In this document: positions 1 through 28,579 of the stretch, piece after piece
Layout: every line of letters starts with the position of its first letter
Numbering within the stretch: the stretch's first letter is position 1
Source of the DNA: a bacterium
GTDB lineage: Bacteria; Krumholzibacteriota; Krumholzibacteriia; Krumholzibacteriales; WJIX01
Direction of reading: 5' to 3'
Assembly: GCA_021160845.1 (NCBI GenBank)
Contig: JAGHBT010000225.1
Location: 1-28,579 of the forward strand
Length of the DNA: 28,579 nucleotides
Notes under the pieces: model-generated
What the model saw: only the letters and a program-made list of their open reading frames with translations
Database searches by the model: none
What the model was told of the DNA's origin: nothing
Position numbers and translations under genes: made by a program

Positions 1-734
1 TCAGGAGAATAAGTTGTTAGAAACATATCGTTCGGATTGTTCAGCACAGCGGCCTGGGCAACCCAACTAGGAGATCCCGATGTAGGCCAGGGATCATAGA
101 TATAGAACAAATCATCTGTGTCATCTTCTAACGTATCATTATCATCATAACCTGCGATAATTTTGCAGTGACCAGAATCATAATAAAGCTCTCCCGGAAC
201 AGTCATGTCCATAGGCCAACCAGCTATATCAATCCATAAGAAAATCTGATTATGATCGATATAGAATTCTACCATCGAGCACGATATGGCCGGATTTGCC
301 GTACCTTGAGGACCAAACTGATAGGGTACCATACCAACACTATAAGTAAATCCAGTCTGTATCTCAGGGGCCTTTGAAGCAACACCAGCATACATTCCAA
401 CCCCATGTGTTTCAAGAATGCCATTCCCCAAAATCTCTCCCTGTGAACTCTTACCATTATCATAGATATAGTCCTGCTGAATAAAATTACCACCGCGTCC
501 TGAGAAGATAGCGTACATAGCTATTGACGCCGGCGCGCAGTACATGTCACAATGGCTACAGCCCGGTGAATGTACGGGATGTATAACGCCCGCCCCACAA
601 ACATTACACCACATATTTGTATCCTTGTGCTGCCAGACCTGAGTAACCGCAAGTGTTTTAATTGTTGCCTGGGCTGAAACAATCGTTGCCATTAGAATAA
701 CTACGGCTACTACTGTTATTAACATTTTTTTCAT
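1..734 (-). CDS. Secreted papain-fold cysteine peptidase, C39-like family (3' end outside the window; absent from the ORF track)
   Basis: Manual translation: ATG at 734, preceded by SD AGGAGGTG. The frame is open to base 1 (244 codons visible). It has a signal peptide (MKKMLITVVAVVILMATIVSAQA) and catalytic-type motifs YC66APASIAM, GH189CKIIAGYD and YIYD214PWP. Confidence 0.8.
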   Translation of the reverse strand, partial: MKKMLITVVAVVILMATIVSAQATIKTLAVTQVWQHKDTNMWCNVCGAGVIHPVHSPGCSHCDMYCAPASIAMYAIFSGRGGNFIQQDYIYDNGKSSQGEILGNGILETHGVGMYAGVASKAPEIQTGFTYSVGMVPYQFGPQGTANPAISCSMVEFYIDHNQIFLWIDIAGWPMDMTVPGELYYDSGHCKIIAGYDDNDTLEDDTDDLFYIYDPWPTSGSPSWVAQAAVLNNPNDMFLTTYSP

Positions 735-815
735 ACTCTTTTCACCTCCTTGAAGAATTTTGTTCCAGTTCCTTTTCGATTTCCCTTGTTGTTTTCTCTA
801 TAGGTGCAAGCTCTT

Positions 816-844
816 ATTGTATACTATATTGCAGTTTCTTTCAA
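816..844 (-). promoter_or_regulatory. Putative sigma70-type promoter of the peptidase gene
   Basis: Minus strand reads TTGAAA-17 nt-TACAAT, about 80 nt upstream of the ATG at 734. Confidence 0.55.
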
Positions 845-1074
845 GTAATATTCCCAGTGTAACCGTATTAATTTTCCTCTATAGCGATTAGAACAAACAA
901 TACCGCAAACAATAAATGGTATAGCTAATAATTTAAGGAATGGGAAAATATCAAAATCGTCAATTTCCACCAGTAACATACTTTCGGTCGAGCAAAGCCT
1001 GCGAGCTGTTACAACAGAAACTTAGGCATTCCGACAAAAAGAAATAAAGAGAACACTGAAACTCTACTCGCCAA

Positions 1075-1734
1075 CTAAAATCTAACCCCTCCAAGTATGG
1101 AGAAAGAATGGTTTATAACATTTCCATTAGTATTGAAAACAGGCGTCAACCCAAGATTATTAATATTCTCTTCCATATTCAAAACCGGCGTTAACCCAAA
1201 GCTATACCTTGCTTCAAGTGTAAATACAGCCCCACTCCCTTCGAAATCAAACCCACCGCCTAAAACCAACCCTATTTCAGTTGATTTAAATATATCATCA
1301 GATAAACTCGCGCTCATTGATTTTTCACCGATCTTTATACTAGCTTTCGTGTTCAAAAGGTAACACATGTAAGGACCAGCAAATATGGTTGGCCTAAACG
1401 CGTCACCAGTCTCCATATCAAATTTCGCAAGAACAGAAATGTCTATGTAGTTCAATGACCATGAATTTTCATAATCATGTCCAACATATACATATTTCCA
1501 CCCCTTCATCGAATAAAAAATCTCCGGTTGAATCGTAAAACAATTACCAACCGGAAAAGCAAAATAGGTGCCCAATTTAGCGCCGGCCTTCCAACTGTAA
1601 TTTTCCGCATTCTCCAAACCGTCGCCACCCCAATTGGCAAAAGTAATTCCACCCTTGAAACCAATACCGGCATACACATCGGAAGAAGAAACTATAGCGA
1701 GCAAGATACAAATAATTATCAATCCCTTTTTCAA
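1075..1734 (-). CDS. Outer-membrane beta-barrel (porin-family / OMP_b-brl_2-like) protein
   Basis: TTG start after SD AGGAGGTG, signal peptide, and alternating amphipathic strands. Motifs IQPEIFYSMKG, LNYIDISVLAKF, AGPY and LEARYSFGL; C-terminal Phe (GGVRF). Confidence 0.85.
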   Translation of the reverse strand: MKKGLIIICILLAIVSSSDVYAGIGFKGGITFANWGGDGLENAENYSWKAGAKLGTYFAFPVGNCFTIQPEIFYSMKGWKYVYVGHDYENSWSLNYIDISVLAKFDMETGDAFRPTIFAGPYMCYLLNTKASIKIGEKSMSASLSDDIFKSTEIGLVLGGGFDFEGSGAVFTLEARYSFGLTPVLNMEENINNLGLTPVFNTNGNVINHSFSILGGVRF

Positions 1735-1750
1735 AATTCACCTCCTGATA

Positions 1751-1779
1751 ATCATAGATTAGCCATCAACTTTTATCAA
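1751..1779 (-). promoter_or_regulatory. Possible sigma70-type promoter of the OMP gene
   Basis: TTGATA-17 nt-TATGAT on the minus strand. The predicted start site falls at the SD itself, which lowers confidence. Confidence 0.35.
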
Positions 1780-1810
1780 AGGTTAAAAAAAGTAATACAT
1801 GCTTCGATTT

Positions 1811-2407
1811 TCAAATCCAATTATAAGCCCCATGTCTTAGAACTTGCGGCGGTGAAATTCTAAAATCGACCAAGGTTGAAGGTAAATCATGGTTTCTTCC
1901 CTTTCTGGAAATGTAAACACTCAATCCCGGAAAGGTTGAAATTATCTCTGATATCCTTGTAAGAGGAAAATTTCCACTTCTATTAACACTGGTGGATATG
2001 ATAGGACCCCCAATATTATCTATGATATCGCGCAGTTCTCTCTTTGCAGGAATTCTAATAGCTATAGCACCCCTATGTTTTAAACCGAAATCGACAGACT
2101 TCGCGGCCATCAGTATTGCGGTGAGCGGCGCCGGCCATATCGAGTTCAGAATTTCGCGAGAGTCTTTTTCCCATGATAAAACCCAACCAGCCACCATCTC
2201 GATATCTGAAAAAAGAAGGACAAACCCGATCTTCTTCCTATTTCCTTTAAGAAATCGGATCTTCTCCACAGCTGCTTGATCCGTGGCCAGGCAATGAAAA
2301 CCATATATAGTATCGGTCGGGAAAACCGCAATACCCCCTGCGGAAAGAAGGTCGCATATCCGATTAATCCCGACTCTGTCAAAGTATCCCCTCAGACCTT
2401 TTTCCAT
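1811..2407 (-). CDS. tsaC: L-threonylcarbamoyladenylate synthase (YrdC/TsaC domain only)
   Basis: Motifs FPTDTIYG, WPAPLTAIL, AIRIP and ISTSVNRSG. No Sua5 C-terminal domain. The start overlaps the purE 3' end by 16 nt. Confidence 0.9.
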   Translation of the reverse strand: MEKGLRGYFDRVGINRICDLLSAGGIAVFPTDTIYGFHCLATDQAAVEKIRFLKGNRKKIGFVLLFSDIEMVAGWVLSWEKDSREILNSIWPAPLTAILMAAKSVDFGLKHRGAIAIRIPAKRELRDIIDNIGGPIISTSVNRSGNFPLTRISEIISTFPGLSVYISRKGRNHDLPSTLVDFRISPPQVLRHGAYNWI

Positions 2408-2859
2408 TCTCCCCGCATCTTTCTTATTCTGTTCATTAAGTTATCATCTCCTATAGCAATAATCTGAGCTGCCAAAATCGCGGCGTTTTTTGCTCCAGCT
2501 TTACCTATGGCCACCGTTGCGACCGGAATACCGGGAGGCATCTGCACCATCGAAAGAAGTGCGTCCATACCATCGGGTAAACCACTCGGTATTGGAACAC
2601 CAATGACAGGCCACTCGGTAACAGAGGCTACAAATCCGGGCAGAGCAGCCGCCATGCCTGCTCCGGCAATGAACACCCTCGCTCCACGCTCAATAGCATC
2701 TATAATATATTCGCTGGTTTTTTCAGGATTCCTGTGCGCGGATGAAACAACCAGTTCCGATTCAAGCCCCAGCTTGTCAAGTTGTTCCAGACACAGTTCC
2801 ATCACTTTTCTGTCAGATTCACTCCCCATTATAACGGCAACCTTAATATTTTTAGTCAT
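2392..2859 (-). CDS. purE: N5-CAIR mutase / AIR carboxylase PurE
   Basis: Motifs IMGSESD, SSAHRNPE, PVIGVP, DALLSMVQMPPGIPVATVAIG and AKNAAILA; SD AAGGAG. Confidence 0.95.
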   Translation of the reverse strand: MTKNIKVAVIMGSESDRKVMELCLEQLDKLGLESELVVSSAHRNPEKTSEYIIDAIERGARVFIAGAGMAAALPGFVASVTEWPVIGVPIPSGLPDGMDALLSMVQMPPGIPVATVAIGKAGAKNAAILAAQIIAIGDDNLMNRIRKMRGEWKKV

Positions 2860-2969
2860 TTACGGCTCCTTTCAATACCAGAAACAATTTAATATCCCAC
2901 ATTTTCTTTGAACTCCACCACATATTGTTTTTCCAACACTCCGGTAACACACCACATTTCCGCGGAAGA

Positions 2970-4232
2970 TCACACCCCCTTTTCAGCAATATCTCTTCGC
3001 GAAAAAGAGTCAGTAAAACTTATCATATCCACTCCTTTATAGGCTTTCTTTAATGATTCCTGAAGAGTTGGGGCAACTGCAGTTACACCCAACACCCTGC
3101 CGCCGGAAGTTATAATCTTATCATTTTCCATCGCCGTTCCCGCGTGAAAAACGATACAACCCGCTTCAACAGCTCTATCAATCCCCTTGATTTCATACCC
3201 TTTGTTATATGACGCAGGATATCCCCCCGAAGCGAGAACAACGCACACAGCCGTGCCGGAACTATTTTGAAAATTAACAGAACTCAAATTTCCATTTGTT
3301 GCTTCAAACAAAACCTCAAAAAGATCACCCTTAAAAAGTGGCAAAACAACCTGGGTCTCGGGGTCACCAAACCTGCAGTTATACTCAAGAACCTTCGGCC
3401 CATCCACGGTGTTGATAATACCAAAATAGATTAACCCTGCTCCCTTGATCCCTTCCCTTTTTATTCCGTTAAATGTAGGCTCAATTATTTCTTTTATTAC
3501 CCGTTCTTGAAGCATTTCAGTGTAAATTGGCACAGGAGCATATGCTCCCATTCCACCCGTGTTTGGCCCTTTGTCTCCATCATAGGCTCTTTTATGGTCC
3601 TGTGATGGTAAAAAGAGACGGTAATCCTTTCCGTCAAATACAGCCATGATAGAGATTTCCTGACCTTCAAGAAATTCTTCTATTACTATTCTGTTCCCTG
3701 CTTCACCAAAATCTTTCTTCCCCATTATTTTGTTAACGGCAACGCGCGCTTGTTCGCCATCATGACATATAATAACTCCTTTGCCTGCAGCAAGGCCGTC
3801 CGCTTTTATCACATACGGGGGACTGTTATTTTCCAGAAAATCCATAGCCATGGACGAATCATAAAAAACGGAAAAATCACCTGTTGGTATTCCATATTTT
3901 TTCATAAACCCTTTCGCCCAAACCTTACTCCCCTCCAGACGGGCGCCCAATTCCGAAAAACCGAATAATCTTTGCCCTTCGGCTATAAATCTGTCGGCAA
4001 TACCATCAACAAGCGGAACCTCAGGACCAACAATTGTCAAATCTATCTTTTTCTCTTTGGCAAATTCCAGAAGGCCATCTATGTCATTAGCTTTAATGGG
4101 GACAGATTCAGCATCTTGTTCCAGTCCAGCGTTACCCGGCGCGGCATATATCTTATCAACTTTAGGAGATTGTGAAATTTTCCATACAAGAGTATGTTCC
4201 CTTCCCCCCGAACCTACTACTAACACCTTCAT
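2970..4232 (-). CDS. purD: Phosphoribosylamine-glycine ligase
   Basis: Motifs MKVLVVGSGGREH, GPEVPL, LEGSK, VIKADGLAAGKGV, DKGPNTGGMGAY, EYNCRFGDPETQ and GGRVL. Start moved from 4295 to ATG 4232, which follows the SD GAAGGGAG. Confidence 0.97.
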   Translation of the reverse strand: MKVLVVGSGGREHTLVWKISQSPKVDKIYAAPGNAGLEQDAESVPIKANDIDGLLEFAKEKKIDLTIVGPEVPLVDGIADRFIAEGQRLFGFSELGARLEGSKVWAKGFMKKYGIPTGDFSVFYDSSMAMDFLENNSPPYVIKADGLAAGKGVIICHDGEQARVAVNKIMGKKDFGEAGNRIVIEEFLEGQEISIMAVFDGKDYRLFLPSQDHKRAYDGDKGPNTGGMGAYAPVPIYTEMLQERVIKEIIEPTFNGIKREGIKGAGLIYFGIINTVDGPKVLEYNCRFGDPETQVVLPLFKGDLFEVLFEATNGNLSSVNFQNSSGTAVCVVLASGGYPASYNKGYEIKGIDRAVEAGCIVFHAGTAMENDKIITSGGRVLGVTAVAPTLQESLKKAYKGVDMISFTDSFSRRDIAEKGV

Positions 4233-4446
4233 TAAAACTCCCTTCATTTCACACCGAGCAACCATTGTTCTAAAACGCGAACAAAAATAAACCATTCATG
4301 CTGTACAATATCTAACACAAATTTCACTCTATTTGAAGACGAATTATCGAGAGCCTCAAGGCAGAAACAAAATTATTAAATGGGAGTTACTGTGTTCTAA
4401 CAACCGGATATGGGTAAAAAATGAAACAGATAGTCAAATACCTGGG

Positions 4447-5394
4447 CTAATCAGGGTAAATATGAGTACCAGCATTCCCTTCGCTGGCTTCAAGCAGATC
4501 CGAAGCATGGGAAATAATAGCTTCCTTACCGCCTGATTCCAAAAAATCTATGGCAGCTCTCACCTTTGGTCCCATACTTCCCGCTGGAAATTCATACGCC
4601 TCGTAAAACTTTCTTATCTCTGAAAGGGTAATTTCCCCAATTGGTTTTTGGTCGGGCTTTCCATAGTTTATACATACCTGATCAACATTCGTAAGTATAA
4701 TAAGCCTGTCCGCTTTTACACCCTCGGATAAAACAGAAGCAGCTCTGTCCTTATCAATCACAGCTTCCACGCCCTCGAGACTGTTTCCCCTTCTAACTAC
4801 CGGAATTCCACCACCCCCAACAGCAATTACCACTACATCAAGATTGAGAAGTTTCGAAATAACCGACGCTTCGATGATCTCAAGAGGTGTGGGGCTCGGC
4901 ACAACACGCCTGAATCCCCTGCCTTCGACATCCTCTTTCATTATCCAGTTTTTTTCTTTCTCTATAACCTCTTTTTCTTCACTTGAATAAAAAGGGCCTA
5001 TAGGCTTGGTTGGCTTTTCAAATGCGTCATCATCCCCATCTACCCTAACCTGGGAAATAAGAGATACAACTTCCTTTATAACCCCTTGGTTTTTAAGTTC
5101 GCTTCCAAGAATCTGCTGAATCATATACCCTATCCCACCTTGTGAATCTGCGCCGCACACATCTATAGGCATCGGTGGAATATGGTCTTTGACAGCCTCA
5201 CCCCGTTCAATAATATTTCCAACAATGGGTCCGTTACCATGAGTAAGAATAACCTTCCTTCCAGATTTGATAAGGGAACAAACCTGCCTCATCGATTTTC
5301 TGGTAACCTCTCTCTGCTGCTCTATTGTACCCTCTCCATCGGCGGGCAGGATAGCATTTCCACCAAGGGCTATAACATCAATGCCAGTCTTCAA
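4447..5394 (-). CDS. arcC: Carbamate kinase
   Basis: Motifs ALGGNAI, THGNGPIVG, KPTKPIGPFY, RRVVPSPTP, GGGGIPV, EAVIDKD and GSMGPKV; TTG start after GGAGG. Confidence 0.93.
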   Translation of the reverse strand: MKTGIDVIALGGNAILPADGEGTIEQQREVTRKSMRQVCSLIKSGRKVILTHGNGPIVGNIIERGEAVKDHIPPMPIDVCGADSQGGIGYMIQQILGSELKNQGVIKEVVSLISQVRVDGDDDAFEKPTKPIGPFYSSEEKEVIEKEKNWIMKEDVEGRGFRRVVPSPTPLEIIEASVISKLLNLDVVVIAVGGGGIPVVRRGNSLEGVEAVIDKDRAASVLSEGVKADRLIILTNVDQVCINYGKPDQKPIGEITLSEIRKFYEAYEFPAGSMGPKVRAAIDFLESGGKEAIISHASDLLEASEGNAGTHIYPD

Positions 5395-5415
5395 AACAAC
5401 CTCCAGAAATAAAGC

Positions 5416-5448
5416 TCCCTGGCAAAAGGAATTAACTCTCGCCAGGGA
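5416..5448 (-). terminator. Probable intrinsic terminator/attenuator between the aminotransferase and arcC
   Basis: Perfect inverted repeat TCCCTGGC/GCCAGGGA, extendable by 5 pairs (including G-U) on the minus-strand RNA and followed by GCTTTATTT. Confidence 0.6.
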
Positions 5449-5472
5449 ATCAAACTTACTTTTTTAATAATA

Positions 5473-6624
5473 CTACAGAACCTCTTTTATAAGTTCCAGA
5501 GCTCTCTTAAGGTTCTTCTGAGAATTAGCGTATGAAAACCTCAGATAATCCTCGCCATAACTCCCAAAACTCGTACCGCTTAGTCCCGCTACTCCGGCTT
5601 TATCAAGCAGATATTCTTCGAGTTCTTTTGATTTTTTCCCGGTGCCGGTTATATTCGGGAAAACATAAAAAGCTCCTTTGGGTTTTAGACATTTAAATCC
5701 CGGAAGTTCGTTGAGCCCTTCAACAAACATATCTCTTCTCTCCTTAAATTCAGCCATCATCTTAAGCGATTCATCCTGGGGCCCAGTAATAGCCTCAATG
5801 CCCGCCCTTTGAATGAAACTGGCTGTACAGGAATTACTGTTCGTTTGAATTTTGGCAATCTGCTCAGCGAGTTTTTCCGGCATGGAAGCATACCCCAATC
5901 TCCAACCCGTCATCGCGTAGGTTTTTGAATGACCTTCCAGAAGAATAGTTCTATCCATAGCTTCAGGATAATCATATATACTAACATGTTTTCCATCATA
6001 AACCATCTTACTGTAAACTTCGTCGCTCAGTATCCACGCGTCGTACTCAACGGCCAGCTCAGCGATACCTTTCATATCCTCCGGTGTTAGACTTCCGCCT
6101 GTCGGGTTGTGGGGAGAATTCAGAATAATCATTTTTGTTTTTTCATTAACAAGCGCTTTCATCTCCTCAAGATCAAAGGAAAATTCTTTTTCCTCTCTGA
6201 GTGGAATGGGTATCGGTTTACCGCCTACAAAGTTTATTACCGACTCATATATGGGAAATCCTGGGTTTGGGTAGATAACTTCATCACCAGGATCAACAAG
6301 AGCCAGAATCGAAAAGAAAAGGATCGGTTTTGCCCCGGGGGTTACAACAATATTTTCCGGGCCGATATCAACTCCACGGTCTTCACTGATAAAATTAGCA
6401 AAAACCTTTCTGGTTTCGAGCATTCCGGCTGATGGCCCATAATGGGTAAACCCATCATTTAAAGCATTAATCGCAGCATCAATTATATTCCTGGGGGTAT
6501 CAAAGTCAGGTTCCCCAATTTCCAGATGAATAATTTCACGCCCTTCGGCTTGCATTTTATTCGCTTTAGATAATACTTCAAAAGCGGTTTCAGTACCAAG
6601 CCTAGACATTCTTTCTGCTAACAT
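5473..6624 (-). CDS. PLP-dependent class I/II aminotransferase (aspartate aminotransferase-like)
   Basis: Motifs IGEPDFDTP, YGPSAG, PGAKPILF, ILNSPHNPTG, WILSDEVY, PLP-lysine SKTYAMTGWRLGY and GAFYVF. Start moved to ATG 6624 (MLAERM), which follows the SD GGAG. Confidence 0.93.
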   Translation of the reverse strand: MLAERMSRLGTETAFEVLSKANKMQAEGREIIHLEIGEPDFDTPRNIIDAAINALNDGFTHYGPSAGMLETRKVFANFISEDRGVDIGPENIVVTPGAKPILFFSILALVDPGDEVIYPNPGFPIYESVINFVGGKPIPIPLREEKEFSFDLEEMKALVNEKTKMIILNSPHNPTGGSLTPEDMKGIAELAVEYDAWILSDEVYSKMVYDGKHVSIYDYPEAMDRTILLEGHSKTYAMTGWRLGYASMPEKLAEQIAKIQTNSNSCTASFIQRAGIEAITGPQDESLKMMAEFKERRDMFVEGLNELPGFKCLKPKGAFYVFPNITGTGKKSKELEEYLLDKAGVAGLSGTSFGSYGEDYLRFSYANSQKNLKRALELIKEVL

Positions 6625-6753
6625 AAATACTCCAATCACTAAAAAATTACTTATCAACAAGTTAGCCGTTATAAGGAACAATTGAGCGGAGAGGCAACAC
6701 ACTCTACTCCAACAACTATGCCACACCGCCAAGGCACCGGCGTTACACTCAGT

Positions 6754-6782
6754 ATATTACCGGTTAGAAAGCTTTGTGTCAA
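6754..6782 (-). promoter_or_regulatory. Putative sigma70-type promoter of the aminotransferase
   Basis: TTGACA-17 nt-TAATAT on the minus strand, implying a leader of about 120 nt. Confidence 0.6.
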
Positions 6783-6866
6783 CATTTGTAATCACAAAAA
6801 ACTTGCGTCGTTAATCCGTAAATAGGCGTATAAAAAATCGTTGGGAGGTAAATAGATGTGCATATA

Positions 6867-6893
6867 ACACTTCCTACTACCCATTGGAAGTGT
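6867..6893. repeat. 8-bp inverted repeat (possible terminator or operator) downstream of the 511-aa gene
   Basis: ACACTTCC (6867-6874) and GGAAGTGT (6886-6893) flank an 11-nt loop. There is no clear U-tract. Confidence 0.45.
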
Positions 6894-6944
6894 ATCTTAA
6901 TAATCCTCAATGGTAAACCATCTTACTGCAGGATAACTTTGTCG

Positions 6945-8480
6945 TTATCTCTTTTTCATAATCTGAGCGATTTCTCTTCTAACTTCCTCCCTAATCTGCC
7001 CACCCTTACCTCTCCTGTTTGCTAGCTGCTGAAGTGTCATCTTATCAATATATTTTACATGAATAAACTTGCGTAGAGAACCTATAGAAATCCTTGCCGG
7101 ATTCATCAAGAGTATTAAAGGAACATTTTTATTCGCGAACCCGGTATATAGATCTCTTCTGCCGGCTATAAGAGAAAGCACGCTTGTAGCTTTGCATCTT
7201 AAAGCAATAAGCGATACAATTCCCGGCTTCCCAGCAATTTTAGGATTATTCAGCAGGCTGGTCAGAAAGGTGGTATTATCAATATATGATAGAATAAGGG
7301 ATTTATATCCCACTGAAGATTCTTCTATCGGTTTTGACCAATCATATTCAATAGGTACGCCGTAATCTCCGACAAACATGTCGGTTCGAACAGATTCAAG
7401 GTTCACTCTCAGAAGCTCGTCTTCAACTCTAAATCCTGGAATATCGAGCAACTCCTTATCAATCTTGCCCGATGACATCAATAATTCCATCTTCCCTTTA
7501 CCCGCTGAGTGAACAAAGTGATACAAACAACTTAGAAGATCTACTTTTGAACTTGAACGACTCAGAATCGGATGCTGAAAAATCGCTTTAAGAACAGATG
7601 TTCCAATCCTAATTTGAGGATATGAATGTGCTTTTGCGGTCTGAAATTCAAATATGTCCGCCAGCAATTTCCCGGCCTCGGACCCTTTTAAAGAATCAAT
7701 AATACCTTCCCACTGATTCTCCAACCTGTTTCTAATAAGAAGAGTTGAACCCTCGGAGAGACTTCTCGGAATTTCGAGTGTCCTTTTTATCCACTTAATA
7801 TTCTCACTCTCATTTATTAACTCCGTAAGCAAACGGCTATGTACTTCAGGGTTCATTGAGGATACAATTTGACTAATTCTCAAACGCCTTGCCTCAAGTT
7901 CCGCCATAATTCTCTTACGTATCGCTTCATCCCATCGCTCATCAGGATCTGCCAATGCCTTCCTTACCTTTATTTCCCATGCTAACCATGGTTTTTCCGC
8001 GTCTGAATAACCTGGCAATGGGTACGAGCCGGAAAGAAATAATACCTGTTTCCCAAACCATATTTCCTTTTCCGTCAGATCCTTTCCGCTCATTTTCTTA
8101 TCTTCAATTCGCTTCATAATATGTTTTAAACTAATAAAATCAGCATACTCCTCGACAATGGTATCCATGGACGCAACAGCGATTAATAGAGTATAGAGCA
8201 GCTGAATACAGCCAGGTTCACCACCGGCAGCGAGTGAGGCAATATAGATAATGTCACGCGAAGGATTTTCGGAAATTGACAGAAAATCGACGATCCCTTC
8301 AAACCTTTTGTAAAGACCATGTATCAAGGTTATTTCGTTGAGCCTGTTTTTGTCTATTTGTTCAATATTTACCTTGGTCAGTTCATCAAGACACCCGGCA
8401 AATGGCATTTCCGGGGGAAAGGAAATTACCCTGCATCCTTCATTTTTATACTCGTACGATATACCTAGCTTTGCTCCCAT
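6945..8480 (-). CDS. Hypothetical cytoplasmic, mostly alpha-helical protein (511 aa)
   Basis: Long ORF co-oriented with its neighbours and filling the gap between them. No signal peptide, TM segment or catalytic motif recognised. Confidence 0.8.
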   Translation of the reverse strand: MGAKLGISYEYKNEGCRVISFPPEMPFAGCLDELTKVNIEQIDKNRLNEITLIHGLYKRFEGIVDFLSISENPSRDIIYIASLAAGGEPGCIQLLYTLLIAVASMDTIVEEYADFISLKHIMKRIEDKKMSGKDLTEKEIWFGKQVLFLSGSYPLPGYSDAEKPWLAWEIKVRKALADPDERWDEAIRKRIMAELEARRLRISQIVSSMNPEVHSRLLTELINESENIKWIKRTLEIPRSLSEGSTLLIRNRLENQWEGIIDSLKGSEAGKLLADIFEFQTAKAHSYPQIRIGTSVLKAIFQHPILSRSSSKVDLLSCLYHFVHSAGKGKMELLMSSGKIDKELLDIPGFRVEDELLRVNLESVRTDMFVGDYGVPIEYDWSKPIEESSVGYKSLILSYIDNTTFLTSLLNNPKIAGKPGIVSLIALRCKATSVLSLIAGRRDLYTGFANKNVPLILLMNPARISIGSLRKFIHVKYIDKMTLQQLANRRGKGGQIREEVRREIAQIMKKR

Positions 8481-8526
8481 GCTAATCCATTATATGCATG
8501 AAAAGTTCCAATTGCTCAGCAAAACA

Positions 8527-10206
8527 CTACAATTTCATAATCACTTGGATAATTATGTCCATTTGGCCTGAAGAATCTGTTGAAAACAGCATATGAAATA
8601 ATATTCTTTTACAAGAAATTTCAAAGCCTAATGTACTGCGAAATCCGCTTCCTGATAGATATTTCCATGCAAAACCACCCTCTACTGAGGGCTGATAGTA
8701 ATAATAAAATGGGGTTCCTTCCAAAGCCTTATAAAACGCGAGCGAAAAATCCCCCTTGAAATGTCCATTCGGAAAAAGAAATTTCAGAGAGGGAGCAATC
8801 AGATAACCAAAATAATCTTCACTCCATGGCACTCTTATTGAATTACGAAAGGAAAAATACTCGCCGCCTTTACAGGTAAATAGAAATTTAAGCGCATTTG
8901 AACCCGAAATATATTCGATTCCACGCGGGACAAGAATTTCTCTTTTATACTCACCATATTTCCATTCGAGACACAGTTTCTTTCTCTTTAGTTTCTTAAT
9001 AAGCTGAAGACTCAAAGACAATTTTTCCGATAAAGAATATGAACGCCTGTTTACCCATCGCTCAATTGAGCATCGAAGATATAAACGCCGTGCCAACCCT
9101 CTCTCGACAACCGCCGACATTCCACCCTGTTCTCCATTTACTTTCCTGCCGTCTGACGGAATCTTACCCATAGAATTAGAAAAAGAATGATCAACCTTAT
9201 ATACAAGAAAACCTGTCTTCATTTTTGCGTTTTTTATCTTCCCGCCACACGAAAAGGCTCTTCCTCCACTTGGAGATAACGCCAGTTCAAAAGCAAGATT
9301 AAGATTCTCCTTTTCGCATCTGGCATCTAATCCGGTATGACGTGCCGAAACCGCGCTTCCCTCCTCAACGACCGACACCCCAAATCTTGATTCCCCAATT
9401 CTTACTTCCATCCTCCCTCCCCGGAAGGGATCGCCGCCAAAATTAAACCTCGCATCGTCATGCTCTCTGATCACCCCATTGTAAATGAGCGCCCTTAAAA
9501 ACCCCTTTTTATAATCAGCAGCCACCCCCCTGATTACCCTTCCATAAAAATAAGTCCCCATACTGACCCATTTATACTTATTTAATGGATACCCGTACGA
9601 AAAGGGGTAATAAAAGGAATGCCCACTCGCCACAAGTCCCATAGCAAAATCAGGAAGAAAATCCCCGGTGTGAACACGTAACTGCTTATTTAATAAGTTA
9701 AATAGCGAGTACGCGGTTACCTCGGTAATGTCGCAACTACTTCTAATCTTTACTCTGAAACTTGACAAGCCGTTCTCAATACGAATGTACCCATCATCTC
9801 TACAGTAAGGGAGGACTGTTAAACATCTCCTTGTATATCGCAAGGAAAGATCGTAATTCCTCGCGAAAGGTAATATTAAGAATCTCTTGTAGTTGTATAT
9901 CCTTTTTCTGTCATCAGGTGACAATAACAATATCCATTCACTGCTACCCCCTGACTTTTTTACCGCAGCAATCACCCTCTCGGCAAGAGTACCGGGAAAT
10001 CCGGGTATATCGAGGAGATATTCTATTTCGGCCTCGTTCGGATCAATCGGATTGTCTTCAAAATATCTGATAATTCTGTATTCTCCCTCGGAAAACCCAC
10101 CCGTTAAATCGGATATATATTCATCAGGCTCTTCAGCAAATAGATTCACATTGCCGAGAATTAGAAAAAAATTTATCCAGGTTAATATCCGGGTAATAAA
10201 ATTCAT
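8527..10206 (-). CDS. Helix-hairpin-helix (ComEA-like) domain fused to a probable outer-membrane beta-barrel
   Basis: Start moved to ATG 10206 (MNFITRIL), an ATGA overlap with the upstream stop, followed by a signal-peptide-like N-terminus. IDPNEAEIEYLLDIPGFPGTLAERVIAAVKKSG resembles the ComEA HhH motif. The rest is rich in alternating strands. Confidence 0.65.
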   Translation of the reverse strand: MNFITRILTWINFFLILGNVNLFAEEPDEYISDLTGGFSEGEYRIIRYFEDNPIDPNEAEIEYLLDIPGFPGTLAERVIAAVKKSGGSSEWILLLSPDDRKRIYNYKRFLILPFARNYDLSLRYTRRCLTVLPYCRDDGYIRIENGLSSFRVKIRSSCDITEVTAYSLFNLLNKQLRVHTGDFLPDFAMGLVASGHSFYYPFSYGYPLNKYKWVSMGTYFYGRVIRGVAADYKKGFLRALIYNGVIREHDDARFNFGGDPFRGGRMEVRIGESRFGVSVVEEGSAVSARHTGLDARCEKENLNLAFELALSPSGGRAFSCGGKIKNAKMKTGFLVYKVDHSFSNSMGKIPSDGRKVNGEQGGMSAVVERGLARRLYLRCSIERWVNRRSYSLSEKLSLSLQLIKKLKRKKLCLEWKYGEYKREILVPRGIEYISGSNALKFLFTCKGGEYFSFRNSIRVPWSEDYFGYLIAPSLKFLFPNGHFKGDFSLAFYKALEGTPFYYYYQPSVEGGFAWKYLSGSGFRSTLGFEISCKRILFHMLFSTDSSGQMDIIIQVIMKL

Positions 10207-11015
10207 CGTATCCACAACACACCAATCCCGGCGGAAAGCGTACTTCCGAGTACCGGATGATGATTCCAGGAAAAACCAAAATACCAATTGTTTCTTTGAT
10301 AAACCAACCCGGATGATATTTCATTCGTGTTAAACCCATAACCGGACAAGAGGCAAAAATCACTACTCAAATTAGCCTCTGCCCCCATTAGAAACTCATT
10401 TTCATTCCTTCGCAACACAGAGTAATTAACAAGCAGTGACAGAGGAAAATCGTTAATCGAAAACATAAATTTTGCCACCTCGTCAGCTGAAAAATCGGGG
10501 TCGTATATAATTCCTTCAAACCCGGATGTAAATATCTTTTTCCAATCGAAACTTATTGAAGTTTTTACCGTTCCGTCTGTTTCATACTCAAAACCTGTCA
10601 CTTTCCTACCACCAAATGCCGGTGATATCCCTAGCGAAAGCCCGCTTCGGGCAATTTCTCTAATCCACTGAATTTTAACGCGATCTTCTCTATATAGATC
10701 ATAATGAAGGAGAGACCATGACACCCATAGATTATTATTGCTATTACGAAATCCTATTTTTAGAAAGGAATCGGTGATGCCGTTTATAGAATACGGGTTG
10801 GAAACAGAGGAAATCAGCCCGAAATAATTTCCATTCGCTCTGATCCAATTCAGATTTGGAACAATATCAGGGTGTACTGCCCCATTTCTTGCCTTTATCC
10901 ATACCGGTATCCCTGCAATCACCGCCGGGGATATACCAATTATAAAAACAAATAACAGAACAAATAATATTACCCGCCGGCCTTCACGGCCAAACACCTT
11001 TTTTCTCTTCTGCAT
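10203..11015 (-). CDS. Hypothetical exported protein, probable small outer-membrane beta-barrel
   Basis: Hydrophobic signal segment (VILFVLLFVFIIGISPAVIA), amphipathic strands and an aromatic C-terminal strand (AGIGVLWIR). The start codon is uncertain. Confidence 0.65.
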   Translation of the reverse strand: MQKRKKVFGREGRRVILFVLLFVFIIGISPAVIAGIPVWIKARNGAVHPDIVPNLNWIRANGNYFGLISSVSNPYSINGITDSFLKIGFRNSNNNLWVSWSLLHYDLYREDRVKIQWIREIARSGLSLGISPAFGGRKVTGFEYETDGTVKTSISFDWKKIFTSGFEGIIYDPDFSADEVAKFMFSINDFPLSLLVNYSVLRRNENEFLMGAEANLSSDFCLLSGYGFNTNEISSGLVYQRNNWYFGFSWNHHPVLGSTLSAGIGVLWIR

Positions 11016-12736
11016 ACACTGCCACCCAACCCGTAGTACTCCACAACACAGATATAAAGACCGGTTACTACCATCCCCCCATTTGAATCAAGCCCATCCC
11101 ATAGGGTTGAAAAATAGTTCGCCCCATTCTTCTCCCCCGCGAGATTAACAATCTCCATTCCCTCCATATTAAATATTCTCACAAGAAACCCGGTATCTCG
11201 GGTTTGTGCCCTTCCGGAGATTACAACTCCTTTGTCCCTTGCCGGAGAAAAGGGGTTCGGCGAGATTGTAAATTTATCGTTTATTCCGAGAGCCCCGTGG
11301 AAGACCGAATTTGCCACTCCTGGAGTTGAACCGGCTGCGATAGAACAAGTGTGCCATAGTCCTCCCTCTATCGAACTGCATACAAAAGGAGAAAATCTCT
11401 CGATCGATATTCCTCTTTCTCCCTCTAGCATATCGTGGTATTCGATCTTCTCTACAACCCTCCCAAGCCTTCCCCTAAGAAGAATCTCCTCACAAGAAAA
11501 ATCGGTACTATAATCATTAAGCCCCGGCCAACCCCCTTCAACTCCATGAATCAAAACATCTCCATCAGAAACAATCCCTTTCATATCTCCAGGGAATTGA
11601 GCGAGAATCAAATACCCCCCAGGCGATATCACAAGATCATCACTGGTGATCAACCTAACTTTACGATTCGCGTCACTTAAAAAATAACCCTGTAAATTAA
11701 GTTTATTATCACCGGAATTATACAATTCGATCCATTCAGAACGGCCTGTAACCGGCCTGTACATAATTTCGTTTATTACAATATCAGTTGGGGAAAACAG
11801 AAAGGAAACAAAAGCTGTATCATTATTGCTGTTCCCGTCTATTTCTTCATCAAGAAATGCAAAGACCGACGCGCTGTCGAAAAACCCTGAAGCTGGAAAA
11901 TTGCATTCAATATCAATACTTTCTCCAGATTTTAATAGGTCGACATCACTGACTACAGTAAGTATTTCCCCTATACCATCCAAGGTATCAATTACGACTA
12001 TATGAACAAGACCGGAGAAATCATCAAGTCCACTATTGATTACTTCCAGTTTCAGATTAATCTGACCATTTGCGCAGGGCAAAAGGTCATCGTTTATTAT
12101 TGAAAGGGCAAGATCATTATCAAAGAAATTTTTTCTCATGGGCGTAGGGAAAACGGAAACAAAATCAAGATTATTATTTCCACTATCTTTTCCATCCGGT
12201 TTTCTCGCTATACTAAAGCCTTCCATCACATCGATCGTAGGTTCTGATTCATAGAGATCACTGAAACCTAGGGCTCCATAACCCACAAGGTCAACAACTG
12301 AACTATTATAGGTTAAACGCACGGCATCAGGACCATTCTGCAACACGCACTGCGCTATACAGTTCGGAGAGGGAATACAATCGACCCCACCGACAATAAG
12401 CATTCCGCCAAAAGCAAGATAGATATTATTTGTAAATTCATAATATGTCTCTGGTTTGCCTGTCCTTCCGTCAAGAAATTCAATACGGAAACCGGATAAA
12501 TTAATCGTTTCTTTTCCTGTATTCAGTAATTCAACAAACTCATGCCCGGTGTCACTCCCAGGATGATCATAATATATTTCATTGATTACGATCTGAGCGG
12601 AGCTTCGTGACGGGACAAAACATACCACGCCTGCTAAAAATGTTAACATCAACAATTTTACAAAAGACATGAATAAAGAAATTATATTTCTATGTGGAAG
12701 GAACTTCTTTCTGAAATCGCCTTTCAACATCATCAT
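10970..12736 (-). CDS. Secreted double lamin-tail-domain protein with CARDB-like Ig domain and FlgD/T9SS-type C-terminal domain
   Basis: Two LTD starts (IVINEIYYDHPGSDTGHEFVELLNTG and IVINEIMYRPVTGRSEWIELYNSG). C-terminal ISPNPFSP...VRIFNMEG...WDGLDSNGGMVVTGLYI. The SD GGAGG favours an ATG near 12736 rather than the GTG at 12745. Confidence 0.85.
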   Translation of the reverse strand: MMMLKGDFRKKFLPHRNIISLFMSFVKLLMLTFLAGVVCFVPSRSSAQIVINEIYYDHPGSDTGHEFVELLNTGKETINLSGFRIEFLDGRTGKPETYYEFTNNIYLAFGGMLIVGGVDCIPSPNCIAQCVLQNGPDAVRLTYNSSVVDLVGYGALGFSDLYESEPTIDVMEGFSIARKPDGKDSGNNNLDFVSVFPTPMRKNFFDNDLALSIINDDLLPCANGQINLKLEVINSGLDDFSGLVHIVVIDTLDGIGEILTVVSDVDLLKSGESIDIECNFPASGFFDSASVFAFLDEEIDGNSNNDTAFVSFLFSPTDIVINEIMYRPVTGRSEWIELYNSGDNKLNLQGYFLSDANRKVRLITSDDLVISPGGYLILAQFPGDMKGIVSDGDVLIHGVEGGWPGLNDYSTDFSCEEILLRGRLGRVVEKIEYHDMLEGERGISIERFSPFVCSSIEGGLWHTCSIAAGSTPGVANSVFHGALGINDKFTISPNPFSPARDKGVVISGRAQTRDTGFLVRIFNMEGMEIVNLAGEKNGANYFSTLWDGLDSNGGMVVTGLYICVVEYYGLGGSVCRREKRCLAVKAGG

Positions 12737-12762
12737 CACATCCACCTCCCCGGCTTAGAGTT

Positions 12763-12795
12763 GTGTAGACTACACCAAACCAAAACCCATTGCAA
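12763..12795 (-). promoter_or_regulatory. Putative promoter with an overlapping palindromic operator
   Basis: TTGCAA (12790-12795)-17 nt-TAGTCT (12767-12772). The perfect palindrome GTGTAG-A-CTACAC (12763-12775) covers the -10. Confidence 0.5.
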
Positions 12796-12855
12796 GAACT
12801 TTTTTAAAATTTTTTATGGAGTTTAAAGATGATCCCCTATTAACGGACGCCGTTC

Positions 12856-15030
12856 CTATACAAGTCCCCATATCTTTCTTAAAATCCACTCTGTGGTAAG
12901 AAAAAGGATAATTACAAAAAAGAATACTATATTTGAGCGAAAAGAAGTTGTACGAGTCATGTGGACTTCATTAACATGCGGGTTTAATCGATTAATAATC
13001 CCTTCTGCTTCATTTGGTACAAAGAACTGCCCCCCGGACTTTTTAGATAATCGCTTAAGGAAATCGCCATCCATAGATCTATGAATATATTCAACCGAGA
13101 GAGAATCAACGCTGAATTCAGTTTCTCCCTCAAACCCCTTGCCGGAATCCAGAATCTCCCTTGCCGCAACCCTGTAACGACCAGGACCGAGAGAGGGAAG
13201 CTTAACCCTAAAAACGCCCCTTTCCGGAATTTTCGGATCAAAGATAAAGGTCCGAATAAGCTCGTTCCCTTCCTTTTCCATTTTATAGAGCCTTCCCTTT
13301 ATGGCCTTAGGTAACCTCCTTTTTCCCAAATGCACTGATATCTGAGGCTCTTCCCCAGCATTGTACCTGTTCCTGGATGACACAACTTCGAGTGGTTGTC
13401 TGTCAGCACCGGAAGCAAAATATTGAATCAATGACGAGAAAAATGTATTGTAAATTTTCTCTCCCTCTATGCCCGCAAGTCTCCATCTCCAGAGTGGCAT
13501 CCCAAGCACTACACCCGACACCCCTTCTCCGCTGCGTTCAATAGCGACCAGGGGTTTTAAGTCACCTTTGTTTTCATCTAAATAAAGGGGTACGGTAGTC
13601 CCCATAGAAGGATTAAATCCTTCAAGATATACCGGCAGAGGAGGTAATTCATAAATCCCCCCGCATTCAGATAGCATTACGGAAACCGTGTTGTTACCCT
13701 CAGGGGAAAGTCTTAAATAGTACTCCCCCACGGACGCCCTAACCAAAGACAGCTTCTTTACCGGAATAATATCCTCGAGGAGCTTGAAAGATGAATCGTA
13801 TATTAATGGGCTACTTTCATCGGCAAGAAAAACAACTCCTCCACCTCCATGCACATAATCGATTAAAATATCCGCATTCTCGGCTATAGAGAAAGTCCTT
13901 TCGGCATCAGAAATAATAACCAGGTCATACCGTTTTAACCCATCGCTTCCTGATGGAAATTGCCACTTCAGATATTTTGGAATCTTTATATAACCCTGCC
14001 CCGGATTCCATGTAACAAAATCAAAATCAAACCTCTTCATTTCACCCGCGAGGTCACGCAAAAACTTCATATTCCAATCTGCATGCTCGTCTATATACAG
14101 AATATGCCTCACCTCTTCAAGTATCCCGAGGTTAAATCCCTCCGATCTTCTACCCGATAACTTCATTTCTTCACATTCCAGTATAATTTTCATCCTGTGA
14201 TCACTTGCTTTACCGGCAAGATAATCAAAAACGGCTCTATATTCACCTTCGCCATTTTCCGCTACGACCAATACACTATCTATTAACTCATCATCTTCAA
14301 ACAACCTTGCTTTTATGTGAACATTTTTTCTGAGTCCTTTAGCGGCTACGATAGTTTCAATCTTTGTTTTCATCCCGGAATAAACCCTTCTCTCATAGAT
14401 GATGTCTTCAATCGATAGATATCCACCCTTCAAAGTATTCCCAAATCCAATTGAATATACCGGAAGATTTATCCCTTCAATTAATGTTCTGTTGTTTGTC
14501 TGGATTCCGTCTGTAAGAAGTATTATTCCCGCCGGCTTAGAATACCTGTATCGATTGGCAACTGCTTCTATACTGCCTGTTATGTCAGTTCCCTCACCCT
14601 CTGCTTCAGGGATGCTATCGGCTTGCACCGGGTTTTTCCAGAGATTTTTTGAAAAAGGAATAATTTCTATATCAGCAGAATGTTTATCCCCGATATTTAT
14701 AAGTAACCCGTCGATAACAGAACGAGCAAATGCAATACGGCTTTCTCCTGAACAATCTTTTATGCTCATACTTTTTGAGACATCCACAAGTATTGGAATT
14801 ATTGGGGTTTTTTTCTCAGTGGCCAAATAGGTCAAAAGAGGATTTACAAAAAACAGAACAAGCGACAGAAAAGCCAGAGACCTCAGCCCCGCAAGAACAA
14901 ACCTCTTTGGACCGGAGATAGATGGAAAACATTTTCTATATATAAAAAGAGAAAAGAGTATAAGTACTGTGGCAGCGGCAAACCCCCATAGACCAATTTC
15001 AAGTAGTATATTTCCAACAGCTTCAAACAC
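12856..15030 (-). CDS. Membrane-anchored vWA-domain protein with an Ig-like region and a class I GATase-like region
   Basis: Two N-terminal TM helices; MIDAS residues LVDVSKSMS, GTDITGS and ILLTDG; central YDLVIISD...YVHGGGGVVF region; C-terminal TM (FFFVIILFLTTEWILRK). GTG 15030 follows the SD AGGAG (the track start is 15054). Confidence 0.85.
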   Translation of the reverse strand: MFEAVGNILLEIGLWGFAAATVLILFSLFIYRKCFPSISGPKRFVLAGLRSLAFLSLVLFFVNPLLTYLATEKKTPIIPILVDVSKSMSIKDCSGESRIAFARSVIDGLLINIGDKHSADIEIIPFSKNLWKNPVQADSIPEAEGEGTDITGSIEAVANRYRYSKPAGIILLTDGIQTNNRTLIEGINLPVYSIGFGNTLKGGYLSIEDIIYERRVYSGMKTKIETIVAAKGLRKNVHIKARLFEDDELIDSVLVVAENGEGEYRAVFDYLAGKASDHRMKIILECEEMKLSGRRSEGFNLGILEEVRHILYIDEHADWNMKFLRDLAGEMKRFDFDFVTWNPGQGYIKIPKYLKWQFPSGSDGLKRYDLVIISDAERTFSIAENADILIDYVHGGGGVVFLADESSPLIYDSSFKLLEDIIPVKKLSLVRASVGEYYLRLSPEGNNTVSVMLSECGGIYELPPLPVYLEGFNPSMGTTVPLYLDENKGDLKPLVAIERSGEGVSGVVLGMPLWRWRLAGIEGEKIYNTFFSSLIQYFASGADRQPLEVVSSRNRYNAGEEPQISVHLGKRRLPKAIKGRLYKMEKEGNELIRTFIFDPKIPERGVFRVKLPSLGPGRYRVAAREILDSGKGFEGETEFSVDSLSVEYIHRSMDGDFLKRLSKKSGGQFFVPNEAEGIINRLNPHVNEVHMTRTTSFRSNIVFFFVIILFLTTEWILRKIWGLV

Positions 15031-15060
15031 AGCTTCTCCTCTATCTGCAAACACCAGGAA

Positions 15061-15089
15061 AGTCTAATGTAAAAAGCAATAACATTCAA
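15061..15089 (-). promoter_or_regulatory. Putative sigma70-type promoter of the vWA gene
   Basis: TTGAAT-17 nt-TAGACT on the minus strand. The predicted start site near 15054 fits the GTG 15030 start. Confidence 0.45.
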
Positions 15090-15253
15090 GCCGGCAGAAA
15101 CAATATAATTCAACACTGGTATTGGAAAACGCCTGGGCATGATGATTGTAGCAAACTATTTTTCTTCGCCGATCAATCCAAACAGCGGCTTTAATCCGTC
15201 AAACCCGGATGCATGCGGAAACCCGGCAGGTTACCCCGCAAAGGTTCAGAATC

Positions 15254-15297
15254 ATGCAAAAAGAAAACGCCTTTCTCAAGAAGTTTCCCTTTTGCAT
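15254..15297 (-). terminator. Long stem-loop closing the STAS transcript
   Basis: Minus-strand ATGCAAAAGGGAAAC pairs with GTTTTCTTTTTGCAT (15 bp including 2 G-U pairs, 14-nt loop), 10 nt after the STAS stop. There is no classical U-tract. Confidence 0.55.
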
Positions 15298-15307
15298 TGT
15301 TTTTCTT

Positions 15308-15709
15308 TTAAATGATTTTTGTGCTCCCTGTTGTTTCTTTTTCTTTCTCAGGGATATTGCCAAAACTGGCGACTGCTTCTTCTACATTATCGTAGCTTTC
15401 AAGTATCGTTTGAAATTCAAGAAGCTCAAACACTTCATACACATCACCTACCATAGACGCAAGTTTAAGGTCTCCGCCATTCTCCCGGATTTTCTTAATC
15501 TCGCTAATAAAAATTCCCCACCCAGCAGAACTGACATAATCTACATCAGCTAAATCAATAATAATATCAAACCTCTGTTCTCGAAGAAGTTGTTTAATAC
15601 CCTTCTCCAATTCACTGGAGGTAGTTGTATCAATAAACCCACTCACATGTACAATAGAAATAGCTGAATTCCCTTCAGGTTTACTAAAAGAAATGCTAAT
15701 ATCATTCAT
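15308..15709 (-). CDS. STAS-domain anti-sigma-factor antagonist (RsbV/SpoIIAA-like)
   Basis: Motifs VHVSGFIDTTT, IIIDLADVDYVSSAGWGIF, GGDLKLASM and VYEVFELLEF. Confidence 0.92.
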   Translation of the reverse strand: MNDISISFSKPEGNSAISIVHVSGFIDTTTSSELEKGIKQLLREQRFDIIIDLADVDYVSSAGWGIFISEIKKIRENGGDLKLASMVGDVYEVFELLEFQTILESYDNVEEAVASFGNIPEKEKETTGSTKII

Positions 15710-15736
15710 GCTATTCTCTCTCTCTCAATTTGTATA

Positions 15737-16105
15737 CTAAGGCAAATTATTACTCTCTTGCGAATCGAAAGCAATCAGAGCATCCGTAGCCGATTCGTAA
15801 GGAGTTAACAGCGTGTCAAATTCTAAAAGCTCAAAAACGTCACGAACTTCGGGATTCATACCGGCAAGCTTTATATCACCTTTTTTTGCCCGTAAGCCTT
15901 TGATCTCAGAAACAAAAATCCCCCAACCCGCAGAACTAATGTAATCCACTTCCGTTAAATCAATTATCAACTTTACCTTGTACGCAACAATTAAATCATT
16001 AATCTTTGATTCAAGATAATAAGAAGTCGCGGAGTCCACTAACCCAGTCAGTTTCAATATTACCGTGTCTTCAACAAATTCTTCTTCAATATGCAACTCA
16101 TCCAT
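15737..16105 (-). CDS. STAS-domain anti-sigma-factor antagonist (RsbV/SpoIIAA-like)
   Basis: Motifs LKLTGLVDSAT, LIIDLTEVDYISSAGWGIF, KGDIKLAGMNPEV and VFELLEF. Confidence 0.92.
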   Translation of the reverse strand: MDELHIEEEFVEDTVILKLTGLVDSATSYYLESKINDLIVAYKVKLIIDLTEVDYISSAGWGIFVSEIKGLRAKKGDIKLAGMNPEVRDVFELLEFDTLLTPYESATDALIAFDSQESNNLP

Positions 16106-16151
16106 ATGTTAGATTCCCCTTTTCTTCTACAAACTGATACTAAAGCAAAGT

Positions 16152-17273
16152 TCAGTCCAACAACGCCTTTAATAATATAAAAACACCATGCCTTTCATTC
16201 TCGGTTAATCTTATATTCTTTTTGGCTTTTTCATAATCTTTATTAATCATAACCGCTTTTTCGAAAGCCTTCCCGGCTTTATCCATAAACATCTTACACT
16301 TCGCCGTATAAAGTATTCCAAGCGAGTTGTAAGCATCCGCAAAATTCGGATTTTGATCAACTATCTTTTTCATAGCATCCAGATACTTATCAATTTCAAC
16401 TGGATCAAGATTATTATCACTTTGAAGTATAATCAAATAAAGTTCACTAATCACTTTATCTATATAGATTCTATCTGAAGCCTCTTCGACAGAATCCAAC
16501 AACTTCAAAACCTCATCATATTTACCTTTGCTGAAAAGTTCCTTTACTTCATCTGTTTTATCCCCATTTAAAGAAGGATTCAGTGTAGCAACTTTATCAA
16601 GATACTCGTCAAAATCACCTTCCAGTTCATGCGATAACTCATAATCCTGCTTTATTATTGAATTCATTATGTAAGTTCGGACTATATTCAAATATGGCGC
16701 GCCATAATAGTAATTTAGCTCAATTGCGCGCTTAAAACTATCAACCGCGCGCCTGCACTCATTTCGCCTGTAGTATATCTTCCCCGCAAGATTGTGAAGA
16801 TCAGGATAATCGATCCTTATCTTTAGTCCTTCATTGACAGCTTTAAAAGCCTTAGAATATTCCCCAATTTTGTACCATGACTCGCTGACTATTTTATAGG
16901 GTTCCGCCCCCTTCTCACCCTTTTTTATCGCTGTCTCAGCCTCATCAACAGCTTCATGATAAAGGTTCCGAAGAAACAATGCATTCGCAATCTTAAGATG
17001 GAATGAGGATTTGTCGGAAGAACTGATCTTTTCCTTTACATCCAGAAGAAGAAGAAACTTGTCTCTATTTCGATTATGAATAACCTTTGCCAGTTCAATG
17101 GCTTCGTCCATTGATTTTTCTTCCTTCAGTTGATAAGTATCTGAATCAAAAGATATCCCCTTCTTAAAAAACACGGTTATCACAGACCGATCCCGTGGCA
17201 GAAAAGTGGTCTGTAGAAAATACTCCTCCCCACCCCTGTTTATTTCCTCTCTCAATTCAAAATTATCAGCCAA
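16152..17273 (-). CDS. Cytoplasmic tetratricopeptide-repeat protein with an uncharacterised N-terminal module
   Basis: TTG start after AAGGAG. TPR-like units include YPDLHNLAGKIYYRRNECRRAVDSFKRAIELN and FADAYNSLGILY. No signal peptide. Confidence 0.85.
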   Translation of the reverse strand: MADNFELREEINRGGEEYFLQTTFLPRDRSVITVFFKKGISFDSDTYQLKEEKSMDEAIELAKVIHNRNRDKFLLLLDVKEKISSSDKSSFHLKIANALFLRNLYHEAVDEAETAIKKGEKGAEPYKIVSESWYKIGEYSKAFKAVNEGLKIRIDYPDLHNLAGKIYYRRNECRRAVDSFKRAIELNYYYGAPYLNIVRTYIMNSIIKQDYELSHELEGDFDEYLDKVATLNPSLNGDKTDEVKELFSKGKYDEVLKLLDSVEEASDRIYIDKVISELYLIILQSDNNLDPVEIDKYLDAMKKIVDQNPNFADAYNSLGILYTAKCKMFMDKAGKAFEKAVMINKDYEKAKKNIRLTENERHGVFILLKALLD

Positions 17274-17308
17274 TCTTTCTCCTTTCAGTTTTCAAAATAC
17301 ATATATTC

Positions 17309-17336
17309 AGAATACTCCAAAATATAGCAGTGTCAA
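17309..17336 (-). promoter_or_regulatory. Putative internal promoter for the TPR-STAS-STAS genes
   Basis: TTGACA-16 nt-TATTCT in the 80-nt gap after parA. Confidence 0.5.
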
Positions 17337-17353
17337 AGCTTCATTTGAGCGAA

Positions 17354-18088
17354 TTAAATATTTAATATCTCCTCCGTCAGACGATAATAATCAAAGGCTC
17401 CTCGAGAAAGTGGCGCGTGTTCATATATGGTTTCATTTGATCCGGGCGCTTCCCTCAAAGCGGTATTAACTCTAATCACAGTATTGAACACGCCTTCAGG
17501 AAACCGGGTTCTAATATCTTCAAGAACAAGCTTTGATATATTTGTACGGGAGTCAAAAAAAGTTGGAAGAATGGTGAAATTAATTGTTTTTTTTGAAATA
17601 AGCCATTTTACCTCTTTTATCATTCCAATAGTCTGGCTTGCTCCAGCTTGAGACAGATAATCGAGTGAAAGAGGAATGACAATCTCATCAGAGAATGCGA
17701 GAATGTTGATATTTATCAAATTCAGCGAGGGAGGGCAATCGCATATTACATAATCAGAGCCCTTAAGATTTGAAAGGGCTTTCACCATTCTTTTTTCGCG
17801 ATCCCTTTCCTTTCCAAGAAGAAGTTCCACCTCCACAAGATCAGCCCCTCCCGAATCAATAAGAAAGAGATTGTCCCTAACCTGCAGAATATCTACATCA
17901 CCTGTCCTGAGTAAACTGGAAAGTCCTCTTTTCCCCTCATTTCCAAAAGTGATTGCAGCATTTCTCTGTGGATCACAATCTATAAGCAAAACCTTTTTAC
18001 CGCTCAACGCGAGTCCATGAGCAAGATTTACGGCAGTAGTCGTTTTGCCCGTACCACCCTTCATTGTCATTATCGCGTATTTTTTCAT
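17354..18088 (-). CDS. ParA/Soj-family ATPase (orphan, no adjacent parB)
   Basis: Deviant Walker A KGGTGKTTT, IDCDPQRN, Walker B ICDCPPSL, FDSRTN and LREAP. ATGA overlap with the upstream stop codon. Confidence 0.92.
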   Translation of the reverse strand: MKKYAIMTMKGGTGKTTTAVNLAHGLALSGKKVLLIDCDPQRNAAITFGNEGKRGLSSLLRTGDVDILQVRDNLFLIDSGGADLVEVELLLGKERDREKRMVKALSNLKGSDYVICDCPPSLNLININILAFSDEIVIPLSLDYLSQAGASQTIGMIKEVKWLISKKTINFTILPTFFDSRTNISKLVLEDIRTRFPEGVFNTVIRVNTALREAPGSNETIYEHAPLSRGAFDYYRLTEEILNI

Positions 18089-21000
18089 TTTTTAGTTCCT
18101 TTGTTACCTTTTCTGTTAATATTGGAAAGCTTCTCCCCATAGGCACCCCACCCAAGATTCTTGATTTTCCTGTCTTTCTCTTCACGTTTGTCTACCTTGT
18201 CTCTTTCAATATCCAGACCGGAATAGGAGGAAACTCCTTGATGGTCTTCCGCCAATTCCCCAGAGTCACTACTATCCTCTTCCTTAGCGCTAACCTGATT
18301 AATATAGTCCTCTTCCGGAATTCGGGACGAATACAGAATTTCTCTTTCTGCTTTTCCGTCATATTTTTCAATTTTTTCCTCTACTTTTTTCCCTTGCCTA
18401 CCTTTGTTACGTTTTACTTTCTTAGACAATTTCTCTTCTCTATTTATGCCTTCCTTAACATCAGAAGACGTGGATTTTATCCAAGATGAATTTATCATAT
18501 CATCAATAGCCTTTTCCCTATCAAGAAAATGATTAATAAGCGGTTCAAATCCAAGATCAATAAAAATTTTGTATATTGCCGAGTTCATTCCGATAAGCGC
18601 CAATTTCGTTCCGGAACTATTCAACTGCTGAACATATTTGACAATATTCCCCCAGCCACTGCTGTTTATATAAACTACATCCGACAAATCAACCAGCAAG
18701 AAGGCTGGATTGTCAGACAATGACCGCTCCATATTGATCTCAAATTCATCATTTGTGGACGCGTCAATCGCACCGCTTACTTTCAGAACTACACCAACAT
18801 TCCCCGAAATTTTAATTCTCTCAAGATCAACTCCAAAAGTATAATTCTCAACCTCGTTCCGTTTTCTTCCCGTAACTACAACGGCAGGTTTAGATCCGAG
18901 GTTATTTTTGTCATGGCTGGATTCAGCAATTTCAACATTAAAATCCTCCACAGCCTCAGCTAATATATTAAACGAATGCATAAGATCATCGAATTCAAGC
19001 AGCTTGAATATCCTGTTAACATCCGGATCCATACCGAAGATTTTCAAATCACCGCCTTTCTTTCTCATCCCGTCAATCCTTGAGGCAAAAACGCCCCAAC
19101 CGGCACTGCTTACATATTCTACGCCGGACATGTCGGCAATAATCTTACTTGTACCTTTTCCCAATATACGATCAAAGGCTTCACGGAGTTCTAAAGAGCT
19201 TACCGTGTCGATTATACCTTGAAGCTCCAGAATAGTTATCTCTCCATTGTCCCCAACCAAACCCGCCTTTATTCGTAAAGGAGTCATATCAGATTCATCT
19301 ATGCTTAGTATTTCTGGAATTAATTTCTTTTCAGATTTCTTCTTTTTCCGACTTTTCCGTTTTACTTTAAGATGTTTCTGTCTTTCATGGAATGGAAGCG
19401 ATAGAAATCTAATCGCTTCTTCTTTCAACCTAAACTGCATAAGGATATCCATAAATCCCAGCAACTCAAATATGTCATAAACCTCGGGAGACATTCCCAC
19501 CAAAACAACATCCCCCTCTTTCTCCCTTAGATTCTTCACTCTACCCACAAATACCCCCCATCCACCACTGCTTATGTACAAAACATCATTTAAATCAACT
19601 ATAATATTCTTGGTTCCCTCCTCGTACAAATCCTCCATAACACTTTCCAATTCGCCGGTAGAGGAAGAATCAAGATGACCGGAGACTTTTAAAACGGTTA
19701 TATCCTCATTGTATTTTTCATCTTCAATCCTTACAGGGGAATCCGACCCATATCTGAATTCCTCAGCATCTTTCTCATATTCCCATTCTTTACTGAATTT
19801 CTCGTCACCGCGTTCCTCGATCACAGATTCTGAAACTCTTTCAAGACTACCCCCTGAACCCACGGACATTTCCCCTACAGTGTCTCTTTGAGGAGTTAAG
19901 ATCGAGCCTTTTTTCTGTTCTACAACTTCTTCCTCTCCAATAACAATTTCCCTTTTCACCTTCTTTATATCTATTGTTCCTTTTGTGCTATCTTCAATCT
20001 CCTGCTCCAATTTTATTCCATTTCTTCTCAAATAATCCAATCTCTTCTCATATGTATTCAGCCTCATTCTCTTTAGTTCGTTATAGACAAGCGAAGAAGT
20101 ATTTAGATTAGCTTTACCTCTTCCCAAATTAAGCCTATCAGCAATCCTCTTAGCTCCAAAGCGGGGGTTTTCCTTAATTACTTCCAGCAATTTCGTTCTT
20201 TGCTCATTACTCAAACGTCTTATAGCATGTTCTTCTCTTAGATTCTTATTCTTTAAACCGCGGTCCCCCATCAATTCCAACCGTTTTTTGTACCTGTAAT
20301 ATGTTGATGGAGATACCTTCATCTTACTGCAGGCATCAGTCACTGAGATTCCTTCCACACTGACCAAGTCAAGCAACCTTCTTCTAATGCCGAGCAATAC
20401 TTCATCCGCCATATACTTCTCTTTAAATGCGACTACCGTAATATCATCATTTTGCGGATATTGCCCCGTGAATTTATCAATCTCATTGCTCAAGATATCT
20501 ATAAATTCCTGAGGTGATTTGCTGCCACTTTTTTTCATCAATTTAAGAAGTCTTTTCTCGCCGAATTGCTCCCTCTTTTCATTCATAGCCTCAGTTACGC
20601 CATCTGTATAAATCAGGAGCATATCATTTTTTTTGAGTTTAATCTTTTCAACATCTATCGATTTCTCAAACAATTTATCATCCGGGAGATTTATTCCAAC
20701 CGGAAATCCTCGTGGATTCAAGTAGAATGTTTCATTCGTTTCTGCTCTGTAAAGAATCATGGGATTATGCCCCGCACTGGCGTAACTAATAACCCTGTTT
20801 CTTGAATCAAGAATCACATAGAATATTGTGACAAACATCCCTTTTTTCATATCTTGGGTAACAAACTCATTCATTTTGGCCATCACGTCAGCAGCCGAAT
20901 GGTTACCCCTGGCTTCCATTCGTAACGCCGTCCTAATCATCGTCATCACAAGCGATCCGGGGACACCTTTACCCGACACATCAGCTACAACAACTCCCAG

Positions 21001-22419
21001 TGTATCGTCATCAACATTCACAAAATCGTAATAATCCCCGCCAACCTCTTTAGCTGCTTTATAGTAACTTGCGATATCATATCCGCCTATTTCAGGTACA
21101 TTTCTCGGGAGAAGGGAATGCTGTATCTCTTGAGCAACCTGCATCTCTTTTTGCATTCTCTCTTGTTCTACCACACTCTCCTGAGCTACACGGAATTTTG
21201 CTGTAATTTCATTAAAGGCCTTCGCGATCGCGCCAATTTCTTTAGGCCCTTTTATATCGAGTTCATCCTCAAGCGAACCTTCACCGATAGCTATCACCCC
21301 GTCAGTGAGGGTTTGTATCGGTTTGATAAAAATGGAGATGAGCAAATAGACAAGGCCTATTCCCGACATAAACATACCAAACAATATCACTATAGTTTTA
21401 AAACGCTCGTCTTGTACTAACATTTCAATTTCAGCGCTGGATACTCCCATGGCCAACTGCCCCATAATAATCCTTTCACCGGGATTCTTCCCTGAAAGTA
21501 CAATAGGCAAATGAAACTCCTTAATATTCTCGTCATCCCTATTCAGTGCGATCCATTTTCCATCTGAAGATAAATCTCTGACCCGAGAAGGAGCCTCGTA
21601 CAGTTGTCCAAATTCATCGGCAATACTCGAAGAAACTACCATTCCTTTCATGTTGACCACTCGTATATACTTTATCTCTGGGTGAATTTTCATCCCATCA
21701 TGAATAAACTCATTTAACTTCCTGTATTCAGGGTGGTATAAATCATCTAAAACAAGGGCATTTTCACTCCTAAATTCGAGCGTCTGAGCAAAACTTCTCA
21801 TTTGCAGCCAAGCCTTTTGCCGGGCATTTTCGATATCCCGGGTCTGATTAATAAATTGAATAAGCCCAATAATCGCGATAATTCCAAAAAGACCTGTAGA
21901 AGCCCTCAATAGAAATTTAAATCTAAGTGTTTGAGTCCATTTTGTTTTAATTGAATGAACTAGAGGTCTTTTTCCGGAAAGGGACAATTTGGAACTCTTG
22001 GCCATGATTAGATGATTTCCGTCACTGGAAGATTCATATTTAATATCATCCATGAGACGATTCATTAAATATATTCCAAGACCACCCCTCTTCCCCATTT
22101 CAACATATTCCTCCAAATCCGGATCTTTAACTCCCGACCAGTTAAAAGGGTTCCCCTTGTCACGGAGATGAATTTCAACATTTCCCGACCAAACCCGCAT
22201 ATCCACTGTTATCTTACCTGATTTACCGCTATAGGCATGCTTTATGATATTTGTACAAGCCTCATCAACAGCCAGCTTTGTGTTATTTGTCTCTCGTTTG
22301 TTAAATCCCGCCTGTGCACAAACATTGGATACATAATCTCTTATCTCACCCAGATTATTCTCGTCTGCATGAATTTCAAGATGAAAATCTTTTTCATTTT
22401 TAAGGAAGGGGTTTTTCAA
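18085..22419 (-). CDS. Multidomain partner-switching sensor: RsbW-like HATPase - TM - extracytoplasmic sensor - TM - HAMP - SpoIIE/PP2C phosphatase - transposase-like HTH region - 3x STAS - charged tail
   Basis: HATPase motifs AVDEACTNIIKHAY, RDKG and GGLGIYLM. Two hydrophobic helices. HAMP KPIQTL...EIGAIAKAFN. PP2C motifs GGDYYDF, ADVSGKG, YTDGVTE and DDIT. HTH SVTDACSKMKVSPSTYYRY. Three STAS domains carrying S(S/A/G)GWG. TTG start directly abuts the upstream stop. Confidence 0.9.
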   Translation of the reverse strand: MKNPFLKNEKDFHLEIHADENNLGEIRDYVSNVCAQAGFNKRETNNTKLAVDEACTNIIKHAYSGKSGKITVDMRVWSGNVEIHLRDKGNPFNWSGVKDPDLEEYVEMGKRGGLGIYLMNRLMDDIKYESSSDGNHLIMAKSSKLSLSGKRPLVHSIKTKWTQTLRFKFLLRASTGLFGIIAIIGLIQFINQTRDIENARQKAWLQMRSFAQTLEFRSENALVLDDLYHPEYRKLNEFIHDGMKIHPEIKYIRVVNMKGMVVSSSIADEFGQLYEAPSRVRDLSSDGKWIALNRDDENIKEFHLPIVLSGKNPGERIIMGQLAMGVSSAEIEMLVQDERFKTIVILFGMFMSGIGLVYLLISIFIKPIQTLTDGVIAIGEGSLEDELDIKGPKEIGAIAKAFNEITAKFRVAQESVVEQERMQKEMQVAQEIQHSLLPRNVPEIGGYDIASYYKAAKEVGGDYYDFVNVDDDTLGVVVADVSGKGVPGSLVMTMIRTALRMEARGNHSAADVMAKMNEFVTQDMKKGMFVTIFYVILDSRNRVISYASAGHNPMILYRAETNETFYLNPRGFPVGINLPDDKLFEKSIDVEKIKLKKNDMLLIYTDGVTEAMNEKREQFGEKRLLKLMKKSGSKSPQEFIDILSNEIDKFTGQYPQNDDITVVAFKEKYMADEVLLGIRRRLLDLVSVEGISVTDACSKMKVSPSTYYRYKKRLELMGDRGLKNKNLREEHAIRRLSNEQRTKLLEVIKENPRFGAKRIADRLNLGRGKANLNTSSLVYNELKRMRLNTYEKRLDYLRRNGIKLEQEIEDSTKGTIDIKKVKREIVIGEEEVVEQKKGSILTPQRDTVGEMSVGSGGSLERVSESVIEERGDEKFSKEWEYEKDAEEFRYGSDSPVRIEDEKYNEDITVLKVSGHLDSSSTGELESVMEDLYEEGTKNIIVDLNDVLYISSGGWGVFVGRVKNLREKEGDVVLVGMSPEVYDIFELLGFMDILMQFRLKEEAIRFLSLPFHERQKHLKVKRKSRKKKKSEKKLIPEILSIDESDMTPLRIKAGLVGDNGEITILELQGIIDTVSSLELREAFDRILGKGTSKIIADMSGVEYVSSAGWGVFASRIDGMRKKGGDLKIFGMDPDVNRIFKLLEFDDLMHSFNILAEAVEDFNVEIAESSHDKNNLGSKPAVVVTGRKRNEVENYTFGVDLERIKISGNVGVVLKVSGAIDASTNDEFEINMERSLSDNPAFLLVDLSDVVYINSSGWGNIVKYVQQLNSSGTKLALIGMNSAIYKIFIDLGFEPLINHFLDREKAIDDMINSSWIKSTSSDVKEGINREEKLSKKVKRNKGRQGKKVEEKIEKYDGKAEREILYSSRIPEEDYINQVSAKEEDSSDSGELAEDHQGVSSYSGLDIERDKVDKREEKDRKIKNLGWGAYGEKLSNINRKGNKGTKK

Positions 22420-24312
22420 TTAATCCTTCTCCCCAGAATTAATTATTTCAAGCCTTTTGCCAGCTTCTTCAATATTCTTCTTTATACTTTCATTATCAGG
22501 ATCAATCTTTAGAATTTTATTCCATACTTCTATTGCCGACTTATACTTTCTTTGTGTAAAATGCTTCATTCCGTCTATGTACAGCTTCCGGATTTGTTCC
22601 TTTTCTTCATTCTTGAGAGGAGTTATCCGCCGCCGCGCTCTATCGAGCAACTTTAATGCCTCCTTATGATCAGGCTGAATCTTCAACACCCTTCCCAGCT
22701 GCTCTTCCGCTTTGGAATAATCGCCTGTGCTGAAATTATTCAACGCCTTTTCAAAGAGATCTATAGTTGTCAATTTTATTCTTGCCGAATCAAACTTTAC
22801 ACTCATAGCCCGCAACCGATCCTTTAACCTCTGCGCACCCTCTTCGGCTTCTTTATGCTTCGGATTAAGCGCTTTTATCATATTCCATTCATCCAGTGCC
22901 GCGGCTAATTTACCTGCCTCTTCAAAATCGATTGCTTTCTTCCTGTGGCGGTCAATCTGCTTAGAAAGTTTTTCCTCAATTTTCTTTATATATCCCTTTG
23001 CATTCTCATTATCAGGATCAATTTCAAGTAGAGAATTCCATTCTCCCCTTGATAGGAGATATTCATTGTTTCCGTAATATTTTAATCCCAGTTTAAAATG
23101 ACGCTTTATAAGAACCTGTTTTTCAACCGACTTAATCTCTTGCTGCTGTTTCTTGATTATCTCATCTTCCAAAACTGAAATCAGCCTCGAAGCCTCAACA
23201 TCCGACGGATCGTATTCGAGCGCAATCTTAAACTCATCATACGCCTTTTCAAGTTCTCCATTTTTTCTGAGAGATTTCGCTTTTTGCAGATGACTTTTGA
23301 GTCTGTCGGAAAGTACCTGCTTGAGATATCCTTCTTCTTCCTCCCTTCGACGCGCCGCTAGTGCTTCTCTCTTTCTCTCAATTGACTCGCCAAGATTAAC
23401 CGAAATTGAAAACGGATGAGAAGATCCGGCTTCATCACGGCTGAAATACCCGTAATCAGCAGTATATTCCTGCCATGAAAACCCTATTCCGGCGGTTATT
23501 TGCTCAGAGTCAAATCCAACCCGGAAACTGATTATATTTTTTAAATCATATTCGATACCAAACCTTAGATCATTATCGGCCCTCTCGGGCATATCAACTT
23601 GCGCGGAAGCAATCAGCGCCGACCCATTCTGAAATTCGTAAGAATACCCCACCCCAAACATCATGGTTCTATCAACCCTTTCACTAATAGATACAAGTTT
23701 TGTTTCAGCCCCTACTATATCCTGAATATTGCACCCCAGAACAAATCCTTTCAGATAAGAAAGCCTGTATAAAACTCCAACATCCATCCCCGTTCCCGTA
23801 TCTGAATAATCGCCTATACTCTGATTCAATACCTTAATTGATGTTCCGAGAGTGAACTTTCCTAACAGCTCAAATGGAATATCAAAGGCATAGGCCAATA
23901 ACCCCTGGCTTTCACGATAGGAAATTTCCCCCAGTTCATTACTAAATTCGTCAAACGCTCTTATCCCGCCGGTACCTGTTGTCATTATCCCGATTCCAAA
24001 GGCGCCGGATAAAAGGGTTGGATAAACCGCTCCAACAAAATCGTAATTCGCCCCACTGAAATCCGAGAATAGTTGAATGTGATTCACCATTATTCCCGTA
24101 TATTTATTTAATTTTAAACCGGCAGGATTGTAATAAATAACCGAAGGGTCATCACCAATGGCAGAAAATGCTCCACCCAGAGAAATAGCGCGCGAACCTG
24201 CTCCAAGAGTAAAAACCGATCTGGTTCCACCAACACCCACCTCGGCAAATACATCTTTACCCGTGGCAAGGAGTATTATTAAAATCAGAGTTGTTAATCT
24301 TTTCTTTCTCAT
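22420..24312 (-). CDS. PorV/PorQ-like (FadL-fold, UPF0164-like) outer-membrane barrel fused to C-terminal TPR repeats
   Basis: Signal peptide; family N-terminal motif GSRAISLGGAFSAIGDDPSVIYYNPAGL; about 300 aa of strands ending near SVNLG; then a helical region with several TPR-like units (ALEYDP, LLEIDP, VLKIQP, ILKIDP). Confidence 0.85.
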   Translation of the reverse strand: MRKKRLTTLILIILLATGKDVFAEVGVGGTRSVFTLGAGSRAISLGGAFSAIGDDPSVIYYNPAGLKLNKYTGIMVNHIQLFSDFSGANYDFVGAVYPTLLSGAFGIGIMTTGTGGIRAFDEFSNELGEISYRESQGLLAYAFDIPFELLGKFTLGTSIKVLNQSIGDYSDTGTGMDVGVLYRLSYLKGFVLGCNIQDIVGAETKLVSISERVDRTMMFGVGYSYEFQNGSALIASAQVDMPERADNDLRFGIEYDLKNIISFRVGFDSEQITAGIGFSWQEYTADYGYFSRDEAGSSHPFSISVNLGESIERKREALAARRREEEEGYLKQVLSDRLKSHLQKAKSLRKNGELEKAYDEFKIALEYDPSDVEASRLISVLEDEIIKKQQQEIKSVEKQVLIKRHFKLGLKYYGNNEYLLSRGEWNSLLEIDPDNENAKGYIKKIEEKLSKQIDRHRKKAIDFEEAGKLAAALDEWNMIKALNPKHKEAEEGAQRLKDRLRAMSVKFDSARIKLTTIDLFEKALNNFSTGDYSKAEEQLGRVLKIQPDHKEALKLLDRARRRITPLKNEEKEQIRKLYIDGMKHFTQRKYKSAIEVWNKILKIDPDNESIKKNIEEAGKRLEIINSGEKD

Positions 24313-24318
24313 ATCCTT

Positions 24319-27300
24319 CTACTTCGCAATTGCAATCTTGAAAATTGCGGAATTAGGTCCTGCCGTTATCTTACAGATATATATTCCGTTCCTGACAAGT
24401 TCACCACGGCCATTTCTTCCATCCCACAATACTATACACTCTTCTCCTCCGGGGCTTCCTGTAGCACCCTCACTTCCGGCGGCAATATCCTTTGACCAAA
24501 CTAAAATACCCGTGTAATCATAAATTTTTATATTCACATTTACATCTTCCACAAGAAAATATGCAATTCTCGTATTCTCACTTCCCGCTCTAAAGGGATT
24601 TGGATAATTATGTGCGTATTCGGAAAAATTGCCGCTCATAATTGTAAAGGGAGTATTATAAAAATGCCCCGCTATTTCACTTCCTCCTCCTCTCCAGACT
24701 ACGCTAACCGGAGCGCTTTGCCCTCCGATAGAAAATTTAATGTCATTACTACGAACAAGTTCAACTCTCATGCCGCCGATTGGAACGCTAAGGGCAATAT
24801 CAACTTCCACACTCGCTGTAGCGCTATCAGTTGAATTGATTGTGAACCCATGATCCACAATAATCGGTATGGGATTTATACCATCGGCTTCTGACGAATA
24901 CCTTCTTCCATCTTCTGTGACAAAACTTACACTGTCCACAAACTGTGAAGGATTTTCAATATCCATACCGTTCACATCACGGATAGTTACATAAAGTGTA
25001 TCAAGGCCTACGGTATATGCGGAATTGTTACTGAAAGAAATTTTTAGCATCGGCACATCCCGGGTTCCCTGCGGTACTACATGCGGAGGAATGGCAATTG
25101 TGTCACTTTCGGAAATATTATTCATAGCAACAGTGCCCGCCTCTGTCTTTACCGGTATTAATATCTCTGCCGTATCTATTTCGGCCGTCTTGTTTGTATT
25201 AGAATCATTAGCGTAAGGCTCTGCAAAATAAATGCGAATATTACCCGGAGGTGACTTTGTGGAAGGCGCTTTCAAATTCCAGATAATGGGTTCTCCAATA
25301 CGGAATGCCTTGCTGCTGTCTCCATTAATAAACGAATATCCCGGTGGAAGGGCTATCTTTAATCTTGCTCCTGTTGTATCAATCACTGCCCTTCCTTTAT
25401 TTTCGATCTCAGCTTCAACGGTAAAGGGGAGGTTAACAGACAGTTCCCCTTCAAGAGCCTGCTGAGGCCCTGATATCGCCGCAGATAAATTAATCAAAGC
25501 GGCAGATTCGGTTTCAACTTCTAAAGAGTAATTACAACCGCTGAAAGCGATACCTGAATTGACATCTACTCCGCCTGTAGTCAGCTGTATCTGCCGTTTT
25601 TGCAAATCTTCATCCGGGGGCGCTGTCAGGCTCCAAACAACATATGTTTCCGTTCCTTCGCCACTTTCAACATCACGTTTTAAATCTCCATCGACTGAAT
25701 ATCCGGAAGGAAGAGAAAGCTCCAGCCACACTCCATCAGAATTGGCGGAGGGTGTAACGGCTGCTCTGAGTGAAAAGTTCTGATTTGTCGATAAGAGTCT
25801 ATCCACAGCACCTGGAGGCGAATCAACCGATAAATTACAATTCCGAACAACCCCCTTCTCTTCTGTTAGGATAGTAATGCTATCAAGCGGCTCGGCACAA
25901 AAAGCCGGAGCGCCGATGTTAATATCAACGGGAGAAGTAGTGATTCCAACCCTCAGAATATCAGAGGTAGCAACAGCCGATGGAGAAAGCAGTGTCCACG
26001 CAACATTCTCATTAGGAATAAAGATCCTAGTCAATGGCTCATGCACGGGGTAAACAGATGAAAAACCATCAGGCAATGTTATAGTTATTCTTCCCGAATT
26101 ATCAACTAGCGCTTCCCCCCTGTTGGATACACTAGCTGTAACAGTGAAGTTCTGTTCTGTTGAAAGGGTATCATCAACCGCTCCCGGAGGAGATATTATC
26201 CCCACTTTACAAACAAGTTCCGCCGCACTCTGTATTTGAATATTTTCAACCGATTCTACAGCCTGTATCGGGTAAATTTCTTCACCTGTACTAACTGATA
26301 CGGCTTTTGTTATGGAAGCGGAAAGAATTTCAACACCCTTATTGGAAGACGCCGTAACATCAAAAACAAAAATACCCTGCGTCCCGGTGTCGAGATAGGG
26401 ACAACTGTCAGACAAACTGATTACCGAACTCCCGTCAGTTACAAGAGATACATCAATACTATCCAGCTCATCGCCTCCTGTATTTTCAATCCGTACGGTA
26501 ATATTAAACTCCTGAGTAATATTCACAATAGAGGTGTTTGGGATTAAAAGGTTATTCGGAGCATCACTTTCTACCGAAATAATCCTCAGTCCGGCGGGTT
26601 CCCTAACAATTACCGCAGAATCACCACTCGCCTGCGTCTGTGCCGAATCAGGATTATTTTCATCCAGCCAGTCCAGCAACATACTTACCGAAACAGTTCC
26701 TGTATCAACTCCTGTAGATGATATCTGATATTCCAGTGAATCAATACCGCCACCCATCAGGGTAAAACCGGAAGCGCCTGATGCAAATTCACTCGGGGCA
26801 ATCACAAGATAATCTGTAAGTTGATTTAGGTTTTTAAAGAAATTGATATCCTCACTTCCTGGCTGATTCAGTGTTACAGGAGCCTCCCCACTATTTCTAA
26901 CAACAGCAGTCAGAAACCAGTCAACCGTTTGTCCGGCCGTTAGATATATCTGCGATGGAGCAACCCTTGTTATATCAAGTATACCGTGATTTTGTATCTC
27001 CGCTGTTGCCGTGCTGTCAACGGCCTCTGAAAATTTAACGATGTTACTCTGTCCGGAATTTGTATCAACGGCGGATTCCAGCACCACAGAGAAATCTTCT
27101 GTGGCAGCGGAGGAAGAAGCCCTGACATAAAATGTATCTTCAGCAACTTCCCCTTCATCGAGAAGAATTAAATAATGAATTGGTTTTTCAATAAAGGAAG
27201 CTCCCTCGCCTGACAAAGAAACCGCGATACTATCGGCCGCTGCGCCCCCGCTGTTTTCAACTTGAACTACAATGGGAAAATACTGCTCACAATTCACAAA

Positions 27301-28579
27301 AGGAGAACGAGGAGCTGCATTCTCAAGTGAAAGAACTGACAATATAGCCGGTGTTTGTATCTCAATAATTCCATAACCTGTATTTTCAATACCGGAATCA
27401 AAACTCAAAAATTGCAATCTGTTATCCTCAAATACACCAACACGGCTGTATATCTCCAAATTTTCAGTATTTGTTACCAAGGGAGATGGAGTGACGCTGA
27501 ATACAAGGTGCCCGGATTCTCCTCCGGCCAACACAATTCCGCCGCCGGAAAATCCGGAGGGCAGAGTGGGTACTGAGAGATTATAATTGCTGTATATATA
27601 AGTGCTATCCATAGAAAGTGTCACATCTGCTTCACCCTGATTTTCAACTAGAAGATCGACTTTCCAGACCGAGGTTTGTCCTGAAGTAATAGCATCTTGG
27701 CTAATGGTAGTCCCTGTAACAGCAACAACGGCGGGGTCCTGAATAAAAATGTACCCTCCCCCTCCATTAAATGTGTCATCGGTTACTATATTACCACTGT
27801 TCACGTCACTCGCGGTTACGTAAGCATTAATTGCAGCTATACCCGTGGATGAACCGGTTGATGTAATTCTGAACAAAAGGGTGTCTACCTGATTCCCCGC
27901 TAGAATAGTTGTTCCGGACCTCTGAAGGCTCTCAGGGTTTACAATGGTGTATTCTCCCGTACAATCACCAGAACCTGGGATATTAAAAGTCAGGTATGTA
28001 TTCAGATCTGAAAGATCCATATCTACTGACGCTTCGCCAGTGTTGTGGACGATCATCCTTACAAGCCAGGCGGGCTGTAAAGACGCCGTAACACTCTGGG
28101 GACTTACGATACTTGTAATACTTAAACGGGGAGCCACTTCAATTTCAATACTATCGGCAACAGAAGAAAGGTTTGTTTCAAAATCATTCCCATTCTCGAT
28201 CCCTTCAAGATGGATCAGAAACATGTAGGATCCAGCCGCAATAGAAGTGTCGACCGTGCTACTCTCAAACCTAAGGGTAATACTCTCTCCCCCTGAAATC
28301 ATATTTTGTGAAGTGGACGAGAGATACGCCTTAAAACTATCTTCATCTGCGTCAGCGAAAGATATGTACGTATTTGAAGGATAAAGTTCCAAAGTGGAAT
28401 GTTCATTATCTGAATTCAATATCCCCAATTCCACGGAGATTTCGGTTCCCCCGCTCGCCGAAAGAGGAGATAGGCTGGACAACACATATTCCGGAATTGG
28501 CTGCAGTTCAAACTTAACTGAATCAGTAGTCGTGATTGTTCCGGGGTAAGTATAAACTGTGTTACCACTATTAATCTCA
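24319..28579 (-). CDS. Giant secreted/surface protein with repeated Ig-like (CARDB-like) modules and a FlgD/T9SS type-A-like C-terminal domain (5' end outside the window)
   Basis: The frame stays open from 28485 to the window edge (EINSGNTVYTYPG...), so the track start is not the true start. Ser/Thr/Asp-rich repeated V.N.GEA/GG modules. C-terminal HNYPNPF...IKIYDYTG...WDGRNGRGELVRNGIYICKI. Confidence 0.88.
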   Translation of the reverse strand, partial: EINSGNTVYTYPGTITTTDSVKFELQPIPEYVLSSLSPLSASGGTEISVELGILNSDNEHSTLELYPSNTYISFADADEDSFKAYLSSTSQNMISGGESITLRFESSTVDTSIAAGSYMFLIHLEGIENGNDFETNLSSVADSIEIEVAPRLSITSIVSPQSVTASLQPAWLVRMIVHNTGEASVDMDLSDLNTYLTFNIPGSGDCTGEYTIVNPESLQRSGTTILAGNQVDTLLFRITSTGSSTGIAAINAYVTASDVNSGNIVTDDTFNGGGGYIFIQDPAVVAVTGTTISQDAITSGQTSVWKVDLLVENQGEADVTLSMDSTYIYSNYNLSVPTLPSGFSGGGIVLAGGESGHLVFSVTPSPLVTNTENLEIYSRVGVFEDNRLQFLSFDSGIENTGYGIIEIQTPAILSVLSLENAAPRSPFVNCEQYFPIVVQVENSGGAAADSIAVSLSGEGASFIEKPIHYLILLDEGEVAEDTFYVRASSSAATEDFSVVLESAVDTNSGQSNIVKFSEAVDSTATAEIQNHGILDITRVAPSQIYLTAGQTVDWFLTAVVRNSGEAPVTLNQPGSEDINFFKNLNQLTDYLVIAPSEFASGASGFTLMGGGIDSLEYQISSTGVDTGTVSVSMLLDWLDENNPDSAQTQASGDSAVIVREPAGLRIISVESDAPNNLLIPNTSIVNITQEFNITVRIENTGGDELDSIDVSLVTDGSSVISLSDSCPYLDTGTQGIFVFDVTASSNKGVEILSASITKAVSVSTGEEIYPIQAVESVENIQIQSAAELVCKVGIISPPGAVDDTLSTEQNFTVTASVSNRGEALVDNSGRITITLPDGFSSVYPVHEPLTRIFIPNENVAWTLLSPSAVATSDILRVGITTSPVDINIGAPAFCAEPLDSITILTEEKGVVRNCNLSVDSPPGAVDRLLSTNQNFSLRAAVTPSANSDGVWLELSLPSGYSVDGDLKRDVESGEGTETYVVWSLTAPPDEDLQKRQIQLTTGGVDVNSGIAFSGCNYSLEVETESAALINLSAAISGPQQALEGELSVNLPFTVEAEIENKGRAVIDTTGARLKIALPPGYSFINGDSSKAFRIGEPIIWNLKAPSTKSPPGNIRIYFAEPYANDSNTNKTAEIDTAEILIPVKTEAGTVAMNNISESDTIAIPPHVVPQGTRDVPMLKISFSNNSAYTVGLDTLYVTIRDVNGMDIENPSQFVDSVSFVTEDGRRYSSEADGINPIPIIVDHGFTINSTDSATASVEVDIALSVPIGGMRVELVRSNDIKFSIGGQSAPVSVVWRGGGSEIAGHFYNTPFTIMSGNFSEYAHNYPNPFRAGSENTRIAYFLVEDVNVNIKIYDYTGILVWSKDIAAGSEGATGSPGGEECIVLWDGRNGRGELVRNGIYICKITAGPNSAIFKIAIAK

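Follow-up and report, generated by a model that had tools for sequence, protein, structure and literature searches.

The window, i.e., the whole stretch of 28,579 nucleotides that was analysed, is the entire contig C160 of a MAG that is 84.5% complete and derives from an uncultured hydrothermal-vent bacterium. The locus is present in sequencing data from hydrothermal-vent and marine-sediment DNA metagenomes. Positions 15308-28579 hold seven ORFs, all on the minus strand, which encode, in gene order, a giant surface protein, an outer-membrane barrel with a C-terminal TPR arm, a kinase/sensor/phosphatase fusion, a ParA/MinD-type ATPase, a second TPR protein and two free STAS proteins (Table 1). 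The intergenic gaps in this order are 6, 0, -4, 80, 46 and 27 nt; the original prediction, which gave the same six values, matches the ORF list exactly.

Table 1. Features of the locus, with positions in the window
Feature	Coordinates	Strand	Basis or remark
Giant Ig-like-repeat surface protein, C-terminal 1419 aa	24319..28579	minus	5' end cut at contig end; 24319-28578 in ORF list
T9SS type-A CTD of giant protein, about residues 1325-1419 of partial ORF	24322..24606	minus	TIGR04183
Barrel-TPR gene	22420..24312	minus	ORF list
PorV/PorQ-family outer-membrane barrel, residues 24-307, preceded by signal peptide 1-23	23392..24243	minus	NF033709, AF2, Foldseek
TPR arm on barrel C-terminus, residues 308-630 (~320 aa)	22423..23391	minus	inferred periplasmic
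Fusion gene, 1444 aa	18085..22419	minus	ORF list
RsbW-like serine kinase domain, residues 1-160, cytoplasmic	21940..22419	minus	HATPase_c_2
Periplasmic sCache/PAS-like sensor, residues 192-338, between TM 168-191 and TM 339-372	21406..21846	minus	PF17203, model
HAMP + PP2C (SpoIIE-type) phosphatase, residues 360-668	20416..21342	minus	profile, motifs
IS481-like HTH region, residues 672-800 (profile match 678-770)	20020..20406	minus	strongly conserved
Three tethered STAS domains, residues 903-1305 (profile matches 903-1300)	18505..19713	minus	domain search
ParA/MinD-type ATPase, start overlaps fusion stop by 4 nt	17354..18088	minus	AAA_31, E-value 8e-38
TPR protein, 373 aa, cytoplasmic	16152..17273	minus	TPR matches, no signal peptide
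Free STAS protein, 122 aa, acceptor Ser58	15737..16105	minus	domain search, alignment
Free STAS protein, 133 aa, acceptor Ser61	15308..15709	minus	domain search, alignment

Orthologues of the giant protein are 3400-4550 aa long with Big_1/Invasin_D3 repeats, and a domain search identified a CARDB domain in the giant protein. Its CTD passed the TIGR04183 model marginally, with 23.3 bits against a cut-off of 23. The CTD motifs YPNPF, IYD..G, WDGRN..G..V.NGVY and K.AV.K are kept across 21 homologues, including those from the paralog and from other phyla.

The adjoining barrel scored 100.6 bits against the PorV_fam profile NF033709 (cut-off 90), and its paralog 98.3 bits. The AF2 model has 14 strands (pLDDT 86.9), and its top Foldseek matches were the PorV chains 8gl6_F and 6h3i_F (TM-score 0.63-0.64 by target), followed by FadL. 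The proposal that this is a PorV-like barrel is thus borne out by both profile and fold. With the equivalog models the barrel fell below threshold, scoring 60.9 against a cut-off of 220 for PorQ (NF033711) and 58.9 against a cut-off of 325 for PorV (NF033710, PorV2); it is a member of the PorV/PorQ family, but neither PorV nor PorQ proper. The TPR matches fall at residues 335-615 of the protein. Because the barrel is modelled with 14 strands and a signal peptide was found on the protein, the TPR arm is placed in the periplasm, in agreement with the location predicted for it originally.

In its 14-strand FadL-like architecture, in the position of its gene beside that of a type-A CTD protein and in the presence of SprA and PorU in the genome, the barrel resembles PorV of F. 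johnsoniae (PDB 6H3I, 8GL6) and the PorV-PorU and PorQ-PorZ pairs of P. gingivalis. Unlike PorV and PorQ, however, it has a TPR arm, and it is a paralog of canonical PorV that would be dedicated to one neighbouring cargo. A genome search for sprA, suggested along with the original prediction, found SprA (368 bits, summed) above its cut-off in the source genome, as was PorU (553 bits); both also occur in four relatives, and a separate canonical PorV (176-188 bits) adjoins PorU on another contig. A search for GldM was uninformative, because the model gave zero matches in any genome, controls included.

The long fusion combines, in a single chain, an RsbW-like kinase, a TM segment, an sCache domain, a second TM segment, HAMP, PP2C, HTH and three STAS domains. 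HATPase_c_2 matched residues 17-141 (E-value 7.6e-29); the best PDB match of the kinase domain was RsbW (6m36_A), and the alignment retains the N-box and G-boxes (E..N, DxG, GGLG). Profile matches to HAMP and SpoIIE lie at residues 360-404 and 470-666, respectively (SpoIIE E-value 2e-50). When aligned to solved PP2C structures, the metal-binding Asp motifs GGDYYD, ADVSGKG, YTDG and NDDIT proved to be intact, and they are invariant in 54 homologues. The HAMP-PP2C region is the most conserved part of the fusion, and the periplasmic domain the least conserved of its folded parts.

For that periplasmic domain, an sCache-like profile matched residues 198-334. The PF17203 score was 22 bits here, i.e., below the cut-off of 28.4, with values above it in the paralog (32.5) and at locus L102 (28.9). 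The model of the domain (pLDDT 83) gave as top PDB matches the sensor domains of WalK, KinD, DctB, DcuS and CitA, and the periplasmic domain of Chlamydia RsbU was among the fold matches. As modelled, the domain is a Cache/PAS fold between two TM segments.

Several known proteins share parts of this architecture. SypE, which acts with SypA in Vibrio fischeri (PMC3610818), likewise joins an N-terminal RsbW-like serine kinase to a C-terminal PP2C; these two SypE domains act on a STAS protein, and SypE needs no sigma factor. However, SypE is cytoplasmic with a REC domain in the middle, whereas a domain search gave no REC match in the fusion, which has TM-sCache-TM-HAMP as its middle module plus the HTH and three STAS domains. 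By sequence, the PP2C domain has its best PDB match in Rv1364c of M. tuberculosis (PDB 3KE6), which also unites a sensor, PP2C, an RsbW-like kinase and STAS in one chain, but it is cytoplasmic, senses through PAS, has the order PAS-PP2C-kinase-STAS with one STAS, and has no link to the envelope. In Chlamydia RsbU and in SiaA of the P. aeruginosa SiaABCD system, a Cache-type domain in the periplasm is likewise combined with HAMP and a PP2C that controls a STAS-type switch protein, but with the kinase on a separate protein and no known outer-membrane partner; the SiaA profile matched the fusion only weakly (79.7, cut-off 700).

A Ser occupies the position equivalent to SpoIIAA Ser58 in 5/5 STAS domains of the locus, i.e., S951, S1105 and S1253 in the fusion and S58 and S61 in the free proteins. 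The earlier suggestion of a non-canonical SSAGWG signature in these domains was rejected, since the segment aligns with the canonical D-S*-x-G-L-G and the acceptor Ser is present. The ATPase has the deviant Walker A motif of the ParA/MinD type (MKGGTGKTT, containing KGGTGKT); domain searches found no ParB/centromere or MinE-type partner in the window, making it an orphan ParA, and it is missing from the Ignavibacteriales and Gemmatimonadota versions of the module as well as from that of family f8. The second TPR protein has no signal peptide and is therefore cytoplasmic, outside any periplasmic bridge. The ParA-like ATPase and this protein are lineage-specific accessories.

Domain searches revealed no sigma factor gene in the window or in related loci, the candidate outputs being the fused HTH, the ParA-like ATPase and, in an Ignavibacteriales relative (L103), a GGDEF protein encoded after the STAS gene. 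Nor did they find a TonB-dependent receptor with an N-terminal signalling domain, an anti-sigma factor or an ECF sigma factor in any gene of the cluster, so that its likeness to TonB-dependent transducers and FecR-ECF relays is functional only. Among the sequencing runs matching the locus, none was an RNA run. A scan of the locus gave no excess over shuffled sequence of promoter-like sites (41 versus 37.8) or terminator-like sites (15 versus 12.9); the sole notable promoter-like site, TTGACA-16-TATTCT at 17336-17309 of the minus strand, between the ParA and TPR genes, was counted as no evidence. The downstream genes at 8527-15054 were not adopted as part of the same operon; gaps of 84-1367 nt separate them, and their synteny is shared by housekeeping genes.

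Tight spacing in a single operon could be due to chance. However, in most of 20 related loci, spread over six families of the phylum, the gene order is the same and the giant-barrel, barrel-fusion and fusion-ParA gaps lie between -4 and +21 nt, and this conservation excludes chance. A core of CTD protein, barrel-TPR, sensor phosphatase and STAS recurs across Krumholzibacteriota. The families with the barrel-TPR protein are also those with the long fusion, and the only f5 genome to contain one of the two contains the other as well. Genomes of family f2 contain, in addition to the main module, a paralogous one with 24-30% identity and the same order, in which the PP2C and an RsbW-STAS fusion are separate genes. 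The same order was found on a 260-kb contig labelled Gemmatimonadota and on a 702-kb contig labelled Ignavibacteriales. Locus L102, labelled Zixibacteria, was rejected as an independent lineage, because its proteins share 62-79% identity with their counterparts in L103, which carries the label Ignavibacteriales.

Most of the syntenic loci belong to one phylum, where the aminotransferase and purD neighbours are likewise syntenic. Since these housekeeping neighbours are also retained, part of the synteny reflects vertical inheritance. Even so, the synteny on which the original prediction had been staked holds far beyond expectation, extending to the paralog and to several phylum-level lineages.

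We also searched 1.84 billion proteins with profiles, which yielded 1823 hits at E <= 1e-30, and sampled eight distant representatives of the family. The sensor PP2C was directly downstream in six of them; in the other two, which form a subfamily of about 1200 aa, no PP2C was found nearby. The position of the kinase among these representatives varies by lineage, being N-terminal, C-terminal or on a separate gene. Adjacency was then counted over 80 genome loci. A sensor was adjacent in every one of the TPR-bearing barrel loci with at least 2.5 kb of downstream sequence (55/55) and in none of the TPR-less ones (0/11). A CTD protein was encoded directly upstream in 59 of 61 TPR-barrel loci. One genome (G126) has a fusion without the kinase domain, and no barrel nearby.

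The conserved gene order, shared with many related uncultured lineages, suggests a putative and undescribed surface-to-cytoplasm signalling link. Our tentative preference, held at somewhat less than even confidence, is that the locus encodes a conserved trans-envelope signalling module assembled from T9SS and partner-switching parts. By analogy with PorV-PorU and PorQ-PorZ, the barrel would hold the CTD of its own cargo at the cell surface. The TPR arm would hang into the periplasm and touch the sCache domain at the tip farthest from the membrane. Whether barrel and cargo are loaded, unloaded or pulled would then shift the balance between phosphatase and kinase, and hence how far the STAS pool is phosphorylated. 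The output in this lineage would probably be via the fused HTH, to which the ParA-like ATPase and the cytoplasmic TPR protein may contribute. A more specific form of this proposal, in which the TPR arm is a physical wire from outer to inner membrane and cargo loading or a pull on the adhesin flips the RsbW/PP2C balance on STAS, we regard as possible but rather doubtful.

A contact between the TPRs and the sensor was part of the original prediction, and complex prediction supports it weakly. The TPR arm and the sCache domain gave an ipSAE of 0.56 in three runs, with 0.00 for the best control, a result that the tool rates as a weak pass, i.e., one that by its own account is wrong more often than right unless the guess was likely beforehand. 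The predicted interface packs the last TPR unit against the end of helix 1 and helix 2 of the sCache domain. That unit (residues 574-625) is conserved better than any other portion of the arm, also when the paralog and other phyla are included, although the general TPR consensus accounts for part of this conservation. The sensor residues at the interface are conserved no better than the rest of the domain (entropy 1.99 versus 2.11). After controlling for PP2C and barrel distances, the distances of TPR arm and sensor were correlated at 0.45, the highest among nine domain pairs (others 0.08-0.29). Partial Mantel permutation p-values were small for every pair because the taxa are related, so that the correlations were used by ranking only and given low weight.

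Cache domains of this type (sCache) usually bind small molecules, which counts against the signalling-module reading. A corresponding alternative is co-regulation without physical coupling: the sensor would read a small periplasmic molecule and control the adhesin operon via STAS and HTH, the TPR arm serving as an anchor to peptidoglycan or to the T9SS core, as with PorE. We consider this unlikely. The fold of the sensor resembles that of the domains with which DcuS, CitA and DctB bind their ligands, and that of the periplasmic part of Chlamydia RsbU; the low conservation of the periplasmic domain fits the same reading, and the weakness of the contact prediction is in its favour. In addition, PorP-PorE-PG1035 shows that a complex of barrel, periplasmic TPR protein and CTD cargo can serve for anchoring and take no part in signalling (PMC9143113). 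In that system and in SprF-SprB the barrel is, as here, encoded beside its own giant CTD cargo, and the TPR-containing PorE binds the barrel in the periplasm (PMC9143113); however, they use type-B CTDs, PorP-family barrels and a separate PorE and have no signalling protein, whereas here the TPR is fused to the barrel. Co-regulation alone does not account easily for the strict co-occurrence of TPR arm and sensor in the loci counted above, or for the barrel-TPR and sensor genes remaining adjacent, and often overlapping, despite fission and fusion and across phyla. Moreover, the structurally nearest relative of the sCache domain, WalK, has a modelled protein partner, YycH (PDB 9a5d, an integrative model).

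There is a conceptual precedent for a cargo that acts as a signal, in that periplasmic binding of the PorA CTD to the sensor kinase PorY switches on PorXY-SigP (PMC12152298). In the PorA-PorY-PorX-SigP pathway of P. gingivalis, a CTD protein that also binds PorV informs an inner-membrane sensor by periplasmic protein contact (PMC12152298, PMC7712824). That pathway runs through a histidine kinase and then an ECF sigma factor, its ligand is the CTD itself, and it has no TPR arm and is not encoded in one operon, whereas the system described here uses PP2C, RsbW and STAS. The cargo CTD might in the same way bind the sCache domain and report secretion load, with the barrel-TPR protein competing for the CTD or chaperoning it. 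The good conservation of the CTD and the regular position of the CTD gene directly upstream of TPR-bearing barrels are consistent with this idea, which we nevertheless judge improbable. It leaves unexplained why the sensor tracks the TPR arm and not simply the combination of CTD protein and barrel, given that TPR-less barrels encoded after a CTD protein lack the sensor.

Inside-out control, in which the switch senses a cytoplasmic or membrane cue and alters, via the sCache-TPR contact, how the barrel holds, releases or exposes the adhesin, draws on the same contact evidence and would suit a kinase, PP2C and three tethered STAS that make up a self-contained cytoplasmic switch needing no downstream target, with no sigma factor or other target gene found nearby, but it is very unlikely, since the usual direction of signalling through HAMP domains is inward, the HTH domain and the GGDEF neighbour in a relative suggest cytoplasmic outputs, and we know of no precedent for a PP2C sensor that acts outward.

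A literature search found no paper that describes the module, or that connects T9SS cargo anchoring with partner-switching phospho-relays. What the proposed trans-envelope module presents is a giant surface protein and a Ser/Thr phospho-switch tied together by a strictly conserved order of genes, which holds despite fission and fusion of genes and from one phylum to another. If the arm does act as a wire, many uncultured FCB-group lineages would share a new class of surface or contact sensing that is based on T9SS parts and whose outputs (HTH, GGDEF or a second switch) are interchangeable. If the contact between TPR arm and sensor is real, it would provide a protein-based route from surface to cytoplasm that uses neither TonB-ECF nor two-component logic, and would extend the recent work on PorA-PorY, in which T9SS cargo was found to be capable of acting as a signal. 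It would also give a function to many of the proteins annotated as "PorV/PorQ family protein" and "anti-sigma factor antagonist" in uncultured FCB-group genomes.

The seven minus-strand genes in 15308-28579 encode, in order, a giant protein with a type IX secretion system (T9SS) C-terminal sorting domain (CTD), a barrel-TPR protein, a kinase/phosphatase fusion, a ParA-like ATPase, a TPR protein and two STAS proteins. The ORF list gave gaps between them of 6, 0, -4, 80, 46 and 27 nt, exactly as in the original prediction. All other window genes are also on the minus strand; the window covers contig C160 completely, the contig being from a MAG of 2.03 Mb (84.5% complete), and its DNA was found in hydrothermal-vent metagenomes. 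A sigma-70-like site (TTGACA-16-TATTCT, 10/12 matches, 17309-17336, minus strand) lies in the 80-nt gap between the ParA gene and the cytoplasmic TPR gene; the total of such sites did not exceed that in shuffled sequence.

The giant gene runs past the contig end, and only the last 1419 residues of its product are visible. These gave CARDB and Ig-like matches, plus a T9SS type-A CTD that passed TIGR04183 marginally (23.3 bits against a cut-off of 23). The CTD motifs YPNPF, IYD..G..V, WDGRN..G..V.NGVY and K.AV.K are kept in 21 homologues, and complete orthologues have 3400-4550 residues, with Big_1/Invasin_D3 repeats. SprA and PorU scored above cut-offs in the source genome and four relatives, all of which also encode many CTD proteins. 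Because the canonical PorV adjoins PorU, on a different contig of the source genome, the barrel in the window is an extra, dedicated paralog.

This barrel-TPR protein (630 aa, with a signal peptide) passed the PorV/PorQ family model (100.6 bits against 90) and, in profile scoring, fell below the PorV, PorQ and PorV2 equivalog cut-offs. In its AlphaFold2 model (pLDDT 86.9), a 14-stranded barrel at residues 72-307 is followed by helices only; domain matches put TPRs at residues ~335-615. The best PDB matches of the model were PorV chains from structures of the SprA translocon (8gl6 and 6h3i), followed by FadL. Since the number of strands is even, the known topology of the family would place the C-terminal TPR arm on the periplasmic side.

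Domains of the 1444-residue fusion protein (gene at 18085-22419)
Feature	Residues	Followed by
RsbW-like kinase	17-141	
TM	168-191	
Periplasmic domain	192-338	
TM	339-372	HAMP
PP2C	470-666	
IS481-like HTH	678-770	three STAS domains

Comparison with solved relatives showed that the catalytic motifs of both kinase and PP2C are intact in the fusion, and conservation within it is highest in the PP2C. The model of its periplasmic domain has an sCache/PAS fold (pLDDT 83), with best PDB matches to the WalK extracellular domain and then to the sensor domains of KinD, DctB, DcuS and CitA. A serine at the position of SpoIIAA Ser58 is kept in all five STAS domains; the sequence SSAGWG corresponds to the canonical D-S-x-G-L-G motif with D replaced by S and L by W. 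The ParA-like ATPase, the TPR protein (373 aa) and the two free STAS proteins lack signal peptides and are therefore cytoplasmic. The low-complexity C-terminal tail of the fusion (residues ~1416-1431; window 18088-18180) ends in a conserved D..GW..YG.KL motif immediately ahead of the overlapping start codon of ParA; this peptide may bind ParA.

Full-length homologues of the fusion number more than 120 (43-69% identity), those named being from Krumholzibacteriota or Latescibacteria MAGs; the barrel-TPR homologues, all of ~630 aa, form a matching set. The complete gene order is kept in 20 loci from six families, in which most gaps from giant to barrel, barrel to fusion and fusion to ParA measure -4 to +21 nt. 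Both barrel-TPR and long fusion occur in families f1, f2, f3, f7, f9 and part of f8, and neither was found in f4 or f6; the single f5 genome with either has both, adjacent. The f8 version is shorter, with a fusion that ends after the HTH, a single STAS gene, and neither ParA nor the cytoplasmic TPR protein. One genome (G126; L042:12224-18161) has a fusion that lacks the kinase domain and begins at the sCache domain, beside a pyruvate:ferredoxin oxidoreductase gene and with no barrel-TPR found nearby; the cause is either rearrangement or an error of assembly.

Within-phylum synteny alone is weak evidence, since the genes at 8527-15054 and even housekeeping genes are syntenic too. The 8527-15054 block, which follows the operon across the phylum, encodes a 732-aa protein (N-terminal double TM, one C-terminal TM, GATase1_like/VWA) that feature search marked as BatA-like. 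Its other products are a protein that combines a lamin-tail domain with a signal peptide and a CTD-like end, a putative small barrel of 270 aa, and an HhH-like protein of 586 aa. Gaps of 84-1367 nt from the STAS genes suggest that it is probably a separate unit.

Genomes of f2 carry a second module (L036:1-14007 in G065, and L037-L040), 24-30% identical and in the same order with other gene boundaries. Here the unfused genes encode a giant protein with a type-A CTD, a PorV-family barrel with TPR (665 aa, 98.3 bits), an sCache_3_2-HAMP-SpoIIE protein (517 aa), a fusion of RsbW and STAS (368 aa) and a GAF histidine kinase. The module order was also seen on contigs labelled Gemmatimonadota (260 kb) and Ignavibacteriales (702 kb), the latter with a GGDEF protein after the STAS gene. 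A "Zixibacteria" locus (L102, 8 kb) is 62-79% identical to the Ignavibacteriales locus (L103, 702 kb) and so is not independent; one of the two taxonomic labels is likely wrong, probably the one on the short contig.

Searching 1.84 billion representatives with a profile gave 1823 proteins at E <= 1e-30. Among eight distant representatives looked up, a sensor PP2C lies directly downstream in six, with the kinase N-terminal, C-terminal or a separate gene; the other two, both from a ~1200-aa subfamily, have no sensor PP2C directly downstream. Across 80 genome loci, 59 of 61 TPR-bearing barrels have a CTD protein upstream, and the sensor adjoins 55/55 TPR-bearing barrels with enough downstream sequence, versus 0/11 TPR-less ones, a count that overstates independence because most of the 55 loci are mutual relatives. 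Independent lineages for the co-occurrence come from the paralog, from the other phyla and from the sampled representatives. A conserved module does exist: the observation in the original prediction holds, and its interpretation is supported in part.

Other arrangements were seen at distant loci. At L127:8987-12895, a distant module, the kinase-PP2C sensor (1302 aa) has TPR matches between kinase and PP2C, which suggests a TPR-TPR rather than a TPR-Cache contact. An Elusimicrobia MAG (L116:6956-11027) encodes a 520-aa PorV-like barrel with a short TPR tail and, 4 nt after it, an odd 834-aa fusion of HisKA-HATPase_c with FliF_C, FliG_M and FliG_C. In FCPU426-type MAGs (L110:5250-13363 and L115), the gene for a CTD protein precedes that for a PorV-like barrel of 418-422 aa whose C-terminal domain is Ig-like; next come a two-TM HAMP protein (187 aa) and a ~1400-aa protein ending in CHU_C (type-B CTD), likewise a cargo/barrel pair with a small membrane signalling protein alongside.

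Complex prediction with genome-paired alignments, using TPR arm 308-630 and periplasmic domain 192-340, gave an interface score (ipSAE) of 0.56 in three runs, against 0.00 for the best of three controls. On the method's own scale this is weak support, since a pass at <=0.60 is more often false than true unless the contact was already probable. On the TPR side the predicted interface covers residues 574-616. Conservation in the arm peaks in this last TPR unit (entropy 0.77 versus 1.72), which contains six of the ten columns invariant across seven deep homologues, paralog and other phyla included; part of this conservation is generic TPR consensus. On the sensor side it covers 226-241 and 267-271, the end of the long first helix and the second helix, which we take as the probable membrane-distal tip; conservation at these positions does not exceed that of the remaining periplasmic domain. 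The TPR-sensor partial distance correlation (0.45) was the top of nine domain pairs; kinship of the taxa makes p-values meaningless.

Two rival readings of the sensor remain: that it reads a small molecule, the TPR arm being a mere anchor, PorE-like; or that the CTD itself is its ligand, as with PorA/PorY (PMC12152298). A third, also remaining, runs inside-out, the switch controlling the adhesin.

Every part belongs to a known kind. Barrels of the PorV family and type-A CTD cargo are both familiar, as are Cache-HAMP-PP2C sensors (Chlamydia RsbU, SiaA). Kinase/phosphatase fusions that act on STAS proteins are exemplified by SypE/SypA (PMC3610818) and by Rv1364c, which gave the best PDB match for the PP2C domain. 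The barrel-TPR fusion is new, and so is the strictness with which genomes couple it to a partner-switch sensor; literature searches turned up no account of this.

An envelope-spanning module is the reading with the best support. In it, the barrel likely holds the CTD of its own cargo, as argued by conserved adjacency and by analogy with PorV-PorU, PorQ-PorZ and SprF-SprB (PMC9143113). The TPR arm likely reaches the sCache tip, to which the weakly supported complex prediction and the strict co-occurrence point; we infer that this contact would shift the balance between PP2C and RsbW acting on the STAS pool. Such a physical relay from surface to cytoplasm, as originally proposed, is plausible and unproven, and we put it at slightly under an even chance. 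ParA and the cytoplasmic TPR protein, absent from other lineages, are accessories, and the obvious candidate for the output in the source lineage is the fused, highly conserved HTH.

Follow-up and report, generated by a model that had tools for sequence, protein, structure and literature searches.

A membrane-spanning kinase, phosphatase and STAS fusion of Krumholzibacteriota as a candidate partner-switching hub without a dedicated sigma factor

What does a partner-switching protein control when its kinase, its phosphatase and several of its substrates are joined on one chain and no sigma factor is encoded nearby? This question is raised by a 1444-residue protein encoded by an uncultured Krumholzibacteriota-type bacterium, on a contig of which a stretch of 28,579 nucleotides (hereafter the window) was analyzed. 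The original prediction had described a self-contained and membrane-tethered switch combining a kinase, a phosphatase, a sensor, three STAS substrates and a DNA-binding region. We favor, with a probability of roughly 0.58, a reading in which this protein is an inner-membrane signaling hub of the partner-switching type, without a dedicated sigma factor.

Architecture and integrity of the fusion

The domains of the fusion follow one another in the order RsbW-type kinase, TM helix, single Cache, TM helix, HAMP, PP2C, bipartite IS481-like HTH, three STAS and a disordered tail. We are highly confident in this identity and architecture, whose features are as follows:

18085..22419 (-): fusion ORF, 1444 aa, TTG start
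21997..22371 (-): RsbW/SpoIIAB-type GHKL serine kinase, residues 17-141, cytoplasmic, N-terminal to TM helix 1 (Pfam HATPase_c_2, E 7.6e-29)
21850..21918 (-): TM helix 1, about residues 168-190 (Kyte-Doolittle peak centered at 177-182; AF2 model with a long helix)
21406..21837 (-): periplasmic single Cache / PDC sensor, about residues 195-338 (weak Pfam sCache_3_2; AF2 and Foldseek)
21337..21399 (-): TM helix 2, about residues 341-361 (Kyte-Doolittle peak centered at 348-363; AF2 helix)
21208..21342 (-): HAMP domain, residues 360-404 (Pfam HAMP, E 1.6e-9; highly conserved)
20422..21012 (-): PP2C / SpoIIE-family serine phosphatase, residues 470-666 (Pfam SpoIIE, E 2e-50)
20020..20388 (-): bipartite transposase-type HTH module without DDE domain, residues 678-800 (NCBIfam IS481 N-terminus; Pfam HTH_23/28/32)
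19423..19710 (-): STAS domain 1, residues 904-999, acceptor Ser951 (Pfam STAS; aligned to SpoIIAA, E 1.2e-11)
18952..19248 (-): STAS domain 2, residues 1058-1156, acceptor Ser1105 (Pfam STAS; alignment)
18508..18813 (-): STAS domain 3, residues 1203-1304, acceptor Ser1253, lowest conservation among the three (Pfam STAS; alignment)
18127..18174 (-): conserved tail motif, residues 1416-1431, D..I...GW..YG..L, predicted ParA docking site (conservation; complex prediction)

The presence of kinase, phosphatase, sensor and three STAS domains on one polypeptide, as initially proposed, is borne out by the Pfam matches. RsbW and SpoIIAB are the closest matches of the kinase domain (E 1e-15 with RsbW, PDB 6m36_A). 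The phosphatase domain matches the structure of Rv1364c (PDB 3ke6, E 4.9e-15), the similarity of the fusion to this structure being at the domain level only, and the NCBIfam SiaA profile is matched over residues 341-666 (E 1.8e-22, far below the family cut-off). Inactivation of the enzymes had been considered as a possible objection; their motifs are intact. Indeed, in 116 full-length homologues sharing 43-69% identity with the fusion, the kinase N box (E53, N57, H61), G1 box (D87, G89) and G2 box (G112, G113, G115) are invariant, as are the PP2C acidic residues D462, D465, D480, D606, D658 and D659 and the STAS serines S951, S1105 and S1253.

Tethering to the membrane was also correctly anticipated, with two hydrophobic segments centered at about residues 179 and 354 and the corresponding TM helices in the AF2 model. 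This model, covering residues 160-410 (pLDDT 80.7), consists of a TM helix, a PDC/Cache fold, a TM helix and the HAMP domain; its Foldseek matches include WalK/YycG, DctB, CitA, DcuS and the periplasmic domain of the chlamydial RsbU (6mab), with E values from 2e-10 (WalK) to 1e-3. The Pfam sCache_3_2 match to the same region is weak (residues 198-334, E 1.8e-4). No match to a REC domain was obtained in the fusion; its input part is TM-sCache-TM-HAMP, and a conserved helical linker joins HAMP to the phosphatase.

Regarding the substrates, Pfam STAS matches three stretches of the fusion (E 5e-55), the domain boundaries being taken from genome-level profile matches. Two trans STAS genes had also been announced, and both are confirmed downstream of the fusion:

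15737..16105 (-): stand-alone STAS protein A, 122 aa, with conserved acceptor Ser (Pfam STAS, E 7e-19)
15308..15709 (-): stand-alone STAS protein B (STAS_B), 133 aa, acceptor Ser kept (Pfam STAS, E 2e-18)

In an alignment whose acceptor column was anchored on the Ser58 position of SpoIIAA (Ser in 1th8_B, Ala in the mutant chain 1tid_B), serine is kept across all five STAS domains, three in cis and two in trans. A competition between kinase and phosphatase for cis and trans STAS domains fits the invariance of the catalytic residues, that of the acceptor serines and the single S-x-G-W-G signature common to the five paralogous STAS domains, and homology makes it likely that both enzymes act on these domains.

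Could the fusion be degenerate or an artifact? It might be a misassembled join, or decay might have left one of its enzyme domains or the HTH as a remnant, for instance of an IS insertion. The HTH does resemble the N-termini of IS481/IS630 transposases, and in one genome (G079) the two halves of the gene apparently lie at distant places. However, over 120 independent assemblies supply full-length homologues with the same uninterrupted ORF, the catalytic residues are all invariant, and the HTH, with its 35 invariant columns, persists in four lineages without a DDE domain. The misassembled join, a possibility raised with the original prediction, is refuted by this homologue set: since neither the catalytic residues nor the three phospho-acceptor serines vary among the 116 full-length homologues, the ORF is sound, and we regard this explanation as extremely improbable. 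The apparent split in G079 proved to be an assembly artifact, the break occurring at 100-N scaffold gaps. In a sample of the phylum (201 genomes), almost every genome belonging to families f1, f2, f3, f7 and f9 contains a match to the fusion; most of the open frames there are full-length, and the shorter ones lie in fragmented assemblies.

Gene neighborhood and the sigma factor question

The fusion is flanked by the following genes:

24319..28579 (-): giant surface protein, C-terminal part, with a T9SS type-A sorting domain (CARDB; Por_Secre_tail at cut-off; gene continues beyond the window)
22420..24312 (-): PorV/PorQ-family outer-membrane barrel fused to TPR repeats, 630 aa, signal peptide (NCBIfam PorV_fam, 100.6 bits vs cut-off 90; TPR Pfam matches)
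17354..18088 (-): ParA/MinD-family ATPase, 244 aa (Pfam AAA_31, E 8e-38, and CbiA)
16152..17273 (-): cytoplasmic TPR protein, 373 aa (TPR Pfam matches)

The PorV/TPR gene lies directly upstream of the fusion, a position conserved in all loci, and the orthologues of the giant surface protein are 3400-4550 aa long with Big_1/Invasin_D3 repeats. In the 373-residue TPR protein, no signal peptide and no TM segment were found; it is conserved in Krumholzibacteriota loci and has weaker relatives in Zixibacteria and FCPU426 loci. Gene order is identical in three loci (44-69% identity), namely adhesin, PorV/TPR, fusion, ParA, TPR, STAS and STAS. Beyond these loci, MAGs of Zixibacteria, FCPU426 and Calditrichota, as well as the Krumholzibacteriota family f8, have adhesin and PorV/TPR genes adjoining a core made of kinase, Cache, HAMP, PP2C and HTH, accompanied by a trans STAS_B. 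The STAS_B orthologues, 50-59% identical in the f8, Zixibacteria, FCPU426 and Calditrichota loci, come after the core sensor in each of the lineages examined. Only in Krumholzibacteriota-type loci were three cis STAS domains found, lying between HTH and tail. From these sequence comparisons, the ancient unit is the kinase-Cache-HAMP-PP2C-HTH chain plus one separate STAS gene. Contrary to the first description, the switch is not self-contained: the unit conserved across the four sampled lineages includes a trans STAS, the STAS_B orthologue.

As stated in the original prediction, no sigma factor is encoded nearby: there is no Sigma70_r2 match on the contig and no sigma domain among the ORFs of the window. 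Moreover, no sigma gene occurs within 10 kb in three orthologous Krumholzibacteriota loci, and none was recognized among the conserved neighbors in the loci of the other three lineages. The protein could nevertheless be a canonical anti-sigma switch in which the N-terminal kinase sequesters an alternative sigma factor encoded elsewhere in the genome, which dephosphorylated cis or trans STAS domains would free as in SigB, SigF and Rv1364c. The closeness of the kinase domain to RsbW and SpoIIAB speaks for this explanation, as do the eight Sigma70_r2 matches found elsewhere in the genome, several of them in open frames of 280-330 aa, and the state of the source MAG, which is 84.5% complete and fragmented into 339 contigs. 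Against it, besides the lack of sigma genes in the window and in the loci surveyed, the conserved partners are instead ParA, TPR, PorV/TPR and adhesin, and a separate pair of small STAS and RsbW genes on contig C115, whose STAS signature differs (SAGMG), is a better candidate for a sigma switch. Furthermore, characterized dual kinase/phosphatase proteins such as SypE work without sigma release (PMC10120452). An anti-sigma switch thus seems to us quite improbable. On balance, we expect an output other than sigma release, which is probably the phosphorylation state of the STAS domains acting on non-sigma partners.

The HTH module, the C-terminal tail and ParA

If sigma release is set aside, two parts of the chain may indicate where the signal goes. 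The first is the HTH module, which matches the NCBIfam profile transpos_IS481 over residues 679-823 (profile positions 2-141, E 2.3e-15, 56.9 bits vs a cut-off of 224) and Pfam HTH_23/28/32 over residues 678-766, near the family thresholds. Its AF2 model comprises two helical subdomains, with weak Foldseek matches to the DNA-binding domains of TnsB, Pax paired and Tc3 that are not significant (best E 0.14). No rve/DDE catalytic domain appears among the Pfam matches, the HTH being followed by a disordered linker and then by the STAS domains. The module carries a net charge of +16, the STAS domains being acidic, has its 35 invariant columns among 56 homologues and stands behind PP2C in all four lineages, with or without ParA or cis STAS. 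By its sequence, it is transposase-derived, and it is strongly basic. Of the DNA-binding region in the original prediction, sequence and fold confirm the HTH, its binding to DNA being putative; we see even chances that it binds DNA, whether to tether the protein or to regulate genes locally.

These features lend some weight to a different explanation, in which the fusion is a membrane-anchored transcription factor of the CapS type. The HTH would then be the main output, with serine phosphorylation setting the dimerization or masking of the STAS domains, thereby sequence-specific DNA binding and ultimately transcription of the adhesin cluster, and ParA would be an accessory. Such a role would suit an HTH that is retained behind PP2C whatever the presence of ParA or cis STAS and that is basic next to acidic STAS domains; in CapK/CapS, STAS phosphorylation splits a dimer and frees the attached wHTH from DNA (PMC13373217). 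However, the ancestral HTH is on the enzyme chain and not on the STAS chain, so that a CapS-like intramolecular mechanism is not directly transferable, and the HTH is of the transposase and not of the MarR/ArsR type. In addition, no operator was identified, and, the protein being anchored by two TM helices, its DNA target would have to come to the membrane. We consider a CapS-type transcription factor unlikely.

The second part is a C-terminal motif that the earlier inventory overlooked, predicted to dock the ParA encoded directly downstream. The motif (GWxxYGxxL) is present in 114 of 116 full-length homologues, and W1424, Y1427 and G1428 are invariant in 56 tails. The ParA gene, whose start overlaps the stop of the fusion by 4 nt, encodes a protein with a deviant Walker A motif (KGGTGKT, read as MKGGTGKTT) whose signature lysine K10 is invariant in 61 orthologues. 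Orthologues of this ParA are 61-90% identical, and its closest solved relative is Soj (1wcv, E 1e-38). ParA directly follows the fusion in 17 of 17 complete ORFs with the motif vs 0 of 11 without it, a co-occurrence that amounts to only a few independent evolutionary events, as the ParA-positive lineages number about two and the ParA-negative ones three or four.

A complex of two ParA, two ATP and the tail was predicted with an ipSAE of 0.74, the best of three controls reaching 0.00. In a calibration, 58 of 80 solved complexes and 2 of 110 mismatched pairs attained this ipSAE mark; the present prediction differs from the calibration in using alignments made for this analysis and in carrying ATP. 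At least 76% of the contacts are common to the runs, partner pLDDT is at least 68, and the contacts of lowest error join the invariant tail residues D1416, W1424, Y1427, G1428 and L1431 to the invariant ParA residues H24, G25, G30, I67, R71, E223, P226 and Y235. As ParA-ParB peptide complexes have probably already been solved, part of this score may reflect the generic partner groove of ParA proteins. The peptides of the ParA partners known so far are usually N-terminal, not C-terminal. From the model, the tail probably docks ParA.

Proposed mechanism and comparison with known systems

In the hub that we favor, the Cache domain would read a periplasmic cue, perhaps from the co-encoded PorV-like/TPR protein and T9SS adhesin, and the signal, passing through HAMP and the helical linker, would set the activity of PP2C, the kinase re-phosphorylating its substrates. 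Signal transfer from sensor domains to PPM phosphatases through coiled-coil linkers is indeed known (PMC12143880). The balance between kinase and phosphatase would set the phosphorylation of the three tethered and two free STAS domains, all five of them paralogous. Among them, the free STAS_B, conserved in every lineage examined, is likely the mobile output, paralleling SypA, SiaC or HsbA; the three tethered domains would be local competing substrates, a buffer or a scaffold, a role we purely infer. The tail motif would hold the co-translated ParA-type ATPase and so couple the complex to a positioning cycle based on the nucleoid or the membrane, and the HTH could bind DNA as a tether or local regulator. 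ParA/MinD ATPases do bind terminal peptides of their partner proteins (PMC11407121). A bolder and rather doubtful extension is a trans-envelope hub, in which Cache would sense the state of a complex of T9SS adhesin and PorV/TPR protein and the fusion would convert it into phosphorylation of the five-STAS pool. A ParB-like pairing on the same enzyme, of a domesticated transposase HTH binding DNA with a C-terminal peptide engaging a dedicated ParA, would position it or let it position something else. If this were true, the outputs of a partner switch would be spatial, through the ParA cycle, and direct, through DNA binding, and not sigma release.

No paper characterizing this fusion architecture was found, and databases annotate it as 'anti-sigma factor antagonist'. 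In the partner-switching modules RsbW/RsbV/RsbU and SpoIIAB/SpoIIAA/SpoIIE, a GHKL kinase, an acceptor-serine STAS and a PP2C with metal-binding aspartates are combined, all of which are present in the fusion; the cognate sigma gene is co-encoded there, whereas none occurs on the contig of the fusion or within 10 kb in the three orthologous loci. Contrary to the initial view, such parts are not always separate proteins elsewhere, as shown by Rv1364c (PAS-PP2C-kinase-STAS on one chain; PMC9138534) and SypE (kinase-REC-PP2C; PMC10120452), and since fused partner-switch proteins are already known, the fusion is a variant of a known signaling scheme.

Rv1364c, the SigF regulator of Mycobacterium tuberculosis (PMC9138534; PDB 3ke6), likewise unites sensor, PP2C, RsbW-type kinase and STAS. 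It is however cytoplasmic, has a different domain order and a single STAS, acts on SigF and is devoid of HTH, ParA dock and membrane or Cache/HAMP part, whereas the fusion has its kinase N-terminal, before a membrane sensor, three STAS plus two in trans and no linked sigma factor. SypE of Vibrio fischeri (PMC10120452; PMC8256260) shares an N-terminal RsbW-like kinase, a central input domain and a C-terminal PP2C, and its substrate SypA is a small STAS protein encoded nearby, as trans STAS_B is near the fusion. The output of SypE/SypA affects the cell surface (biofilm) instead of releasing a sigma factor, the STAS protein being the downstream partner (PMC10120452; PMC8256260). SypE differs by a cytoplasmic REC input in place of TM-Cache-TM-HAMP and by having no HTH, fused STAS or ParA.

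CapK/CapS (Chambers et al., EMBO J 2026, PMC13373217) also associates an RsbW-like kinase and STAS with HTH on the same chains, and phosphorylation of the conserved STAS serine directly governs DNA binding without a sigma factor (PMC13373217). It is nevertheless a cytoplasmic two-protein system (HTH-STAS-GHKL; STAS-wHTH) without phosphatase or membrane sensor, with a MarR/ArsR-type wHTH directly after STAS, whereas the fusion has a transposase-type HTH before STAS and contains PP2C. The chlamydial RsbU and SiaA of Pseudomonas aeruginosa resemble the fusion by their periplasmic sensor, TM, HAMP and PP2C and their STAS-type or STAS-like substrate, and differ by lacking HTH, fused STAS and ParA. 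RsbU/RsbW and SiaABC both have their kinase on a protein of its own. With IS481/IS630 transposases, the fusion shares the N-terminal bipartite HTH but not the DDE/rve catalytic domain. Finally, as in ParA/MinD positioning systems (ParB, MinE, McdB, PomX, ParP/TlpT; reviewed in PMC11407121), a deviant Walker-A ATPase is encoded beside a partner with a short conserved peptide, the predicted dock, in a disordered terminus; in the fusion, however, this peptide is C-terminal, belongs to a membrane signaling enzyme and bears a GWxxYGxxL motif that is not of the ParB type.

Architecture of the fusion protein

The fusion is encoded by an uninterrupted ORF of 1444 residues (18085-22419, reverse strand) whose TTG start comes immediately behind the upstream gene's stop codon. 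What is established, as set out below, is which parts it has, in what order and with what topology, and that each catalytic and acceptor residue is conserved.

Domains of the fusion protein (Pfam; residue numbers)
17-141: HATPase_c_2 kinase
198-334: sCache_3_2 sensor (weak match)
360-404: HAMP
470-666: SpoIIE/PP2C phosphatase
678-766: transposase-type HTH, several families
904-999, 1058-1156 and 1203-1304: three STAS domains (three Pfam stretches, with borders from genome-level matches)

In sequence searches of the PDB, the kinase matched RsbW (6m36_A, E 1e-15) and the PP2C part the corresponding domain of Rv1364c (3ke6, E 4.9e-15), SpoIIAA and RsbV being also among the matches. The original prediction of intact kinase boxes, PP2C aspartates and three STAS serines is borne out by an alignment of 116 full-length homologues (43-69% identity), in which the N box (E53, N57, H61), G1 (D87, G89) and G2 (G112, G113, G115) residues, the acidic residues of the PP2C (D462, D465, D480, D606, D658, D659) and the STAS serines S951, S1105 and S1253 are all invariant. 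The position of the acceptor serine was fixed by alignment to SpoIIAA structures (Ser in 1th8_B, Ala in the mutant chain 1tid_B), and that column holds Ser in all five STAS domains, i.e., the three in cis and the two stand-alone proteins STAS_A and STAS_B, which have in common the signature S-x-G-W-G. At the end of another contig of the same genome (L009:4660-5360), a STAS protein of 114 residues with the motif NSAGMG precedes an RsbW-like kinase, and the two form a canonical-looking pair; this STAS reads SAGMG where the fusion and the trans STAS proteins read S-x-G-W-G, and the next gene, possibly a sigma factor, lies beyond the assembled sequence.

Regarding the topology, the fusion has two hydrophobic segments, centered at residues 179 and 354. 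For residues 160-410, an AF2 model based on 56 homologues (pLDDT 80.7) contains in order a long transmembrane helix, a PDC/Cache fold, a second transmembrane helix and the HAMP domain, and Foldseek relates it to WalK (E 2e-10) as well as to YycG, DctB, CitA, DcuS and the chlamydial RsbU periplasmic domain. This two-helix topology and the modelled Cache fold place the kinase, PP2C, HTH and STAS domains in the cytoplasm and the Cache domain in the periplasm.

Distribution and reduced forms

Independent assemblies yield over 120 proteins with this length and domain set, which rules out that the ORF is a misassembled join of separate genes; named homologues are called 'anti-sigma factor antagonist' and belong to MAGs of Krumholzibacteriota or Latescibacteria. 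Among 201 genomes sampled from the phylum, matches to the fusion occur in almost all of those in five families (f1, f2, f3, f7 and f9) and are mostly absent from a sixth (f6), while family f8 carries a genuine shortened version of ~840 residues (kinase-Cache-HAMP-PP2C-HTH), followed by one STAS gene, with ParA absent from this locus. Natural gene fission was considered for one genome (G079), in which an 809-residue kinase-PP2C ORF and a distant 913-residue ORF with three STAS domains have a Rosetta-stone look, and was rejected as an assembly artefact because both half-ORFs abut 100-N scaffold gaps. These gaps lie inside the fusion gene (L006:8751-8850 and L007:6750-6849) of a 'single-contig' 4.3-Mb assembly, and the halves, ~870 kb apart, look like a scaffolding error mimicking fission. 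In another MAG locus (L036), the orthologous ORF appears interrupted (longest frame at the match, 342 residues), probably by an assembly or sequencing error rather than as a pseudogene, and this locus was left out of the motif/ParA comparison.

The kinase-Cache-HAMP-PP2C-HTH core also recurs outside the phylum, in MAGs of three other lineages: Zixibacteria (980-1054 residues with a tail, then ParA, then STAS), FCPU426 (about 805 residues, then STAS) and Calditrichota-type genomes (1234 residues with a TPR domain fused C-terminally, then STAS). In all these cases, the genes directly upstream encode a PorV-like/TPR protein and a surface protein that ends in a T9SS-type domain, and the downstream STAS gene is an orthologue of STAS_B (50-59% identity). 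As the core and a STAS_B orthologue are present in all lineages examined, we infer that the ancient unit was a dual enzyme with an HTH and one free STAS protein. Of all loci examined, only those of the Krumholzibacteriota type have ORFs with the three cis STAS domains, which sit between the HTH and the tail. In the Calditrichota-type sensors (L032:992-4696 and L034), C-terminal TPR repeats replace the tail and STAS part, reminiscent of the TPR protein that the Krumholzibacteriota cluster encodes separately.

Neighboring genes, C-terminal tail and HTH module

Genes of the window (all on the reverse strand)
24319-28579: C-terminal part of the giant adhesin (Big_1/Invasin-type in the orthologous loci), whose gene continues beyond the window
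22420-24312: PorV/TPR protein
17354-18088: ParA, 244 residues
15737-16105: STAS_A
15308-15709: STAS_B
12856-15054: 732-residue membrane protein, no Pfam match
8527-12745: 591-residue lamin-tail-domain (LTD) protein with two LTD stretches, 270-residue protein with an N-terminal hydrophobic segment, and 586-residue protein without family match
1075-6732: left of the cluster, ordinary housekeeping genes (class I/II aminotransferase, amino-acid kinase family protein, purD (GARS), purE (AIR carboxylase), Sua5/YciO/YrdC protein, outer-membrane beta-barrel protein)

The cluster order (adhesin, PorV/TPR, fusion, ParA, TPR, STAS, STAS, 732-residue membrane protein, LTD protein and two more) is identical in three orthologous loci (44-69% identity), except for the last two genes, for which tblastn detected no homologue in L004, the most distant locus. 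By language-model features, the 732-residue protein resembles GATase1_like or VWA proteins of roughly 730 residues from Planctomycetota and Bacteroidota; its gene, downstream of STAS_B, is conserved only in Krumholzibacteriota, and the LTD, 270-residue and 586-residue genes are conserved after it in the closer orthologous loci. A SprA-like translocon is encoded in the genome itself, as are 24 T9SS sorting domains of type A, one of them at 24331-24606. The absence of a sigma factor gene, noted for the window, holds there and extends to the contig and the orthologous loci, the eight sigma-70-family genes of the genome being all located away from this contig.

The last ~130 residues of the fusion are charged and poorly conserved apart from one short motif, D..I...GW..YG..L (residues 1416-1431), with W1424, Y1427 and G1428 invariant in 56 tails. 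It is present in 114 of the 116 full-length homologues, 17-37 residues from the C-terminal end, and the STAS-less Zixibacteria proteins end in recognizably related motifs (WEEYSRKL, MDEYERKL). The start of the ParA gene lies 4 nt ahead of the fusion stop. ParA is directly next in 17/17 complete ORFs bearing the motif versus 0/11 complete ORFs without it having ParA within at least 1350 nt downstream, the counts being of loci and not of independent events (about two lineages with ParA and three or four lacking it).

A predicted complex of the C-terminal 60 residues of the fusion with two ParA copies and two ATP, modelled on custom alignments, reached an ipSAE of 0.74, the best of three controls reaching 0.00. 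When the tool was calibrated, 58 of 80 solved complexes attained this ipSAE mark, as did 2 of 110 mismatched pairs, counts that apply only roughly here because of the custom alignments and ATP. Contact agreement between runs was at least 76% and partner pLDDT at least 68. The lowest-error contacts join the invariant tail residues D1416, W1424, Y1427, G1428 and L1431 to H24, G25, G30, I67, R71, E223, P226 and Y235 of ParA, all invariant in 61 orthologues. Complexes of ParA with partner peptides have probably already been solved, so that a generic groove may account for some of the score; the nearest solved ParA is Soj of T. thermophilus. The model supports binding of ParA to the fusion tail, docking there being predicted with a probability of roughly 0.65.

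In the HTH part, residues 679-823 correspond to the DNA-binding N-terminus of IS481 transposases (E 2.3e-15, a score well short of the family cut-off) and, more weakly, IS630 and IS3 N-termini; no DDE domain was found in the fusion by Pfam search. Thirty-five columns are invariant in 56 homologues, many of them Arg or Lys, and residues 668-800 bear a net charge of +16, in contrast to the acidic STAS domains. The AF2 model (pLDDT 80) has two helical subdomains with a flexible link between them. Foldseek against the PDB returned nothing reaching E 0.001 (best 0.14), and its top rows, all non-significant, are bipartite DNA-binding domains (TnsB, Pax5/6, Mu, Tc3, SETMAR), which is only consistent with the IS481 match. 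The HTH is thus a domesticated module under constraint, and we give even odds to the prediction that it binds DNA. As to an operator, reading of the 253-bp gap between STAS_B and the 732-residue gene revealed no obvious palindrome.

Proposed output and relation to known partner switches

Judging from the enzyme families, the kinase would phosphorylate and the PP2C dephosphorylate the STAS serines, which is the chemistry of RsbW/RsbV/RsbU and SpoIIAB/SpoIIAA/SpoIIE. Fused kinase/phosphatase forms are known in Rv1364c (PMC9138534) and SypE (PMC10120452). A periplasmic signal sensed by the Cache domain would be relayed to the PP2C by HAMP and a helical linker (PMC12143880), and the output would be the phosphorylation state of the STAS pool. 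STAS_B, being the only STAS found in every lineage examined, is the best candidate for a mobile output, and the tethered triple STAS might be an added layer acting as local competing substrate, buffer or scaffold. An output other than a sigma factor is judged the likelier case, since a linked sigma factor is never found and ParA, TPR, PorV/TPR and adhesin are the partners that are conserved. Candidate outputs would be the tail-docked ParA and the HTH on DNA; in CapK/CapS, an attached HTH is gated directly by STAS phosphorylation (PMC13373217).

The biology of this locus is coherent and testable, and the ParA and HTH connections would be moderately surprising to a specialist. While partner switching is usually taught as a sigma-control circuit of separate proteins, this family welds kinase, phosphatase and membrane sensor to an HTH module and, in one lineage, to three substrate domains as well. 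At least four lineages that have been little studied (Krumholzibacteriota, Zixibacteria, FCPU426 and Calditrichota) conserve the core, which in all loci examined lies next to the genes of a giant secreted adhesin and a PorV-like protein. It is hence a compact test case for the balance of kinase versus phosphatase on tethered versus free substrates, for a STAS phospho-switch without sigma factor and for a signalling protein recruiting a ParA-type ATPase, and these predictions can be checked despite uncultured hosts, all domains being heterologously expressible.

In the literature, we found no paper characterizing this architecture or the Krumholzibacteriota locus, nor one linking a partner switch to type IX secretion; what is added here is the link between tail and ParA and a reconstruction of the ancestral core. 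Among the closest characterized systems, Rv1364c likewise has all parts on one chain but is cytoplasmic, with another domain order and a single STAS, and acts on SigF. SypE/SypA has the kinase-input-phosphatase order and a non-sigma output as proposed here, although the input of SypE is a REC domain, and CapK/CapS combines STAS with HTH as in the fusion but without phosphatase; membrane phosphatases of the RsbU/SiaA type are also close. By its architecture, the fusion belongs to none of these families, and it is a variation on a partner-switching scheme that is itself already known.

Follow-up and report, generated by a model that had tools for sequence, protein, structure and literature searches.

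We identified an IS481-transposase-derived bipartite helix-turn-helix (HTH) module inside a membrane-bound signalling phosphatase of an uncultured bacterium from the phylum Krumholzibacteriota. The module (aa 668-823; 19951..20418, minus strand) lies between the PP2C phosphatase and STAS domains of a 1444-aa sensor, whose gene occupies 18085..22419 on the minus strand (ORF, Pfam and NCBIfam evidence) of the 28,579-nucleotide contig analysed here as a whole (the window; GenBank JAGHBT010000225.1). That the module is a fixed and selected host domain, and not the scar of a recent insertion, is well supported. We give about an even chance to the fuller reading, in which it is an anciently domesticated HTH pair that now acts as the predicted DNA-binding, transcriptional output of the sensor.

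The sensor reads, from its N-terminus, as an RsbW-type kinase, a transmembrane segment, a Cache-like domain, a second transmembrane segment, HAMP, PP2C, the HTH module, an acidic linker, three STAS domains and a charged tail, and its orthologues are full-length at about 1400 aa. The RsbW/SpoIIAB-type serine kinase (HATPase_c_2, aa 17-141; 21997..22371, minus strand; PF13581, E 8e-29) and the SpoIIE-type PP2C phosphatase (aa 470-666; 20422..21012, minus strand; PF07228, E 2e-50) are thus parts of the same polypeptide. No Response_reg domain was detected in the sensor by Pfam, its place being taken by two hydrophobic spans with the Cache-like and HAMP domains. The three STAS domains (aa 896-1295; 18535..19734, minus strand; Pfam STAS, E 5e-55 in three stretches, and TIGR00377) each keep a serine at the phospho-acceptor position (SSGGWG, SSAGWG and NSSGWG), and from this reading of the sequence they are predicted substrates.

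The PP2C domain, immediately N-terminal of the module, terminates with DDITVVAFKE, and HTH sequence comes next. The HTH text that the first-pass annotation had placed at 20040-20390 matches the sensor translation exactly and was computed as aa 678-793 on the minus strand, although the module extends beyond this range, with a conserved helix ahead of it and conserved residues up to about aa 805. The helix (aa 668-687; 20359..20418, minus strand; helix 2-20 of the AlphaFold2 model, supported by conservation) links the last PP2C strand to the HTH1 subdomain (aa 678-725; 20245..20388, minus strand), which is delimited by conservation and by Pfam matches on the excised segment. HTH1 contains an invariant recognition-helix motif, S-P-S-T-Y-Y-R-Y-K-K-R (aa 703-713; 20281-20313, minus strand), defined by invariant alignment columns. 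A G-x-R-G-L linker and the HTH2 subdomain follow (aa 726-800; 20020..20244, minus strand), with the motifs P-x-F-G-A-K-R-I and Y-x-E-L-K-R-x-R-L-N-T. Behind the module, the acidic linker to STAS1 (aa 824-895; 19735..19950, minus strand) is poorly conserved and has a net charge of -11.

The first-pass annotation had likened the region to the N-terminal HTH pair of IS481/IS630-type transposases, and for IS481 this was borne out by profile comparison, with a match well outside what chance would give. The excised segment (aa 660-830) matches the NCBIfam model transpos_IS481 (NF033577) with an E value of 7.2e-17, aa 679-823 of the protein aligning to positions 2-141 of 284, while the IS3 and IS630 profiles are weaker by some ten orders of magnitude. 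Pfam HTH_23 (31.0 against a gathering score of 24.6), HTH_28 (27.4 against 25) and HTH_Tnp_1 (27.2 against 24.1) all match this segment above their gathering scores, and HTH_32 falls slightly under its own (30.5 against 33.7). The module scores 61.8 bits on NF033577, under the curated cut-off of 224 bits, whereas genuine IS481 transposases of relatives score 249-278 bits. Alignment of the module with such transposases (277 bits) is colinear at 26-30% identity, and the homology spans about 140 residues, with S-x-x-T-x-Y-R in HTH1, G-x-x-G-L in the linker, and P-x-x-G-x-x-R-I and L-x-R-x-x-L in HTH2.

Unlike IS481 transposases, the module lacks the DDE half and inverted repeats, and sits as a single copy at a fixed syntenic site between PP2C and STAS. 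No rve/DDE catalytic core was detected by Pfam, positions 142-284 of NF033577 are unmatched, with the acidic linker and STAS domains taking that place, and no IS-like inverted repeats flank the module, in agreement with the in-frame fusion without DDE core or IS ends that had been described. It is the sole IS481-like match in its genome, its base composition is the same as that of the remainder of the gene, and it contains no stop codons.

The claim of a co-opted transposase HTH also held when orthologues and substitution rates were examined. The module was found in 41/41 relatives from 18 genera, always as a single copy inside the orthologous, syntenic ORF. Across 107 orthologues, mean identity is 72% for HTH1 versus 7% for the adjoining linker (59% occupancy), and the helix at aa 668-687 has conservation scores of 6-9 of 9, with A4, D5, L8, R12, D17 and V19 (numbering of alignment A1) invariant. 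The dN/dS ratio, which was calculated for the pair G001/G004 alone because most pairs were saturated at synonymous sites, amounts to 0.11 in the module, a sign of strong purifying selection, compared with 0.27 in the linker and 0.48 in the tail. There is next to no probability that the module is a recent IS scar, or a functionless product of chance or annotation: its resemblance to a transposase is all that such a reading has in its favour, and the conservation data already refute the scar, alongside the low dN/dS, host-like composition and freedom from inverted repeats and stops.

The PP2C-HTH junction was also found in 387 species genomes from Krumholzibacteriota, KSB1, Calditrichota, Zhuqueibacterota and other lineages. 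All 61 PP2C-linked HTH modules placed in a tree fall into one group (SH-aLRT 94), and the module accompanies PP2C both where the STAS domains are fused and where they are separate. When a sensor orthologue without the HTH was sought in families f4-f6 of the class, only PP2C paralogues without an N-terminal kinase were recovered, so the whole sensor is absent from these families. No member of a tandem-HTH glycosyltransferase family turned up in five KSB1/Calditrichota genomes.

The module is the sole strongly basic domain of the sensor, with a net charge of +17 in a protein of -16 overall, and orthologous modules keep a charge of +7 to +17. An acidic tract lies C-terminal to it in 83-94% of family members (the linker is acidic in 83% of orthologues). 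The AlphaFold2 model of the module is all-helical, with pLDDT below 50 at aa 811-830, the modelled part of the acidic linker, and comprises two three-helix bundles joined by a linker, as in the Pax paired domain and the bipartite domains of TnsB, MuA and Tc3 (6pax, 1k78, 8rdu, 7pik, 4fcy and 1u78). The top whole-module fold matches, at modest scores, are the bipartite DNA-binding domains of TnsB, Pax5/6, MuA, IstA and Tc3; all were solved on DNA. These best folds are transposase or paired bipartite HTHs, as the claimed ancestry would lead one to expect. Searching PDB sequences with a profile of the module gave no significant match (best E 0.11). When PP2C and the module were modelled together, pLDDT was 88.7 and pTM 0.84, compared with a pTM of 0.51 for the module by itself, and the module is predicted to be docked on PP2C.

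This predicted docking is equally compatible with a purely regulatory or protein-binding role. The module may no longer bind DNA and may instead serve in STAS recruitment, dimerisation or control of PP2C, a reading that we consider rather improbable while taking it seriously. In its favour, a conserved helix always joins the module straight to the C-terminus of PP2C, and Krumholzibacteria have their STAS domains covalently tethered behind the module. In KSB1/Calditrichota the STAS partner bears a tail that is conserved in about 72/80 loci, with homology to HTH2 in at least 22 loci, which could mean module-module pairing instead of DNA contact; no such tail was found on free-standing STAS proteins in the Krumholzibacteria loci. 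DNA binding, on the other hand, is favoured by the strong positive charge kept in orthologues, by the classical recognition helix being the most conserved stretch, and by whole-module fold relatives that were all solved on DNA. An acidic tract beside a basic domain would also usually signal a nucleic-acid surface that is competed for.

The search for target DNA speaks on the side of docking. Shared k-mers (6-9 nt, both strands) were sought in 11-13 orthologous loci, in the classes upstream of the giant surface-protein gene, ParA-TPR intergenic and STASb-next gene intergenic, and none was found above shuffled controls; of the sequence ahead of the giant gene, the contig itself contains just 94 nt. 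Neither of the regions put forward as targets in the first-pass annotation, 17309-17336 and 15194-15297, has a motif in common with orthologous loci beyond these controls. The inverted repeat at 15254-15297 was rejected as a candidate target, being located directly after the STASb stop, where it resembles a terminator hairpin.

If DNA is bound non-specifically, the module could tether the membrane complex to the nucleoid, with the adjoining ParA-type ATPase positioning the complex. Its highly basic character fits this proposal, as does the ParA/MinD-type gene (17354..18088, minus strand; AAA_31, E 8e-38), whose start overlaps the sensor stop and which is translationally coupled to the sensor and conserved in STAS-fused Krumholzibacteria loci. 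However, the ParA gene is absent from family f8 and from 80 KSB1/Calditrichota loci (6 kb scanned), where the module is equally conserved. The gene is a lineage-specific addition to the cassette, and retention of the module in ParA-less lineages implies that the module is older than its association with ParA. The earlier suggestion of nucleoid tethering is weakened accordingly, and since the invariant recognition-helix residues also argue for a specific target, we regard this role as unlikely.

It had further been suggested that the module replaces a missing sigma factor. In such a scheme the RsbW-like domain would sequester the module until unphosphorylated STAS bound the kinase and set the module free. 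The scan of ten cassette neighbours detected no sigma factor and no other DNA-binding protein, the remaining parts of a partner switch are all present in one polypeptide, and the module has a weak similarity to Sigma70_r4_2 (Pfam, E 0.027), although similarity to sigma region 4 is no higher than any HTH would show. Across the genome, however, sigma factors are not missing, since at least eight sigma-70 genes are found elsewhere in the genome (eight sigma-70 r2 matches, on other contigs), and the kinase domain may have an ordinary, distant sigma partner among them. When the kinase domain (1-150) and the HTH module (668-830) were put through complex prediction with alignments of orthologues, the score was 0.00, which has no bearing either way. 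The substitution of a sigma factor is thus unsupported, and we think it very unlikely.

The genes around the sensor form a conserved cassette of giant surface protein, PorP/TPR barrel, sensor and STAS, with synteny in 65-69/80 distant loci and in Krumholzibacteria. In the window, a giant CARDB/Ig surface protein (24319-28485) and a PorP/SprF-like barrel with TPRs (22420-24312) are encoded upstream of the sensor, and two free-standing STAS genes (15737-16105 and 15308-15709) downstream, all on the minus strand and assigned by Pfam.

The closest known system to this sensor family is SypE/SypA of Vibrio fischeri, in which a single protein has both RsbW-type kinase and PP2C phosphatase domains that set the phosphorylation of the STAS protein SypA (PMC10120452). 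There, the downstream role seems to fall to the STAS protein and not to a sigma factor, and the system controls a cell-surface (biofilm) locus (PMC10120452). Like SypE, the sensor combines kinase and PP2C with cognate STAS domains, three in cis and two encoded downstream, the phospho-acceptor serines being assigned by sequence. SypE differs in being cytoplasmic with a central receiver domain, and it has no transmembrane, Cache or HAMP segments, HTH module or STAS in cis; the output of the sensor family may, in contrast to SypE, be direct DNA binding.

Rv1364c of Mycobacterium tuberculosis, whose single chain combines a sensor, PP2C, an RsbW-like kinase and STAS and whose presumed target is SigF, offers a precedent for joining partner-switch parts, the STAS substrate included, in one polypeptide; unlike the sensor, it is soluble, with one STAS and no HTH module. 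The canonical RsbW/RsbV/sigma switch has its cognate sigma encoded with it, and none was found among the ten neighbouring genes scanned here. Membrane-bound one-component regulators such as ToxR and CadC unite periplasmic sensing, membrane anchoring and DNA binding in the cytoplasm within a single polypeptide, and the sensor would work likewise should its module bind DNA; their DNA-binding domain is an N-terminal OmpR-type winged helix, and they have no kinase, phosphatase or STAS chemistry. No description of the architecture was found in the literature on PP2C/partner switching with transposase-type HTHs, on IS481 domestication or on Krumholzibacteria.

The invariant recognition-helix motif, the conserved charge and the DNA-bound fold relatives lead us to infer that the module is the DNA-binding output of a sigma-free phospho-switch. 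These inner-membrane sensors join Cache/HAMP sensing to an RsbW-type kinase and a PP2C phosphatase that would act on STAS domains. The conserved helix may hold the module on PP2C, and the phosphatase and the state of the STAS domains may gate its access to DNA. In the present lineage the STAS domains hang behind the module on an acidic, probably disordered linker that could compete with DNA. Against this reading, the protein is membrane-anchored, which limits the module's reach to DNA. The likely target would be its own cassette (the giant surface protein, the PorP-like barrel and the STAS genes), much as membrane-bound one-component regulators act. Tentatively, and with doubts that outweigh our confidence, we picture a transposase HTH captured before the Krumholzibacteriota/KSB1/Calditrichota split, which came to serve a self-contained, membrane-embedded partner switch as its direct transcriptional output, is gated by phospho-STAS and an acidic, DNA-mimicking tract, and governs a surface-protein cassette of the sort handled by type IX secretion.

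Regulation of sigma factors is the textbook role of partner-switching modules, and to our knowledge the output is still unknown for several sigma-free partner switches such as SypE/SypA. The sensor family offers a concrete candidate for such an output in the form of a DNA-binding-type domain fused directly to the phosphatase, and since hundreds of species keep the module, the phospho-switch probably acts on DNA without a sigma factor. The module goes unnoticed because automated annotation says only "anti-sigma factor antagonist" or "SpoIIE phosphatase", yet the PP2C-HTH architecture spans hundreds of genomes from poorly known phyla, and its constant neighbours, the giant surface protein and the PorP-like barrel, suggest a role in controlling the cell surface. 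It clearly exemplifies, in bacteria, how the DNA-binding region of a transposase can be domesticated as part of a host signalling protein. The classic instance of such a region becoming a domain of host transcription factors is the Pax paired domain; if the HTH is indeed a transcriptional output in place of a sigma factor, the sensor family would represent a signalling logic so far undescribed and would parallel, in bacteria, the way in which the Pax paired domain arose.

The sensor gene (18085-22419, minus strand, TTG start) encodes a protein of 1444 amino acids. Pfam and NCBIfam matches comprise an RsbW/SpoIIAB-type kinase domain (HATPase_c_2; aa 17-141), two hydrophobic spans flanking a weak sCache_3_2 match, a HAMP domain (aa 360-404), a SpoIIE/PP2C domain (aa 470-666), an HTH region, and three STAS domains (approximately aa 896-1295) followed by a charged tail. 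Homologues are named merely "anti-sigma factor antagonist" or "SpoIIE phosphatase" in source annotations. The peptide from which the first-pass annotation proposed a domesticated IS481-like HTH pair is letter-exact in the ORF translation, and the observation stands. The range given there (20040-20390) is covered by the module, but the true span is slightly wider, from aa 668 to approximately 805-823 (19951-20418).

The HTH region matches the NCBIfam model transpos_IS481 (E 7e-17), with sensor aa 679-823 aligned to profile positions 2-141 of 284, and the match thus covers solely the DNA-binding half of the transposase. The IS3 and IS630 models score approximately ten orders of magnitude more weakly on this region. 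The excised segment also matches Pfam HTH_23, HTH_28 and HTH_Tnp_1 above their cut-offs, with HTH_32 narrowly below. As the first-pass annotation had noted, there is no sign of a DDE core or of IS ends: no rve/DDE family occurs among the Pfam/NCBIfam matches to the sensor, and no inverted repeats were found flanking the module segment. Of the four features that define an IS481 transposase the segment lacks three, which makes it a domesticated domain rather than a transposase. Its GC and GC3 are those of the remaining sensor gene, and no other IS481-like match was found in the window's genome (assembly 84% complete). Genuine IS481 transposases are present in same-phylum relatives (249-278 bits; cut-off 224 bits). 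Their first 140 residues are colinear with the module at 26-30% identity and share with it the motifs S-x-x-T-F/Y-Y-R, G-x-x-x-L, P-x-x-G-x-x-R-I and L-x-R-x-x-L-N/E-T.

The module was found in all 41 relatives (three families, 18 genera), as a single copy in every one and within an ORF of approximately 1400 aa, save on short contigs or in broken assemblies. Among 107 full-length orthologues, identity to the window's sensor is 80% in PP2C, 72% in HTH1 (aa 678-725), 54% in HTH2 (aa 726-800) and 7% in the linker behind the module, and the recognition-helix motif S-P-S-T-Y-Y-R-Y-x-x-R is invariant. The dN/dS ratios, which rest on the sole pair of genomes unsaturated at synonymous sites (G001/G004, dS ~0.2), are 0.06 for PP2C, 0.11 for the module, 0.27 for the linker and 0.48 for the tail. 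Single-copy presence in all 41 and this low module ratio bear out the idea of a fixed domesticated domain and not an IS scar; the module is a real, ancient and selected transposase-derived HTH. In a few relatives the sensor gene appears split into shorter ORFs (e.g., 296 aa and 809 aa; locus L015 in genome G154, G036:C1:1300395-1300859, and locus L031 in G096). These genomes are assembled into few contigs, and the splits are most likely assembly frameshift errors, not real gene fission.

Across 201 sampled Krumholzibacteriota genomes, strong module matches are confined to the window's own order and to families f7 and f9; f8 gives weaker ones and f4-f6 none. The latter families lack the orthologous sensor altogether, so no orthologue lacking the HTH was seen. 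The sensor of f8 and some f9 genomes ends after the HTH (814-861 aa), with STAS as a separate gene, which indicates that the module belongs with PP2C and not with the STAS fusion. Searching 1.84 billion representative proteins with the module profile returned 795 matches; most of the best 150 are kinase-HAMP-PP2C-HTH proteins, in which the C-terminus is absent, or consists of three STAS domains or of an acidic tract with TPRs. The PP2C-HTH junction was found in 387 stretches in a scan of species genomes, with titles including candidate division KSB1, Calditrichota/Caldithrix and Zhuqueibacterota. A second family with an IS481-like module (P0176, P0254, P0187, P0190, P0182, P0156) carries two tandem copies, either N-terminal on GT2 glycosyltransferases (1100-2900 aa) or alone in proteins of ~300 aa; neither the window's genome nor five KSB1/Calditrichota genomes yielded a member. 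In a quick tree of 61 PP2C-linked modules, five transposases and this tandem-HTH family, the PP2C-linked modules all fall into a single group (SH-aLRT 94), with the transposases outside it and the tandem-HTH family as a group of its own. This topology fits one old capture.

The genes beside the sensor recur across lineages. In 80 of the junction loci, from KSB1/Calditrichota, the order is a giant CARDB/Ig protein (present in 65), a PorP/SprF-like barrel with TPRs (69), the sensor and STAS (75); the Krumholzibacteria cassette has the same order plus ParA, TPR and a second STAS. The window has the Krumholzibacteria form, with the module lodged between PP2C and the three STAS substrates fused behind it, and the start of the coupled ParA/MinD-type ATPase gene (17354-18088) overlaps the sensor's stop. 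Cassettes in which the sensor carries three fused STAS domains are the only ones with ParA and separate TPR genes; the f8 and KSB1/Calditrichota cassettes have neither. In the window the TPR protein has a gene of its own (16152-17273), and KSB1-type homologues (P0137, P0202, P0228, P0214) carry TPRs at the sensor C-terminus behind a long acidic tract; this fusion pattern connects the TPR protein with the sensor complex. The free STAS protein of KSB1/Calditrichota has a conserved C-terminal tail of ~60 residues in about 72 of the 80 loci (e.g., L034:9208-9885), and in ~22 loci this tail cross-matches sensor HTH2 (31-37% identity, E 1e-4 to 4e-6). When one STAS protein was compared directly with the HTH region of its own sensor by BLASTP, no significant match emerged (E 0.14). 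The tail has no match in Krumholzibacteria loci, the window's STAS genes (15308-16105) included, where three STAS domains are fused behind the HTH in place of the tailed free STAS. These alternative HTH, STAS and TPR fusions suggest one working complex. Directly past the last STAS gene's stop lies a 20-nt inverted repeat (15254-15297; 80% complementary, 4-nt loop), probably an operon terminator rather than a protein-binding site. Past the operon, the genes at 8527-15054 are likewise syntenic across the class, short f8 cassettes included, and encode a 732-aa protein without Pfam match, a Lamin-tail-domain protein, and 270-aa and 586-aa proteins without match.

The module alone is predicted as all-helical (pLDDT 78.7, pTM 0.51), and its single halves structurally match ordinary HTH regulators. 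Predicted together with PP2C (aa 425-805, 73-row alignment), it reaches pLDDT 88.7 and pTM 0.84, and the HTH blocks largely score 84-93. This pTM would be hard to reach with a third of the chain floating, and we infer that the module is predicted to sit in a defined position on PP2C. It is the sole strongly basic part of the sensor (+17 over 156 residues, versus -16 for the whole protein; +7 to +17 in orthologues). The tract behind it (aa 824-895) is weakly conserved and acidic in 83% of Krumholzibacteria and 94% of KSB1-type members, with median charges of -10 over ~71 residues and -36 over the first 200 residues, respectively.

As is established for the RsbW/RsbU/RsbV families, the kinase and PP2C are expected to set the phosphorylation state of the STAS domains. 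By our reading, which as a whole we give an even chance of being correct, the transposase-derived module, held on PP2C, would serve as the DNA-binding output, and the STAS domains and acidic tract would gate its access to DNA. The main alternative, that the module is now a protein-docking or regulatory element, is rather improbable in our estimate; it draws on the predicted docking on PP2C, the homology of the STAS tail to HTH2 and the failure to find a DNA motif. Nucleoid tethering, a role that the first-pass annotation had entertained, is less likely as a means of serving the adjacent ParA, since cassettes without ParA show the same conservation of the module. The further proposal of that annotation, that the module could replace a missing sigma factor, has no positive support, and at least eight sigma-70 genes are present in other parts of the genome.

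Among studied systems, SypE/SypA of Vibrio fischeri comes closest: a single protein there combines a kinase with a PP2C, and these control a STAS protein, seemingly the downstream element (PMC10120452). Unlike the present sensor, SypE has a receiver domain and is without membrane sensor, HTH or cis STAS. No description of a kinase-sensor-PP2C-HTH architecture was found in the literature searched. The sensor with its transposase-derived HTH is a new variant of partner-switching signalling.
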